Source of the DNA: a virus
Lineage: Duplodnaviria; Caudoviricetes
IMG/VR virus record: IMGVR_UViG_3300042868_009047
Reading direction: 5' to 3' (one strand)
DNA: 64,000 nt
The notes beneath the pieces are model-generated. The model was not told where the DNA came from, searched no databases, and was given only the letters and a program-made list of their open reading frames with translations. Shown here piece by piece: positions 1 through 64,000 of this stretch. A program made the translations under genes and the position numbers. Positions within the stretch are counted from its first letter, which is position 1. Each line of letters begins with the position of its first letter.

Positions 1-2
1 TC

Positions 3-1613
3 GTTAATAAATTATTCGATATAAGTAAATCTTGTAGACCTTTTATCGCTGAACAATTAAAATTAGATTTTATACCAGATAAAATATTCATTAATAAATT
101 ACTTAGTAGAAAAGAAAATTTTTTACATATTTACGGTTGTTTTGAAGAAGGTTGTGACCAATACTATACATTTTACATTTCAAAAGAGTGTGTAAAAGTT
201 AGTCGCCCTGAACCAGAAATTGACCCAACAAAGTATGAAAGGGATCCAAAACCACATCAAATAACAGCAATTAAAAAATTATTGACAAACGATAAATTTA
301 TATTGGCTGATGAAATGGGTCTTGGTAAAACTACATCCGCTATCATTGCGGCCATAGAAGGTCAATTTAAAAAAATATTGATTGTTTGTCCAGCATCACT
401 TAAACTTAACTGGAAAATTGAAATTTCAAACTATGATTCCCCAGATAATATTAGCGTTGTTGACGGAAGTAACCTTACTGTAAAGAAATGGACAATCGTA
501 AACTACGATATTCTTAAGAATTTTCACCATTTACCTAGACGTGGTGTTAAGACAGCTGATTTACCCGTGTCACCAATTGATTACCATAAGTTTGATTTGG
601 TAATTGCGGATGAAGCTCACTACCTTAAAAACGCTGCGTCAAACAGAACTAAGATCTTTAATGATTTTGCAATGAAAATACCAGTAAGGTGGTTATTGAC
701 AGGTACACCAATCACAAATAAACCGATTGATTTCTATAATCTTTTGTATTTGTGTGATTCACCTGTTGCTTCTAACTGGGTTGGCTATGTTAAAAGATAT
801 TGCGCTGGTAGACAATTCAACCGTAAAGGTACCAAACAAAAGTATTGGGTTTGTTCAGGATCTTCAAATCTTGAGGAATTAAAAGATTTCTCTGCTGATG
901 TTATCTTAAGGAGAACTAAGAGTGATTCTATTGATTTACCACAAAAGACTATTAAACCTGTATATCTACCATTGGAATTCTCAACCAGTTACAACGCTTA
1001 TATTGATGAATATGAAGCTTGGATTGAGGAAATGGAAGCGGCTGGTGAAAAACCAACAATTACAGATCACTTAACAAAACTTATTAAAGTTAGACAATTA
1101 TTATCCTACGATAAAATAGCCCACACAATTGAAATGGCTGAAGAAATGCTTGAGAATGATCAAAAGGTAATTATCTTTAGTTGTTTTACAAACACAATTA
1201 AAGAATTGCAAGCTCATTTTGGTAAAAAGTCAGTAACGATTGACGGGTCTGTTTCAAAAGAAAAAAGACAACAAGCTGTCGAAGCATTCCAAAATGATAA
1301 CAACATCAAAGTTTTTTTAGGTAATATTGTTGCGGCTGGCGTTGGTTTAACACTTACTGAAAGTAGCGTTGTAATATTCAATGATCTGGATTGGACACCA
1401 GCTAACCATATGCAAGCTGAGGATAGGGCTCATAGAATTGGTCAACAAAATCAAGTCCATATTATATACCCATTGTTTGCGGACACTTTAGACATGATCA
1501 TGTATAAAGCACTTCAAAGTAAAATGAAAATTATTAGCACGATTATGGGTGATAACCCATCAGAAGAACAAATTTCTGTTGGTAAAGAAGTTATTATGCA
1601 CCTTAGACGTTAA
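3..1613 (+). CDS. SNF2/SWI2-family (SMARCAL1/HARP-like) helicase, 5'-truncated by window edge
   Basis: Frame is open from nt 3, so the TTG at 282 is internal. Motifs: PKPHQ (Q motif), LADEMGLGKT (Walker A), IADEAH (Walker B), LTGTP, AAGVGLTL, WTPANHMQAEDRAHRIGQ. Confidence 0.92.
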   Translation, partial: VNKLFDISKSCRPFIAEQLKLDFIPDKIFINKLLSRKENFLHIYGCFEEGCDQYYTFYISKECVKVSRPEPEIDPTKYERDPKPHQITAIKKLLTNDKFILADEMGLGKTTSAIIAAIEGQFKKILIVCPASLKLNWKIEISNYDSPDNISVVDGSNLTVKKWTIVNYDILKNFHHLPRRGVKTADLPVSPIDYHKFDLVIADEAHYLKNAASNRTKIFNDFAMKIPVRWLLTGTPITNKPIDFYNLLYLCDSPVASNWVGYVKRYCAGRQFNRKGTKQKYWVCSGSSNLEELKDFSADVILRRTKSDSIDLPQKTIKPVYLPLEFSTSYNAYIDEYEAWIEEMEAAGEKPTITDHLTKLIKVRQLLSYDKIAHTIEMAEEMLENDQKVIIFSCFTNTIKELQAHFGKKSVTIDGSVSKEKRQQAVEAFQNDNNIKVFLGNIVAAGVGLTLTESSVVIFNDLDWTPANHMQAEDRAHRIGQQNQVHIIYPLFADTLDMIMYKALQSKMKIISTIMGDNPSEEQISVGKEVIMHLRR

Positions 1614-2785
1614 TGTTGTAGTAAATAACTACCTTTAACATCTTTTCTTTGAGCTGCAATATCACTGTCACCAGTTGGCAATACAATAACATTGTATTTA
1701 AATGCTTCACCTTGTGTTGTTGGTAACTCATCCGTATAAACAATTGATTCGTATGGTATGTTATATTTAATACTAACACGATTTTTTAATGTTTCTTTAG
1801 CTTCATCATCAATAAAGGTTGCTTTTTCTTTTTCATCCTTAACATAGTGAGGACCTTTTTTAACAAAAATATCTTTAAATAACTCTTTTGGTACTATCTT
1901 AGAAATTTTAACTGTATCTGTATCAACTTTAGCTGTTTCTTTTTTATTCGCATCATCAGAAAAATTCATAACAAAATTTGGATCCGCTATGTTTGCAATA
2001 TCACCCATCTTTGTATATGCATAAGATTCAATATTATAGCCATCTTTAAGTAACTGGTTTGTAACACTAATTGCTATATCATAATATTTTTTAGCAAAAA
2101 AATCACCAGCATCATTCCATCTAATAATTAATTTAATGTCAATACCTTCTTTTTTTGATTGTCTTTTTATACTATAAGCTAAAGGATCTAACTCATCCAT
2201 TATAATGTTTTCATACATTTCAGGATCATTTAATAATAGATTAACTCTTTGTGTATATTTTAAATTTTTACCATCACTCATAATATAACGACCTTTTCTA
2301 GCGTAACATCCAACCGCACATGAGCCAGCCCCAGGACAAGTATTTATGGTATAAAATTTACCTTGCTCTTTATCATAAAGAATACTTCTTAACGCTGGTA
2401 TACCCGTATTAACAGTATATTGCCCACCACCCCTGTCACCTTTTTCCATTTTAGGGTTTCTATCAAATATCAATTTAGGTAAAGCCGTAATTTGTCTAAT
2501 AAAATGGTTAATATCAATTTCACCCTCTTTATCCATTGGTATATTATTACGACTAATTATAGGTGTATTAGCGTCAATTTTCTCCCTATTTTTTTCTGGT
2601 GAATTTAATCTATCTATTTGTGAGTTTAGCATACCAATAACAGATTCTGGGGACAAGCAAGTTTTTTTAACATCACTAAAATCATTTTCCCAATCAACCT
2701 CAGATATATTTGTGGACTCATTTAAACGAAAACCGATTAATTCTTTTGTTCTGAGTATTGCGTTATTAAATTTGTTATTAGTCAT
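1610..2785 (-). CDS. GP88-like protein with Cys cluster (putative Fe-S enzyme)
   Basis: TCPGAGSCAVGCYARKGRY, IRWNDAGDFF and YAYTK resemble the phage gene product 88 family. Start moved to the ATG at 2785 (MTNNKF...), because the longer call overlaps the divergent promoter region. Confidence 0.65.
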   Translation of the reverse strand: MTNNKFNNAILRTKELIGFRLNESTNISEVDWENDFSDVKKTCLSPESVIGMLNSQIDRLNSPEKNREKIDANTPIISRNNIPMDKEGEIDINHFIRQITALPKLIFDRNPKMEKGDRGGGQYTVNTGIPALRSILYDKEQGKFYTINTCPGAGSCAVGCYARKGRYIMSDGKNLKYTQRVNLLLNDPEMYENIIMDELDPLAYSIKRQSKKEGIDIKLIIRWNDAGDFFAKKYYDIAISVTNQLLKDGYNIESYAYTKMGDIANIADPNFVMNFSDDANKKETAKVDTDTVKISKIVPKELFKDIFVKKGPHYVKDEKEKATFIDDEAKETLKNRVSIKYNIPYESIVYTDELPTTQGEAFKYNVIVLPTGDSDIAAQRKDVKGSYLLQH

Positions 2786-2805
2786 AATATTCCCGTATTT
2801 AAAAG

Positions 2806-2820
2806 TATTTATAATAAATA
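2806..2820. promoter_or_regulatory. Back-to-back TATTTAT motifs (putative divergent late promoters)
   Basis: TATTTAT-A-ATAAATA palindrome between the divergent ATGs at 2785 (-) and 2829 (+). Confidence 0.5.
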
Positions 2821-2828
2821 TTAGGCAA

Positions 2829-3920
2829 ATGAGAATAAATCCAATCGAAAAGCAAAAAATATACAAACAAGCTAAACACAGACTTGGTGCCCCTATTAGA
2901 AAGATTCAATTAGAGGATGAGCAAATGGACTCTCTTCTTGAAATCGCAACAGAAGATTATGTTGAGTTTATTAACAACTGGTTAATTGAACACCAATGGC
3001 CAAGTTTGATTGGTTTAAGTGTTAGTGAGGCTGACCTAACAAGGGCTTTTATTTATAGAAGCTTTGATTTGGTTACTCAATATACCTATTCTTACTCAAA
3101 AATCGTTGGTTTAGGTGCTGGTGAAGGTGGTTATGTACTTAAAAAAGACTATGTTGAATTATCTAAAGGACAACAAATATATGAAATTCCAGCGAATAGG
3201 GAAATAAATGAGGTGTTATGGTTTACCCCAGCTTCTTTAGATCAATCTGTAATTGACCCATTCTTAGGTGTTTGGAATAATCAATTTGGTGCCGAATACA
3301 TGGGTTTAGGTAGTTATTATATTCTACCAGCCTTTGATATCTTAATGAGAACAACGGATAGAAACCTTAAAAATAGAATGATTCGCTCTGAGTTAATATA
3401 TAAGATTACGAATGCACCTGATGGTAAAAAATATCTTCATTTAATGAATACCCCAGGTGGTAAGTTTGATTTTAGGGGTTCAATGCTTGACCAGGGTAAA
3501 TGTTGGTATTGGTATTACGATATTAACCCATTAATTAAAGACGATTGTTTAGCAAAAAACAAAGATATTATTAAATCACCTTCTGATGTTCCGTTGGATA
3601 ATATTTCATTTGATGATTTAAATGATCCAGCTAAAGTTTGGATCAGAAGATATTTTATTGCATTATGTAAAGAAACTTTAGGTAGGGTAAGAGGTACATT
3701 TGGTGGTAAAATACCAGTTCCAGATGCAAATATGGAAATTGAATACCAATCGCTTTTATCAGAAGGTAAAGATGAGATGGTTACACTTAAAAAAGAATTA
3801 GAGGATAGAATGTTTAAATTAAATCCAATAGAAATTCTTAAGAGAATGTCTTCTGAGGCTGAAGAAATTAATAAAGCCCTTAAATTTAGAGCATTCCAAA
3901 AACCAATTAAGATTATATAA
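2829..3920 (+). CDS. Neck/head-completion protein (T4 gp13-like)
   Basis: N-terminus HRLGAPIRKIQLEDEQMDSLL and C-terminal ALCKETLGRVRG match the gp13 pattern. Start moved to ATG 2829. Confidence 0.7.
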   Translation: MRINPIEKQKIYKQAKHRLGAPIRKIQLEDEQMDSLLEIATEDYVEFINNWLIEHQWPSLIGLSVSEADLTRAFIYRSFDLVTQYTYSYSKIVGLGAGEGGYVLKKDYVELSKGQQIYEIPANREINEVLWFTPASLDQSVIDPFLGVWNNQFGAEYMGLGSYYILPAFDILMRTTDRNLKNRMIRSELIYKITNAPDGKKYLHLMNTPGGKFDFRGSMLDQGKCWYWYYDINPLIKDDCLAKNKDIIKSPSDVPLDNISFDDLNDPAKVWIRRYFIALCKETLGRVRGTFGGKIPVPDANMEIEYQSLLSEGKDEMVTLKKELEDRMFKLNPIEILKRMSSEAEEINKALKFRAFQKPIKII

Positions 3921-5620
3921 TGTTTTATACAGCCCTAGATAATAGTGATTATTTTGATTTAGTTGTCACAAAAGATTGTCGTGATTTTTATCGTAATTAT
4001 AGTGAATGTAATTTAATAAACATTAATATTACTGAAGATCTATGTTCAACCCCTGGGAGTGTTCAAACAGAAGAAGTTGAATTAAAGAATATAACCCTTA
4101 CTGGTTATGATAACTTTTTTATACATAATGGTGAAATATCTAACATTAATAATTTCACTGGTGATACAATAGGGTATACGGTTAATCAAGATATTGTTAT
4201 TGATGTCGATAAAAATTTAACATATGTGGTCGAGACTGGGGATACATTCTGTTTTCATGAAATATCAGGTTATAGTGGTAATTATTGTTATGAGATCGAT
4301 CATTTAAACCTTGATAACGGTGTTTACTACAACAAATTAAACGGTGGTTTTTACCAAGGCTTTTATAAAATATTTGGTGAGAACGTTGAATGGTATCCAG
4401 CCAGAGCAAAAATGGGTTGGACCGTTGACATGGTTGTTCATTTTCCTATGGACGTAACAGGTTCAACTGGAACTAGTGGTACTTCAGGAACATCTGGTTC
4501 TTCTGGATCTAACGGTACTAATGGAACTATTGGTACTTCAGGAACATCTGGTTCTTCTGGGTCTAACGGTTCTTCAGGATCTAACGGTACTAATGGCACT
4601 TCAGGAACATCTGGTTCTTCTGGATCATCAGGGAGTTGTGTAACTTTGAACGAGGTTTACCCAAATAATAGTGGTTTTATTTTTTATTTAGGAACAAGAG
4701 CTGAAAATAAATTTGCTGATAAGACTGACATTGAGATACAAAAATTTGAAAATAACTATGAAATCTTACCGTTAAACACAACAAACTTATTCACCTATAA
4801 TAATTTAATAAGTTTAGATGGTTTAACCAATTACATTGGTTATTTTAACTATTATAATGGTTTAATGTATACTGGTAGAAATTACACAACAGATTCTCAA
4901 CCTTTACAATATCATCAGGAATATAGCGATTTAACTTATAATGCATTTGGTATAAGAGTTACCAATGATGGTAGAATTGGTTATAGAACAATATACCCAA
5001 CTGACATATGTTACACTGGGGCGACACAAGAAGTAAGCGGTATAACAAACAACTCATTTATAATGGAACCCGATGATCCTTGTGTTAGTCATACAAAAGC
5101 TCTTATTATTACAAAATACTTTACCATTGAAGAATGTTATACAAAAAAACCAGTTATCAATGTTAATGAAAAAAAGTTTTTAAATATAACTGGAGTGTTT
5201 GAAAGGGATTTTGGATATGGTGATAATTGCCAGTTAAAATACGGTGACTATAAAAAAGGAACCTTCTCAATTTACCTAAACGGATTTCTAGTTTTTAGAA
5301 ATAAAAAATTTGTTGAGGTTATACCACATGAATTAGATACCGATGCGAAATACCAAGAAGGTGTACCGTTTAATATTTCATTTGGTGGTGGTACCCAAAG
5401 TTTAATTGATGCTGTTGTGTTTGATAAGACAAAAGTACTTGGTACCGTTTTAGAAAGATTTTTTGCTGGAACATTTTTAGGTGGTGTTAAATCATTTAAA
5501 ATGTATTGTGTACCTTTGTATACTGTTGAAGTTAAAAAAGAACTTAGAAGTATTGCAGGTATATATAACTTACCAATAATAAACGGTGGAAGACAAATAT
5601 TTATAAAAAACCTATTCTAA
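3920..5620 (+). CDS. Putative virion structural protein (LamG/concanavalin-like C-terminus) with internal Gly-X-Y insert
   Basis: C-terminal FAGTFLGGVKSFKMYCVPLYTVEV resembles the end of LamG-like domains. Coupled to the neck gene by a TAATG overlap. Confidence 0.45.
   Translation: MFYTALDNSDYFDLVVTKDCRDFYRNYSECNLININITEDLCSTPGSVQTEEVELKNITLTGYDNFFIHNGEISNINNFTGDTIGYTVNQDIVIDVDKNLTYVVETGDTFCFHEISGYSGNYCYEIDHLNLDNGVYYNKLNGGFYQGFYKIFGENVEWYPARAKMGWTVDMVVHFPMDVTGSTGTSGTSGTSGSSGSNGTNGTIGTSGTSGSSGSNGSSGSNGTNGTSGTSGSSGSSGSCVTLNEVYPNNSGFIFYLGTRAENKFADKTDIEIQKFENNYEILPLNTTNLFTYNNLISLDGLTNYIGYFNYYNGLMYTGRNYTTDSQPLQYHQEYSDLTYNAFGIRVTNDGRIGYRTIYPTDICYTGATQEVSGITNNSFIMEPDDPCVSHTKALIITKYFTIEECYTKKPVINVNEKKFLNITGVFERDFGYGDNCQLKYGDYKKGTFSIYLNGFLVFRNKKFVEVIPHELDTDAKYQEGVPFNISFGGGTQSLIDAVVFDKTKVLGTVLERFFAGTFLGGVKSFKMYCVPLYTVEVKKELRSIAGIYNLPIINGGRQIFIKNLF
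4460..4636 (+). repeat. In-frame (Gly-X-Y)~19 Ser/Thr/Asn repeat
   Basis: Translates as GST GTS GTS GTS GSS GSN GTN GTI GTS GTS GSS GSN GSS GSN GTN GTS GTS GSS GSS GS. Confidence 0.95.
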
Positions 5621-6021
5621 TGATATTCAGTATAAGACAAAACGCGACATTACCTATTTTGAAAATGAAAGTTTTCAGAGATGGCCGCAACGATTTTAGA
5701 CGTTTCGAAGAGTTAATCGAAAATTGTGTGGTAACATTTGCCATGAAAGATGAAAAAACTGGTATATACAAAGTTGCAAATAAAGCGGCAAATGTTGTAC
5801 TTGAAAATCCTTGTGACGAAAATGGTTACAAAAACTATATCATAACATACCAATTTACAAAAGACGATACCGACAAACCTGGGGTGTTTCTTGGTGAATT
5901 TAAATTAACCTTGTTTGATCTAGCCGACCCAACTGAAGTTTATGGTGAGTTAATAGCACCAATTCAAGAGGAATTATACATACACATCCTCGATTCATTC
6001 GTAAAAACAGATATTATTTAA
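5620..6021 (+). CDS. BppU N-terminal-like structural protein
   Basis: FSIRQNATLPIL...ITYQFTKDDTDKPGVFLGEF pattern typical of BppU_N-like domains. Confidence 0.55.
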   Translation: MIFSIRQNATLPILKMKVFRDGRNDFRRFEELIENCVVTFAMKDEKTGIYKVANKAANVVLENPCDENGYKNYIITYQFTKDDTDKPGVFLGEFKLTLFDLADPTEVYGELIAPIQEELYIHILDSFVKTDII

Positions 6022-6027
6022 CCTTTT

Positions 6028-6058
6028 TTTGTTTTTTTAAGTTTTATACTTATATTTG
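6028..6058 (+). promoter_or_regulatory. Bacteroidota-type primary sigma promoter upstream of DNA polymerase
   Basis: TTTG (6028-6031), 19 nt, TATATTTG (6051-6058); matches the -33/-7 consensus TTTG...TAnnTTTG. Confidence 0.75.
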
Positions 6059-6075
6059 TGCCAAAATAACGAATT

Positions 6076-9000
6076 ATGGCCGAATACAAAATTTCCCTTG
6101 AAGAAATAGAAAAATTTTTAAATGGACACAATGATGAGAAATACATTGTGAATGTTGAGTACGATGCCGAAACTAATCTAATCCATAAGGTTAAACAAGA
6201 TCCTGAAAGAGGTAACTATGTCGAAACAGAACCGTTACTCGCTTTCATGTGGATTAAAAATCTTAATAAGATTAAGGAATTAACCAATTTTTATGGTAAT
6301 AGCGATTCAAAGATTAAATCTGCTAGACAAAGATTTGGTATTGAAATTAAATCTTTAGGTGGTGATCACCCAAAACTACTTGAGGGTTATAGATACTTGG
6401 TCACTTGTAATCAAGGTAATAAAAGAATGTTAGATTTCTTCAGAGAAGGTGGCATCTATGTCTATGACACAAGAAACGATATTAGATCACACTTTTTAAT
6501 GATATCACCTGTTGAACAATACTTTATACACACTGGTAAACGTTTGTTTAAAGGGTATGAAGAATATGATGATATTCATAAATTTATATTTGACTTAGAG
6601 ACAACAGGTTTAGATCCACATATCAATAGGATATTTTTGATTGGTGTCTATACTAATAAAGGTGTTAAAGAAATTATACCAGTTGAGGATGATGATGAAT
6701 CTGAAAGACAAGCAATTACAAAATTCTTCGAGGTTATTAATGACATTAAACCAACAATTATTGCTGGTTATAATAGCGCTAACTTTGACTGGGATTTCTT
6801 TTTTGTTCGTTGTCAAAAACTTGGATTAAATATTCAAGATATAGCTATAACACTTAAACCAGGTGAGCTTATCCAAAGAAAAGAAAAAAGCGTACTTAAA
6901 CTTGGTAATGAGGTGGAAGAATATACACAAACTAATATGTTTGGTTATAGTGTTATTGACATTATCCACTCAGCTAGGCGTGCACAAGCAATTGATTCAA
7001 GTATGAAGTCAGTTGGTTTAAAGTATGTTTGTAAGTATAACAAGATTGCCAAAAAGAATCGTGTTTACATTGTTGGTGATAAAATTGGTAATACATGGTA
7101 CTCAAAGGATAAATTCTATTTTGACGATAGAACTGGTTCGTACACTAAAACAAAACCAGCTTTAGAGTTTATGGATTACATTCGTAGAGAAGACATCCAA
7201 GCTAATCCAGATAAAATATTTGTTTTTGGTGATAACATGACGAGGCAAGGACTTGGTGGTCAAGCAAAAGAAATGCGTGGTGAACCAAATGTTATCGGTG
7301 TTGTAACAAAACATTCACCAGAATCAACACCTGAATCTTATTTTAATGACAAAGATTTTGATTCCATTAAAAAATATATTGATACTGATATTAATCAGAT
7401 AATTGAAAAGATTAAAGAAGGTAAAACTATTGTGTTCCCTAAAATGGGTATTGGTACAGGTTTGGCTCAGTTAGATATGAGAGCACCAAAAACTTTTAAA
7501 TATCTAATAGATTTATTACGTGCATTACGTGATTATATTAACACCTTCCAAGAAGTTGACGGTAAATATATTGTTGAGCGTTACTTGGTTGATGATTTAT
7601 GGGAAACCATGGAAGTTGATGCCGTTTATAATCAATCATCATTCTTGTTGGCTAAATTGGTACCGACAACGTACCAAAGGGTATCGACCATGGGTACAGC
7701 TGGGTTATGGAAGTTATTGATGATGACATATTCATTTGAAAATGATTTAGCGATACCTGTATCAGATGTTAAAAGAGATTACACGGGTGGTTTATCAAGG
7801 TTATTTAAAGTTGGATACTCAACCACTTTAAGAAAGATGGACTACAATTCACTATACCCAGCTATTCAATTGGCTCATGATGTATTTCCGAGTGTTGATG
7901 TTAACGGTGCAATGAAATCGATGTTAAAGTATTTCCACACTGAACGTTTTAACGCTAAGAAATTATCTGACAAGTACAAAAAAGAGGGTAATTACCAATT
8001 AGCTGACAAATATAAACGTAAACAGTTACCACTTAAGATCTTTATTAACTCGATGTTCGGTGCCCTTGGAGCACCAATGGCTTTCCAATGGGCTGAAATT
8101 GATGTCAGTGAACGTATTACATGTACGGCAAGACAATACCTTAGACTGATGGTTACATTTTTTGTTAAACGTGGTTACACACCTTTGGTACTTGATACGG
8201 ATGGTGTGAACTTTATGGCCCCTAAAAACGGTGAGCACTATACATATATTGGTAAAGGATTAAACGATGAAGTTGAAGCTGGTAAAGAATATACAGGTGT
8301 TAAAGCTATAGTCGCTGAATTTAACGATACGTACATGCGTGGTGAGATGGGCCTTGGTTTGGATGGTATTTGGCCAGCAACCATAAACCTATCAAGAAAA
8401 AACTACGCTTTATTAGAAGATGATGGATCAATTAGTTTAACTGGTAATAGTATCAAGTCAAAAGCTATGCCTGTTTATATTGAGGAGTTTTTAGCTAAAG
8501 GCATGAAAATGTTATTAAACGGCCATGGTTATGATTTTGTTCAATATTACTATGAATACGCTGAAAAGGTTTATAATAAAGAGATACCGTTAGCAAAAAT
8601 TGCCACAAAATCTAGAGTTAAGAAATCAATAAACGCTTACATAAATCGTGGTGGTGATAAAAATGGCAGACAATTGGCTAAACAAGCTCACATGGAGTTA
8701 GCGATTAAACATGATATTGATGTTAATCTTGGTGATACAATTTATTACGTTAATAACGGTAAAACAAAATCGCATGGTGATGCTCAAGAAGATAAACACG
8801 GTGAAATGTACGCAACATTAGTACCAAATGATATTATTGAGAACCAACCAGATTATATTGGTGAATATAACGTACCAAAATATTTGGAAGCCTTAAATAA
8901 AAAGGTTGAACCGCTATTAGTTGCTTTCTCTCTTGATGTTAGAGATAAAATTTTAATTAAAAAATCTGGTGAAAGAACAATGTTCTTAAGATCTGAATTA

Positions 9001-9177
9001 GATTTAGTAAATAACCAGCCAACCGATATTGAAGACCAAGACACCTTGGAAGAATTTTTCACACCATCCCCAATGGAAAAAGAATTCTGGGCTAAAATGA
9101 AATATGAATCTGATTATTGGTTTTCAGATGAAATAAGATTTAAAATACCTGGTCTAGATGAAGAATTTACGGTTTAG
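6076..9177 (+). CDS. polB: DNA polymerase family B with inserted ~128-aa domain
   Basis: ExoI FDLETTG, ExoII YNSANFD, ExoIII YLVDD; polymerase motifs DYNSLYP, KIFINSMFG, LDTDG. Confidence 0.95.
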   Translation: MAEYKISLEEIEKFLNGHNDEKYIVNVEYDAETNLIHKVKQDPERGNYVETEPLLAFMWIKNLNKIKELTNFYGNSDSKIKSARQRFGIEIKSLGGDHPKLLEGYRYLVTCNQGNKRMLDFFREGGIYVYDTRNDIRSHFLMISPVEQYFIHTGKRLFKGYEEYDDIHKFIFDLETTGLDPHINRIFLIGVYTNKGVKEIIPVEDDDESERQAITKFFEVINDIKPTIIAGYNSANFDWDFFFVRCQKLGLNIQDIAITLKPGELIQRKEKSVLKLGNEVEEYTQTNMFGYSVIDIIHSARRAQAIDSSMKSVGLKYVCKYNKIAKKNRVYIVGDKIGNTWYSKDKFYFDDRTGSYTKTKPALEFMDYIRREDIQANPDKIFVFGDNMTRQGLGGQAKEMRGEPNVIGVVTKHSPESTPESYFNDKDFDSIKKYIDTDINQIIEKIKEGKTIVFPKMGIGTGLAQLDMRAPKTFKYLIDLLRALRDYINTFQEVDGKYIVERYLVDDLWETMEVDAVYNQSSFLLAKLVPTTYQRVSTMGTAGLWKLLMMTYSFENDLAIPVSDVKRDYTGGLSRLFKVGYSTTLRKMDYNSLYPAIQLAHDVFPSVDVNGAMKSMLKYFHTERFNAKKLSDKYKKEGNYQLADKYKRKQLPLKIFINSMFGALGAPMAFQWAEIDVSERITCTARQYLRLMVTFFVKRGYTPLVLDTDGVNFMAPKNGEHYTYIGKGLNDEVEAGKEYTGVKAIVAEFNDTYMRGEMGLGLDGIWPATINLSRKNYALLEDDGSISLTGNSIKSKAMPVYIEEFLAKGMKMLLNGHGYDFVQYYYEYAEKVYNKEIPLAKIATKSRVKKSINAYINRGGDKNGRQLAKQAHMELAIKHDIDVNLGDTIYYVNNGKTKSHGDAQEDKHGEMYATLVPNDIIENQPDYIGEYNVPKYLEALNKKVEPLLVAFSLDVRDKILIKKSGERTMFLRSELDLVNNQPTDIEDQDTLEEFFTPSPMEKEFWAKMKYESDYWFSDEIRFKIPGLDEEFTV

Positions 9178-9201
9178 TTGAAATATTACTCAAATCACCG
9201 A

Positions 9202-9208
9202 TATTTAT
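9202..9208 (+). promoter_or_regulatory. TATTTAT putative late promoter, inside inverted repeat 9198-9221
   Basis: CCGATATTT-atagta-AAATATCGG; ATG at 9222. Confidence 0.45.
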
Positions 9209-9221
9209 AGTAAAATATCGG

Positions 9222-9794
9222 ATGAACACTAATAAAGATATAAACGAATTTATTGATGCAGATGGTGATATAATTAGTGGTGATAAAAAATACATTAATT
9301 ACGTTAACACCACTCATGATACAACTGATGCTACTATTTTAAAAACTAGACAACCGTTTGTTTTTCAAAACTATAGAAGATATTACGGTGAATCTGTATT
9401 ACCTTTTAATAACGAAGCAGATTATTGTAAAAGCAACCCTAAGAAATTCTATGAATTTTTGGGTAAAAAAGGTATGGAACATACTTTTGAGGATTATTTT
9501 ACTGAAGTAAAACAAAGAAAAGATGTTAAACCTGTCATTGACCCCAAAGATAAATTAAAAGAAATTGCCAAAGAAAAAGCGTTTAAAATGCTTGAGGATC
9601 TTATTTCAAAAAGAACGGACAATGATTACCTTATTTCAAAGAATATGCCAACGAGTATAGAGGAAGTTAAAGATAAAGAAAAATTGCTTTTTGATAAATT
9701 TGACAAAATTCTTGAATTTTTTAAGAACAACTTAAATGAAGGTGAGAAAAAATTATTAATGTCTTATTTTGAAGACTCATTAAAAAATGGATAA
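9222..9794 (+). CDS. Hypothetical phage protein
   Basis: 190-aa ORF overlapping the next gene; no recognised motif. Confidence 0.7.
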   Translation: MNTNKDINEFIDADGDIISGDKKYINYVNTTHDTTDATILKTRQPFVFQNYRRYYGESVLPFNNEADYCKSNPKKFYEFLGKKGMEHTFEDYFTEVKQRKDVKPVIDPKDKLKEIAKEKAFKMLEDLISKRTDNDYLISKNMPTSIEEVKDKEKLLFDKFDKILEFFKNNLNEGEKKLLMSYFEDSLKNG

Positions 9795-10281
9795 AAATTC
9801 AAAATTATATGAGGTAAATTCAAAACTTATCGGTATGACTTATGACATACCAGATGAGGTTTTGATTCATATTAAAAATACATTAAAAAAATTTAAAGAC
9901 CACAAAACAGTTAAAGGTTATAAAAGAGCTAATTTTTTGGTGAATAACCCAAATCAACCGTATGTTAATTTAGCTATGATTAAATCATATTTTGATAACG
10001 TAAATAAAGATGAGGTTAATCCAGTTGAATACGCTTTAAACGGTGGTGATGTATTAAATGTTTGGGTTCAGGATCTCATAAAAAGAGAAAAAGAAAGAGT
10101 TCAGGGTAATAAAGTTGCTAGGACAAATGCTGGTATGAACGGTCAGTTTAGAAAAGATTCTGAAGGGGATGATTTTAATACCGATTTACCAAATAACGTA
10201 ATGGATACGCCAGACATAATGTTTAATAGCGCATTACTTGAAGATATAACTAGAATAAAAAAATTAATAAATAAAATATAA
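9787..10281 (+). CDS. Hypothetical phage protein
   Basis: 164-aa ORF ending LLEDITRIKKLINKI. Confidence 0.7.
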   Translation: MDKNSKLYEVNSKLIGMTYDIPDEVLIHIKNTLKKFKDHKTVKGYKRANFLVNNPNQPYVNLAMIKSYFDNVNKDEVNPVEYALNGGDVLNVWVQDLIKREKERVQGNKVARTNAGMNGQFRKDSEGDDFNTDLPNNVMDTPDIMFNSALLEDITRIKKLINKI

Positions 10282-10283
10282 TC

Positions 10284-10547
10284 ATGGCAGATAACATTTT
10301 AAAAGTACCAGCATCCACACAATTAAGACAGGTTGCTGATCAAGAACTAAACGGTAAATTAATACCAGTTAATGAGTATAAACCAAACTCTTTTGAGTAT
10401 AGCTCAACAAACCCTAACGCACTTAGTGGTGACGCTAAGGGTAAAGGTGATATCGGTAACACCACTGATGTTGAAGAAAGATCAAAATTGGTTGCTGTTA
10501 ACAATTATAAAGACAGTAATACATATCCAGATTCATCTGTAGTTTAA
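10284..10547 (+). CDS. Hypothetical phage protein
   Basis: 87-aa ORF tightly packed in the operon. Confidence 0.65.
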   Translation: MADNILKVPASTQLRQVADQELNGKLIPVNEYKPNSFEYSSTNPNALSGDAKGKGDIGNTTDVEERSKLVAVNNYKDSNTYPDSSVV

Positions 10548-10559
10548 TTTTTTTTATTT

Positions 10560-11195
10560 ATGCTTATTATTGAAAACACAAGTGGTAACAAACTCGACAT
10601 ATTAAAATACGCAATTGAAAATAAATATTCAATTGTATTTTGGTATAGAGGTGTTAAACTAGGTGACCCAAATGAAAAAGGTTATACACGCCAAAATTAT
10701 AGACGTGTTGAACCCGTGGCTTTGGGTAAAAGTGATAAAACAGGTAAAGACATGTTAAGAGCTTTTCAATATAATGGTGCGACAAATACTAAAAACCAAG
10801 TTTATAAAACATTTATTGTAGATGAAATAAAAGATGGTAGTATACAAATGGTTTACGATTCAACAGGTAAGCAATTAAGAACCTTTGATACTAATAACCA
10901 AAGATATACAGATAAAAACGGAAATAGCGCTGAATTTAGGTCAAATGGTAATGATTTAAAAATGGCTTCTGGTAGATCAGAAAAATATGTAGATACTAGC
11001 AAACCAGCTGGACCAACAGACCCTAAATACGCTAACATGAATTATAAAGAACCAGAAATAAAAAATAAACCAGAACAAAAACCAGTGGAACCCCAACCTC
11101 AAGGACAAAATGTCCCTGAGAACCCAAATGACAAAGAGGTTGTAACTGAACATAGTTCTGGATTCTTAAAATGGATATATAACATATATGGATAA
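10560..11195 (+). CDS. WYL-like domain protein
   Basis: AIENKYSIVFWY...RRVEPVALG...LRAFQ...YKTFIVDEI follows the WYL pattern (R.VEP..L, W/Y..F..D.I). Confidence 0.55.
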   Translation: MLIIENTSGNKLDILKYAIENKYSIVFWYRGVKLGDPNEKGYTRQNYRRVEPVALGKSDKTGKDMLRAFQYNGATNTKNQVYKTFIVDEIKDGSIQMVYDSTGKQLRTFDTNNQRYTDKNGNSAEFRSNGNDLKMASGRSEKYVDTSKPAGPTDPKYANMNYKEPEIKNKPEQKPVEPQPQGQNVPENPNDKEVVTEHSSGFLKWIYNIYG

Positions 11196-11796
11196 TCAAG
11201 ATAAAGCAGCGTTATTAGCACAAGGAATTGCTAAAGCAAGAATAGTAATGGAAAAAGTTGAAGCCAATACTGGCGGTAAAATGGCACAAGATAGAGGTAT
11301 GTCGGGCATGAATAGAGAAGTTTATTCAGACAACTACCAAGAACGTGAACCAGAATATTTAACCGAAGAGCAAGTTGCAGCTAGAACAAGAAATGCTGGT
11401 GGTGGTGTACCTAAAAACACTATGAAAAACCTGTCATCATCAAAAATGCCTAAAGAAATACTACAGTCGTTCATCGATAATCCGATTGTTGACCCAACGG
11501 TACCAGTTGGTATGGATAATTTAATGGAGCAAATCGCTAAAGCACAACCTAAAATTAGACAAATTGATGAAGTTGTACAACCAAGATCAGTTGCACCAGC
11601 TCAATCAGCCCCAGCTTTAACAATGGATAGGGAGTTAATTGAATACATTATCAAAAAAACCGTTGAGACTGTTCTTGAAGAACAAGCTAAAAAAACTAGT
11701 ATTGATGAGAATTTTCAAATTAAAATAGGTGACAAAATATTTGGTGGTAAATTAAATGTTTTAAAAGAAAATAATAATAAATCAGTTAAAAAGTAA
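11188..11796 (+). CDS. Hypothetical phage protein
   Basis: 202-aa ORF overlapping the upstream gene. Confidence 0.7.
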   Translation: MDNQDKAALLAQGIAKARIVMEKVEANTGGKMAQDRGMSGMNREVYSDNYQEREPEYLTEEQVAARTRNAGGGVPKNTMKNLSSSKMPKEILQSFIDNPIVDPTVPVGMDNLMEQIAKAQPKIRQIDEVVQPRSVAPAQSAPALTMDRELIEYIIKKTVETVLEEQAKKTSIDENFQIKIGDKIFGGKLNVLKENNNKSVKK

Positions 11797-11800
11797 AATT

Positions 11801-11962
11801 ATGAAAAAAGAACAAGTATTAGGAATCGTAAGACACGTATTGACGTTTGTTGGCGGTATTTTAGTAGCAAAAGGTTTGGCGACAGATGTTTTGTCTAATG
11901 AATTAATTGGCGCTGCCATGACATTAGTTGGTGGTATATGGTCAATCACCTCAAAAAAATAA
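11801..11962 (+). CDS. Small two-TM protein, Pam3-gp28-like putative holin (absent from the ORF track)
   Basis: Hand translation MKKEQVLGIVRHVLTFVGGILVAKGLATDVLSNELIGAAMTLVGGIWSITSKK* (53 aa), with a GIVRH.LT..GG motif. Confidence 0.7.
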   Translation: MKKEQVLGIVRHVLTFVGGILVAKGLATDVLSNELIGAAMTLVGGIWSITSKK

Positions 11963-11982
11963 CTCTTTAAATAAATAAACAA

Positions 11983-12171
11983 ATGAGTAATAATATAATA
12001 AAATTTTGTAAAAACAAATGCTGTCCAGTTATTGAGGTTCAAGAAAACGCAATTGTATTGGGTGATAAAGAAGGACCAGAAGGAATAACAACATGGACTA
12101 AAACCCAATTTGCTGACTTTGTTGAAGCGGCTAAAGAAGGTAAATTTGACGAAATTGTTAACGAATCTTAA
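11983..12171 (+). CDS. DUF397-like small protein
   Basis: C.PVIEV...V.LGDKEGPEG..TWT..QFADFVEAAKEGKFD parallels the DUF397 pattern CVEVA...RDSK.P.G..L.F....W.AF...VK.GEF. Confidence 0.5.
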   Translation: MSNNIIKFCKNKCCPVIEVQENAIVLGDKEGPEGITTWTKTQFADFVEAAKEGKFDEIVNES

Positions 12172-12202
12172 AATTAAGGTTCATACTAAGAAAAAATAAA
12201 TT

Positions 12203-12232
12203 ATGGGGAATTTAATATTCCCCATTTTTTTT
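12203..12232 (+). terminator. Intrinsic terminator
   Basis: ATGGGGAAT-ttaat-ATTCCCCAT followed by a T tract. Confidence 0.85.
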
Positions 12233-12293
12233 GTACTTTTGTTTGATTTTTAAACCTTTTTTCCTATTATTATGGAAACATAATATAAAACCT

Positions 12294-13514
12294 ATGAGTA
12301 AAATTAATATATTAGTACAACCAAACGATAGAGCTGGTTCAGGTAAATATCGATGTGTAGACCCACATGTAACACTACAGAATAATAACGCGGATGATTT
12401 TTTTGTTGAGATTAATGAAAACGTTAATTTTAATGATGATGGTTACCTAAAAAAATTCCAGTTGTTCTTTTTCCATAGAGCCCCAGGTGGTAATTATTTA
12501 CAAGGTGCTGAAATCATCAAAAAAATTAAATCATTTGGTGGTAAAGTTATTATTGACTTAGATGATCACTGGGATTTAGATCCATCACATGGTTTATATC
12601 AAACAGCAAAAAAAAATAATATACCAGGCCACACGATTAATATCGTAAAAGAAGCTGATTTAGTAACCGTGTCAACGCATTTTTTACAAAAAGAGGTTTT
12701 AAAATATAACAAAAAATGTGTTGTTTTGGCTAACGCAATAAACCCAAATGAAACACAATTTAAACCAAAACCAAGTGAGTCAGATAGGTTAAGATTTGGC
12801 TGGTTAGGTGGCTCATCACACGCTAAAGATATCGAGTTATTAAAAGGTGTACCTCAAAGGTCAAATGAGTACGGGGATAAGATGCAAATTGTATTATGTG
12901 GTTATGACACAAGAGGTACTGTTAGGGCTCAAAACCCTGAAACAGGTGAAATGATGGAAAGACAAATGCAACCTGTTGAAACAACTTGGTTTATGTATGA
13001 AATATACCTAACCGATCATTTTAAAACGATTAAAGATCAGGAATATATTAAACATTTGTTGAAATTTGAGCAAGACCTAAATTACGATGATACAAATATG
13101 CCATATAGAAGAATATGGACTAAGCCAATTGATACATACGCAAAGGGTTATAATGAATTTGATGTGGCTTTAGCACCGTTAAATGATAGTTCTTTTAATA
13201 AATATAAATCCCAGTTAAAGGTAATTGAGGCTGGGTTCCATAAAAAAGCTATAATAGCTCAAAATTATGGGCCTTACACCATTGATTTGGTTTCTGCAAT
13301 TGAAAAGGGTGGCGGTTTTAATTCAAAAGGTAACTCTTTATTAGTTGAATCAAGTAAAAACCACAAACAATGGAGTCAACACATTAAAAGGTTAATTGAT
13401 AACCCAAATCTTGTTGAAGATCTTGGTGAAAAACTATATGAGACCGTTAAAGACAGGTATGATATAAATCACGTAACAAAATTAAGAGCTGAAATTTATA
13501 AAACATTAATATAA
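12294..13514 (+). CDS. GT-B fold glycosyltransferase
   Basis: GWLGGSSH, FDVALAPL...FNKYKSQLKVIEAG. Start moved to ATG 12294 (MSKINILV). Confidence 0.75.
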   Translation: MSKINILVQPNDRAGSGKYRCVDPHVTLQNNNADDFFVEINENVNFNDDGYLKKFQLFFFHRAPGGNYLQGAEIIKKIKSFGGKVIIDLDDHWDLDPSHGLYQTAKKNNIPGHTINIVKEADLVTVSTHFLQKEVLKYNKKCVVLANAINPNETQFKPKPSESDRLRFGWLGGSSHAKDIELLKGVPQRSNEYGDKMQIVLCGYDTRGTVRAQNPETGEMMERQMQPVETTWFMYEIYLTDHFKTIKDQEYIKHLLKFEQDLNYDDTNMPYRRIWTKPIDTYAKGYNEFDVALAPLNDSSFNKYKSQLKVIEAGFHKKAIIAQNYGPYTIDLVSAIEKGGGFNSKGNSLLVESSKNHKQWSQHIKRLIDNPNLVEDLGEKLYETVKDRYDINHVTKLRAEIYKTLI

Positions 13515-13515
13515 T

Positions 13516-14103
13516 ATGAGTAACAACAGATTAGAAGATTTAAACATGGATGATCTTTTTGATGATGAAACAAAAAATGAGTTGGATAGTATTCTAAAAG
13601 AAACCCAGCACATGATGGGTGATTGGGATTATGATCCAGCTACAATGACAATTAAATTGAAGGTTTCTTTCATTAACAAATCGAATAACCCAGACCCTAC
13701 TTATGAAAAAGAAGGAGATAGTGGTTTTGACATCAGAGCTTTTATTGGTAACCCTGTTGATATTGAGCCAGGTTGTAGAGCTTTAATAAAAACAGGTTTG
13801 TATTTTGAAATACCTTTGGGGTATGAATTACAAATTAGATCTAGAAGTGGTTTAGCTTTAAATAACGGTGTTATGGTTTTAAATAGCCCTGGTACTGTTG
13901 ATTCTGGATACAGAGGTGAGATTGGTATTATTTTACACAATACGGATAAATTAAACCCGTTCTATGTACACAATGGTGATAGAATAGCACAAGGTGTTAT
14001 TGCCGCTGTACAAACAATGGGTAAAACTAAATTTATAAAAACAAACGAACTATCAAGTAGCGATAGAGGTGCTGGTGGTTTCGGTTCAACTGGGGTTAGT
14101 TAA
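13516..14103 (+). CDS. dut: Trimeric dUTPase
   Basis: SGFDIRA, RSRSGLA, GTVDSGYRGEI, RGAGGFGSTG. Confidence 0.96.
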   Translation: MSNNRLEDLNMDDLFDDETKNELDSILKETQHMMGDWDYDPATMTIKLKVSFINKSNNPDPTYEKEGDSGFDIRAFIGNPVDIEPGCRALIKTGLYFEIPLGYELQIRSRSGLALNNGVMVLNSPGTVDSGYRGEIGIILHNTDKLNPFYVHNGDRIAQGVIAAVQTMGKTKFIKTNELSSSDRGAGGFGSTGVS

Positions 14104-14408
14104 TGATAGTATTTAAAGACCAAATAAAAGCTTATAAAGCAATCACAAGTGATATCTTAAACCAAATAGAATATAAAACTGTTTGGTCAGGTAAAAGAAT
14201 TGATATTGGTGATAAAGTTTTATATGCGTTTGTATACCCTTTAAATTCAGAGGATTATAAATTAGCAACGTTTCTTGAACGTGAATTAGGTGAAGTTAAT
14301 CAAATGTTTACCTATCTTCAAACAATAAAAGGTATTATACCAGTATTAAAATATAAAAATGATAATCTGGTAAGAGATTTAATCATAGAAGAAGAGAATG
14401 AGTCATAA
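14103..14408 (+). CDS. Hypothetical protein
   Basis: 101-aa ORF coupled to both neighbours by overlaps. Confidence 0.6.
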   Translation: MIVFKDQIKAYKAITSDILNQIEYKTVWSGKRIDIGDKVLYAFVYPLNSEDYKLATFLERELGEVNQMFTYLQTIKGIIPVLKYKNDNLVRDLIIEEENES

Positions 14409-15834
14409 AATAAGCGTTGTTTTCTCAACAAGAAAGATAGATGAAAATTTTATTGAGCATGTTAAGAAAACCTGTATGTATAAAGGTGTTGAAGTTTTAC
14501 CATATGAAAATAATGGTGAATATTCTTTAACGGAAATATACAATAAAGGTTTAAAAGATGCGTCAAGCGATATTATTATTTTTTGTCACGATGATATCCT
14601 GTTTGAAACAAAAAATTGGGGTGAAAAGGTTTTAAAAGCTTTTGAAAAAAACCCCGAATACGGTATTCTTGGCGTTGCTGGGACAAACCATATGGTTAGT
14701 GGTATGTGGTGGGAAGTACGTAGTGCAATGCATGGTACAGTAAAACATACTGACGGTACAAAGGTATGGGCAAACAAATACTCCGAAAATTACGGTAATC
14801 AATTAAAAGAGATGGTTGCTGTGGATGGTTTATTTATCGCTGTTGACAGAACCAGAATAGAAAATATTTTTGATGATCGATTTAAAGGTTTTCACTTTTA
14901 TGATATATCATTTTGTTTATCAAACTATATTAATGGTGTTGATATTGGGTTAATATCAAACATAACAATATTACATAAGTCTGTTGGTCAGGTTAATGAA
15001 CAATGGGTTGAAAATAAAACTTTATTTGAAGAAATATATGGTGGGGAATTACCAATTTGTTTAAATGAGAATAATAAACATATTCTTTTTGATAAAGATT
15101 TACCAAAAATTGATATGTATGTTCTTTGCTGGAACGAAGAAAAAATTATACCTTACTTTTTAAAGCATTACGAAAATTATGTTTCAAATATATATGTCTA
15201 TGATAATAAATCAAACGATGGTGGTACCAAATTATTAAAATCACACCCAAAGGTTACCGTAATACCATATGATACCAAAGGTGAGATTAGGGATGATACT
15301 TATTTACAGATAAAAAATAATGCCTGGAAAAACTCAATTGGTAAGGCAGACATTGTTATTGTCTGTGATATGGATGAATTTTTACATAGCGATGATTTAA
15401 AAAAATCGATCATTAAGTTTTATGAAAGTGACTCAACTATCATTAAACCAACTGGTTATGACATGATTGTAGATGAGTTTGAATTTAATTATGGTGATGA
15501 ATTAACTAATCTTGTTAAAACTGGATATAAAAACCAACTATTTGATAAACTAGTTATGTTTAAAACAAAAAATATAACTGAAATGAACTATAACGGTGGT
15601 TGTCATGTTGCAGCACCAAGAGGTAATAAAGTTAAATTATTTGAAGGTGAATTTTTACTTTTACATTATAAAAGACTTGGTTTAAAATATTTTTTAAATA
15701 AAATGTCACTTTATAAAAAAAGGTTAAGTGAGTTTAATAAAAAATATAAACTTGGTTATGAATATGAGTTTAATAAAAATAAACACACTGAAGATTTTAA
15801 TGAATCTTTGGGTAAAATATCTGATGTTATTTAG
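14398..15834 (+). CDS. Two-domain GT-A glycosyltransferase (GT2-like fusion)
   Basis: N-domain YNKGL...IFCHDD...FHFYDISF; C-domain LCWNEEKIIPYFLKHY...YDNKSND...VCDMDEF. Confidence 0.75.
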   Translation: MSHKISVVFSTRKIDENFIEHVKKTCMYKGVEVLPYENNGEYSLTEIYNKGLKDASSDIIIFCHDDILFETKNWGEKVLKAFEKNPEYGILGVAGTNHMVSGMWWEVRSAMHGTVKHTDGTKVWANKYSENYGNQLKEMVAVDGLFIAVDRTRIENIFDDRFKGFHFYDISFCLSNYINGVDIGLISNITILHKSVGQVNEQWVENKTLFEEIYGGELPICLNENNKHILFDKDLPKIDMYVLCWNEEKIIPYFLKHYENYVSNIYVYDNKSNDGGTKLLKSHPKVTVIPYDTKGEIRDDTYLQIKNNAWKNSIGKADIVIVCDMDEFLHSDDLKKSIIKFYESDSTIIKPTGYDMIVDEFEFNYGDELTNLVKTGYKNQLFDKLVMFKTKNITEMNYNGGCHVAAPRGNKVKLFEGEFLLLHYKRLGLKYFLNKMSLYKKRLSEFNKKYKLGYEYEFNKNKHTEDFNESLGKISDVI

Positions 15835-15866
15835 TTTTCATAACTATTTAAATTAAAAAATATTAT

Positions 15867-16862
15867 ATGGGATTTTTTAGGATTAAAAAAACAACAAAAG
15901 ATAGTGATAACAATCAGGTTATTTATGATAAAACAGACAATTTTATAAAAGAGGAAAGATTGTCCGACACAGAAAAAACAACAATAAAAAAAAGCTATGT
16001 GGATACAAATAAAAGTGAGTCGTATATGATAAAAAAAACAGTAGTTAAAAAAAATAATCTTGTTGACGTAACAAAATATTTTGAAAAAAAAGAACTTGTG
16101 GTTGATTACTCTTTACCAGAAGTTACAGAAAATTTTGGTATTATAGACAATATTAATACAATCACACCTTTCCCTTTTAGACAAAAAAAATTGGCTGTTT
16201 TTATCCATATGTTTTATCCAGATCTATGGAGTACCTTAGATAGTTATTTAGATAACATTAAATGTAAGTTTGATTTATATATTAACGCTGTAATAGATAA
16301 CTATGATAAAGATGTTATACATAAGATAGTTGATAAATATCCTAACGCAAAAATTATTAAAAATATTAATAAAGGTAGAGATATTGGTGGTTTAATAACC
16401 ATGTCAAAGTATATAATAAAAAATCAGTACGATTCCGTTTATTTTATACACACAAAAAAAAGCCCACATTTAAAAAGTGGTAACACTTGGAGAAATGATA
16501 TGTTAATAGCGTTAATGGGTGATGAAAACAAAGTTAATAATCTTATTAAAGATATAAGGTATTATGAGTTTGGTCTGATAACTCCAGGTTTATATAAAAC
16601 AAATTCCATGGGTAGTAACCACAATAATTTAAGAAGATTGATGCAGTTATATAAAATTGATTATGACTTAAAACAATTAGAATTTTCAGCTGGAACATTT
16701 TTTTTATGTAGTGCGGAATTAATTGAACAGATAGGTATGCTAACGGATTTATCATATTTTGAAGATGGTTCTGATCTTGATGGGCAAATGGCTCACGCAT
16801 TTGAAAGATTTTTACCTATTTTAACAATAAAAAAATTAAATAAAACTATTAAATATGTCTAA
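15867..16862 (+). CDS. Rhamnan synthesis protein F (RgpF)-like
   Basis: HMFYPDL, NKGRDIG, HTKKSPH, WRNDM, AGTFF, AHAFERF. Confidence 0.8.
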   Translation: MGFFRIKKTTKDSDNNQVIYDKTDNFIKEERLSDTEKTTIKKSYVDTNKSESYMIKKTVVKKNNLVDVTKYFEKKELVVDYSLPEVTENFGIIDNINTITPFPFRQKKLAVFIHMFYPDLWSTLDSYLDNIKCKFDLYINAVIDNYDKDVIHKIVDKYPNAKIIKNINKGRDIGGLITMSKYIIKNQYDSVYFIHTKKSPHLKSGNTWRNDMLIALMGDENKVNNLIKDIRYYEFGLITPGLYKTNSMGSNHNNLRRLMQLYKIDYDLKQLEFSAGTFFLCSAELIEQIGMLTDLSYFEDGSDLDGQMAHAFERFLPILTIKKLNKTIKYV

Positions 16863-17937
16863 ACCAAAAATTATTTGTTTTTACCTTCCGCAATTTCACC
16901 CTTTTGCTGAAAACGATCAATTCTGGGGTCGTGGTTTTACTGAGTGGAATAATTTATATGATGTAAAAATATTCCATAAAAACCAAAGATTTATAAGGAC
17001 ATCATCCGAATTTGGTGATTATGATTTACGGAGCTATGCCGTAAGAAAAAGACACGCTGAGTTAGCTAAAGAACATGGTATAGACGGGTTTTGTTTATAT
17101 CATTATTGGTTTTATGGTCACCCAGGTAATAAAGTTATGTATGAAGTTGCTGAAAGAATGCTTGAGGATGGTGAACCTAACATTAATTTTTGTTTTGAAT
17201 GGGCTAATGAACCCTGGACAAGAACTTGGGATGGTATGGAAAAAAACTACCTAATAAAACAGGAATATGGTACTGAAGAGGATTGGACAGAACATTTTAA
17301 TTATTTATTAAAATTTTTTAAACACAAGAATTACATAAAAGTTGATAATAAACCGATGTTTCTTGTTTATAGAATGGGTCATTTTAAAGAGTTCGATAAA
17401 TTTAAAAAACATTTTGATGATTTAGCTAAGAAAGAAGGTTTTGATGGTATTATTTTTTCACAAACTTTAAACCATTTTAATGAAGATGGTAGTAATGATG
17501 GTGTTAATAAAAATGCTGATGCGTATATTGAGTATCATCCAATGTATGTTAATAGGTTTTCTGAACCAGAACCAGAAAGTAATGATAATGTAACCATATT
17601 TTATGCACCTAAAAAATGGGAAAACATAACTAACCTAAAAAAACCAAATGATGTTGGTATTAAACCTTATATTCGTGGTTTTTATAGTGGTTGGGACTCA
17701 TCCCCAAGAGCTAAAAACAGAGCATCAACAATTGATTTATACAACGACCCAAAAAACTTTGAGTTTTATTTAAAGAAACAATTAGAAAATGTTGTTAATG
17801 ATAATAATGAACCGTATAATTACTTATTTATTTTTGCTTGGAATGAGTGGGGTGAGGGTGCTGTAATTGAACCAAGTGATCTGTATGGTAACCAATATTT
17901 ACTGGCTATAAAAGACGCATTAAATGGTATCAAATAA
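16855..17937 (+). CDS. WbsX-family / GH99-like glycan-active protein
   Basis: FYLPQFHP..END.FWG.GFTEW, GIDGFCLYHYWF, WANEPWTRTWDG, AWNEWGEG. Confidence 0.88.
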   Translation: MSKPKIICFYLPQFHPFAENDQFWGRGFTEWNNLYDVKIFHKNQRFIRTSSEFGDYDLRSYAVRKRHAELAKEHGIDGFCLYHYWFYGHPGNKVMYEVAERMLEDGEPNINFCFEWANEPWTRTWDGMEKNYLIKQEYGTEEDWTEHFNYLLKFFKHKNYIKVDNKPMFLVYRMGHFKEFDKFKKHFDDLAKKEGFDGIIFSQTLNHFNEDGSNDGVNKNADAYIEYHPMYVNRFSEPEPESNDNVTIFYAPKKWENITNLKKPNDVGIKPYIRGFYSGWDSSPRAKNRASTIDLYNDPKNFEFYLKKQLENVVNDNNEPYNYLFIFAWNEWGEGAVIEPSDLYGNQYLLAIKDALNGIK

Positions 17938-18565
17938 AGTTTGTATAATAGCTTTAAAATATTTAGAGTCATACTGGGAGTCAACACAAAAAGATATAGT
18001 TGATTCAAATTTACCTGTTATATATGTTGATAGGGAAGGTGTTGGGTCTATGACAAAAGCTTTTAATTCAGCTATACCAGAATTATATAAAAATTTTGGG
18101 GATAACCAACCTGAATATTTATTTTTTGTAACAAATAATAATTTTACCACAGCTACTGTTAATAGGCTAATAGACTCAATGGATAAAACTAATTTTGCTG
18201 CAATACATCCGTCACATAATAGTGACCATCCTTCACACAAAAATAATAAATCTGATCAGGTTATTGAAACAAAATATATTGAGTGGACCTCACCAATTGT
18301 TAAAACTGACCTGTTTTTAAAATATCCTTTAAATGAAAATTATTATTATTGGTTTTTTGATCTGGTTTGGAGTTATGAAATCAAAGCGCTTGGCCACAAA
18401 ATTGGTGTCGATCATGGTGCTTTTGTGGATCATAGGTATCTTGTAAAAGATTTATCAGATCCAATATCAAAAAAAAGAAAAGAATTAAGAGATACCAGAA
18501 ATGTGGTAGAACATCAAATATTAAACGAAACCTATGGGAATAACTGGCAATCAATTTTATTATGA
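17924..18565 (+). CDS. Putative GT-A glycosyltransferase
   Basis: SMTKAFNSAI, YLFFV, LNENYYYWFFDLVWSY; lies inside the glycan operon. Confidence 0.45.
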   Translation: MVSNKVCIIALKYLESYWESTQKDIVDSNLPVIYVDREGVGSMTKAFNSAIPELYKNFGDNQPEYLFFVTNNNFTTATVNRLIDSMDKTNFAAIHPSHNSDHPSHKNNKSDQVIETKYIEWTSPIVKTDLFLKYPLNENYYYWFFDLVWSYEIKALGHKIGVDHGAFVDHRYLVKDLSDPISKKRKELRDTRNVVEHQILNETYGNNWQSILL

Positions 18566-19005
18566 TTAATGAAGTAACTAAAATATTAATAGATTTTGAT
18601 GGTGTACTAACCGATGGTAAAATATATTATACCCATAACGGTGAACAATTTAAAGGTACTAACACACGTGATGTTAGGGCTATTAGAGAATTAATATCAT
18701 ATGGTTATGATGTTATCATATTAACCGCAAGTAATTGGCCAGGTTCAGAAACTTTTGCCAAAAAAACTGGATCAGAGATTGTTATATCAAAGGATAAAAA
18801 ACTTTTTGCTGATCAACTAAACGAAAAATTTATTGCTATTGGTGATGATGTGTGGGATCTTGGTTTAATAGAAAAATCAGACAGATTCTTTGCACCAAAA
18901 GATTGTGATAGAGCGATTCGTTATAATAGTGATAAAATTGAAATACTTAATAGTAAAGGTGGTGAAGGTGTTATAGCCGAGTTAGTATGGTTATTATGTA
19001 AATAA
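18562..19005 (+). CDS. KdsC/YrbI-type HAD sugar-phosphate phosphatase
   Basis: DFDGVLTDG.IYY, IGDDVWD, GGEGVIAE. Confidence 0.85.
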   Translation: MINEVTKILIDFDGVLTDGKIYYTHNGEQFKGTNTRDVRAIRELISYGYDVIILTASNWPGSETFAKKTGSEIVISKDKKLFADQLNEKFIAIGDDVWDLGLIEKSDRFFAPKDCDRAIRYNSDKIEILNSKGGEGVIAELVWLLCK

Positions 19006-19018
19006 ATAAATCAAATAT

Positions 19019-19783
19019 ATGAATACAAGACAAACAAAAACAGCAACTAGAAAAACAAGAAAAAGATTAACGCCCGAAGAAGAGAGTGAAGCTTTTGAAG
19101 AAATTAATAAAGCTCATATCGGTAATGTTCTTGATAAGATGAAAGTTGACATCAAGTATAAAACACAAAATCAAAAAAAATTAGTCACTGAGATAAAAAA
19201 TAAGGAAATTGTTATTTGTTCTGGGTTACCAGGTACAGGTAAAACCTTCTTATCTTGCGCTGTAGCGTTAGAACTTCTTAAAAGTGACCCAAGATACCGA
19301 AAAATTGTTATCGTTAAATCTGTGACAACTTTAAAGGATGAAGAGATTGGGTTTTTAAAGGGTACCATGAAAGAAAAGATGGAACCGTTTATGTATTCTT
19401 TTATGCATAATTTTGAAAAGGTAATTGGTAAACACAATGTTGAGCTTTTAAGAGCTAACAATATGATCGAAGAAATGCCAATTGCATATATGAGGGGTAT
19501 TAACATTGATAATTCAATTACAATCATCGATGAAGCTCAAAATATCTCTATTGACAATATTAGAACAATTATGACTAGACTTGGTGAAAACTCTAAAATG
19601 ATATTTTTAGGGGATGAAAACCAAATTGATATGAAAAAGAAGGGTGAAAGCTCTTTAAATTTTATCATTAAAAAGTTTAGTGATTTTGATGAGGTTGGAA
19701 CAATCACATTGGGTGAAGATGATGTTGTTAGAAACCCGTTAATCAAAAAAATCGAAAAAATATTCAACGAAAATAAAATGTAG
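19019..19783 (+). CDS. phoH: PhoH-family ATPase
   Basis: GLPGTGKT, PIAYMRG, IIDEAQN, GDENQID, VVRNPLI. Confidence 0.93.
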   Translation: MNTRQTKTATRKTRKRLTPEEESEAFEEINKAHIGNVLDKMKVDIKYKTQNQKKLVTEIKNKEIVICSGLPGTGKTFLSCAVALELLKSDPRYRKIVIVKSVTTLKDEEIGFLKGTMKEKMEPFMYSFMHNFEKVIGKHNVELLRANNMIEEMPIAYMRGINIDNSITIIDEAQNISIDNIRTIMTRLGENSKMIFLGDENQIDMKKKGESSLNFIIKKFSDFDEVGTITLGEDDVVRNPLIKKIEKIFNENKM

Positions 19784-19836
19784 ACTTTATTTTAGACCAA
19801 GATCATGTTATTTTTATACAAAAATAATAAATAACT

Positions 19837-20472
19837 ATGGTAATAGGTATTACAATAAATAACATTCTAAGAGAACATATTAGTAAGTTAATGGATTTAT
19901 ATGAATTTGAGTTTGAAAAAGAACCCATTTTACCTATAAATCCTTTTGACTTATCCAAATCGTTCCCAGACATCGAAGGGGAGATTATTGACACTAACTT
20001 TGAAGTTGATAAAGAGTTAGAGTTATCTGAAAATAAAAAAGACGCTTCTTTTAACCTAAGTAGGTTTATGTATGAAGATGCGTGTTTTGAGGTATTTGGT
20101 CGGGTTGAGGAAAGTCAACCTGGTATTATTAAACAAATATGCGACTTCTCTAACAAAAACAAGATTAAAATCGTTTTATTAAATAATGAGAGTCAAAGAT
20201 CTAAGTCAGCAACATTATTTTTCCTAAGTAAAAATTACTACAACCTAGAGCAAATAATCTTTCCAAGTAAATGGAAGGATTTTTGGTTGTATTGTGATAT
20301 TTTGGTTACTGATAATCCTAAACTATTAAAAAACAAACCAAAAAATAAGATATCAATAAAACACAAAAATGATTTTAATGTTGATATTAAGTCAGATTAT
20401 ACTATAATTAACAATGAAGAATTATTTAAAATCCTAAAAAAATTAAAGAAAGAACAAAATGGAAAAAACTAA
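19837..20472 (+). CDS. Degenerate HAD / 5'-nucleotidase-like protein
   Basis: IGITINNILR at the position of IGIDxxxVLR, plus DILVTDNP; catalytic Asp not seen. Confidence 0.4.
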   Translation: MVIGITINNILREHISKLMDLYEFEFEKEPILPINPFDLSKSFPDIEGEIIDTNFEVDKELELSENKKDASFNLSRFMYEDACFEVFGRVEESQPGIIKQICDFSNKNKIKIVLLNNESQRSKSATLFFLSKNYYNLEQIIFPSKWKDFWLYCDILVTDNPKLLKNKPKNKISIKHKNDFNVDIKSDYTIINNEELFKILKKLKKEQNGKN

Positions 20473-21541
20473 CGAAATAGTTAAAAACATTGAATCAGCT
20501 ATAAGTAAGATTCAAAACAAAGAACAAAAAATTGTTTTTTTGGTGCCAGACACTAAAGGTAATGCTAAATCAAGTGTTATTCATCTGTATAAACAAGCGC
20601 TAACACTTAAAAACTTGGGTTATAGCGTTAGTATGTTACACGAAAAAAACGATTACATTAAAGTCGGATCATGGTTAACACCAGAATGCGATGAATTAGA
20701 ACATTTATCGATTGAGGATAACAACCTTGTTGTAGGTGCATCAGATTTTATTATTGTACCAGAAGTGTATGGTACTGTATTTGAACAAATTGAAAAAATG
20801 CCCATTGAGAAAATTGTCTACGTACAATCATTTGATTATATGCTTGAGGCTTTTGCTCCTGGTAAATCTTGGGCTGATTTAGGTGTTGAAGAGTGTATCA
20901 CAACATCAAACTCACTTAAAACAATGATTGAAGATACTGTACCAGTTGAAGATGTTCAATTTATCGAACCAACTATTTCAAATGAGATGTTTACTTTAAA
21001 TGATAAACCACAAAAACCTATCATTGCAATATATTGCCGTGAAGCTAGAAAGGCTGCTAAAATGATTAAATCGTTTTATTTGAAATATCCAATCTACAGA
21101 TTCGTATCCTTTAAAGATATGCATACAATGCCACAAGATACTTTCGCTAAGAATCTAAAAGAATGTTGTGTTTCTATATGGATTGATGACGACTCATCAT
21201 TCGGTAGATACCCAATTGAATCTATTAAGTGTAACGTACCTGTTATTGGTAAAGTACCTAATATCATCCCAGAATGGATGACAGATGAAAACGGTGTTTG
21301 GGTTTACGATGAAAATCAAATACCAGAGATTTTATCTAGCTACATTAAAAACTGGTTAGAAGATACTTTACCAGAGAATCTATTAAATGTTTCAAAAACA
21401 GTTGAGGGTAAATACACCGAAGAGATTTTCGAAAAAAATACTAAAGAAGTTTATGAATACCTTTTTAATAAAAAGATCTCAAAACTAGAAACAATAAAAG
21501 AAAATTTTAAAAAAGAAGTAGAACAAAATGAGCAAAACTAA
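20459..21541 (+). CDS. GT-B (GT4-like) glycosyltransferase
   Basis: SSFGRYPIESIKCNVPVIG resembles the GT4 motif EGFG.P.LEAM.CG.PVI. Confidence 0.55.
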   Translation: MEKTNEIVKNIESAISKIQNKEQKIVFLVPDTKGNAKSSVIHLYKQALTLKNLGYSVSMLHEKNDYIKVGSWLTPECDELEHLSIEDNNLVVGASDFIIVPEVYGTVFEQIEKMPIEKIVYVQSFDYMLEAFAPGKSWADLGVEECITTSNSLKTMIEDTVPVEDVQFIEPTISNEMFTLNDKPQKPIIAIYCREARKAAKMIKSFYLKYPIYRFVSFKDMHTMPQDTFAKNLKECCVSIWIDDDSSFGRYPIESIKCNVPVIGKVPNIIPEWMTDENGVWVYDENQIPEILSSYIKNWLEDTLPENLLNVSKTVEGKYTEEIFEKNTKEVYEYLFNKKISKLETIKENFKKEVEQNEQN

Positions 21542-22358
21542 TTTAACCGTTATAATTCCCGTACATTCAGTTGCTGATATCGGGAAACAAAAATTTGATG
21601 ATTTATTCGATATCGCATTATCATCAATTAGTAGAAATGAAGTTAAACCAGAAAAGGTTTTAATCGTAAGATGTAATTGTATTGAGGTTGACGCTAAATT
21701 AGAGTCAATGGACCTATCAAAATACGGTTTAAATGTTGAGATCATAGTAAACGATGGTGATACCGACTACCAAAACCAAATAAATTACGCAGCAAAACAT
21801 GTTGACACCGAATACATGTCAATTTTAGAGTTTGATGATGAAGTATCAAAAACATGGTACGGTAATGTTAAAACTCATGTTGAAGCGTATCCAGAAGTTG
21901 ATATGTTTTTACCTATTGTTAATGATGTTTCTGAAGATAACGGCTTTATAGGGTTATCAAATGAAGCTATTTGGGCTTATAACTTTAGTGAATCACTTGG
22001 TAATGTTGATTTAGAGTGTTTATTAGAATATCCTAATATTAGCCCTTGTGGTATGGTTATTAAAACAGCTATTTTTAACGAGATTAACGGTTTTAAACAA
22101 ATCAAATTAACATTTAACTATGAGTTTTTATTACGTTTTCATAAAAACGGTTACAAATCAATGGTTATACCAAAAATTGGTTACAAACACGTTAACATGA
22201 GAGAGGAATCCTTGTTCTGGTTATATAAAAATAGTGAAGCTGTTGAATATAAGATGAACCCTAAACAGGCTTTATTTTGGATGGAAACCGCTAAAAAAGA
22301 ATATTTGTTTAACAATGATAGGTATATAATATATGAGGAAAATGACGTTAGTGAGTAA
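21528..22358 (+). CDS. GT2 family glycosyltransferase
   Basis: LTVIIPVH...VNDG...YMSILEFDD. Confidence 0.75.
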   Translation: MSKTNLTVIIPVHSVADIGKQKFDDLFDIALSSISRNEVKPEKVLIVRCNCIEVDAKLESMDLSKYGLNVEIIVNDGDTDYQNQINYAAKHVDTEYMSILEFDDEVSKTWYGNVKTHVEAYPEVDMFLPIVNDVSEDNGFIGLSNEAIWAYNFSESLGNVDLECLLEYPNISPCGMVIKTAIFNEINGFKQIKLTFNYEFLLRFHKNGYKSMVIPKIGYKHVNMREESLFWLYKNSEAVEYKMNPKQALFWMETAKKEYLFNNDRYIIYEENDVSE

Positions 22359-23071
22359 TGGCAAAACAGAAAAAAGATCGCAACTACTATGGCGTAGAGC
22401 AAGAGAAAGCGGTGGTCATGTTTCTGGAAGCTAAAACGGTTGGCGAAAGAGAAAAAATTTATAGAGAATTCTTACAAGAACCTATCAATACTATGATAGA
22501 AAGTATTATTAGAACCTATAAATTATATAGACAATCATACGAATTCCACGATTTACATGCTGACACTCTGTCATTTTTAATGACAAAATTTGATAAATTT
22601 AAACCTGAAAAGGGTAAAAGATCATTTTCGTATTTTGGTACGATATGTAAAAATTACCTTTTTGGTGAAATGGTTAAAGAATATAAGAAAACAACATCTA
22701 TTGTTGATATTGATCAACATGAAGGTGATATTTTAAAAAGAGACGAATTATTATATCGTATTGATAATGAAGATCTTGACTTAACAATTTTTATTGAAAC
22801 TTTAACCACCAATATAAAAGATGAATTAAAATCAGACGATTTAAATGAAAATGAATTTAAAGTTGGTCATTCTCTGGTAAAGATACTTGAAGAGTGGCGT
22901 GAATTGTTTTCACAAGTTAATGAGGGTAAAAATTCACCAAAATTCAATAAAAACTTAATATTATTGTATATCCGTAATATGACTGGCCTAAATACCAAAG
23001 AAATTAGGAACAGTATGAAAAGATTTAAGTCATTATACCGTATTTTTAAGGACAATTATTTAGATGGTTGA
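22358..23071 (+). CDS. Phage RNA polymerase sigma factor (gp55-like, putative late sigma)
   Basis: Region-2-like KFDKFKPEKGKRSFSYFGTICKNYL. Confidence 0.65.
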   Translation: MAKQKKDRNYYGVEQEKAVVMFLEAKTVGEREKIYREFLQEPINTMIESIIRTYKLYRQSYEFHDLHADTLSFLMTKFDKFKPEKGKRSFSYFGTICKNYLFGEMVKEYKKTTSIVDIDQHEGDILKRDELLYRIDNEDLDLTIFIETLTTNIKDELKSDDLNENEFKVGHSLVKILEEWRELFSQVNEGKNSPKFNKNLILLYIRNMTGLNTKEIRNSMKRFKSLYRIFKDNYLDG

Positions 23072-23078
23072 TATTTAT
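23072..23078 (+). promoter_or_regulatory. TATTTAT putative late promoter
   Basis: GATATTTATA, 17 nt before ATG 23096. Confidence 0.45.
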
Positions 23079-23095
23079 ATTAAATAACATTTATT

Positions 23096-23479
23096 ATGAT
23101 ACCAAAAAAGAAAAAAGTTGACGTTTCAGAAGATAGCATGAAAGAGCTTATGCAAGAGACTTATAATGAAATTGTTGACGAAAGAAATAGAGCTTTAACA
23201 GCCTATAAAAAATTTACAAAAGATATTAACGAAAATTCTGATATCGCTTTGGTTGGTAAAATCACTAATGATTTATTAAAAATAATCGATTCATCCATTG
23301 AAAAAAAACTAAGGTTAATCAAAATACAGGGTGATATTCTATATAAATCTGGTAGACCATCTGATGCCGCTGCTGGTAATATGACAATTACCGATGATGA
23401 TAGAAAGTGGGCTGAGGATTTTATCAAAAGTCAAGCAACTGCAAGTGAATCGGATACGAATGAAAAAGAGTATGAATAA
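23096..23479 (+). CDS. Hypothetical protein
   Basis: 127-aa helical ORF. Confidence 0.7.
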   Translation: MIPKKKKVDVSEDSMKELMQETYNEIVDERNRALTAYKKFTKDINENSDIALVGKITNDLLKIIDSSIEKKLRLIKIQGDILYKSGRPSDAAAGNMTITDDDRKWAEDFIKSQATASESDTNEKEYE

Positions 23480-23481
23480 TA

Positions 23482-25386
23482 ATGGGTTCACAAAGCGAAA
23501 TATTTTCAAGATATAGGTCACTCGTGGTTTCTAATAATCAGAAACCATACGCTACCGATGCACAAAAAAAATTAGATAAATTAGAGTTTGTTGACTTTTT
23601 AGTTGAGTTAGTAAAATCAACCAGAGGCCAAAAAGAATTTAAAAGTCTAATATTAAAAGGTAGTTTATCCCAATTAAAAAAATTCGATGATATTAATAAG
23701 ATTATTATTGATAATTTTATTGCTTTATTTGGTTGTGACACTAATTTAATAATCCCACAAAAGTATACAACATTAGCAGTCGGTGGTATAGAAATGACCA
23801 AACAAGAAATTGATTCTTTTGGTTTGTTAAATATTGATCCAGATAGTAGGACTGGTAAATTAATGTATGAGGGTAATGATATTACCAAGCACGTAAATTA
23901 TTTTTTTAGTAAATCACAAATTGCTATAAGCGACTCACCTTTAGTACTTAAAAAAGGTAATAGAGTATTATTTACTATACACGCAAAAGATTCATCAACA
24001 TTCGTATTTAAATTTGGTGAATTTTACTCAAAAAAATTATACGGTGATTTTTTAAATGACTACATGGGTGTAGTAACACCAGTATTTAACTTTCCTAATT
24101 TTATGGCTATATTAATGGACATATTAACTGGATCGGTATCCACCAAATCAAAGTTAAATAAAAAAATCATAGTTAAACAAAGCGCTTTAATTAAAGGGTT
24201 AAAAAAAATGTTTGGTTTTTGTAATGAAAATGATGATGAAAAGCCAGATGCATCAAATAAAAATTTCCTAGATAAAGAGTTTAACCCATCAGACGCACAA
24301 AAAAACGGTGAAGATAGTGGTGTTTTAAACGCTGACGCTGATTTTGATAATGTTTTTAATTTTAATAAAAAAGAATTAGATGATATTGAAAACACTGGTA
24401 ATCTTAGGGCGAATGGTTTTTTAAGATTTTCTTCATGTGGTAATCTAGATATTGCCATAAATGCAGATGATATTATAAATTCTTTAGAGGAATTATTTAA
24501 TAATAGCCAGGGTGACAGATTAATCTTTCCCAACGAAAATCCGCAAAATGTTACACCGCAATCAAATACCAGTACAATAGATAATTCTAAAAAGATACCA
24601 AGCTTAGATCAAGCATCTGATGTATTAGATAGAGCCTTAAAAAACGGTATTAATGATGTTGTTAATTCAGGTGAAATAAATGCAGCAATTAATTTACCTA
24701 ATATAAACGCTGAAATTCAATTAAATATTTTAAAAGCAATACCATATGCTATTATGCAAATGATTATGACACCTAAATTATTGGTGGTGCCTAAATTATA
24801 CTTGGTTTTAAAAGGTGATAACACAAAAAAATCACCAGAAGAAATGATATCTTTTATGAGACCTTTAGTTAAAAAAATCGGTAGTTTTGTTACAGATTTA
24901 TTAATTAAAAATATTTTTAATATGGTAAAAAAAGATTTGATTGGTTTAGCTAAAAAAATTAGCGCTGATTTCTTAAAACAAAGAGGTCTTGATTACATAT
25001 CTTCATTAAAAAGTTTATTAGCTCTTTTAAACGCTTTAAAAGGATTCAAAGTAGGTGGTTGCCAATCAATAATTGATCAGATACTTCGTTTACTAAAGTT
25101 ATTGAACGTTGTACCTATGCCGCCAATACCACCACCGTTAGTTTTACTCGGGGGTGCTTTAAAACCAGGTTTAAATCACGTATCTATGATAAATGACCTT
25201 AAATCTAATTTAGGTGAAAAGGGTATTGAAACAGCGGCAACTTTTCCAGACGGAACACCAAATCATCTTATCATTGCTTTGGAAGAAACAATGAAAATTA
25301 TGGTTTCAAACATAAAAACAAACGCAAAGGTTGAGGTAACAACAGTAGGTGTTGGTTTTACAACAGGATTTGGACAAATACAGTAA
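23482..25386 (+). CDS. Hypothetical protein (probable structural)
   Basis: 634-aa ORF downstream of a TATTTAT motif. Confidence 0.7.
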   Translation: MGSQSEIFSRYRSLVVSNNQKPYATDAQKKLDKLEFVDFLVELVKSTRGQKEFKSLILKGSLSQLKKFDDINKIIIDNFIALFGCDTNLIIPQKYTTLAVGGIEMTKQEIDSFGLLNIDPDSRTGKLMYEGNDITKHVNYFFSKSQIAISDSPLVLKKGNRVLFTIHAKDSSTFVFKFGEFYSKKLYGDFLNDYMGVVTPVFNFPNFMAILMDILTGSVSTKSKLNKKIIVKQSALIKGLKKMFGFCNENDDEKPDASNKNFLDKEFNPSDAQKNGEDSGVLNADADFDNVFNFNKKELDDIENTGNLRANGFLRFSSCGNLDIAINADDIINSLEELFNNSQGDRLIFPNENPQNVTPQSNTSTIDNSKKIPSLDQASDVLDRALKNGINDVVNSGEINAAINLPNINAEIQLNILKAIPYAIMQMIMTPKLLVVPKLYLVLKGDNTKKSPEEMISFMRPLVKKIGSFVTDLLIKNIFNMVKKDLIGLAKKISADFLKQRGLDYISSLKSLLALLNALKGFKVGGCQSIIDQILRLLKLLNVVPMPPIPPPLVLLGGALKPGLNHVSMINDLKSNLGEKGIETAATFPDGTPNHLIIALEETMKIMVSNIKTNAKVEVTTVGVGFTTGFGQIQ

Positions 25387-25389
25387 AAT

Positions 25390-25608
25390 ATGAATAACCC
25401 AAAACTAAAAGAGATTTTTGAAAACGTTGATAAAAAGTCAAATAAAGATTTGGCAACACTATTGGTTGCCCTAAAAAATGATTTCGAGGATGTTAAAGAA
25501 ACCGTCCTAAGATTAACAACAACAATGGAAGAAGTTGAAGTTACTTATGATAAAGTTTATAATGAATTAAAACAAAGATTAAAATTCGAGGATAAAAATG
25601 AAGGCTGA
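25390..25608 (+). CDS. Hypothetical coiled-coil protein
   Basis: 72-aa ORF overlapping the next gene. Confidence 0.6.
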   Translation: MNNPKLKEIFENVDKKSNKDLATLLVALKNDFEDVKETVLRLTTTMEEVEVTYDKVYNELKQRLKFEDKNEG

Positions 25609-27250
25609 GTTTAGTTTAGGTATTTGTTTTAACAATGGTGATCCCTTAAATTTTGGGAGAATACTTGTTGCCTCATATGAGGATTACAAGGGACACGTTT
25701 CCTATACATCTATTGAGAATGCAATTAGTTTATTAAACATAGGTTCAGTAAAATACGATAAATGGAGTGATAGGGGTGGTGTTACCAGTAAAATTGGTGA
25801 TCCATATCTAGCGTCACCATTTTTGCCTAATCAAATATCAGTTATACCTAAACCTGGTCAGGTTGTTAGATTAATTAAATTTGATGATGGTACTGTTAAT
25901 TATATTGGTCCTGTAACACAAAATCCTTTAAAGCTAAACACAACATATTTTGAGGAAACTAGTAGAAGAAAATTTCCTGTATCCGATGACATTTCAAATA
26001 ACGTTAACGACACAGTCTTTTCTGGTTTTAATAATGAACAAGTTTCTTTAGGTAATGACAGAATTCTACTTAGATTAGATCACATAGATAACCAGGATAG
26101 AAAAAAAACATACCCAGTATTTCAAATATCAAAATTTACAAAAACAACAAATTATACTGTTAAAGATGTTACTGAAACAAAAAAACCAGATGTTTTTTTG
26201 GATTATATCGTTGAAATAACATTTGATTATACTAGAAAGGAAGCTCTTGACAGTAAAAATATTGTATGTAACATAAACTTATATAGCACTTTAGATATTG
26301 TATCAAAAATTGTTAGAGGTTTAATGAAAAAAGATTATAATAGCTTTCAAAACTATACGTCTGGTACAAACTATAATCAATATATTGTTAATCACACGTT
26401 AGAGTTTAATGATATCGAATCAATGGATAAAACTATTGAAGATATTATTTCAGCTTACAAAACAAAAAAGATTAAATTTTATAACCCACAAACAGTTGGC
26501 TCACAAAGAATTGAATCCGCTAGTAATATTATAAGTTTAGTTAATAGGATACCTTTTAGAGCGAATAGTTCTGGGGCAAACCATGATACACCAGATGAGA
26601 TCTCTGATTTAAAAAACTTTGTTGTTAGGATAAATCCATACAACAGGGATACGTATACAACACCTAGTATTGAATTACAAACCCAACTTGGTATACCAGC
26701 AACACAACCAACAGATTCAACATCATTGGATTATGTTAGATTTAAAGAATTTAACACTTTTATAAGTAAAATTAGAAAGTACAATAACGCTAGATTCTTA
26801 GGTGATCAGGAATTACAAGCACCTGTTACAACAACAACTAAACAAACACAATCTTCCGTAAATGATAAAGAGGTTACAGTAAATGTTAATTATGCTGATA
26901 AATTTTTATTTTTAAGCAGTATTAACTCAAGGGATTACCTTGAAAGTGCCAATGATGGTATGAGTAAAGAAACTATTTCCAAATTTTTATCAAATCTTTC
27001 TTCGGACGATTCGGGTAGGAGTTACGAAACTTATGGCCATGTTAGGGGTGAAAAAATACTAGACCTGTTAGATCAAATACTAAGTGTTTTCTTATCTCAC
27101 GGCCACTCAATTGGACAATCTGAGGGTTCTTTAAGTAAAAACGCGGTTGCATTGGTTGCAGAATTAAGAGGGCAAATTGCCCAAGAAATAAACGGAAACA
27201 CAACAAATTCCACAACAAAGATAATTAATCATAACTTACGTATTAATTAA
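25598..27250 (+). CDS. Putative baseplate hub/spike-like protein (gp5-like layout)
   Basis: N-terminal GRI...FLPNQISVIPKPGQVV (OB-fold-like) and C-terminal RGEKILDLL...HGH; inference only. Confidence 0.35.
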   Translation: MKAEFSLGICFNNGDPLNFGRILVASYEDYKGHVSYTSIENAISLLNIGSVKYDKWSDRGGVTSKIGDPYLASPFLPNQISVIPKPGQVVRLIKFDDGTVNYIGPVTQNPLKLNTTYFEETSRRKFPVSDDISNNVNDTVFSGFNNEQVSLGNDRILLRLDHIDNQDRKKTYPVFQISKFTKTTNYTVKDVTETKKPDVFLDYIVEITFDYTRKEALDSKNIVCNINLYSTLDIVSKIVRGLMKKDYNSFQNYTSGTNYNQYIVNHTLEFNDIESMDKTIEDIISAYKTKKIKFYNPQTVGSQRIESASNIISLVNRIPFRANSSGANHDTPDEISDLKNFVVRINPYNRDTYTTPSIELQTQLGIPATQPTDSTSLDYVRFKEFNTFISKIRKYNNARFLGDQELQAPVTTTTKQTQSSVNDKEVTVNVNYADKFLFLSSINSRDYLESANDGMSKETISKFLSNLSSDDSGRSYETYGHVRGEKILDLLDQILSVFLSHGHSIGQSEGSLSKNAVALVAELRGQIAQEINGNTTNSTTKIINHNLRIN

Positions 27251-27263
27251 AATATTTATTACT

Positions 27264-28637
27264 ATGGGTATATACAGAACATATTTTGATAAAAACAACA
27301 CCATTCTTAGAGATAGTGACGTAAACACTGGTAAAAACCAAGTGTCAGAACTATATTTTGGTAATCTCATCAGTAGGTTTTTATTCTATTGCTCGTTTGA
27401 TGAGATTAAAAATCTTGTAACATCTGGTGTTATAAATCCAAACGGAAATGTAAAACACACGTTAACAATTAAAAATACTAGTAATTTTGATATTAAAGAT
27501 ATTTTAAGTATTGACAACAATTTAATGTTTGGTGATTATTATCGACCAACATCTTTTGACCTTGAGTTGCATGATGTAAATCAATTGTGGGATGAGGGTA
27601 ATGGTTATGATTTCGCCACTGGGATTAAATCGTTTCCACAGAATATTGAGTATATTTTAGGCCCATCTAACTGGACTAAAGCTACTAACACGACTAATTT
27701 CTCAACACCAGGTGTTATAAGCGGAGCCACCCCAATTGCCGTACAACATTTAGGTTTCGGTAATGAGGATATTAAAATGGACGTTACTGATTTTGTAAAC
27801 TCTTTATTAACTGGAACCACAACTGGTACAACTTATAATGGTTTTTGTTTAAAATATTCAGATGCTATTGAAGCTTTGACATTCCCAGATAATAGGGTTT
27901 GTGCTCTTGGTTTATTTACAAGACACACACAGACATTTTTTGAACCCTACATTGAAACAACATATGATGACCATATTGATGACGAAAGGATAAGTTTTTA
28001 TTTGGGTAAAGAAAATAAATTATTCTTTTATTCAGTTATTAATGGTAAATTAGAGAATTTAGATCAATTACCAACCTGTACAATTAATGGTACTGGATAT
28101 ACTGTTAACCAAAAAACAAAAGGTGTTTATTATGTAACGGTTGATGGTGATGAAACAAATTTTGTTAGTTACACAGAATATAACGATATTTGGAGCGATA
28201 TTATTTATAATGGTAATGCTAGACCCAACGTTAAACTAAGGTTTGTCCCAATTGACGCTGATAAATATTATAACTTTAATATAGATGCTTTGGATGATAC
28301 TAGATATGGTTTATCTTTGAGTGGTATTAAAGTTGGTGAGGGTTTACAACAAGGTGAACAAAGAAAGGTTAACATCCTTTTAAGAAAACCTTACACAGTT
28401 TCTGAATACTACGTTAGTAATAGTGTTTATTATAAACTATATGTTAAACAAGGACCAGCTATTATTGATATTTTTGATTGGCAGCCAGCAAATAAAGCGT
28501 TAAATAATAACTATTTTACAATTGACACAACCTGGTTGGTGCCGCAAAGATATTTCGTTGACATCAAAATAGAAACCAACGGTGAGACAACATTACATAG
28601 TAATGAACTACATTTTGATATTGTAAATAAAGCGTAA
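27264..28637 (+). CDS. Putative virion structural protein
   Basis: 457-aa beta-rich ORF; TATTTAT at 27253-27259 directly upstream. Confidence 0.55.
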   Translation: MGIYRTYFDKNNTILRDSDVNTGKNQVSELYFGNLISRFLFYCSFDEIKNLVTSGVINPNGNVKHTLTIKNTSNFDIKDILSIDNNLMFGDYYRPTSFDLELHDVNQLWDEGNGYDFATGIKSFPQNIEYILGPSNWTKATNTTNFSTPGVISGATPIAVQHLGFGNEDIKMDVTDFVNSLLTGTTTGTTYNGFCLKYSDAIEALTFPDNRVCALGLFTRHTQTFFEPYIETTYDDHIDDERISFYLGKENKLFFYSVINGKLENLDQLPTCTINGTGYTVNQKTKGVYYVTVDGDETNFVSYTEYNDIWSDIIYNGNARPNVKLRFVPIDADKYYNFNIDALDDTRYGLSLSGIKVGEGLQQGEQRKVNILLRKPYTVSEYYVSNSVYYKLYVKQGPAIIDIFDWQPANKALNNNYFTIDTTWLVPQRYFVDIKIETNGETTLHSNELHFDIVNKA

Positions 28638-28640
28638 TAT

Positions 28641-29045
28641 ATGTATTTAATTTATATAAACCCACTTAATAAAAATTTTAAAGGTCAATACACCTACGAG
28701 TTTATCTTTACAAAACGTTTGGATAATGTTGAGTACGGTGATGACTGGGATGTTCAACCAGCATCAAGCGGAATACCAACACCACCAAATGTTAAACAAA
28801 TTGAATCAATCGGTATGCTAAAATCAGATGATATTGAATTAGATTTGGCTTTGAATTCGGATACATTCTCAATGTATGATTGTGTTGAAGGTATTATAGC
28901 AATTGGTTGGGAATCAGAATCACCTGAAATTGATGATAGATTGGTTTTTAGATACGGTGAAACTATTGAATCAGTAAAAGAAAAAATATACAGTAGGGAT
29001 AAACTACTAACAATAATAAATAAAGAAGAAATCGATAAATTTTAA
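28641..29045 (+). CDS. Hypothetical protein
   Basis: 134-aa ORF. Confidence 0.7.
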   Translation: MYLIYINPLNKNFKGQYTYEFIFTKRLDNVEYGDDWDVQPASSGIPTPPNVKQIESIGMLKSDDIELDLALNSDTFSMYDCVEGIIAIGWESESPEIDDRLVFRYGETIESVKEKIYSRDKLLTIINKEEIDKF

Positions 29046-29053
29046 TTAAAAAC

Positions 29054-29839
29054 ATGGAAACAAATAATAACGCAATAGGTGCAGTAGCTGCCGCAGCAAT
29101 TGACAACCCAGGGGAAGTAATGCAAAGTTTGGATAATTTAAAAAATACATTACAACAAATTTCTAATACAGCTAGTGGTATGCAAACAGAAGATGATTCT
29201 GCTAGTCAGTGGTCTTTTGAGGATACCATTGATGAGTTAATGTCTAAAATTTCGGGTTACACATATTACGATTTACCATGGACTAAAAGAAATACACCAA
29301 AGGGTAGTAGTAATAGATATAATATTGATGATGAATCTGGTACAGTTAAAGCAAATGCGTCTGAAGAAGATGTTATTGAATACGCTAACACTGTTTATCA
29401 TTATGATATGTCTGATAATGAGTCTGAGGAATTTAAAACTTTTGATGACGCTAAAAACGCCTTAGAAAACGAAGGTAATTTTAACGTTGTTAATGTTGCG
29501 GATACAAAACAAATAAGTTTATTCCCAACTGAAAAAAAGAAAGAAGTTATGGAGCCAGCAAATACTATTATTAGTAAAATGGATGATGCAGCTTACACAC
29601 AGTTTATTAACGATATTCAAAACCCTTATCTGAAAGCCCAAATTAACCAAGCAGTTGATTTACTAAAAGCTAATAAACAAAAAGAAGCTTATTCAAAATT
29701 AAGAGGTTTATTGGATAATTTAAAAAATCTTAAAGAAAGTTTGGTTAATTCAAAAACATTTAGTATTATTGCACAGTCAGAAAAACCAAAATTGACAAAA
29801 TCAGATATTTTGGAATTTGTTAAACAACGTAAAAAATAA
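29054..29839 (+). CDS. Hypothetical protein
   Basis: 261-aa acidic ORF. Confidence 0.7.
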   Translation: METNNNAIGAVAAAAIDNPGEVMQSLDNLKNTLQQISNTASGMQTEDDSASQWSFEDTIDELMSKISGYTYYDLPWTKRNTPKGSSNRYNIDDESGTVKANASEEDVIEYANTVYHYDMSDNESEEFKTFDDAKNALENEGNFNVVNVADTKQISLFPTEKKKEVMEPANTIISKMDDAAYTQFINDIQNPYLKAQINQAVDLLKANKQKEAYSKLRGLLDNLKNLKESLVNSKTFSIIAQSEKPKLTKSDILEFVKQRKK

Positions 29840-29848
29840 ATTTGCAAT

Positions 29849-29980
29849 ATGAAAAATAATCAAGAAAACCCAACACAAGCACCTGTTGAAACACCAGTAA
29901 AGACACCCACGCCAGTTAAGGATCCATCAAAAATTAACATCCCTAACCCAAAAACAAACCCTGGTCGACCAAAAGCTTAA
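29849..29980 (+). CDS. 43-aa Pro-rich micro-ORF (absent from the ORF track)
   Basis: MKNNQENPTQAPVETPVKTPTPVKDPSKINIPNPKTNPGRPKA*; fills the gap before the next promoter. Confidence 0.55.
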   Translation: MKNNQENPTQAPVETPVKTPTPVKDPSKINIPNPKTNPGRPKA

Positions 29981-29986
29981 AAAAAA

Positions 29987-30018
29987 TTTGTTTATTTAAA
30001 AACTTTTACTTACATTTG
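29987..30018 (+). promoter_or_regulatory. Bacteroidota-type primary sigma promoter
   Basis: TTTG (29987-29990), 20 nt, TACATTTG (30011-30018). Confidence 0.75.
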
Positions 30019-30049
30019 CCTTGTTAATAATAAACAAGGCATTTTTTTT

Positions 30050-31186
30050 ATGAGAAAATCAGGAATACAGTTGGGTGATTACCCTAATTTTATCGCTAAG
30101 GCGACAGTTGATGCGTTATCCAAAAGAACACATCCTTTGGCTAAAATGCCATACTACGACCAATCCACACACCCAGAGAGGTGGAGAGAGGAAGTTATTG
30201 CATCTGAAAGATATAAAGAGTTGGTCGACTCTTATAGTAACACATTTGGTATAGACAAATCACAACTAAATCCAATGGAAGTTATGATGTGTGCAGGTTC
30301 TGCTAATTATATTGCAACAAATAAAGAGAGTGGTAATAGACCAAAACTTTGCAAACTTGCTGAAAAAATCATAAGAGAAGAATGGTTTCTCGGTAAAGAT
30401 GAGGTTATTTTTGATTTAGAAATATTAGAGCCAGGTAATATTAAACTACCTGAGGAAACAAATATGGAATCACCTTTAACTGAAGAAGAAAAAGAGGAAA
30501 TTGAAAATGAAATGGAAGATGAGGTTGTAAAAAGAAGAACAATTAATGGGTTTGCACAAGGTGCTTCATTAAGAGGTCACTATTTATTTCATTTATATAG
30601 TTCCGAAATTGAGGAGATTGTACCAGATATTACTGGTTACTACCAAAAAGCTTTAATTGCTAATGACTTGTTTTATTATTTAATTAGCGATGAGATGTTT
30701 CAACAACAAATTGAAGCTGATGATTCTAATAACGCAGGTTACGTTAAGCTTGACTTTAGTGGAGAAACACCTAAAATTATAGCAAAAGCGATTAATTTAC
30801 CGATATTAATCCATGAAATGATAAAAGGTATTATATCTTTATTATCTGTAGCTGGTTTACCAAAAGAAAACTCAGATAAAGTAATTGATTATACTGATAC
30901 AATTATTTCTGAATTATGGGATATTCGTTTATTCCCTGTTATATGGGGTAATTTTCACGCTTTAATTGATGAAGAAGATTATGACATTAAAAAATTAATC
31001 TTAATTGATCTCTTCAAAAGAGATGCTGAAGATTTTATTGATTTTATGTCGTTGTTAGAGCATCGACCTGATTACGCTAAAAAAGAGATAAAAGATATTG
31101 TCAAGGAAAAAAGAATGGAAATTATGGAATATAATTTTATTAAAGATGACCTTGATAATTTTGATTTAAGCGATTTAGGACTATAA
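30050..31186 (+). CDS. Hypothetical protein upstream of terminase
   Basis: 378-aa ORF; no recognised motif. Confidence 0.75.
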   Translation: MRKSGIQLGDYPNFIAKATVDALSKRTHPLAKMPYYDQSTHPERWREEVIASERYKELVDSYSNTFGIDKSQLNPMEVMMCAGSANYIATNKESGNRPKLCKLAEKIIREEWFLGKDEVIFDLEILEPGNIKLPEETNMESPLTEEEKEEIENEMEDEVVKRRTINGFAQGASLRGHYLFHLYSSEIEEIVPDITGYYQKALIANDLFYYLISDEMFQQQIEADDSNNAGYVKLDFSGETPKIIAKAINLPILIHEMIKGIISLLSVAGLPKENSDKVIDYTDTIISELWDIRLFPVIWGNFHALIDEEDYDIKKLILIDLFKRDAEDFIDFMSLLEHRPDYAKKEIKDIVKEKRMEIMEYNFIKDDLDNFDLSDLGL

Positions 31187-31214
31187 TAAACTATTTATAT
31201 GGAAAGAATAGACC

Positions 31215-33023
31215 TTGGCAAAACAAATTACCGATAAAAAAGAGTTACTATTAGAGTATGCAAAATGCTCTCAGGATTTTTGTTATGTCATAGAAAGTTA
31301 TTTTGAGACATTTGATAAAACCAGAGAGGGTTATGTCCCTTTTGAGCTTTTTGATGGTCAAAGAAAACTTGTTGCTAATTATAAAAAACATAGATTTAAT
31401 CTAGTTTTAAAATATCGCCAGGCTGGTATCTCAACAGTAACAGCCGCCTATTCTGCTGTACTTACAGCTTTTGCTAGTCCAGATAGACCTGAGAAGGTTT
31501 TGATTCTTGCGAATAAACAGGAAACAGCGATTGAGTTCCAAAACAAAATCATTAACTTTATCAAACAATTACCTGATTGGGTAAATGTTTCATTTGATAA
31601 ATCATCACAAAAACACGTTAGATTATCTAACGGTTCCGAAATTAAAGCCGTTGCAACATCCCAGGATGCCTTGCGTGGTTATACACCAACTGTTTTATTA
31701 ATTGATGAAGCTGCCTTCGTTGAGGGTGGTCAGGAGTTATGGACAGCGTGTCTCGCTTCAATTGGTACTGGTGGTAAAGCTGTATTAATCTCAACTCCTA
31801 ATGGATTAGACCCAATTTATTATGCTTCATATGAAGGTGCTATCAAAGGTGATAACAGTTTTTGTGTTACCCATTTAAAATGGTGGCAAGATCCACGATT
31901 TAACAAGGATTTACGTTTAATCAAAACTAAAGATATTGTTGACTGGATCCAAAAACCAGCGTCTGAAAAAGATGAAGATATTATTGAATCGGTTATTGAT
32001 TTACACCAAGATGTTATAGCTAAATTTATTAGCGATGGTTATAAACCACACTCTACATGGTATGAAAATATGTGTAGAGATATGAACTTTAATAAACGTA
32101 TGATCAACCAAGAGTTGGAGTGTGCATTTATTGGTTCTGGTGATAACGTTATTGAGGGTGAAATTATTAGAAAACAAGAACAAGAAAATGTCATCGAACC
32201 GATTGTTAAAGATAAGGCTTGGGACAGTAATTTATGGATATGGAAATTACCTGAAAAAGGTCATAGATATATTTTAGCTTTGGATGTATCTCGTGGTGAT
32301 TCCGAAGATGCTACTGGTATGTGCATTATTGATTATGATACGTTTGAACAAGTTTTGGAATACCATGGTAAAGTTCAACCAGATATCGCAGCTTTAATAG
32401 TTGACCAATACGGTAGGATGTATGATGCATTATCAACTTTTGATATCACAGGTGGTATGGGTATTGCATCAACCCAAAAACTTAAAGATTTAAATTATCC
32501 TAAAAAATTATTACATTACGATAAAGAAGGTGATAATAATAGTATGTATTTTATACCAGATGAAAACTCTATCCCAGGTATAAATTTTGCATCAAAAAAC
32601 AGAAGAAGTCAAATTGTAGCTGCTTTAGAAGAGGCTGTTGCTAGAGGTGGTTTTAAAATCAGAAGTGAAAGATTGACAGCTGAGTTAAAAAAATTCGTTT
32701 ATAAAAACGGTAAGCCAGACCATATGAAAGGTTCACACGATGACCTTATTATGGCTCTTGGTATGTGTCTATTTGTAGCTAATACGTCATTTAAAAGATT
32801 ACAAGAATCAGATAATATGACCAGAGCTATGTTAGATAGTTGGAAGATAACAACTAATAACGTAAAAACGGAAGCAGACTATTTATTAAAAGACGTAACT
32901 AGCTCACCAAATCCAGATAAATCATATTACAATTCTGATGAATTTACGACAAATAATAATATGATGAATACAAGGGAATTTGGCTGGTTATTTGGCGTAA
33001 CTAAACCTAAACCTAATAATTAA
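31215..33023 (+). CDS. terL: Terminase large subunit (T4 gp17-like)
   Basis: LKYRQAGIST, IDEAAF, ISTPNG, LDVSRG, HDDLIMALG; TTG start; TATTTAT at 31192-31198. Confidence 0.95.
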   Translation: MAKQITDKKELLLEYAKCSQDFCYVIESYFETFDKTREGYVPFELFDGQRKLVANYKKHRFNLVLKYRQAGISTVTAAYSAVLTAFASPDRPEKVLILANKQETAIEFQNKIINFIKQLPDWVNVSFDKSSQKHVRLSNGSEIKAVATSQDALRGYTPTVLLIDEAAFVEGGQELWTACLASIGTGGKAVLISTPNGLDPIYYASYEGAIKGDNSFCVTHLKWWQDPRFNKDLRLIKTKDIVDWIQKPASEKDEDIIESVIDLHQDVIAKFISDGYKPHSTWYENMCRDMNFNKRMINQELECAFIGSGDNVIEGEIIRKQEQENVIEPIVKDKAWDSNLWIWKLPEKGHRYILALDVSRGDSEDATGMCIIDYDTFEQVLEYHGKVQPDIAALIVDQYGRMYDALSTFDITGGMGIASTQKLKDLNYPKKLLHYDKEGDNNSMYFIPDENSIPGINFASKNRRSQIVAALEEAVARGGFKIRSERLTAELKKFVYKNGKPDHMKGSHDDLIMALGMCLFVANTSFKRLQESDNMTRAMLDSWKITTNNVKTEADYLLKDVTSSPNPDKSYYNSDEFTTNNNMMNTREFGWLFGVTKPKPNN

Positions 33024-33038
33024 AAACAACTAAACAAA

Positions 33039-33278
33039 ATGGCAAACATAATTAGACAAGCTAGAAGCAGTGGATTCGGGTCAACATCAATCGTTAGAGG
33101 AAGTGAACCAAAAAATTTCGATAAAAAAGACGGTATAGCATTACAAAGAAATGTTGATGCTATTAAATGTTCAATAGAATCTGATGGTACAACAACATAC
33201 GTGCAAAAAAAAGAATGGGATCAAGATGTAGAAAACTACAAATTTCCACCATTTGTAGAATGTGAATACGTAAATTAA
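33039..33278 (+). CDS. Hypothetical protein
   Basis: 79-aa ORF between terminase and portal. Confidence 0.65.
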   Translation: MANIIRQARSSGFGSTSIVRGSEPKNFDKKDGIALQRNVDAIKCSIESDGTTTYVQKKEWDQDVENYKFPPFVECEYVN

Positions 33279-33284
33279 AAATAT

Positions 33285-35138
33285 ATGGCAGATAATAGAT
33301 TAACAATATTTCAAAGATTAAATAAGGTTCTCGGTAATGAAGTCGATGGCCCAAAATACGTAATTGACCCTAGTTCATTCAATGGGTTAAGTGGTAATGA
33401 TTTGGAACAAAAAAAGTTAGAGGCACAACAAACTCTATACCTACAAAATCAATGGAAAAAAATTGATAATGAACTTTATCAAAAAGCTGTTTACTATGAA
33501 CCAACAAGAATTGCATCATATTACGATTATGAGGCCATGGAATATACACCAGAAATTTCTGTTGCGTTGGATATTTTTGCTGAAGAAGCTACAACAGCAA
33601 ATGAAAGCGGTAAAGTTTTAACAATTTATTCTGATAGTACCAGAATCAAAAAAGAATTAACAGATTTGTTTGAGAATGTGTTAGATATTAACGCTAACCT
33701 AACATCTTGGGCTAGAAACGTATGTAAATACGGTGATAATTTTGTTTACAATAAAATCGTACCTAATCAGGGTATTGTTGGTGTAACTCAATTACCAAAT
33801 ATTGAGATGACAAGATCTGAACCAGGATTTTCAAAAATCACTAGTTTAGGTGATCAACAAAAAGAAAAGAATATTAAATTTTTCTGGAAAGATAAAAATG
33901 TTGAGTTTAATTCATTTGAAATTTCCCACTTTAGATTACTTGGTGATGATAGAAGATTACCTTATGGTACATCAATGCTTGAAAAAGTAAGAAGAATTTG
34001 GAAACAATTATTATTATCTGAAGATGCGATGTTAGTTTATCGTGTTACCAGAGCACCAGAAAGACGTGTTTACAAAGTATTTGTTGGTAACATGGATGAT
34101 AAAGACGTTGACGCTTATGTTGACAAGATTGCCAATAACTTCAAAAGAGTTAATATGGTTGATAATAATAATGGTCAGCAAGACACACGTTATAACGCAT
34201 TAGCTGTCGATCAGGATTATTTTATACCTGTTAGGGACCCAAGCCTTGCGATGCCAATTGAAACGCTTCCTGGGGCTCAAAACTTATCAGAAATAGCTGA
34301 CATTGAGTATATCCAAAAGAAAATGCTTGCTGCCCTTAGAGTACCCAAAGCTTTTATTGGTTTTGAGGAAACTACTGGTGATGGTAAAAACTTGGCAATC
34401 CTTGACGTACGTTTTGCAAGAGCTGTACATAGAGTACAAAAAGCCCTTATCCAAGAATTAAATAAAATGGCTATCATTCATTTGTATACTAAAGGGTTTA
34501 CGGATGATTTAGAAAACTTTACGTTAACATTAACAAGCCCATCTACTCAAGCCGAAATGCTTAAAATCCAAAACTGGAAAGAAAAAGTTACATTATATCG
34601 TGACGCTGTTTCTGACGCTGGTAACGGATTCTCAGCCATGTCAATGACTTACGCTAAGAAAGAAATCTTAAATATGAGTGATGATGAGATTAAACTCGAC
34701 ATACAAAGACAAGCTGTTGAAAAAGCTGGTGGTGAAGAGCTTAAATCATTGGGTGAAACCATTAAACAAACTGGTATATTTAGAGATATCTATAAAATAT
34801 ACAAAATTGACCCTAATAACATGACACTTGGTGGTGCTGGTGGAGATATGAGTGGTGCTGGTGCTGGTGGTAGCATGGGTGGTGATATGGGTGGTGGTGC
34901 TGAAACTGCTGGTGGAACTGATTTTACAACCCCGTTAGAAGTTCCAGGAGCTGAGAGCGGTGCTGAAATACCAGGCCCTGAAACAGCAGCTGCGGCCCCA
35001 GAAGTGGGTTCTGAGTTACCAGGTACCGAAGAAGAGCCTTTAGCTGAGATAACAAAAAGAAAATTAGATGCTAAAAATAGACTAATCAATGAGTCACTTA
35101 AAAAAACAATTGATGAAATTGACGATTTATTAGTATAA
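33285..35138 (+). CDS. gp20: Portal vertex protein (T4 gp20-like)
   Basis: YGTSMLE...EDAMLVYRVTRAPERRVYKV, DYFIPVR, IETLPGAQNL; Gly/acidic C-terminal tail. Confidence 0.95.
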   Translation: MADNRLTIFQRLNKVLGNEVDGPKYVIDPSSFNGLSGNDLEQKKLEAQQTLYLQNQWKKIDNELYQKAVYYEPTRIASYYDYEAMEYTPEISVALDIFAEEATTANESGKVLTIYSDSTRIKKELTDLFENVLDINANLTSWARNVCKYGDNFVYNKIVPNQGIVGVTQLPNIEMTRSEPGFSKITSLGDQQKEKNIKFFWKDKNVEFNSFEISHFRLLGDDRRLPYGTSMLEKVRRIWKQLLLSEDAMLVYRVTRAPERRVYKVFVGNMDDKDVDAYVDKIANNFKRVNMVDNNNGQQDTRYNALAVDQDYFIPVRDPSLAMPIETLPGAQNLSEIADIEYIQKKMLAALRVPKAFIGFEETTGDGKNLAILDVRFARAVHRVQKALIQELNKMAIIHLYTKGFTDDLENFTLTLTSPSTQAEMLKIQNWKEKVTLYRDAVSDAGNGFSAMSMTYAKKEILNMSDDEIKLDIQRQAVEKAGGEELKSLGETIKQTGIFRDIYKIYKIDPNNMTLGGAGGDMSGAGAGGSMGGDMGGGAETAGGTDFTTPLEVPGAESGAEIPGPETAAAAPEVGSELPGTEEEPLAEITKRKLDAKNRLINESLKKTIDEIDDLLV

Positions 35139-35177
35139 TTAAAAAATAACCGATATTTATATAAAAATATTAAACAG

Positions 35178-35891
35178 ATGTTTGGACAATTAAAAGAAAG
35201 TATTCTTTCAGATTTAGAAAAAACCTACCAAGAAAAAGGTGAAAAAGATTTTAAAAAGTCTTTTTCCAAGTATGTTAAGGTGTTAAAAGAAAATAATGTA
35301 TTAAGAGAATTTAATGAGGTTTACAACTTATTAAATACAATGAGATTTGAAAACGAGGATATTGCAAAAGAATTCGTTGAGGAATCAATTACACATTTAA
35401 AATCTTTTGATTTAACAAAAATTGACGCATTAAAAACTTTAACCGAAAACATTGTTATTGTTAATAATGTTATTAGTGAAAGTATCGACCAACTTGTTTT
35501 TAACAAAAAATTATCATTGGTTGATAAAGTTAAACATAAAACAAATTTAGTTAAAAATTTAACAAGAGTTGATGAAAATATTGTTTCAATAAAAGAATCA
35601 ATAGATAAAATTAACGAAAGTTTGGCTGATAAAATATCAAAATTAAACGAGGAACAAGTTAAGGTTTTGAATTTATTCGCTGAAAATGATGAATCTATTA
35701 TTAATAACTATTACACAACATTAATCGAAAGCACTCAGAATATGGTTGAAAAAACTATAAATAAAGCTGATGATATTATTGTTGTTAAAAAATTATTAGA
35801 AGTTAGATCAAAGTTAAATGAGATGAAAAATCAAAAACCATCTTTAGATGTTATTGATACTGTTCTTGATTTAAAGAAAAGTTTCGAATAA
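35178..35891 (+). CDS. Hypothetical protein (probable prohead component)
   Basis: 237-aa helical ORF after the portal; GATATTTATA at 35152-35161. Confidence 0.65.
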   Translation: MFGQLKESILSDLEKTYQEKGEKDFKKSFSKYVKVLKENNVLREFNEVYNLLNTMRFENEDIAKEFVEESITHLKSFDLTKIDALKTLTENIVIVNNVISESIDQLVFNKKLSLVDKVKHKTNLVKNLTRVDENIVSIKESIDKINESLADKISKLNEEQVKVLNLFAENDESIINNYYTTLIESTQNMVEKTINKADDIIVVKKLLEVRSKLNEMKNQKPSLDVIDTVLDLKKSFE

Positions 35892-35914
35892 ACACACATT
35901 CTACAATAAAAAGT

Positions 35915-35945
35915 AAAGCCAGGGTAGCGAATCCTGGCTTTTTTT
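35915..35945. terminator. Bidirectional intrinsic terminator
   Basis: AAAGCCAGG-gtagcgaat-CCTGGCTTT with T tract, between convergent genes. Confidence 0.85.
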
Positions 35946-35992
35946 GTTCCATAACTGGAACGGTCCTAAAACACCGCTTATAGCGGAATATC

Positions 35993-36304
35993 TTATTTGG
36001 TTTCCTCAACCATAGTGTCAGCTTCAGTTGACGAAGCTTCAGCATTTGATTTAGCTATTGACACTTTATGACCCGTATAGTTTTTATAACCAATTAAAGC
36101 GGCTCCAATCATGGTAAAAGCTACCGCTTGATTAATTACGTCCATACTTTTGTCAATAAAAATTCTATCAACCACCCCTAATAGGAATGATAAACAGCCT
36201 ACCATAACAATGATAAAGCCTGATGTTGATGTTACAGATGTTTTTCCGTCTGGGTTCGATGTCATTTCACCGAAAGACCATTTTTTGATGTCTCCTATAT
36301 TCAT
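35993..36304 (-). CDS. Two-TM membrane protein (holin-like candidate)
   Basis: Two hydrophobic segments (GFIIVMVGCLSFLLGVV; AVAFTMIGAALIGY); TATTTAT on the minus strand at 36322-36328. Confidence 0.55.
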   Translation of the reverse strand: MNIGDIKKWSFGEMTSNPDGKTSVTSTSGFIIVMVGCLSFLLGVVDRIFIDKSMDVINQAVAFTMIGAALIGYKNYTGHKVSIAKSNAEASSTEADTMVEETK

Positions 36305-36335
36305 AATATGTGTGTTTGATTATAAATACCTTAAA

Positions 36336-36367
36336 TTTGCTTTAATGACCTTTTTTTCTTATTATTA
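36336..36367 (+). promoter_or_regulatory. Variant host-type promoter
   Basis: TTTG, 20 nt, TATTATTATAACAAT; same spacing and tail as GTTG-N20-TACTATTATAACAAT at 38522. Confidence 0.5.
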
Positions 36368-36409
36368 TAACAATAAATAATAAAATATATTAAAATATGA
36401 AAAAACAAA

Positions 36410-36859
36410 ATGCAGTGCAAATTTGGGAAAGAAAAGAAACTCTTTACAGACGAGAGATTTCGAGTTAAATACGGTACAATTGATGCCGTTAAGTTAAACG
36501 CCATTTATTTAAATTTTGAGTCATGGGTGCAACCCAAGGAAATAGATAATTACGACTCATACATTAGATTAATGCGGAAACAAATTATTGTTAAAATAAA
36601 AGATAATATGGATATAACAACATTTAACGAAAATTTTATTGTTGACCTTGATTTAAGAGCTTCAGGTATGTCATCAGATAAAAAAAGTTTTATGTTTATT
36701 GAGTTAACGGTATACCCCAAAGAGAAATTAAAATTTAATTCCACTTTAATGTTTAAAAAAATGCAAGAATTGTCTAATCTTATAGTCGAATCCTTAGAAC
36801 AGAATAAGCTAAATTACTTTTCAAAAAAATCAAATGCTAGATCAAGAAGACTTATATGA
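36410..36859 (+). CDS. Hypothetical protein
   Basis: 149-aa ORF. Confidence 0.7.
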   Translation: MQCKFGKEKKLFTDERFRVKYGTIDAVKLNAIYLNFESWVQPKEIDNYDSYIRLMRKQIIVKIKDNMDITTFNENFIVDLDLRASGMSSDKKSFMFIELTVYPKEKLKFNSTLMFKKMQELSNLIVESLEQNKLNYFSKKSNARSRRLI

Positions 36860-37757
36860 GATGTCCGCAGAAGAAGGACAAGAAATGATTAAAGAACACT
36901 TCGATAAAATTTACCCATCAATCGAATCGTGGTATACAATAAACAACACTGATTTCTTTTTTAACTTTAAAACGGTTGCTACCGTTGAATCTGGCTTATA
37001 TAGTATGATATATAACGATGGTAACGGTTTTGGTGTTTCAAAATTAAACTATAAAAGTGATGAATTTTTTCACCTACCATCACTACCACATAATGAAATT
37101 ATCGATGACCTAATCAAATTCTGGGATAATGTAGATAGGTTTAAAAAATATAACCTAACCCCAAAAAGAGGTATAATTCTACACGGTGAACCAGGTTGTG
37201 GTAAAACATCTTTGATTTATCTTTTGGTTGATAAATTAAAAGAATATAATGGTTTATCAATCTATTTTGATAACCCGTTTAATTGGGTTGAATTAGCCAA
37301 GCTGGTTAGAAAGGTTGAAAAAACAAGACCTTTACTTTGTATTATTGAGGATATTGATCTTGTTATTGATAAATTCGGTGAAGAAGTGTTCTTAAACTTC
37401 TTAGATGGTCTAAATTCAATTGATAATGTTGTTTATGTGGCAACGACAAATAATCTGGAAAAAATCCCAGCTAGGATTAAAGACAGACCATCCAGATTTG
37501 ACAAGAAATATAAAATAGAAAAACCAACAGCGGAAGACAGGAAAATTTATTTTACTGGGATATTAGATGAAGAGGATAAAAAACTATATGACATTGATAA
37601 ATTGGTTAAAGATACTAATGGTTATACCATGGCCCATCTTAAAGAATCGTTTATCTCATTATATATTCTTAAAAACCCATATGATGAAACCATTAAGCGA
37701 TTAAAAAACAAAAAAATTGCTGACGAACGAATCGGATTTGATATTTCTGGGGATTAA
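36834..37757 (+). CDS. AAA+ ATPase (BCS1-like)
   Basis: GEPGCGKT, IIEDID, TTNNLEKI, DRPSRFD. Confidence 0.9.
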   Translation: MLDQEDLYEMSAEEGQEMIKEHFDKIYPSIESWYTINNTDFFFNFKTVATVESGLYSMIYNDGNGFGVSKLNYKSDEFFHLPSLPHNEIIDDLIKFWDNVDRFKKYNLTPKRGIILHGEPGCGKTSLIYLLVDKLKEYNGLSIYFDNPFNWVELAKLVRKVEKTRPLLCIIEDIDLVIDKFGEEVFLNFLDGLNSIDNVVYVATTNNLEKIPARIKDRPSRFDKKYKIEKPTAEDRKIYFTGILDEEDKKLYDIDKLVKDTNGYTMAHLKESFISLYILKNPYDETIKRLKNKKIADERIGFDISGD

Positions 37758-37807
37758 GGCGACACTTAACTTGTTTTCATTATATTTATGTAATATAATC
37801 TATTAAA

Positions 37808-38521
37808 ATGGGTATAAAAATATTAAAAGAAAACGAAGAAGGTTTTGGTATCTTAATTGAAGGTGATGCTGGTTCAGTATCTGAGATATTACAAGGACAA
37901 ATTATAAATGAGGAAATAAGCAAAGGTCCTATTGATTTATCTGGTCCTATATACTATTATGCCACATTACAAAAATATGGTGTTGAAAACAGAAATGGTA
38001 GAGTATACCCAGAAGATATCTTAAGAAGAGAAGTTGAAAACTATAGAGAAGTTATTGCTCGTAACTCTAGTTTCCATGAATTGGATCACCCACAAGAATC
38101 AGTTATATCACTTAAAGGTGGTTCACCTCACAGAATAGTAGATATGTTCTGGAAAGATAACGTTCTTATAGGTAAATTGGAGATATTAGTATCTGAAGGT
38201 TTTAGAAGAGGTGGGATCATATCTTGTAACGGTGATTTAGTTGCTCATTACTTAAGTTATGGTATGACATTGGGTATCTCATCAAGAGGTGTTGGTAGTC
38301 TTAAAAAGATTAACGGTAAAAATGTTGTACAAGGTGACTTTGAATTAATATGTTGGGATATTGTCTCATCACCATCGACACCTGGTTCTTACTTATATAA
38401 AGACCCACAAGATTTTAGAAAATATGATGAGGTTTTAGCTGAACCAAAGGAAATTGAGGAGAGTGCAGCGCCTGAAGAGGATAATTTTTTAGCCAATCTT
38501 AACAAATTTTTAAAGTTTTAA
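37808..38521 (+). CDS. gp21: Prohead core protease (T4 gp21-like)
   Basis: NRNGRVYP, ELDHP, LGISSRGVGS, WDIVSSPSTPG; TATTTAT at 37783-37789. Confidence 0.93.
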   Translation: MGIKILKENEEGFGILIEGDAGSVSEILQGQIINEEISKGPIDLSGPIYYYATLQKYGVENRNGRVYPEDILRREVENYREVIARNSSFHELDHPQESVISLKGGSPHRIVDMFWKDNVLIGKLEILVSEGFRRGGIISCNGDLVAHYLSYGMTLGISSRGVGSLKKINGKNVVQGDFELICWDIVSSPSTPGSYLYKDPQDFRKYDEVLAEPKEIEESAAPEEDNFLANLNKFLKF

Positions 38522-38553
38522 GTTGTCTTTTCAAAAAATTTTTATTACTATTA
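38522..38553 (+). promoter_or_regulatory. Variant host-type promoter
   Basis: GTTG-N20-TACTATTA, which also reads as TTGTCT-N17-TACTAT. Confidence 0.5.
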
Positions 38554-38575
38554 TAACAATTAAAAAATATTTTTT

Positions 38576-38815
38576 ATGAAAACTTACTATTGGTACACAG
38601 TTACAATTCAATTTGTCGTTGAAGACGAGCAAACAGGGAAAATTAAAAAGATTAAAGAAAATTACCTAACCAAAGCAATCTCTGTTACTGACGCAGAAGC
38701 CTCTGTAATCAAGGATCTTGAGGGTACAATGGGTGATTTTAGAATCTTAAAAATTGATGAATCTAAAATTGTTAGAGTCATTCTTCCACAAGGAGTTGAT
38801 ATCAACGCTGAATAA
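38576..38815 (+). CDS. DUF4494-like protein
   Basis: KKIKENYLTKAISVTDAEASV...F.I..I.ESKI pattern of the Bacteroidota DUF4494 family. Confidence 0.7.
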   Translation: MKTYYWYTVTIQFVVEDEQTGKIKKIKENYLTKAISVTDAEASVIKDLEGTMGDFRILKIDESKIVRVILPQGVDINAE

Positions 38816-38836
38816 AAACTAAGAAAAAAACACTTT

Positions 38837-38866
38837 AAAAACCATCCATATCGGGTGGTTTTTTTT
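38837..38866 (+). terminator. Intrinsic terminator
   Basis: AAAAACCATCC-atatc-GGGTGGTTTTT (one G-U pair) plus T tract. Confidence 0.8.
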
Positions 38867-38988
38867 GTTTAACCCCAATGTAATATGAGATAATAAGAAT
38901 ATTTTTTTATTTTTTTTGTTCTTTTGATGTTTTCATAGTATTTATTACTAAGATAATATATCATAATAATTTTATAATAAATTAAAAC

Positions 38989-40278
38989 ATGAGCAAGACA
39001 AATATTTTAGCAGAAACTCTAGCTGAAATTCAAGAACTAAGAGAAGCCGTTTCTAAAAACGCTAATCATGCTTTGAAAAGCACTCTTAAAGAAGAATTAG
39101 AAGAAATTGTCAAAAACAACCTAGAGGAAGTTAATGACGAAGAGTTAACAGATGACATGCCTGGTGATGAACTACCAGGTGATCAAACAGCAAATAATGA
39201 TGACGGTATGGGTAACATGCCTACTGAACCAGAAGAAGGTGAAGAGGTTGTTGACTTAACTGGCGAATCAGATAAGGATGTTATTACACATTTCAACCTT
39301 ATGGATCCTGCTGATGAGATCGAAATCGTACAAACCCCAGAAGGTGGTGTACAAATCAACATTACAGCCTCTAAAGGTGAAGACAAAGAATCTGAAGAAG
39401 GTTCTGAGGAAACACCAGTAGCTACTGATATTGATGAGTACAACGATAAACCAATGGAAGGTATGGTCGATGAAATGATTGACTTAGAAGAAGAGCCAGT
39501 GTATGAGATTGAAATCTCAGAAGAGGATCTTAACGAAGTTGCCAAGGAAGCTACAGCGCACATGACTACTAAAGGTGGATCAGTTCCAACAGGTGAAAAG
39601 AAACTTGAGGAACCATCTAAAGAAAGTGGTATGATTAAAAATGCAGCTACCAAACACATGACTACTAAAGGTGGATCAGTTCCAACAGGTGAAAAGAAAC
39701 TTGAGGAACCATCTAAAGAAAGTGGTATGATTAAAAATGCAGCTACGAAAGATATCAACGAAAGTACACAAAATAAGGCTGGAAACAAAAACAAAGAAAA
39801 AGAGTTACATGAAAGCTTGGTAGTTATGAGAAAAAAATACCAAGAAACAGTGGCTGAAAATAATAAAAAGACTCAAGAGTTAGATAGCTTTAAAACTTTA
39901 GCGGAAGAATTTAAAGGTTCTGAAACTGAATATAAATCAGCTATTAAAAATCTTAAGTCTCAGTTACAAGAAGTTGCCTTGTTTTCATCAAACTTAACTT
40001 ATGCAATCAAATTGATTACTGAAAACTCTACAACTAAGGATGAAAAATTAAATATCCTTAAGAGATTCGATTCAGCTAAAAACTTAAACGAATCAAGAGA
40101 AATCTTTAACAGTTTGCAAGATCAGTTAGTTTCTGTTAAATCAGCAACAAAACAAGTGATTGAAGACAAAATTATGGAAACTCCAAAAGCTAGTGGTTCT
40201 TCAAAATTAAATGAATCAACTGCTTATCAGAATCCACAATTATCTAGAATGTTGGATATCATCGGAAAAATTAAATAA
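38989..40278 (+). CDS. Prohead scaffolding/core protein (gp22-like)
   Basis: Highly acidic coiled-coil ORF between protease and capsid genes; TATTTAT at 38939-38945. Confidence 0.7.
   Translation: MSKTNILAETLAEIQELREAVSKNANHALKSTLKEELEEIVKNNLEEVNDEELTDDMPGDELPGDQTANNDDGMGNMPTEPEEGEEVVDLTGESDKDVITHFNLMDPADEIEIVQTPEGGVQINITASKGEDKESEEGSEETPVATDIDEYNDKPMEGMVDEMIDLEEEPVYEIEISEEDLNEVAKEATAHMTTKGGSVPTGEKKLEEPSKESGMIKNAATKHMTTKGGSVPTGEKKLEEPSKESGMIKNAATKDINESTQNKAGNKNKEKELHESLVVMRKKYQETVAENNKKTQELDSFKTLAEEFKGSETEYKSAIKNLKSQLQEVALFSSNLTYAIKLITENSTTKDEKLNILKRFDSAKNLNESREIFNSLQDQLVSVKSATKQVIEDKIMETPKASGSSKLNESTAYQNPQLSRMLDIIGKIK
39559..39750 (+). repeat. 96-bp in-frame tandem duplication
   Basis: Two copies (39559-39654, 39655-39750) encoding HMTTKGGSVPTGEKKLEEPSKESGMIKNAATK; one synonymous difference (ACC/ACG). 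Confidence 0.95.
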
Positions 40279-40310
40279 TAAAATTAAAAACAAACTAAAA
40301 AAATACTAAA

Positions 40311-41891
40311 ATGGGAGCATTATTAGAATCAGGAAAAGTTGGTAACGTTGGCTTAAATCATTTAAAAGCTGTACGTACTGACGTAATTAACAGATGGGAC
40401 AGCTTAGGACTATTAGAAGGTCTTGCTGGTCACAGAAAAGAGAATATCGCACAATTATTTGAAAACCAAGCATCACACATGCTTAATGAATCAGTTGCTT
40501 TAGGTAACGAAGGTTCTTTCGAAACTGTGGTATTCCCAATCGTGAGAAGAGTATTCTCAAAATTATTAGCTAACGAAATCGTTTCGGTTCAAGCATTAAA
40601 CTTACCTATTGGTAAATTATTCTACTTCATTCCGAAGTTAGAAAACTCAGCATTTAACTCTGCTAACGCTGGTATTAACCCAGCTGGTACATCAGTAAGT
40701 GCTAACCTTTATGACTCTTTCTACGGAGAGAACGGTCTTTATGACAACTCTAAAGGTGCTGCGACTACTTTAACTGGCGTTAAAACTGTAGCAAATTTGT
40801 ATCAATTCGATTCAGCTTCTGCTAGTGGTTATGCTACATTAGCTGGTACTTCAGTTCCAGTAAGTACAACTTCAATCATTGAGGTTGATTTCGCTGCAAG
40901 TATCACTAACTGGGATAACGCTGAAGAAGTTATGTCAACATTAAACGTTACATCTGTAACTAATGATGCTGACTTTGATTTCTATTTACCAGCTCAAAAA
41001 TATGGTAAATCAATCATGAACTCAAGTGGTGTTATCTACATCGCAGTTGTTAACAACAGTGCATCAGTAGCATTACCTTTGACTGGTTTAACTGTAACAG
41101 CTAAAGAATACGAATCTTTAGAGTACAATGACACAATGGGTGAAGTAAGCTTCGAACTTCAATCAGTAACAGTTTCTGTTATCGAAAGAAAGTTAAGAGC
41201 TCAGTGGTCTCCAGAATTAGCTCAAGACGTATCAGCGTTCCATAACATTGATGCAGAAGCTGAATTAACAGCTTTATTGTCTGAGCAAGTTGCTGCTGAG
41301 ATTGACCGTGAGATTTTACGTGACTTACGTAGAGGTGCTGCATGGAGAATGACTTGGGATTACTCTGGTTCAAGAGTTAACACAGGTGGTTTGAATGCTA
41401 CAAACGGTTTCTACACTCAAAAAGATTGGAACCAAACTTTGATCACTGCGATCAACCAAGTTTCTGCACAAATCCACAAAGCTACTTTAAGAGGTGGTGC
41501 TAACTGGATCGTAGTTTCTGCTGAGGTTTCAGCTATCTTGGACGACTTAGAATACTTCCACGTATCTAACGCTGCTCCAGAGCAAGACAAATATAACATG
41601 GGTATTGAAAGAATCGGTTCATTGGGTGGAAGATACCAAGTTTACCGTGATCCTTACTTCCCAGCTGACACAATCTTGATGGGTCACAAAGGTACATCTT
41701 TGTTGGATACAGGTTACATCTACGCACCATACGTGCCAATGCAATTAACTCCTACAATGTACAACCCATTCACCTTTGCACCAGTTAAAGGTATCATGAC
41801 TCGTTACGCTAAGAAAATGGTTAACAACCGTTTCTATGGTGTAATCAAATGTCAAAATATCGTTAGCTTCGGTATCACAGGTTTAAGATAA
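40311..41891 (+). CDS. gp23: Major capsid protein (T4 gp23-like)
   Basis: FPIVRRVF, RKLRAQWSPELAQD...HNIDAEAEL, YAPYVP, GIMTRYA. Confidence 0.97.
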   Translation: MGALLESGKVGNVGLNHLKAVRTDVINRWDSLGLLEGLAGHRKENIAQLFENQASHMLNESVALGNEGSFETVVFPIVRRVFSKLLANEIVSVQALNLPIGKLFYFIPKLENSAFNSANAGINPAGTSVSANLYDSFYGENGLYDNSKGAATTLTGVKTVANLYQFDSASASGYATLAGTSVPVSTTSIIEVDFAASITNWDNAEEVMSTLNVTSVTNDADFDFYLPAQKYGKSIMNSSGVIYIAVVNNSASVALPLTGLTVTAKEYESLEYNDTMGEVSFELQSVTVSVIERKLRAQWSPELAQDVSAFHNIDAEAELTALLSEQVAAEIDREILRDLRRGAAWRMTWDYSGSRVNTGGLNATNGFYTQKDWNQTLITAINQVSAQIHKATLRGGANWIVVSAEVSAILDDLEYFHVSNAAPEQDKYNMGIERIGSLGGRYQVYRDPYFPADTILMGHKGTSLLDTGYIYAPYVPMQLTPTMYNPFTFAPVKGIMTRYAKKMVNNRFYGVIKCQNIVSFGITGLR

Positions 41892-41915
41892 TCTTAAAGG
41901 TTTACATTAAAATAC

Positions 41916-41944
41916 AAAAGGGTGGATTTTTTCCACCCTTTTTT
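41916..41944 (+). terminator. Intrinsic terminator after capsid gene
   Basis: AAAAGGGTGGA-ttttt-TCCACCCTTTT plus T tract. Confidence 0.88.
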
Positions 41945-41947
41945 GTT

Positions 41948-41976
41948 TATATTTGTTTCTATTATTACTATATTTG
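41948..41976 (+). promoter_or_regulatory. Tandem TATATTTG (-7-type) boxes before the second glycan operon
   Basis: TATATTTG at 41948-41955 and 41969-41976; TATTTAT at 41993-41999 overlaps the start codon. Confidence 0.5.
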
Positions 41977-41997
41977 TATGGTTAATTAGAAATATTT

Positions 41998-44751
41998 ATG
42001 AAAAAATTATTATACATCGCCCCACACCTTTCCACAGGCGGTTTACCACAGTACTTAACTAAAAAAATTGAATTACTTAGAGATTCGTTTGACATATATG
42101 TTGTTGAATGGTCTAACCACACTGGTGGCGTGTTGGTTGTACAAAGAGATAAAATAACTTCAATGGTTGCGCCAGATAAATTCTTTACTCTGGAAGAAAA
42201 TAAAATGCAACTGATTGATATTATTAACCAGGTGTCTCCAGACATTATACACTTGGAAGAAATCCCTGAATATTTCATGGATTTTGACGTTGCAAAAGAA
42301 ATTTACAAAAAAGATCGTAATTATGTTATCGTAGAAACTTCTCACGATTCATCATATGATGCGACACAAAAGAAATTTTACCCAGACAAATTTATGTTTG
42401 TATCTGATTGGCAAATTAAATTATTTGAATCAATTGATATCCCAAAAGTTTTGGTTGAATATCCTATTGAATATAAACAAAGACCAAATAGAGAAAATGC
42501 GTTAAGAGATCTTAATTTAGATCCTAATAAAAAACACGTATTACACGTTGGTTTGTTCACGCCAAGAAAAAATCAAAAAGAATTTTTTGAATATGCTAAG
42601 TCTTTACCTGATTATGTTTTTCACTCTGTCGGAAATCAAGCTGGTAACTTTGCTCATTACTGGGAACCTTTAATGGTTGATAAACCAAGTAATGTTGTTT
42701 GGCACGGTGAAAGAAAAGATGTTGATAGGTTCTATCAAGCAATGGATCTATTCTTATTCACGTCCAGAGGTACTGATAATGATAAAGAAACTATGCCATT
42801 GGTTATTCGTGAGGCAATTTCCTGGAACTTACCAATTTTAATTTACAACCTTGGTGTTTATTTGAATTACTTTGATAAATTTGATAACGTAAAGTATTTA
42901 GATTTCTCTGATTTTAATAAAAACTGTTCCTTAATTACCGAAGTTCTTGAAAACGGTATAGAGTTTCAACCAAAAACAAAAGAAATTAACAGGGAAAAAG
43001 AAGCTATTATAATTTCTACATACCCAACAACAAAAAGCGTATTTGATACAACAGTTGAATGTATTTTAGCTGCTAAAAAAACTGGTAGAAAAGTTATTTT
43101 AACCTCACATTTACCAATTTCCCCAGATTTACAGAGTTTAGTTGACTATTGTATATATGACAAAAATAATATTCTAACCAAACACACATTCTACTCACAG
43201 AGTAGATACAGCGAAGCTGATTTCTTTGCGTTTGTTAATCTAAGAGGTGAAGGTAATGATATTTATCATGGTCCAACTTGTTACACAAACTATTATAACG
43301 GTGCCGCATTAGCAAATGAGTTAGGTATGGAAAAAGTTTATTTCCTTAACTATGATTACGTGCTTAAAAATGATTCGTATTTAGATAACATTTCAAATGT
43401 ATTGGATACAAAATCTGCTTATTTTGGTGATATGCCAAATAATCCAGAAGGTCATTCTGTTACAACGTTTTTTATGGGTATTAAACCATCATTTTATTTA
43501 GATACCGTTGAACCAATTTTTGATGTCCATGGTTACGAGAATTTGAGAACCAAATGGGGTTCGTTCAGTAATGGGTATGAGAATATGATGTATTTTGCTT
43601 TTAAAGATAAAATGAATCAGATTGAATTAGTTGGTGAAGAGCAATTTAAAACTGAGGTAGCAACTAATTTCCACCATAGAGATTATTCTAGAGTGGAGTA
43701 CTTTACAGTATTACCGACAAATATACCAAATTCATTTGCTGTTTACTTCCAAGTATCAAATTCAGTTGATAGTAGAATTGTTAATATCACTATTAATAAA
43801 AATGGATCTTTACTTAAAGAAGAGCAAATTACGGTAACAGGTAGAGGTGCTTGGTATAATATGGTTGGTTATAATTTAGATGAAAATGCTGAATATACGG
43901 TTGACTATCAATCATTTGATAAAGATACACAGCAGTTTATTGAGAGTAAATTTATAAAGATTGATAATAATTATATCACAAATGTTTTACCGAATAACGG
44001 TAATTTTGATTATAAAGGTGATCACAATAGTGTTAATTTATTAACTAACAACGATAGTTCAAAACCTAAAATTAGAATTGTGCATTTAGTTACTGAACCA
44101 TCAAGTAACCCCAAAGAGTTACGATCAGCGTTTTCTTTAAAAGATTTTGCTAATACTTTTGATAACGTTGAGTACTATCAAAAAGTTAATTTAATCTATA
44201 AGGATTTACCACCAGCTGATAATTGCAATAGACCACAGGATGTCGCATCTGAACCAGGATACTTCAAGCTGTCCCCAGGGCACTATGGTTGTTTCTTAGC
44301 GCATAAAAATGGTATTACTTTACCAGACAACAACCAATATGATTTTATCTTAGTATTTGAGGGTGATGTTATCATTGACGCACCTTATCAAGAATTATAC
44401 GATAATCTAATCAGATGGTCACAATTGGCTAAAGAAGAAAACGTGGATATGGTTGGTTTTGGTAACTACTGTGCCGAAAGATATAGTGGTGAACGCGAAG
44501 ATTTAATGCTTAATTTAAGTATTTTTGCGCCAGCACAATCCTACTTGATTAATAGAGAAAAATTACCTACTTTTGTGGAAAGATTTGAAACTTGTAAATG
44601 GGATGCATTTGATTTGTGGATGACCAAGGTTGCTAAATTACATGGTGCTATGGCTAACAAGATCTATACTAAACATTTACCAGGTTATTCTATCGTAGAT
44701 AGAAAAGATAAAAATAAAGATAACGACTACGCAGCAATTTTTACTAATTAA
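41998..44751 (+). CDS. Multi-domain glycosyltransferase (GT4-like N-terminus, unknown middle, GT25-like C-terminus)
   Basis: N: HLSTGGLPQY, HVGLFTPRKNQ, DLFLFTS...ETMPLVIREA. C: GHYGCFLAH...LVFEGDV. Confidence 0.75.
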   Translation: MKKLLYIAPHLSTGGLPQYLTKKIELLRDSFDIYVVEWSNHTGGVLVVQRDKITSMVAPDKFFTLEENKMQLIDIINQVSPDIIHLEEIPEYFMDFDVAKEIYKKDRNYVIVETSHDSSYDATQKKFYPDKFMFVSDWQIKLFESIDIPKVLVEYPIEYKQRPNRENALRDLNLDPNKKHVLHVGLFTPRKNQKEFFEYAKSLPDYVFHSVGNQAGNFAHYWEPLMVDKPSNVVWHGERKDVDRFYQAMDLFLFTSRGTDNDKETMPLVIREAISWNLPILIYNLGVYLNYFDKFDNVKYLDFSDFNKNCSLITEVLENGIEFQPKTKEINREKEAIIISTYPTTKSVFDTTVECILAAKKTGRKVILTSHLPISPDLQSLVDYCIYDKNNILTKHTFYSQSRYSEADFFAFVNLRGEGNDIYHGPTCYTNYYNGAALANELGMEKVYFLNYDYVLKNDSYLDNISNVLDTKSAYFGDMPNNPEGHSVTTFFMGIKPSFYLDTVEPIFDVHGYENLRTKWGSFSNGYENMMYFAFKDKMNQIELVGEEQFKTEVATNFHHRDYSRVEYFTVLPTNIPNSFAVYFQVSNSVDSRIVNITINKNGSLLKEEQITVTGRGAWYNMVGYNLDENAEYTVDYQSFDKDTQQFIESKFIKIDNNYITNVLPNNGNFDYKGDHNSVNLLTNNDSSKPKIRIVHLVTEPSSNPKELRSAFSLKDFANTFDNVEYYQKVNLIYKDLPPADNCNRPQDVASEPGYFKLSPGHYGCFLAHKNGITLPDNNQYDFILVFEGDVIIDAPYQELYDNLIRWSQLAKEENVDMVGFGNYCAERYSGEREDLMLNLSIFAPAQSYLINREKLPTFVERFETCKWDAFDLWMTKVAKLHGAMANKIYTKHLPGYSIVDRKDKNKDNDYAAIFTN

Positions 44752-45344
44752 TGTATTTACACGGCCACAAATTAAACACAAAACACCCAGATTTCGATAT
44801 CGAATGGTATAAATGTGTTTTCAAAGAGATTTGGTTAGATCACGAATACTCAAGATATGGTGTTGAAATTGAAAAAGGTGATGTGGTTGTCGATTGCGGG
44901 GCGAATGTTGGTTTTTTTACCAATTACGCCTTAAACCACAGAAAAGCAAAACACGTTTATTCATTTGAATGTGAGGAAACATTTGTTGAGTGTTTAAAAG
45001 AAAACACAAATGAAAATGTTACCATAACACAAGCGTTTGTTTCAGATAGGGATGAAGTTGGTCATTATAACATAGAAAAAATGTTACATGATTTTGGTTT
45101 AACACACATTGATTTTATTAAAGTGGATATTGAATGGTGGGAATACCCATTATTAATTAACATGTCTAATGAGACGATGAAGAGAGCAAACAAATGGGTA
45201 ATAGAATTACACAGCATTTACGAAAATTATGATAAAATAATGGACATAATTGAAAAATTCACATTAAATGGGTTTGATATCAATTATGAGCAAGTGCATA
45301 AAGAAACAAACCTAGCATTATTATACGTAAAAAAAAGAATATGA
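44751..45344 (+). CDS. FkbM-family SAM-dependent methyltransferase
   Basis: VVVDCGANVGFF, IDFIKVDIE. Confidence 0.85.
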   Translation: MYLHGHKLNTKHPDFDIEWYKCVFKEIWLDHEYSRYGVEIEKGDVVVDCGANVGFFTNYALNHRKAKHVYSFECEETFVECLKENTNENVTITQAFVSDRDEVGHYNIEKMLHDFGLTHIDFIKVDIEWWEYPLLINMSNETMKRANKWVIELHSIYENYDKIMDIIEKFTLNGFDINYEQVHKETNLALLYVKKRI

Positions 45345-46291
45345 AAATTTGCCAAGTACATCCAGGATGCGGAATCCCAGTTCCACCACCTAATTGGGGC
45401 GCTGTAGAAAAAATAGTATGGGAGTTTACCCAGAATTTAAGATTATTAGGACATGAGGTTGATATTAAATACGCCAATGAGATTAAACCAGGTGAATATG
45501 ATGTTGTTCACGTACACATGGCCAATTTATGTCATTTTTTACACGATAGGGGTATACCATACATTTATCAATTACATGATCACCATGCGTACTACTACGG
45601 TAAAGGTTCTTACGTGTTTAACCAAAATAACAGAGCTATTCTCGAATCACAGGTTTCTTTGATGCCTGGTAAATTCTTGGTACCTTATTTTGAAACAGAA
45701 AAAGCTGTTTATTTTTCACATGGTGTTAATACAGATTTTTATCACCCATCAGATGTTAGGCCAAAAGAACATAAATTATTATGTTTAGCAAATAATGGTT
45801 TAGCTGGTATGGATGGTTATGATAGAAAAGGTTTTGGTTTTGCAATCCAAGCCGCAATGTCGAGAAATCTACCAATCACAATTGCTGGACCAAGAAATAA
45901 CCAGAATTTCTTTAATGAAAACCCATGGGTTAATGGTTACACAAAATTATCAATCGAATGGGAGCCAAATCAAGATGAATTAGTTGATTTGTATCATAGA
46001 CACACAATCTTCATGCATCCTTCTGAATTAGAAGCTGGGCACCCTAATTTAACGATATTAGAGGCCGCTGCATGTGGTTTACCCATTAACGGGGCCATTG
46101 AGATTGAAACTGATTTTAACGGTATGTGGAGAGCACCTAGAAAGGTTACAGACATTGTACGTGGTTTGGACGACATCATCACCAACTACGATACATATCG
46201 TGAAAGAGCTATTCAACATGCCGAGTCCTTATCATGGTATAACAGATCAAAAGAATTATTAGAGGTTTACAAACAATACACACAGCGATGA
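45341..46291 (+). CDS. GT4 family glycosyltransferase
   Basis: PPPNWGAVE, HGVNTDFY, HPSELEAGHPNLTILEAAACGLP. Confidence 0.85.
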   Translation: MKICQVHPGCGIPVPPPNWGAVEKIVWEFTQNLRLLGHEVDIKYANEIKPGEYDVVHVHMANLCHFLHDRGIPYIYQLHDHHAYYYGKGSYVFNQNNRAILESQVSLMPGKFLVPYFETEKAVYFSHGVNTDFYHPSDVRPKEHKLLCLANNGLAGMDGYDRKGFGFAIQAAMSRNLPITIAGPRNNQNFFNENPWVNGYTKLSIEWEPNQDELVDLYHRHTIFMHPSELEAGHPNLTILEAAACGLPINGAIEIETDFNGMWRAPRKVTDIVRGLDDIITNYDTYRERAIQHAESLSWYNRSKELLEVYKQYTQR

Positions 46292-47913
46292 GAATATTAG
46301 GGCTTTCAGCTGGATCACATTCTTGTGGTATAAGTTTAATAGAAGATGGTAAAATAATTTTTTCTTTAGAAGAAGAAAGGTGTACAAGGGTAAAAGTTTA
46401 CAAAGATTTTTACGGTAATTATTTTAGGTACCCAAAACAATCAATTATTGAGGCTATTAATAAATTTAATTTAGACCTAAATTCAGTTGATTACATAACA
46501 AGTTACTATCCTAAACATGAGGTTAAAATATTTTGGAAAAGTATGAATCTAGGTGTATTCCCAGAACAAAAATTTATATTTATTGACCACCATGATTCAC
46601 ATGCAGCCACTGCTTATTATATGAGCGGTTTTGATGAGGACACACTTGTTGTTACTATGGATGCTAGCGGTGGACAATATAGCGCAAAATATTTTATTGG
46701 TACCAATGGTAGTTTAGATTATATTGACGGTTTAGATTTAACAAAAAAATCTTTTGGCCATTATTACGCAATGTTAACAGAATTTTTAGGTTTTAGACGA
46801 CTTAAAGATGAAGGTAAAGTTGTTGGTATGGCAGCTCATGGTAGACATGACACTGTTTCATACCAAGCTTTTAATGAATGTATTAAAATTGAGGGTATAC
46901 ACACAGACAAGGATCAATCAGATGTATTATTTGGTCAACTGTACCTTGATTTTTATACCAAGTACTATAAAACATTAGGTTCTAGGGTATTTTTTGGTAC
47001 AAAAGCTGACTTAGCTTACACAGGACAACTTGTCTTTGAAGAAAAAATATTACAGGTGTTTAACAACTTACATAACATGTATCCTAATGTTAAAAAAGTT
47101 GCTGTAGCTGGTGGTGTTTTTGCTAATGTAAAATTAAATAAACGTATTAATGAACTATACTGGGTTGATGAAATGTTTGTGGCACCCCCAATGGGTGACG
47201 AAGGTTGTCCACTTGGTTGTGTTTTATTAGTGCATAAAATGTTTACACCAGACTTTAAACCATTTAGATTGGACAACATGTTTATGGGTACCTCATATAC
47301 AGATGTTGAGGTTGGTGAACATTATTGGGACCAAAATAAATTCTCAAGAGAAATATTTACACCAGAATTAACCGCAAAATATTTAGCAGAAGGTAAAATT
47401 ATGGGTGTTTTTAACGGTAGATATGAACACGGTCCAAGAGCTTTGGGTAATCGTAGTATCATTGGTGAGGTAACTAATCCAGATACTTACGATAAGCTCA
47501 ATAATAAACTCCAAAGAAACGATTTCATGCCATTTGCACCAGCTGTTATGGAAGAACATGCTGATACGATCTTTAATGTCACTAAATCAAGATATACAGC
47601 TGAATTTATGACCATGTTGTATGATACAAGACCTGAATGGGCTGACAGAATACCAACAGTTGTTCACCCCAAGGATAAAACAGCTAGAATACAAATAGTA
47701 ACTAAAACAAGCAACCCAACATTTTATAAAATATTGGATGAATACAATAAAATAACTGGCGTACCCGTTCTTTTAAATACATCATTTAATGTGCATGAAG
47801 AACCGATTGTATGTCACCCGAACGAAGCGTTTAACCATTTAGAAAACGATGTCGTTGACTTAATAATAATAAACAATTTTATCTATAAAAAATATGAAGG
47901 AAATATTAACTAA
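46288..47913 (+). CDS. O-carbamoyltransferase (NodU/CmcH/TobZ family)
   Basis: EEER..R.K, HHDSHAA, GGVFANVKLN, GPRALGNRSI, FMPFAP, TARIQ, LLNTSFN. Confidence 0.93.
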   Translation: MRILGLSAGSHSCGISLIEDGKIIFSLEEERCTRVKVYKDFYGNYFRYPKQSIIEAINKFNLDLNSVDYITSYYPKHEVKIFWKSMNLGVFPEQKFIFIDHHDSHAATAYYMSGFDEDTLVVTMDASGGQYSAKYFIGTNGSLDYIDGLDLTKKSFGHYYAMLTEFLGFRRLKDEGKVVGMAAHGRHDTVSYQAFNECIKIEGIHTDKDQSDVLFGQLYLDFYTKYYKTLGSRVFFGTKADLAYTGQLVFEEKILQVFNNLHNMYPNVKKVAVAGGVFANVKLNKRINELYWVDEMFVAPPMGDEGCPLGCVLLVHKMFTPDFKPFRLDNMFMGTSYTDVEVGEHYWDQNKFSREIFTPELTAKYLAEGKIMGVFNGRYEHGPRALGNRSIIGEVTNPDTYDKLNNKLQRNDFMPFAPAVMEEHADTIFNVTKSRYTAEFMTMLYDTRPEWADRIPTVVHPKDKTARIQIVTKTSNPTFYKILDEYNKITGVPVLLNTSFNVHEEPIVCHPNEAFNHLENDVVDLIIINNFIYKKYEGNIN

Positions 47914-49165
47914 CGAATACAATAATACGGAAATCTTAAGAAAAGATTTTAAAGAACCATCTAACTCATTTATCATACATTTTGTGAATGGTGCTTTGTG
48001 TGAGATTAAAGGACCAATATCTAAAAAATACAAGGTTGTTTTTTCTGATAATAAAACTGGACACGTACATCACGTATCTGAGATTACAAATAACATGTGG
48101 ACTAAAAGTGCTATCGAATATTTCATCGAATGGAATATTAAGGTGTATGAATTAGAAACTGATGAGTTGGTTTTTGAACACACATACGACTGTAAGGACA
48201 AAAGAGTTTATATCCACTTAGATAGCTCCGCTGTTGGTGATACAATGGCTTGGTTCCCTTATGTGGATGAGTTTAGAAAGAAACACGGTTGTAAAGTATT
48301 GTGTTCAACATTCCATAATGAATGGTTTGAAAAGATGTACTCAGAAATTGAATTTGTTAAACCTGGTACGCCTGTGATTGATTTGTACGCTATGTATAAA
48401 ATCGGTTGGTTCTATGATGACAAAGAAGTTGTTAAATCTAAAATCCCAATCGACTTTAAACAACACCCGTTACAAGAAAGTAGTTCATGTATTTTGGGTC
48501 TTGATTACGAAGAAGTTAAACCAAAGGTATTTGTACCTGATGAACCTAGTAGGATTGACGGTAAATACGTAATTATTGCACCTCACGCATCTGCGCACGC
48601 TAAGTATTGGAATCATCCAGGTGGGTGGCAAGGTGTTATCGATCATTTAAATGATAATGGTTATAAGGTTGTTATGATTACATCAGAAAAATTAGGTGAT
48701 GCTTGGCATGACTCCAAACTTGGTGGTACATTAAAGAACGTTATCGATAAAACTGGTGGTCACATTGATCTTGTTGACCGAATGATTGATATTAAACATG
48801 CGTCAGCTTTTATTGGCCTTGGTAGTGGGTTAAGTTGGTTATCTTGGGCTATTGGAACACCTACGGTTCTTATTTCAGGGTTTAGTTATCCTTTATCAGA
48901 GTTTGCTGATTGCGAAAGAATTTTTAATCCAGATGTTTGTAACGGATGTTTTAACAGACATTGGTTAAATCCAGGGGATTGGGAATGGTGCCCAGATCAT
49001 AAAGACACACCAAGACATTTTGAATGTTCTAAAACTATTAAAACTCAAACAGTTATAGACGCTGTTGATAGACTTTTAAGTAAAAAAGAAGAGATTATTC
49101 AAGAAGTTACTGAAGAGGTCTTAGAAAAAAAAGAGAAAAAAAGTTTTTTTGGTAAGTTTTTTTAG
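47894..49165 (+). CDS. TibC/Aah-type autotransporter O-heptosyltransferase homologue
   Basis: AVGDTMAWFPYVDEFRKKHGC, KYWN..GW, FIGLGSGLSWLSWA.GTP.VLISGFS; four Cys (CNGC...WCP...FECS) in the iron-finger arrangement. Confidence 0.85.
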   Translation: MKEILTNEYNNTEILRKDFKEPSNSFIIHFVNGALCEIKGPISKKYKVVFSDNKTGHVHHVSEITNNMWTKSAIEYFIEWNIKVYELETDELVFEHTYDCKDKRVYIHLDSSAVGDTMAWFPYVDEFRKKHGCKVLCSTFHNEWFEKMYSEIEFVKPGTPVIDLYAMYKIGWFYDDKEVVKSKIPIDFKQHPLQESSSCILGLDYEEVKPKVFVPDEPSRIDGKYVIIAPHASAHAKYWNHPGGWQGVIDHLNDNGYKVVMITSEKLGDAWHDSKLGGTLKNVIDKTGGHIDLVDRMIDIKHASAFIGLGSGLSWLSWAIGTPTVLISGFSYPLSEFADCERIFNPDVCNGCFNRHWLNPGDWEWCPDHKDTPRHFECSKTIKTQTVIDAVDRLLSKKEEIIQEVTEEVLEKKEKKSFFGKFF

Positions 49166-49174
49166 GTATATTTG
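49148..49174 (+). promoter_or_regulatory. Possible host-type promoter
   Basis: TTTG, 15 nt, TATATTTG; spacing shorter than consensus. Confidence 0.4.
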
Positions 49175-49201
49175 TTGCTATAATGTAAGATAGCAACAAC
49201 T

Positions 49202-49771
49202 ATGTTTTATAAATATGATGAAAAACAACTCAGATTTGTTAAGAACAAACTGGGTATAAGAATAGCATTGGGAACCACCATTTTATTGATGGTTGGTTCC
49301 TTTTTTCTTGGCAGGTATTTCCAATCAGATGCGTTGGATAATATTGAAAATGAGGTTAAAATAGTTAACCTTCAAAAAGAAAAAGATAAATTTTCAAAAG
49401 AAAGATTTATTAGTGAATTAAAAAACAAAAAGGTTAAATTCCCTTACATCGTAATGGCCCAGGCTATTATGGAAAGTGGTTTGGGTAAAAGCAATTTATT
49501 TAAAGAAAACCATAATTTGTTTGGGATGCGTTTGGCTAGAAGTAGGATGACAACTGCCGCAGAATCAAAAAATAATTTTGCTTATTATAATAAGTGGCAA
49601 GATTGTGTGTTGGATATGGCTTATTTCCAAGCTTCTTATTTAAACGGAATTAACACCGAAGAAAAATACCTACTATATTTAGGTGCTAATTATGCAGAAT
49701 CACCAACTTACATAACAAAATTAAAAAGTGTTATAAACAATCAAAATCTAAAATCGTATTTTAATGAGTAA
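49202..49771 (+). CDS. Glucosaminidase-domain (GH73-like) peptidoglycan hydrolase with N-terminal TM
   Basis: AQAIMESG...NNLFG-like (HNLFGM), YAESPTY; hydrophobic segment at about aa 21-40. Confidence 0.8.
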   Translation: MFYKYDEKQLRFVKNKLGIRIALGTTILLMVGSFFLGRYFQSDALDNIENEVKIVNLQKEKDKFSKERFISELKNKKVKFPYIVMAQAIMESGLGKSNLFKENHNLFGMRLARSRMTTAAESKNNFAYYNKWQDCVLDMAYFQASYLNGINTEEKYLLYLGANYAESPTYITKLKSVINNQNLKSYFNE

Positions 49772-50597
49772 AGAAAAATTAAAAGATATACTCTCCACCC
49801 CAACTTATTGTGGGCAAGAACAATATCTTATAGCGAAAATAACAAGATATCTTAGTGAAAGTAATTTAGATTATGTTGTTGATGAACATGGCAATATCTA
49901 TGTAACAAAGGGTGTTGCTGATCACTACCCTTGTATTGTTGCCCATACAGATTCAGTCCATAGGATTGTTGAAATGGATATTCTTGAACGTGAGGATGAT
50001 GAGGATATTTTATACGCTGTTGAAAAGGGTACAAATAAAAGAACTGGGTGTGGCGGGGATAATAAGGCTGGTGTATACGTTTGCTTGGAATTACTTGAAC
50101 GTGTTGAGATTCTTAAAGCCGCTTTTTTTGTTTCAGAAGAATATGGTTGCTTTGGTTCAATACTTTCAGATGAGACATTCTTTGAAAACGTTGGATACAC
50201 ACTTCAATTTGATGCACCAGAAAATGATTGGGTAACCCATTATTGTAATGGTGTTAAACTATTTGATGAGGAAGGTGATTTTTATAAAACAATCCAACCA
50301 ATACTAGAAGATTACATGGGTGATTATTCTTTGGGTAGACACCCGTACACAGACGTAAGCGTTTTAGGAGCTTTTCATGACTTTTCTTGTATCAACTATT
50401 CAGTTGGTTATTACAACATGCATTCAAACATGGAGTATGTCAGCGTTGGTTTTACACAACAAGCCAAAAATATCGCTTTAGAGATCATTTCATCCCTGGG
50501 TAATATAAAGTATCCGTTTATAGATGAAACCGTCAGAATCGACAAAGAAAAGGCCAGAGAGAGGGCTTTAAAATCACTTAATGGTTTAAGAAAATAA
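49764..50597 (+). CDS. Zn peptidase, M20/M28/M42-like
   Basis: IVAHTDSV, GGDNKAG, SEEYGC.GS. Confidence 0.85.
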   Translation: MSKEKLKDILSTPTYCGQEQYLIAKITRYLSESNLDYVVDEHGNIYVTKGVADHYPCIVAHTDSVHRIVEMDILEREDDEDILYAVEKGTNKRTGCGGDNKAGVYVCLELLERVEILKAAFFVSEEYGCFGSILSDETFFENVGYTLQFDAPENDWVTHYCNGVKLFDEEGDFYKTIQPILEDYMGDYSLGRHPYTDVSVLGAFHDFSCINYSVGYYNMHSNMEYVSVGFTQQAKNIALEIISSLGNIKYPFIDETVRIDKEKARERALKSLNGLRK

Positions 50598-50622
50598 AAA
50601 AAGGGGTTTTAAACCCCTTTCT
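50596..50622. terminator. Bidirectional terminator between convergent genes
   Basis: AAAGGGG-ttttaaa-CCCCTTT flanked by A/T tracts. Confidence 0.8.
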
Positions 50623-50628
50623 TATTTA

Positions 50629-53600
50629 TTATTTTTTTAAATCTTGGATTTCTTTGTCAAGATCTTTTATTGCTTCAATAAGTAGACCAACCAAGTTTGA
50701 GTAAGCTACCCCTAAGTATCCGTCAGATTCTCTTGTTGATATAACCTCTGGGATAACTTTTTGAACTTCTTGTGCAATAACACCCATTTTCAATGATTTG
50801 TCCTCAACGTCATTTCTCGTATAGTTAACACCTCTCATACTTCTAACTTTATTCAAAGCATCGCTAATTGTAACAACATTATCCTTAACTCTTTCATCTG
50901 AGAATGCAATAACATCAGCAGAAGCGTAGATAGTACCACTAACATCCAATGTATATGATGGTGAGGCATTGTTAATACCAAGTCTGTTACTAGTTGTATC
51001 AACTTTCAAGAAGCTTACACTTTGTACTTGTGTTGCACTTGTTGTTCTAACCAAGTAGTCAGGTTGGTTTGTGAATGAACCACCACTGATACCAGATGTA
51101 CCATTAATAGATTGACCACTTGTTCCAGCAACACCTGTAGTACCATTTGTACCGTTAGCGCCTGATAAACCACCTGCACCGTTGTTACCATTGTTACCAG
51201 CTGCACCATTTGTACCGTTAGAACCATTTACACCTGATAAACCACCTGCACCGTTGTTACCGTTGTTACCAGCTGCACCATTTGTACCGTTAGAACCATT
51301 TACACCTGATAAACCACCTGCACCGTTGTTACCATTGTTACCAGCAACACCTGAAGTACCGTTTGCACCGTTGTTACCGTTGTTACCAGCTGCACCATTT
51401 GTACCATTTGAGCCGTTAACACCCGAAACACCACTATTACCATTACCACCGTTAAGACCATTAGCACCACCAGTACCTGTAGAACCATTAGTTCCACTTA
51501 CACCTGAGACACCACCAAGACCAACACCACCATTGTTACCGTTAGTACCGTTTGAACCATTTGAACCTGATAGACCTGATAAACCAGAGTTACCATTGTT
51601 ACCGTTGTTACCTGAAGTTCCGTTAGTACCAGTTGAACCTGAAGAACCAGAAAGTTGACTTATACCTGAAGGAACAGGTAAACCGTTTGTACCACCAGTG
51701 CCCGATGAACCTGAAGAACCACTCACCGCTGAATTACCATTACCACCAGCATTACCATTATTACCAGTTGTACCATTTGTACCTGTTGATCCTGATAGGC
51801 CTGAATTACCACTGTTACCATTAGCACCGTTGTTACCATTTGTACCAGCAGTTCCGTTAGAACCTGAAATACCACTTAAACCACTTACACCATTTCCACC
51901 ACTAGCACCTGATGTACCAGCTGTTCCGTTAGAACCTGATAGACCAGAATTACCTGAGTTACCGTTAGCACCATTATTACCGTTTGTACCATTTGTACCA
52001 GTCGATCCTGAAGAACCGCTCAATCTTGATAAACCAATAGCACCAGCATTACCTGTAGTACCGCTTGTACCTGTAGATCCAGAAGAACCAGATAAACCAC
52101 TTACACCATTTCCAGCACTAGCACCTGATGTACCAGCTGTTCCGTTAGAACCTGAAATACCACTTAAACCACTTACACCATTAGCACCATTGTTACCGTT
52201 AGTACCGTTTGATCCATTGGTCCCACTTAATCCAGAGTTACCTGAGTTACCGCTGTTACCATTGTTACCTGAAGTTCCGTTAGTACCAGTTGAACCTGAA
52301 GAACCACTCAATCTTGATAAACCAATAGTACCAGCATTACCTGAAGTACCATTTGTACCTGAAGATCCTGAAGAACCAGAAAGTTGACTTATACCTGAAG
52401 GAACAGGTAAACCGTTTGTACCACCAGTGCCCGATGAACCTGAAGAACCACTCACCGCTGAATTACCATTACCACCAGCATTACCTGTAGTACCTGTAGA
52501 ACCTGTTGACCCTGAAGTACCTGATAGGCCTGAATTACCGTTTCCACCAGCATTACCATTTGTACCATTTGAACCATTTGAACCTGATAAACCTGATAAA
52601 CCACTAACACCATTTCCACCACTAGCACCTGATGTACCAGCTGTTCCGTTAGAACCCGATAAACCAGATAAACCACTTACACCATTAGCACCATTGTTAC
52701 CATTTGTACCTGTAGATCCATTTGTTCCACTTAATCCAGAGTTACCGCTGTTACCGTTGTTACCTGTAGTTCCGTTAGTACCAGTTGATCCTGAAGATCC
52801 ACTATTAGCTGAAGCACCGATGTTACCAGCATTACCATTTGTACCGTTTGTACCTGTTGATCCTGAAGAACCAGAAAGTTGACTTATACCTGAAGGAACA
52901 GGTAAACCGTTTGTACCAGCAGTACCAGTCGAACCAGAGGTACCACTCACCGCTGAGTTACCATTAGCACCAGCATTACCTGTAGTACCATTTGTACCTG
53001 TTGATCCTGAAGAACCACTATTAGCACTTGCACCAATGTTACCAGCATTACCTGAAGTACCATTAGAACCTGAAGTTGCTGAAGAACCACTTAATCGTGA
53101 TGAACCTGAAGCACCCGCAGTACCTGAAGAACCAGAAGAACCAGAAGTTCCTGAAGAACCACCCAAACCACTATTACCAGCAGTTCCTGAAGAACCACTT
53201 GTTCCTGAAAGAGCGCTAATACCATTTAATCCAGCCACACCACCTGTACCGTTAGAACCAGTAGAACCAGATGAACCACTTAAAGCCGAAGCTCCGATGT
53301 TACCCGCATTACCCGATGTACCGTTAGAACCTGTTGAACCAGCAGAACCGCTTAAACCAGATGTTCCGCTAAATCCTGATTGACCTCTAAACCCTGTTGT
53401 TCCTGTTGTTCCTTCCGTACCTGAAGAACCTGAAGAACCAGCTAATCCTGAAGTCGCTGAAGAACCAGAAGTTCCAGAAGAACCTGACAATCCACTTAAA
53501 CCACTCGTACCATTTGTACCAGTTGATCCTGAAGACGCTGAACTACCAGAGTTAGCTGATAAACCATTACCACCGATTATACCTGTAGTACCATTTGTAC

Positions 53601-56600
53601 CAGTTGATCCTGAAGATCCACTATTAGCTGAAGCACCGATGTTACCAGCATTACCATTTGTACCGTTTGTACCAGTTGATCCTGAAGAACCTGATAGAGT
53701 ACTTATACCAGAACCAACAGCTAAACCATTTGTACCAGCAGTACCAGTTGATCCTGAAGAACCTGAAGATGCTGAAGAACCACTTAATTGTGATAAACCT
53801 GAGTTACCAGCAGTTCCGTTTGTACCAGTTGAACCTGAAGAACCAGAAGTTCCTGAAGAACCTGAGTTATTACTAGCACCATTGTTACCAACCGTACCAA
53901 TTGTACCTGAAGTTGCTGAAGTACCTGAAGTACCCGCAAAACCTGCTATTCTAGAAATACCGTCAGTACCAGCAGTACCAGTACTACCTGAACTACCTGA
54001 AGTACCACTTGATCTACTCAATGAAGACGCACCATCAGTACCATTTGTTCCAGAAGAACCAGAAGTTCCTGAAGAACCTGACGATCTACTTAAACCTGAT
54101 GTACCATTTGTACCAGTTGATCCTGAAGACGCTGAACTACCAGAGTTAGCTGATAAACCATTACCACCGATTATACCTGTAGTACCATTTGTACCAGTCG
54201 ATCCTGAAGACCCGCTTAATGCACTAGCACCTATATTTCCAGCATTACCTGAAGTACCATTAGAACCAGATGTGCCTGATGAACCTGAGTTATTACTCGC
54301 ACCATTATTACCCGCTGTACCAGTTGAACCTGAAGAACCAGCGGTTCCCGAACTTCTACTTAAACCAGACTGACCATCTGTACCATTTGTTCCTGAAGAA
54401 CCAGAAGATCCAGAAGAACCTGACAATCTTGATAAACCAGCGGTACCAGCGGTACCTGTAGAACCGCTAGATGCTGAAGAACCACTTAATTGTGATAAAC
54501 CTGAGTTACCAGCAGTTCCGTTTGTACCAGTTGACCCTGAACTACCAGATGTTCCTGAAGATCTACTTAAACTAGATTGACCATCGGTACCATTTGTTCC
54601 AGAAGAACCGCTTGTTCCAGAAGAACCAGAAGACCTACTTAAACCAGCAGTACCATTTGTTCCTGAAGAACCACTTGAACCGCTTGACGCACTTGATCCA
54701 CTATTTGAACTTAAACCTGATGTACCATTCGTACCAGTTGAACCTGAAGAACCTGAAGTTCCTGAGCTTCTACTTAAAGCAGACTGACCATCCGTACCAT
54801 TTGTTCCAGAAGAACCTGAAGTTCCTGAAGAACCTGAAGATCTACTTAAACCTGAAGTACCATTTGTTCCTGAAGAACCAGAAGAACCTGAAGAAGCAGA
54901 AGACCCAGACAATTGTGACAAACCTGAGTTACCTGCTGTACCATTTGTACCAGTTGAACCTGAAGTTGCAGAGCTACCTGAAGTTGAACTTAAACCACTA
55001 TTACCAGCATTACCTGATGTTCCATTTGTACCTGTAGAACCACTTGAACCTGAAGTTCCAGCTGAACCAGAACTTCTACTTAAACCTGATTGACCGTCTG
55101 TACCAGAAGTACCAGAGGTTCCAGCTGTTGCTGAAGATCCGCTTAATCTTGATAAACCTGATGTACCAACCGTACCATTTGTTCCTGAAGACCCCGAAGA
55201 TGCGCTAGAACCACTTAACTGAGATAAACCTGAGTTACCAGCGGTTCCGTTTGTACCAGTAGAACCTGAAGTAGCAGAGCTACCAGAAGATGCTGAAGCA
55301 CCTGATAAACCAGATGTACCGTTAGTACCAGTTGATCCTGAAGAACCAGCAGTTCCTGATGACCCAGAACTTCTACTTAATCCAGAAAGACCATCTGTAC
55401 CTGACGTACCTGTTGATCCAGAACTACCTGAAGTTCCAGAAGTATCACTTAATGCTGATTGGCCATCAGTTCCAGATGTACCTGAAGTTCCAGCTGTTGC
55501 TGAAGACCCACTTAATCTACTCGAACCGTTTGTACCAGCAGTACCAGTTGTTCCCGATGAACCTGAAGAAGCAGATGAACCACTTAATTGAGACAATCCA
55601 GAATTACCAGCTGTTCCGTTTGTTCCCGTAGAACCAGAGGTTGCTGATGAACCTGAAGATGCTGACGCACCCGATACACCCGCAGTACCGTCAGTACCTT
55701 TAGAACCACTTGAACCAGATGTTCCTGAAGTTCCTGATGTAACAGATATACCACTATTTGCGGCAACACCTGATGTACCAACTGTACCCGAAGTAGCTGA
55801 GCTACCAGAAGTTCCAGCTGAACCACTATTATTACTTGAACCAACTGTACCATTTGTACCCGTAGAACCTGAAGAACCACTTGTGCCTGAACTTCTACTT
55901 AAAGCAGATGCTCCGTCAGTACCTGAACTACCTGTTGATCCTGAACTACCTGAAGTTCCTGAAGTATCACTTAATGCTGACTGACCATCTGTACCAGAAG
56001 TACCAGATGTACCAGATGTTGCTGAAGACCCAGACAATCTGCCTAACCCAGATGTACCAATTGTACCCGAAGTAGCTGAGCTACCAGAAGTCGCTGAAGA
56101 ACCAGAGTTAGCTGAAGCACCGTTTGTACCAACTGTTCCAGTTGATCCTGAACTACCTGAAGTACCACTTGATCTACTTAGTGATGATTGGCCATCAGTA
56201 CCATTTGTTCCAGAAGAACCAGATGTTCCAGAAGAACCTGACGATCTACTTAAACCTGAAGTACCATTTGTTCCTGAAGAACCAGAAGATGCGCTTGAAC
56301 CACTTAACTGAGATAAACCCGAGTTACCAGCTGTTCCGTTTGAGCCAGATGTACCTGATGTAGCCGAACTACCAGCTGATCCTGAAGAACCACTTAATTG
56401 TGATAAACCGTTTGTACCCGCAGTACCTGAAGTAGCAGAAGAACCTGATGTAGCTGAGCTACCACTATTCGCTGAAGCACCATTTGTACCGTTCGTACCA
56501 GTACTACCAGAAGAACCAGATGTTCCTGAAGACCTACTCAATGAAGACGCACCATCCGTACCATTTGTTCCAGAAGAACCAGAAGTTCCTGAAGAACCTG

Positions 56601-59600
56601 ACGATCTACTTAAACCGCTTGTTCCGTTTGTTCCTGAAGAACCTGAAGATGCTGAAGACCCAGACAATTGTGACAAACCTGAGTTACCAGCTGTACCACT
56701 TGAACCAGAAGTTCCTGAAGTTGCTGAAGATCCCGAAGAACCACTTAACGCTGAAGAACCAACTGTACCTGCTGAACCTGAAGTTGCTGATGTACCAGAA
56801 GTTCCTGAAGAACCACTATTTGCACTAGCACCATTTGTACCAGTGGTACCAGTTGATCCTGAACTACCACTTGTACCTGAACTTCTACTTAAAGCAGAAG
56901 CACCATCTGTACCATTTGTTCCTGAAGACCCAGAAGTTCCAGAAGAACCCGAAGATCTACTCAAACCAGAAGTACCGTTAGTACCACTTGATCCTGAAGT
57001 TGCCGAAGAACCACTTAATTGTGATAAACCTGAAGCACCCGCAGTACCGTTTGTACCTGTAGATCCGCTTGATCCTGATGTTCCAGCTGAACCAGAACTT
57101 CTACTTAAACCTGATTGACCATCAGTTCCTGAAGTACCAGTCGATCCTGAAGAACCAGATGTACCTGAAGTATCACTTAATGCTGATTGGCCATCAGTAC
57201 CTGAGGTACCCGATGTACCAGCTGTTGCTGAAGAACCTGACAATCTTGATGAACCGTTTGTACCAGCGGTACCAGTTGTTCCTGAAGAACCACTTGATGC
57301 GCTTGACCCACTTAATTGTGACAATCCCGATAAACCAGCAGTACCATTTGTACCCGTAGAACCTGAAGACGCTGAAGTACCGCTCGATCCACTATTTGCG
57401 GATTGACCACTTGTACCAGCGCTACCTGAAGATGCTGATGAACCTGATGAACCTGATGTTCCTGAAGTTGCACTTGATCCAGCACTACCTGAAGATCCGC
57501 TTAACTGAGACAATCCTGATGTACCAACCGTTCCTGATGTTGCTGAAGAGCCTGATGTAGCTGAGCTACCTGAGTTAGCTGAAGCACCTGAAGTTCCGTT
57601 AGAACCTGTAGATCCTGAAGAACCAGATGTTCCGCTTGATCTACTTAATGATGATTGGCCATCAGTTCCTGAAGTACCAGTTGAACCTGATGAACCAGAA
57701 GTTCCTGAAGTATCACTTAACGCTGATTGACCGTCCGTACCTGAAGTACCTGACGTTCCAGCTGTTGCTGAAGACCCACTTAATCTACCCAATCCTGAGG
57801 TACCATTTGTACCTGAAGTTGCGGAAGATCCTGAAGTTGCGGAAGAACCACTATTTGCTGAAGCACCTGAAGTTCCGTTAGAACCAGTCGATCCAGAAGA
57901 ACCCGATGTTGCTGAAGAACCAGCAGAACCACTTAACGCTGAAGAACCTGCTGTTCCTGAAGTCCCAGAAGAACCTGCGCTACCAGCTGAACCACTTAAC
58001 GCTGAAGAACCAACTGTACCAGACGTACCAGAAGATGCTGATGAACCTGAAGTTCCAGCAGAACCTGAAAGTTGACTTAAACCTGAAGTACCGATTGTAC
58101 CTGAAGTAGCTGAGCTACCTGAAGTAGCTGAAGAACCGCTATTTGCGCTAGCACCGTTAGTACCGTTTGTACCTGTACTACCTGAACTACCTGATGTACC
58201 AGAACTTCTACTTAATGAAGACTGACCATCTGTACCATTTGTACCTGAAGAACCCGAAGTTCCTGAAGAACCTGAAGATCTACTCAAACCTGAAGTACCA
58301 TTTGTTCCTGAAGAACCGCTAGATGCTGAAGAACCGCTTAATTGAGATAATCCTGAGTTACCAGCTGTTCCATTTGAACCGCTTGTACCAGAAGTCGCTG
58401 AAGAACCAGCAGATCCACTTGAACCACTTAATGAACTTAAACCAGATGTACCCGCAGTACCACTTGTAGCAGAGCTACCAGCTGTTGCTGAAGAACCTGA
58501 ATTAGCAGATGCTCCGTTTGTACCGTTTGTACCCGTAGAACCACTTGAACCAGATGTACCAGAACTTCTACTTAACGCTGATGCACCATCCGTACCCGCT
58601 GATCCTGAAGAACCAGAAGAACCTGATGTACCACTTGTTGCTGAAGTACCCGCTGAGCCTGAGCTACCACTTAATTGTGATACTCCAGATGTTCCAGCTG
58701 TTCCTGATGTTGCGGAACTACCAGCTGTTGCTGAAGAACCACTATTTGAACTTAATCCTGACGTACCGTTTGTTCCAGTTGATCCTGAAGAACCAGCAGT
58801 TCCTGATGAACCTGAAGATCTACTCAAACCAGATTGTCCGTCAGTTCCTGAAGTTCCCGTAGAACCTGATGATCCAGAAGTTCCTGATGTATCACTTAAA
58901 GCTGACTGACCATCTGTACCAGATGTACCAGAGGTTCCAGCTGTTGCTGAAGATCCGCTTAATCTACCCAATCCTGAGGTACCCGCAGTACCACTTGTAG
59001 CTGAACTACCAGAAGTTGCTGAAGAACCTGAATTTGCACTTGCACCTGAAGTACCAGTAGAACCTGTTGAACCACTTGATGCAGATGTTCCTGAAGAACC
59101 ACTATTTGAAGATAAACCAGATGTACCGTTTGTACCAGTTGATCCTGAAGAACCACTAGAACCTGACGTACCGCTTGATTTACTTAATGCTGAAGCTCCA
59201 TCAGTACCAGATGTACCACTTGAACCTGAAGAACCAGATGTACCACTTGTTGCAGATGTTCCAGCAGAACCAGAAGAACCTGATAATTGAGACAATCCAG
59301 ATGTACCAACTGTACCTGAAGTGGCAGATGAACCAGAGGTTGCTGATGAACCGCTATTTGCTGAAGCGCCATTTGTACCGTTTGATCCAGTTGAACCACT
59401 TGAACCAGATGTTCCTGAAGATCTACTTAACGATGATTGACCATCAGTTCCTGAAGTTCCTGTTGATCCTGAAGAACCACTTGTTCCAGAAGTATCGCTT
59501 AAAGCTGATTGGCCATCTGTACCTGAAGTACCTGATGTACCAGCCGTTGCTGAAGAACCTGATAATCTACCTAAACCTGAAGTACCGTTTGTACCTGAAG

Positions 59601-62600
59601 TTGCGGAAGAACCAGATGTAGCTGAACTACCAGAGTTTGCCGATAAACCGCTTGTACCAGCTGATCCTGAAGAACCACTTGTTCCCGCTGTTGCTGAAGA
59701 ACCAGCTGAACCACTAGAACCACTTAACGCTGAAGAACCAACTGTACCTGCCGAACCTGAAGTTGCTGATGTACCGCTTGTTGCAGAAGAGCCACTATTT
59801 GAAGATAAACCAGATGTACCGTTTGTACCTGTTGATCCTGAACTTCCACTTGTACCTGAACTTCTACTTAAAGCAGATGCTCCGTCAGTACCAGCTGATC
59901 CTGAAGAACCACTTGATCCTGATGTACCTGAAGTCGCAGATGTACCAGCAGATCCAGAAGAACCTGAAAGTTGACTTAATCCTGATGTACCAATTGTACC
60001 ACTTGTTGCCGAACTACCAGAAGTTGCAGATGATCCAGAATTAGCACTTAATCCTGATGTTCCAGCTGAACCAGTACTTCCTGAAGAAGCTGATGTACCC
60101 GCTGAACCAGAAGATGCGCTTAAACCACTAGAACCTGATGTTCCTGAAGTCGCAGAAGAACCTGCGCTACCAGCAGAACCGCTTAATGCTGAACTACCTG
60201 AAGTACCAGTTGTACCGCTTGTTGCAGAACTACCAGCTGTTGCTGAAGAACCACTATTCGAACTCAACCCTGAAGTACCGTTTGTACCAGTTGAACCACT
60301 TGAACCAGAAGAACCTGAAGTTCCTGAAGATTTACTTAATGCTGATTGACCATCAGTTCCTGAAGTTCCAGTTGAACCACTTGATCCAGATGTACCAGAT
60401 GTATCACTTGTAGCAGAAACACCATCTGTACCTGAAGTACCTGATGTACCAGCTGTTGCTGAAGAACCGCTTAGTCTTGACAAACCTGAAGTACCGATTG
60501 TACCTGATGTAGCTGAAGAACCTGAAGTTGCTGATGAACCACTATTTGCGCTAACACCTGATGTACCAGCAGTACCTGTAGATCCAGAAGAACCTGAAGT
60601 TGCTGAACTACCACTTAATGCGCTAGCCCCTGAAGTTCCAGCCGAACCACTTGAACCTGAAGTTGCTGATGTTCCAGCTGAACCAGAACTTGCTGATAGA
60701 CCTGAAGACCCTGCGGTTCCTGAAGTTGCTGATGTACCAGCCGAACCTGAACTACCGCTTAATGCTGAGCTACCTGATGTACCAGTTGTACCACTTGTAG
60801 CTGAACTACCGCTTGTTGCAGATGATCCGCTATTAGCCGATAAACCTGAAGTACCATTTGTACCAGTTGATCCTGAAGATCCACTTGATCCAGATGTACC
60901 TGAAGATCTACTTAAACCTGATTGACCATCAGTTCCTGATGTACCTGTAGAACCACTTGATCCAGAAGTTCCTGAAGTATCACTTAACGCTGATTGACCG
61001 TCCGTACCTGAAGTACCTGATGTACCAGCTGTTGCTGAAGACCCACTTAATCTACCCAATCCTGAAGTACCATTTGTACCTGAAGTCGCTGATGAACCAC
61101 TTGTTGCTGAGCTACCAGAGTTTGCACTAGCACCTGAAGTACCAGCAGAACCTGTTGATCCTGAAGAACCAGAAGTCGCAGAAGAACCTGCGCTACCACT
61201 TAACGCTGAACTACCAGAAGTACCTGTTGTTCCAGAAGTAGCAGATGAACCTGCGCTCCCCGAAGATGCGCTCAATCCTGAGCTACCAGCTGTTCCTGAA
61301 GTAGCAGAGCTACCTGAAGTTGCCGAAGATCCGCTTAATTGAGATAAACCATTTGTACCAGCAGTACCAGTTGTACCAGAAGATGCTGATGTACCGCTTG
61401 AACCACTATTTGCAGCTAAACCTGAGGTACCATTTGTACCAGAAGTTGCTGATGAACCAGAAGAAGCTGAAGTTCCTGAAGAAGCAGATGCTCCTGAAGA
61501 TCCATTAGAACCTGATGAACCTGCGGTTCCTGAAGTTGCCGATGAACCAGAAGATGAACTTAATCCTGAAGACCCTGCGGTTCCAGAAGTTGCTGAAGTA
61601 CCCGCTGAACCACTCAATGCAGAACTACCAGATGTACCTGTTGTACCTGAAGTTGCTGATGAACCAGAAGTTGCTGAAGAACCCGAGTTAGCGCTTAGGC
61701 CTGACGTACCATTTGTACCAGTTGATCCTGAAGATCCGCTAGAACCAGATGTACCACTTGATTTACTCAATGCAGAAGCACCATCAGTTCCTGAAGTACC
61801 AGTCGATCCTGAAGAACCAGATGTACCTGAAGTATCACTTAAAGCAGATTGACCATCAGTACCTGAGGTACCCGATGTACCAGCTGTTGCTGAAGAACCA
61901 GACAATCTTGATAAACCTGAAGTACCATTTGTACCTGAAGTAGCAGAAGAACCAGACGATGCCGAAGTTCCTGAGGAAGCTGAAGCTCCTGAAGAACCAG
62001 CTGATCCAGCTGAACCTGATGTTCCAGCTGTTGCTGAAGAACCACTTGAAGCACTTAAACCTGAAGATCCAGCTGTTCCTGAGGTAGCCGAACTACCTGA
62101 AGTTGCTGAAGATCCGCTTAATGCACTTAAACCACTCGTACCATTTGTACCTGAAGTAGCTGAACTACCAGACGATGCTGATGTTCCTGAAGATGCCGAA
62201 GCTCCTGAAGAACCTGATGATCCCGTAGAACCTGCGGTTCCTGATGTTGCTGAACTACCAGAACTTGCACTCAACCCTGATGAACCTGCGGTTCCAGAAG
62301 TTGCTGAAGATCCTGATGTTGCTGAACTACCACTATTTGAAGATAATCCTGATGTACCGTTTGTACCTGATGTAGCTGAGCTACCTGATGTACCTGATGA
62401 ACCAGAACTATTACTATTTCCACTCGAACCTGCGGTCCCTGAAGAAGCTGAACTTCCTGAAGAACCTGATGTACCGCTAGTCGCAGATGATCCACTTGTA
62501 GCAGATGATCCCGAATTAGCAGCCAATCCTGAGGTACCATTTGTACCTGAAGTTGCTGATGAACCAGATGATGCCGAAGTTCCTGAAGAAGCTGAAGCAC

Positions 62601-63999
62601 CTGAAGAACCATTAGAACCAGTTGAACCTGATGTACCGCTTGACGCTGATGTACCTGAAGAAGCGCTTAAACCTGAACTTCCAGCTGTTCCTGACGTAGC
62701 AGAGCTACCTGAAGTTGCTGAAGAACCACTATTTGAACTCAATCCCGAAGTACCGTTTGTTCCACTTGTAGCAGAAGAACCAGAACTTGCAGATGTACCT
62801 GAAGAAGCTGAAGCGCCTGAAAAACCAGCTGATCCACTTGTACCTGAAGTACCTGAAGAAGCTGAACTTCCAGATGATGCACTTAAACCAGAACTTCCAG
62901 CCGTTCCTGAGGTAGCGGAGCTACCTGAAGTTGCTGAAGAACCCGAGTTAGCGGCCAACCCTGATGTACCATTTGTACCTGAAGTAGCTGAACTACCAGA
63001 CGATGCTGATGTTCCTGAAGAAGCTGACGCACCACTTGACCCAGCTGAACCTGAAGATCCTGAGGTCGCAGAAGTTCCTGAAGAACCAGCTGAACCCGAA
63101 CTACCTGAATTAGCAGCTAAACCTGAAGTACCATTTGTACCTGAAGTAGCTGAACTACCAGACGATGCTGATGTTCCTGAAGAAGCGGAAGCCCCTGATG
63201 AACCAACAGAACCTGTTGAACCTGAAGTTCCACTTGTTGCTGAAGACCCAGCAGAAGAACTTAAACCTGAAGATCCAGCCGTACCACTTGTAGCAGAGCT
63301 ACCTGAAGTTGCTGATGAACCACTATTACCTGATAAACCACCAGTACCATTTGTTCCTGAAGAACCAGAAGATCCTGATGTAGCTGAAATAGCTGAAATA
63401 CCATCAGCACCATCAACCCCACTTGAACCTGAAGTTCCTGATGAACCAGATGTTTTACTTGAACCAGCTAAACCACTTGTACCTGTTGTACCCGAAGTTG
63501 CTGATGAACCACTTGTTGCTGAAGACCCTGAATTAGCTGATAAACCACTTGTACCAGCTGTTCCTGAAGTTGCAGATGAACCAGATGATGCTGATGTTCC
63601 TGAAGATGCTGATGCCCCTGATGAACCTGATGTACCAGCTGTTCCACTTGTAGCTGAAGAACCTGATGTTGCAGATGTACCTGAAGAAGCTGAAGCTCCA
63701 CTTGAACCTGCCGAACCACTAGTTGCAGATGTACCTGAAGAAGCTGAACTTCCAGATGATGCACTTAAACCAGAACTTCCAGCCGTTCCTGACGTTGCAG
63801 ACGAACCAGAAGAAGCCGAAGAACCCGAATTAGCAGCTAAACCTGAGGTACCGTTTGTACCTGAAGTTGCTGATGATCCTGATGTAGCTGAACTACCGCT
63901 TAAAGCAGAAGCCCCACTTGTACCTGATGAACCTGAACTACCTGATGTAGCTGAAGTACCTGAAGTTGCTGATGAACCACTATTTGCACTCAAACCTGA
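50629..63999 (-). CDS. Giant Ser/Gly/Thr triplet-repeat fibre protein with C-terminal peptidase S74 intramolecular chaperone; 5'-truncated (>4450 aa)
   Basis: Frame is open to the window edge. C-terminus: LGINNASPSYTLDVSG, SDERVK, GVIAQEV, VAYSNLVGLLIEAIK. Confidence 0.9.
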   Translation of the reverse strand, partial: SGLSANSGSSATSGTSATSGSSGSSGTSGASALSGSSATSGSSATSGTNGTSGLAANSGSSASSGSSATSGTAGSSGLSASSGSSASSGTSATSGSAGSSGASASSGTSATSGSSATSGTAGTSGSSGASASSGTSASSGSSATSGTAGTSGLSANSGSSATSGSSATSGTTGTSGLAGSSKTSGSSGTSGSSGVDGADGISAISATSGSSGSSGTNGTGGLSGNSGSSATSGSSATSGTAGSSGLSSSAGSSATSGTSGSTGSVGSSGASASSGTSASSGSSATSGTNGTSGLAANSGSSGSAGSSGTSATSGSSGSAGSSGASASSGTSASSGSSATSGTNGTSGLAANSGSSATSGSSATSGTAGSSGLSASSGSSASSGTSGTSGSAGFSGASASSGTSASSGSSATSGTNGTSGLSSNSGSSATSGSSATSGTAGSSGLSASSGTSASSGTSGSTGSNGSSGASASSGTSASSGSSATSGTNGTSGLAANSGSSATSGSSATSGTSGSSGSSASSGTAGSSGNSNSSGSSGTSGSSATSGTNGTSGLSSNSGSSATSGSSATSGTAGSSGLSASSGSSATSGTAGSTGSSGSSGASASSGTSASSGSSATSGTNGTSGLSALSGSSATSGSSATSGTAGSSGLSASSGSSATAGTSGSAGSAGSSGASASSGTSASSGSSATSGTNGTSGLSRLSGSSATAGTSGTSGTDGQSALSDTSGTSGSSGSTGTSGTDGASALSKSSGTSGSSGSSGSTGTNGTSGLSANSGSSATSGSSATSGTTGTSGSSALSGSAGTSATSGTAGSSGLSSSSGSSATSGTAGSSGSNGSSGASASSGTSASSGSSATSGTNGTSGLAANSGSSGTSASSGTTGTAGTNGLSQLSGSSATSGSSATSGTAGSSGLSASSGSAGSSATSGTTGTSGSSALSGSAGSSATSGSSGSTGSAGTSGASANSGSSATSGSSATSGTNGTSGLGRLSGSSATAGTSGTSGTDGQSALSDTSGTSGSSGSTGTSGTDGQSGLSRSSGTSGSSGSSGSTGTNGTSGLSANSGSSATSGSSATSGTTGTSGSSALSGSSGSAGTSATSGTAGSSGLSASSGSAGTSATSGSSGSAGTSGASALSGSSATSGSSGSTGTAGTSGVSANSGSSATSGSSATSGTIGTSGLSRLSGSSATAGTSGTSGTDGVSATSDTSGTSGSSGSTGTSGTDGQSALSKSSGTSGSSGSSGSTGTNGTSGLSSNSGSSATAGSSATSGTTGTSGSSALSGSAGSAGSSATSGTSGSSGLSASSGSAGTSASSGSTGSAGTSGLSANSGSSATSGSSATSGTIGTSGLSQLSGSSGSAGTSATSGTSGSSGSSGSAGTDGASALSRSSGTSGSSGSTGTNGTSGLSSNSGSSATSGTSATSGSAGTVGSSALSGSSGSAGSSATAGTSGSSGSAGTSGLSANSGSSATSGSSATSGTNGTSGLGRLSGSSATAGTSGTSGTDGQSALSDTSGTSGSSGSTGTSGTDGQSSLSRSSGTSGSSGSTGSNGTNGASANSGSSATSGSSATSGTVGTSGLSQLSGSSGSAGTSATSGTSGSSGSSGTSGTDGASALSKSSGTSGSSGSSGSTGTNGTSGLSSNSGSSGTSASSGSTGSTGTSGASANSGSSATSGSSATSGTAGTSGLGRLSGSSATAGTSGTSGTDGQSALSDTSGTSGSSGSTGTSGTDGQSGLSRSSGSSGTAGSSGSTGTNGTSGLSSNSGSSATAGSSATSGTAGTSGVSQLSGSSGSAGTSATSGTSGSSGSSGSAGTDGASALSRSSGTSGSSGSTGTNGTNGASANSGSSATAGSSATSGTAGTSGLSSLSGSSGSAGSSATSGTSGSNGTAGNSGLSQLSGSSASSGSSGTNGTSGLSRSSGSSGTSGSSGTNGTDGQSSLSRSSGTSGSSGSTGTNGTNGASANSGSSATSGSSATSGTIGTSGLSQLSGSAGTSGSSASSGTSGTVGSSALSGSAGSAGSSGTSGTAGSSALSGSAGSSATSGSSGSTGSNGTSGASANSGSSATSGSSATSGTNGTSGLGRLSGSSATAGTSGTSGTDGQSALSDTSGTSGSSGSTGTSGTDGQSSLSRSSGTSGSSGSTGSNGTSGASANSGSSATSGSSATSGTVGTSGLSQLSGSSGSAGSSATSGTSGSSGSSASSGSAGTSGQSANSGSSGTSASSGSTGTNGTAGLSGLSQLSGSSASSGSSGTTGTAGTNGSSRLSGSSATAGTSGTSGTDGQSALSDTSGTSGSSGSTGTSGTDGQSGLSRSSGSAGTSGSSGSTGTNGTAGASGLSQLSGSSATSGSSGTNGTSGLSRSSGSSGTSGSSGTNGTDGASALSRSSGTSGSSGSTGTTGTNGASANSGSSGTSGTSATSGSAGTVGSSALSGSSGSSATSGTSGSSGTAGNSGLSQLSGSSASSGSSGTNGTSGLSRSSGSSGTSGSSGTNGTDGASSLSRSSGTSGSSGSTGTNGTNGASANSGSSATSGSSATSGTAGTNGLSQLSGSSGSAGSSATSGTSGSNGTAGNSGLSQLSGSSASSGSSGTNGTSGLSRSSGSSGTSGSSGTNGTDGQSSLSRSSGTSGSSGSTGTVGTNGASANSGSSATSGSSATSGTIGTSGLGRLSGSSATSGTSGTSGTDGQSALSDTSGTSGSSGSTGSSGTDGASALSRSSGTSGSSGSTGTNGTVGSSNNSGSAGTSGSSATSGTVGTSGVAANSGISVTSGTSGTSGSSGSKGTDGTAGVSGASASSGSSATSGSTGTNGTAGNSGLSQLSGSSASSGSSGTTGTAGTNGSSRLSGSSATAGTSGTSGTDGQSALSDTSGTSGSSGSTGTSGTDGLSGLSRSSGSSGTAGSSGSTGTNGTSGLSGASASSGSSATSGSTGTNGTAGNSGLSQLSGSSASSGSSGTNGTVGTSGLSRLSGSSATAGTSGTSGTDGQSGLSRSSGSAGTSGSSGSTGTNGTSGNAGNSGLSSTSGSSATSGSTGTNGTAGNSGLSQLSGSSASSGSSGSSGTNGTSGLSRSSGSSGTSGSSGTNGTDGQSALSRSSGTSGSSGSTGTNGTSGLSSNSGSSASSGSSGSSGTNGTAGLSRSSGSSGTSGSSGTNGTDGQSSLSRSSGTSGSSGSTGTNGTAGNSGLSQLSGSSASSGSTGTAGTAGLSRLSGSSGSSGSSGTNGTDGQSGLSRSSGTAGSSGSTGTAGNNGASNNSGSSGTSGSNGTSGNAGNIGASALSGSSGSTGTNGTTGIIGGNGLSANSGSSASSGSTGTNGTSGLSRSSGSSGTSGSSGTNGTDGASSLSRSSGTSGSSGSTGTAGTDGISRIAGFAGTSGTSATSGTIGTVGNNGASNNSGSSGTSGSSGSTGTNGTAGNSGLSQLSGSSASSGSSGSTGTAGTNGLAVGSGISTLSGSSGSTGTNGTNGNAGNIGASANSGSSGSTGTNGTTGIIGGNGLSANSGSSASSGSTGTNGTSGLSGLSGSSGTSGSSATSGLAGSSGSSGTEGTTGTTGFRGQSGFSGTSGLSGSAGSTGSNGTSGNAGNIGASALSGSSGSTGSNGTGGVAGLNGISALSGTSGSSGTAGNSGLGGSSGTSGSSGSSGTAGASGSSRLSGSSATSGSNGTSGNAGNIGASANSGSSGSTGTNGTTGNAGANGNSAVSGTSGSTGTAGTNGLPVPSGISQLSGSSGSTGTNGTNGNAGNIGASANSGSSGSTGTNGTTGNNGNSGNSGLSGTNGSTGTNGNNGANGVSGLSGLSGSNGTAGTSGASGGNGVSGLSGLSGSNGSNGTNGNAGGNGNSGLSGTSGSTGSTGTTGNAGGNGNSAVSGSSGSSGTGGTNGLPVPSGISQLSGSSGSSGTNGTSGNAGTIGLSRLSGSSGSTGTNGTSGNNGNSGNSGNSGLSGTNGSNGTNGNNGANGVSGLSGISGSNGTAGTSGASAGNGVSGLSGSSGSTGTSGTTGNAGAIGLSRLSGSSGSTGTNGTNGNNGANGNSGNSGLSGSNGTAGTSGASGGNGVSGLSGISGSNGTAGTNGNNGANGNSGNSGLSGSTGTNGTTGNNGNAGGNGNSAVSGSSGSSGTGGTNGLPVPSGISQLSGSSGSTGTNGTSGNNGNNGNSGLSGLSGSNGSNGTNGNNGGVGLGGVSGVSGTNGSTGTGGANGLNGGNGNSGVSGVNGSNGTNGAAGNNGNNGANGTSGVAGNNGNNGAGGLSGVNGSNGTNGAAGNNGNNGAGGLSGVNGSNGTNGAAGNNGNNGAGGLSGANGTNGTTGVAGTSGQSINGTSGISGGSFTNQPDYLVRTTSATQVQSVSFLKVDTTSNRLGINNASPSYTLDVSGTIYASADVIAFSDERVKDNVVTISDALNKVRSMRGVNYTRNDVEDKSLKMGVIAQEVQKVIPEVISTRESDGYLGVAYSNLVGLLIEAIKDLDKEIQDLKK
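51079..63999 (-). repeat. ~12.9 kb coding repeat in triplet register (G/A)-X-(S/N/A)
   Basis: Translation parses as GSS ATS GTN GTS GLS ANS...; higher GC than the rest of the window. Confidence 0.97.
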
Positions 64000-64000
64000 G

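What the first reader, a model, noticed from the sequence alone, without database searches (positions are those of the whole stretch)
50629..63999. Proline-poor triplet-repeat fibre of >4450 aa: not a normal collagen
Seen: triplet register in every segment I parsed across ~12.9 kb. In the N-terminal part, position 1 is often Ala or Arg/Gln/Lys/Asp rather than Gly (ATS, ANS, RLS, QLS, DTS). Toward the C-terminus it shifts to almost pure Asn-rich Gly-X-Y (GNN GAG GLS GVN). Proline appears essentially only in three GLPVPS units. The S74 domain (SDERVK) implies a trimer with autocleavage. Known: collagen helices need Gly at every third residue. Inference: an interrupted triple helix, a polyglycine-II bundle or a glycan-stiffened brush. 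If extended, it could be around a micron long.
Basis: partly seen in the sequence, partly recalled or inferred. Interest (0 to 1): 0.7.

Follow-up and report, generated by a model that had tools for sequence, protein, structure and literature searches.

The report
Giant proline-free collagen-like phage fibre
A lake-water relative of phage T4 encodes a fibre protein of more than 4,450 residues, built from 1,433 unbroken three-residue repeats with no proline and with alanine or even arginine often replacing the "obligatory" glycine, so it is probably a sugar-coated, micron-long, loosened version of the collagen triple helix.

Summary
The minus-strand ORF 50629-63999 (5'-open, 4,456 aa) has one unbroken triplet register over 1,433 triplets. 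Position 1 is Gly 77%, Ala 16%, Arg/Gln/Ser/Asp/Lys 7%. The only prolines in the repeat are three GLPVPS units. The C-terminus is a true S74 intramolecular chaperone: Pfam hit, invariant Ser/Lys dyad, fold match to MyRF ICA.

The non-Gly positions follow rules:
- They are flanked by Ser (95% against 60%, p=1e-40).
- Never more than two occur in a row.
- Gly and Ala interchange between orthologues.
- Gly purity rises from 64% to about 100% toward the C-terminal nucleation domain, also in three orthologues (2,718-4,968 aa).

Pro and KGD/KGE salt bridges are absent, leaving glycosylation as the candidate stabiliser. A TibC-type protein-serine glycosyltransferase with intact catalytic and iron-finger residues lies 1.5 kb away. 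In IMG/VR its relatives travel with such fibres (15 of 17 loci with full flanks).

Best reading: a C-to-N zipped, glycan-stabilised, interrupted collagen-type trimer, an accessory virion fibre about 1.2-1.4 µm long. Helicity of the Ala-rich part, glycosylation and virion attachment are untested.

This scan had already found similar giant fibres and the TibC pairing on other DNA. It is a new variant of a known kind.

The parts
51100..63996 (-). Triplet-repeat shaft: 1,433 unbroken (G/A/x)-X-Y triplets (aa 2-4300). It continues beyond the window end.
59497..63996 (-). Ala-rich zone (aa 2-1501). Position 1 is 20-36% Ala, often alternating as GaGaGaGGG (GSS-ATS units).
53647..59496 (-). Middle zone (aa about 1502-3451). 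In-register interruptions G-L-S-[R/Q/K/D]-[S/L]-S-G recur about every 7-8 triplets.
51100..53646 (-). Near-pure Gly-X-Y, Asn-rich zone (aa about 3452-4300), with runs of up to 60 consecutive Gly triplets. It holds the three GLPVPS units (52891-52908, 52396-52413, 51667-51684). Proposed helix nucleation zone.
50902..51108 (-). 69-residue beta-strand stalk/tip (INGTSGISGG...DVIAF) kept in the mature fibre. It is conserved across relatives, including those with other C-terminal domains.
50884..50901 (-). SDERVK: predicted autocleavage Ser4367 and general-base Lys4372 of the S74 domain.
50632..50901 (-). S74 intramolecular chaperone part predicted to be released (aa 4367-4456, 90 aa).
50597..50623 (.). 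Bidirectional terminator-like hairpin between the convergent fibre gene and the 277-aa gene.
47894..49165 (+). TibC/Aah-type (BAHT) protein O-glycosyltransferase homologue, the candidate modifier of the fibre's serines.
41998..47913 (+). Further sugar-modifying genes: GT1 (917 aa), FkbM methyltransferase, GT1/GT4 (316 aa), carbamoyltransferase.
49202..50597 (+). Glucosaminidase-domain protein (189 aa) and a 277-aa protein of PHROG 4191 ('peptidase'), facing the fibre gene's 3' end. Also present in relatives.

Best explanation
The gene encodes an accessory virion fibre of a distant T4-like lake phage. Three identical chains are brought into register by the C-terminal S74 intramolecular chaperone. 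This nucleates the short beta stalk and the adjoining zone of near-perfect Gly-X-Y triplets. A parallel collagen-type (polyproline-II based) triple helix then zips from C to N. The chaperone cuts itself off at Ser4367.

Further from the nucleus the helix is increasingly relaxed. Ala, the smallest side chain, replaces Gly in up to every second triplet. Arg, Lys or Gln sit in the Gly column about every 24 residues as in-register hinges. Each such position is cushioned by flanking Ser and by Gly triplets.

The chain has neither proline nor Lys-Gly-Asp/Glu salt bridges. Stability and stiffness are therefore proposed to come from O-glycosylation of its roughly 2,100 Ser/Thr (Ser fills 68% of Y positions). 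The proposed enzymes are the adjacent TibC-type glycosyltransferase and the accompanying transferases. This would parallel glycosylated Thr in tube-worm cuticle collagen and in BclA.

The mature molecule would be a flexible sugar-coated thread about 1.2-1.4 µm long. Orthologues have an N-terminal anchor of about 45 residues and a small conserved tip. The thread would act as a long-range tether or capture line rather than as a classical receptor-specific tail fibre.

Shown: the sequence anatomy, the S74 domain, conservation, and the linkage to the TibC-type enzyme. Inferred: the triple helix in the Ala-rich part, glycosylation, virion attachment and function.
For: Register and grammar:
- There are 1,433 triplets without a break.
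- All higher-order DNA repeat periods are multiples of 9 nt, although copies are only 61-98% alike.
- About 53 of 58 indels between orthologues are multiples of 3 residues. Position 1 is the most conserved (86-89% identity, against 44-63%), and G<->A is its main exchange.
- Non-Gly positions are preceded by Ser in 95.4%, against 60.4% before Gly (p=1.4e-40). They carry Ser at Y in 94% and never exceed two in a row. Adjacent pairs number 25, against 74 expected.
- Leu occurs only at X (180/0) and Asp only at Y.

Gradient: Gly purity rises toward the C-terminus here and in three orthologues. This fits C-to-N folding of collagens (PMC11923368).

Trimerising end:
- Pfam S74 hit.
- S/D/K invariant in 33 sequences.
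- AF2 model with pLDDT 83.6 matches MyRF ICA 7dc3 (TM 0.63/0.73). Weaker matches to the K1F, GA-1 and T5 fibre chaperones follow in the list.
- PHROG tail-fibre families match the C-terminus.

Stabiliser audit: Pro 0.2% and KGD/KGE 0.

Glycosylation:
- The neighbour matches TibC at E 2.5e-58. Asp110, Lys230, Arg286, Trp305 and the four iron-finger Cys are conserved (residues from PMC4358343).
- 237 relatives are found in IMG/VR. 42 of 80 loci, and 15 of 17 with full 10-kb flanks, carry a proline-poor triplet ORF.
- The same pairing occurs in cultured Microcystis phage Mel-JY01.

Reality of the gene:
- Complete orthologues of 4,968, 3,682 and 2,718 aa exist.
- An independent assembly agrees at 99.7-99.98% over 6 kb.
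- Exact contigs from three RNA libraries lie along the gene.
Against: - 23% of 'Gly' positions are not Gly. From my own knowledge of model-peptide work, even one Gly-to-Ala change lowers the melting temperature of a proline-rich collagen peptide by about 30 degrees, and this chain has no proline.
- Arg and Lys cannot sit in a tight collagen core.
- No sugar, trimer or virion location has been observed.
- Strict register could partly reflect slippage of 9-nt units rather than selection.
- dN/dS in the repeat (0.22-0.55) rests on uncertain alignments.
- TibC is known to act on beta-helical autotransporters, not on collagen.
- RNA libraries can hold DNA.
- The N-terminus and the attachment site of this copy were not seen.
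- A close relative (L007) lacks the giant fibre, so it is not essential.
Confidence: 0.5

Rival explanations
1. Only the C-terminal few hundred near-perfect Gly-X-Y triplets form a triple helix. The Ala-rich and Arg-interrupted N-terminal three quarters are three unwound, heavily glycosylated, mucin-like strands (a bottle-brush tether). Their triplet pattern is inherited from repeat expansion and from the transferase's site preference.
For: Gly falls to 64% at the N-side, and Arg/Lys sit in the Gly column. Pro and salt bridges are absent. Longer orthologues owe their extra length to Ala-rich units: Ala 6% at 2,718 aa and 19% at 4,969 aa. The unglycosylated (Gly-Pro-Thr)10 peptide is a random coil (quoted in PMC11923368).
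Against: A disordered chain has no need for an unbroken register across 3,000 residues of diverged repeats. It also would not need Ser flanks around every non-Gly, a ban on more than two non-Gly triplets in a row, or strict X/Y asymmetry. The same rules hold in orthologues.
Confidence: 0.3
2. The chain folds back on itself into a polyglycine-II bundle or a beta-solenoid, giving a shorter and thicker rod.
For: Triplet Gly repeats occur in PGII bundles such as snow-flea antifreeze protein and the phage gp38 tip (own knowledge). A period of about 24 residues in Leu and in the interruptions is visible.
Against: There is only one small residue per triplet (Gly 26%), so only one face of each helix can pack. 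Repeat periods are 24, 27, 48, 54, 69, 72, 96, 117 and 123 aa, with no constant coil length. Period-3 power dwarfs every other period. The C-terminal trimeric chaperone argues for parallel chains.
Confidence: 0.05
3. The protein is not part of the virion. It is made in the infected cell for another purpose, such as a surface or matrix polymer, or a decoy.
For: It is dispensable in a close relative. There is no recognisable virion-attachment domain: the N-terminus of orthologues is only about 45 residues with no family match. The mature tip is tiny and conserved.
Against: Orthologue N-termini start MANEHIIRSG, which does not look like a signal peptide (by eye). The S74 C-terminus matches PHROG tail-fibre families. 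The upstream sister fibre in relatives has a tail-fibre-type N-terminus with PHROG tail-fibre hits.
Confidence: 0.1
4. The extreme length is an assembly artefact of a shorter repeat gene.
For: Most public contigs break inside the gene. Short-read contigs show many repeat-induced joints. One 72-nt length difference separates two assemblies.
Against: Independent assemblies give complete orthologues of 2,718-4,968 aa with the same architecture. An independent contig agrees over 6 kb. Exact single-copy-depth pieces lie all along the gene in a DNA run. Most repeat copies are under 85% alike, so they are resolvable.
Confidence: 0.05

Closest known systems
Collagen-like tail-fibre and minor-tail proteins of phages and prophages ('Bacteriophage collagen', Smith et al. 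1998, own knowledge; EPclA of E. coli O157 prophages, PMC3368898; PHROG 1806 'collagen like minor tail')
   Same: Gly-X-Y shaft in a trimeric phage fibre between small terminal domains. No hydroxyproline.
   Different: Those shafts are tens to about a hundred triplets long and owe their stability to proline and charged residues (as quoted for EPclA in PMC11923368). This one has at least 1,433 triplets, 0.2% Pro, no KGD/KGE, and 23% non-Gly at the Gly position.
Fibres and spikes with a C-terminal S74 intramolecular chaperone: K1F endosialidase (3gw6), GA-1 neck appendage (3gud), T5 L-shaped tail fibre pb1 (4uw8), MyRF ICA (7dc3)
   Same: Same domain, with an invariant Ser/Lys dyad (SDxxxK). Fold match TM 0.63/0.73 to 7dc3. 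The beta stalk precedes the cleavage site.
   Different: In the known cases the chaperone folds a triple beta-helix or beta-rich shaft. Here it sits at the end of a collagen-type shaft more than 4,000 residues long.
Riftia cuticle collagen and Bacillus BclA (glycosylated Thr at the Y position)
   Same: Proline-poor Gly-X-Y with a hydroxy amino acid at Y. Glycosylation substitutes for hydroxyproline (Mann et al. 1996 and the (GPT)10 peptide work, as cited in PMC11923368). Riftia cuticle collagen is also micron-long (own knowledge).
   Different: Here Y is Ser, not Thr. Pro is absent altogether. Gly itself is often replaced. Glycosylation is only inferred.
TibC-TibA / Aah-AIDA-I (bacterial autotransporter heptosyltransferases, PDB 4rap, PMC4358343)
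   Same: The neighbouring enzyme keeps the catalytic base, the sugar-binding residues and the iron finger. TibC hyper-glycosylates serines of a long repetitive fibre-like protein in the cytoplasm.
   Different: The presumed substrate is a collagen-like phage fibre, not a beta-helical autotransporter. The sugar-selectivity residue Pro300 is Gly, so the sugar may differ.
Gly-to-Ala substituted collagen model peptide and natural in-register interruptions (C1q C-chain Ala-for-Gly kink); own knowledge
   Same: A triple helix can keep its register across an Ala in the Gly column, with local loosening. Ala is the least harmful replacement, and Ala is by far the commonest replacement here.
   Different: Those are single sites in a proline-rich helix. 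Here the replacement recurs up to every second triplet over thousands of residues.

Membership tests
Collagen triple helix (canonical) | Gly at every third residue without exception over the helical domain | tested here: not met
   Gly is 77.3% of position 1 overall and 64% at the N-side. The rule is met only locally near the C-terminus, in runs of 60, 38, 32, 21 and 18 Gly triplets.
Collagen triple helix (canonical) | Unbroken three-residue register | tested here: met
   One phase over 1,433 triplets. Period-3 power is 1,512 against 6.8 or less in shuffles.
Collagen triple helix (canonical) | Sequence-encoded stabilisers: imino acids at X/Y, or KGE/KGD-type interchain salt bridges | tested here: not met
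   Six Pro in 4,299 repeat residues. KGD/KGE count is 0. Only 3 of 90 D/E/K/R residues in the repeat lie anywhere other than position 1 or Asp at Y. Criteria from PMC11923368.
Collagen triple helix (canonical) | Adjacent trimerisation/nucleation domain, at the C-terminal side for C-to-N zipping | tested here: met
   S74 chaperone directly after the purest Gly-X-Y zone.
Collagen triple helix (canonical) | Physical triple helix (PPII CD signature, cooperative melt, trimer) | not testable with these tools
Peptidase S74 / intramolecular chaperone of fibre proteins (PF13884) | Profile match above the curated cut-off at the extreme C-terminus | tested here: met
   54.5 bits against a cut-off of 22. 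PHROG tail-fibre C-termini match at E down to 1e-32.
Peptidase S74 / intramolecular chaperone of fibre proteins (PF13884) | Ser-Lys catalytic dyad in S-D-x-x-x-K | tested here: met
   SDERVK at aa 4367-4372. S, D and K are invariant in 33 aligned relatives. It aligns with the cleavage site of MyRF.
Peptidase S74 / intramolecular chaperone of fibre proteins (PF13884) | ICA fold | tested here: met
   AF2 model with pLDDT 83.6. Foldseek gives 7dc3 at E 8e-7, TM 0.63/0.73, rmsd 2.1 A. 3gw6, 3gud and 4uw8 follow.
Peptidase S74 / intramolecular chaperone of fibre proteins (PF13884) | Autocleavage and trimer-dependent folding | not testable with these tools
   Needs expression of the wild type and of Ser4367 or Lys4372 mutants.
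BAHT (TibC/Aah) protein O-heptosyltransferases, for the neighbouring gene 47894-49165 | Catalytic base Asp110, sugar-binding Lys230, Arg286 and Trp305, and four iron-finger Cys (339, 342, 358, 370) | tested here: met
   All are conserved in the phmmer alignment to 4rap_A (E 2.5e-58). Thr226 is Ser and Pro300 is Gly (residue list from PMC4358343).
BAHT (TibC/Aah) protein O-heptosyltransferases, for the neighbouring gene 47894-49165 | Glycosylates serines of a cognate repetitive protein encoded nearby | tested here: inconclusive
   Genetic linkage is strong: 42 of 80 loci, and 15 of 17 with full flanks. No chemistry has been shown.
Polyglycine-II bundle (snow-flea AFP / gp38-tip type) | Gly on two faces of each PGII helix (Gly about 40-50%) and short helices joined by regular turns | tested here: not met
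   Gly is 26%, with one small residue per triplet. No constant super-period is seen. The criterion itself is from my own knowledge.

The most novel reading that the evidence does not exclude
The family defines a new structural variant of the collagen fold. It would be a micron-long homotrimeric helix that needs neither proline nor salt bridges. It would tolerate Ala in every second core position, and Arg/Lys at periodic in-register hinges. It would be held together by dense Ser-O-glycosylation installed by a phage TibC-type enzyme. Phages would use it as a capture line many times longer than the virion.
Probability: 0.3. Interest if true: 0.8.

Novelty: new variant of a known kind. Interest (0 to 1): 0.6.

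Why it matters
If the Ala-rich, proline-free shaft really is helical, it breaks two textbook rules of collagen: Gly at every third residue, and stabilisation by imino acids or salt bridges. It would also point to glycosylated serine as a third stabiliser.

It would be a natural, sequence-simple scaffold for studying how far the triple helix can be relaxed, which is relevant to Gly-substitution diseases and to designed collagen materials.

For phage biology, a thread of 1.2-1.4 µm on a virion of roughly 0.1 µm would change how encounter and adsorption are pictured in dilute lake water. It would also give a function to the glycosyltransferase clusters that are usually read as host-LPS modifiers, for example in PMC7029224.

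The family is abundant. This phage occurs in at least 20 lake-water runs, and 237 IMG/VR loci encode a relative of the transferase.

Tried and rejected
- The AF2 monomer of aa 4180-4456 without an alignment was useless, with pLDDT 39.
- No whole genome is held for the window. An exact-pattern scan of IMG/VR for the window's end found nothing. The N-terminus of this copy was therefore not seen, and I used orthologues instead.
- The search of giant S74-ended proteins seeded on the C-terminal domain gave 143 hits, none with a long triplet shaft. The best was 24 G/A triplets.
- The profile-free search of 1.84 billion representatives with aa 2000-3199 returned ordinary proline-containing collagens at the top. 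Only 1 of 150 had Pro under 1%, and 3 of 150 had Ala at 8% or more of position 1. It missed the true orthologues, probably because of composition correction. It is no census of the family.
- The N-terminal heads gave no Pfam or PHROG family for fibre A. The language-model look-alike of the sister fibre's head to T4 gp9/gp10 N-domain (score 0.91) is a lead only, and fibre A's head gave nothing.
- RNA-library contigs are absent on 49000-50000.
- Literature searches for a micron-long collagen-like phage fibre, or for TibC together with collagen, found none. No paper on Mel-JY01 is held.
- I considered a beta-solenoid or silk-like reading and rejected it. A period-3 small-residue stripe places G and A on opposite faces of a beta strand, and there is no constant coil length.
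Full report
**The observation.** The region 50629-63999 holds one minus-strand ORF that runs off the window's end, giving 4,456 residues. The plus-strand ORFs listed there are mirror images of the repeat (PEVPEEP-type) and are not credible genes.
- A sliding-window test finds one phase for the small-residue column from residue 1 to about 4,340.
- Cut into triplets, there are 1,433 in a row. Position 1 is Gly 77.3%, Ala 15.6%, Arg 2.8%, Gln 1.4%, Ser 1.3%, Asp 0.6%. Position 2 is Thr 37%, Ser 34%, Leu 13%, Asn 7%. Position 3 is Ser 68%, Asn 11%, Ala 9%.
- Period-3 power of the Gly/Ala indicator is 1,512, against at most 6.8 in 500 shuffles.
- Only six prolines lie in the repeat, in three GLPVPS units.

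**Anatomy of the end.**
- After the last triplet comes a 69-residue beta-strand stalk (INGTSGISGG...DVIAF). SDERVK follows at aa 4367-4372, and then 84 more residues.
- Pfam finds Peptidase_S74 at 54.5 bits, with a cut-off of 22.
- In an alignment of 33 relatives, Ser, Asp and Lys of SDxxxK are invariant.
- The Ser aligns with the cleavage site of the MyRF ICA domain.
- An AF2 model built on that alignment (pLDDT 83.6) matches 7dc3 with TM 0.63/0.73 and rmsd 2.1 A. Weaker matches follow to the K1F endosialidase, GA-1 and T5 pb1 chaperones and to Bdellovibrio fibre stalks.
- The trimerising, self-cleaving end is therefore well supported.
- A bidirectional terminator-like hairpin (50597-50623) closes the gene.

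**Context.**
- The window is a phage. It holds a T4-type portal (33285-35138), a gp23-type capsid protein (40311-41891) and a large terminase. GC is about 31% outside the fibre gene.
- The capsid protein is only 33% identical to its best GenBank matches, Microcystis phage Mel-JY01 and Flavobacterium phage immuto.
- The DNA is present in at least 20 lake-water metagenome runs.
- Between the capsid gene and the fibre lie a GT1 protein, an FkbM methyltransferase, a GT1/GT4 protein, a carbamoyltransferase, a GT9-like protein, a glucosaminidase-domain protein and a 277-aa PHROG-4191 protein. All of these are convergent with the fibre gene.

**Relatives.**
- The GT9-like protein has 237 relatives in IMG/VR. 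Many of those contigs stop inside a repeat gene.
- Of 80 loci fetched, 42 show a proline-poor run of 30 or more triplets. Of the 17 loci with full 10-kb flanks, 15 do.
- Orthologues of this fibre are complete in three independent assemblies, at 4,968, 3,682 and 2,718 aa.
- Each has only about 45 N-terminal non-repeat residues (MANEHIIRSG...), then triplets, then the same stalk and S74 end.
- Their registers are unbroken for 2,500-2,800 residues. Several of the close relatives (G001 and G002 among them) show one shift about 110 residues before the end.
- In two of these relatives a second giant collagen-like gene (2,574 and 3,513 aa) lies directly upstream. In G001 Gly is 96-100% of position 1 almost throughout; in G002 it falls to 67-87% in the C-terminal half. 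Its N-terminus is of tail-fibre type. A ClpB-like ATPase follows.
- A close relative (transferase 91% identical, L007) has no giant fibre. It carries only a 495-aa protein with two short GTSGSS runs. The giant fibre is therefore accessory, and its length is highly plastic.
- An independent ENA contig matches this window's fibre for 6 kb at 99.7-99.98%, with one 72-nt (eight-triplet) length difference.
- Three metatranscriptome libraries contain exact 151-272-nt contigs at many places along the gene. This is weak evidence of transcription, because RNA libraries can hold DNA.

**Is the pattern constrained?**
- All tandem-repeat periods found are multiples of 9 nt (72 to 369 nt), although copies are only 61-98% alike.
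- In alignments of the last 1,300 residues with three orthologues, about 53 of 58 indels are multiples of three residues. Position 1 is 86-89% identical, against 44-63% for X and Y. The commonest change at position 1 is Gly<->Ala.
- Non-Gly positions obey a grammar:
  - The residue before them is Ser in 95.4%, against 60.4% before Gly (Fisher p 1.4e-40).
  - Their own Y residue is Ser in 94%.
  - 274 of 324 are flanked by Gly triplets on both sides.
  - Never more than two occur in a row (25 adjacent pairs against 74 expected).
- X and Y are sharply different: Leu 180/0, Thr 524/85, Asp 0/34.
- Basic residues sit almost only in the Gly column. Counts by position 1/X/Y are Arg 40/0/1 here, Arg 36/6/0 and Lys 30/1/3 in orthologues. 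They are mostly spaced 7-8 triplets apart, in the motif G-L-S-[R/K/Q]-[S/L]-S-G.
- Gly purity climbs from 64% to about 100% toward the C-terminus in this protein and in all three orthologues.
- dN/dS estimates (0.22-0.30 at position 1, 0.26-0.55 at X/Y, 0.09-0.12 in the C-terminal domain) point the same way. They rest on uncertain repeat alignments.
- Together these features argue for a three-residue-periodic structure with a buried small-residue stripe. They argue against a featureless spacer.

**What kind of structure?**
- A stripe of one small residue per three is what a polyproline-II helix packed in a three-chain collagen-type bundle requires.
- A beta strand would put successive stripe residues on opposite faces.
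- A PGII sandwich needs Gly on two faces. No constant coil length exists for a solenoid.
- Ala being by far the commonest replacement fits a collagen-type core. It is the least destabilising substitution in model peptides, and a Gly-to-Ala peptide keeps its register with local loosening (own knowledge).
- Arg and Lys cannot be buried. These conserved sites must be local openings, acting as hinges, landing sites or binding sites. I could not decide which.
- The gradient of Gly purity next to a C-terminal trimeriser matches the C-to-N zipper folding of collagens (PMC11923368).

**Stabilisers.** That paper names three: proline or hydroxyproline, Lys-Gly-Asp/Glu salt bridges, and glycosylated Thr.
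- Here Pro is 0.2% and KGD/KGE triplets number zero, also in the orthologues.
- What remains is about 2,100 Ser/Thr, with Ser at 68% of Y positions.
- The GT9-like neighbour is a close homologue of TibC (PDB 4rap, E 2.5e-58). TibC is the dodecameric enzyme that heptosylates serines of the TibA adhesin.
- The catalytic base Asp110, Lys230, Arg286, Trp305 and the four iron-finger cysteines are all conserved. Thr226 is Ser. The sugar-selectivity residue Pro300 is Gly (against PMC4358343).
- Only 4 of 50,697 GenBank phage records encode such an enzyme. One is cultured Microcystis phage Mel-JY01.
- In Mel-JY01 the enzyme is fused to an FkbM domain. It lies about 1.7 kb downstream of a GTS/GSS collagen-like ORF of at least 1,016 aa, with two small genes between. 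That ORF is annotated on the wrong strand.
- I therefore think the fibre is sugar-coated and that the sugars do the work of hydroxyproline, as galactosyl-Thr does in Riftia cuticle collagen. This step is inferred, not shown.

**Function.**
- The mature protein would be a thread of about 1.23 µm for the part in the window, and about 1.4 µm in the 4,968-aa orthologue.
- It would have a tiny anchor and a small tip that is conserved (dN/dS about 0.1) even between phages with diverged transferases. That is unlike a hypervariable receptor-binding domain.
- It is dispensable in a close relative.
- I read it as an accessory capture or tether line, possibly binding through its glycans. Where it attaches on the virion is unknown.

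**Comparison and novelty.**
- Collagen-like phage fibres and S74-ended fibres are both known. Collagen-like polypeptides of up to about 2,000 triplets have been noted in prokaryotes (PMC11923368).
- Pelagimyophage work noted collagen repeats and glycosyltransferases in the same host-recognition cluster but read the enzymes as LPS modifiers (PMC7029224).
- The papers I could search did not describe the combination of micron length, absence of both sequence stabilisers, rule-governed replacement of a quarter of the glycines, and linkage to a TibC-type enzyme.
- This scan has already reported similar giant proline-free fibres and the TibC pairing on other DNA. The family is therefore not new to the scan.
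- The grammar of the non-Gly positions and the gradient are what this report adds. I class it as a new variant of a known kind.

**Limits.**
- The N-terminus of this copy lies outside the window.
- The repeat number rests on assembly.
- Glycosylation, trimer state and virion location need the bench.

Noticed in passing
window 3920-5620 (+): A 566-aa protein with a 20-triplet GTS/GSS/GSN collagen-like linker (aa about 181-240) between two globular parts. It is a third protein of this phage lineage using the same proline-free triplets, and so another possible substrate of the TibC-like enzyme.
   Followed up: partly
G001 (IMGVR_UViG_3300043410_002285) 18479-26200 = L086/L088; G002 7663-18201 = L089/L087: A second giant collagen-like fibre gene (2,574 and 3,513 aa) lies directly upstream of the S74 fibre in relatives. 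In G001 Gly is 96-100% of position 1 almost throughout; in G002 it falls to 67-87% in the C-terminal half. It carries Glu at X and Asp at Y. Its N-terminus is MATVTIYLR..LSYAELDANF, and its C-terminal domain differs. The same gene probably lies just beyond this window's end.
   Followed up: partly
L007 13947-16412 (-); G001 26291-28768 (-): A phage-encoded ClpB-like double AAA+ ATPase (AAA_2, ClpB_D2-small) sits next to the fibre genes in relatives. It could be a folding or disaggregation helper for the giant fibres.
   Followed up: no
L090 (Microcystis phage Mel-JY01, PP395634.1) 1-3052: The record starts inside a GTS/GSS collagen-like ORF of at least 1,016 aa on the + strand. GenBank annotates two 'hypothetical proteins' on the opposite strand instead. 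A 1,226-aa FkbM-TibC fusion lies about 1.7 kb downstream, after two small genes.
   Followed up: partly
window 49764-50597 (+): A 277-aa protein with no Pfam family matches PHROG 4191 ('peptidase', E 3e-37). It is conserved at the same place facing the fibre's 3' end in relatives (L007, L009, L081-85).
   Followed up: no
window 47894-49165 (+), residue aligned to TibC Pro300: The residue that sets ADP-D,D- versus L,D-heptose selectivity in TibC/Aah (Pro300/Ser294) is Gly in the phage enzyme, so the donor sugar may not be heptose.
   Followed up: no
window about 51187-51273 versus L081 about 10733-10891: Two independent assemblies of the same phage differ by one 72-nt (24-aa, eight-triplet) repeat unit. 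This is an in-register length polymorphism or an assembly difference.
   Followed up: partly
window 14398-15834 (+): A further two-domain GT2-family glycosyltransferase lies far from the fibre cluster.
   Followed up: no
LR756501.1 580141-581325; LR756504.1 457178-458263: The 735-kb and 636-kb 'huge phage' records also encode TibC-like proteins (37-41% identity). Their neighbourhoods were not inspected.
   Followed up: no
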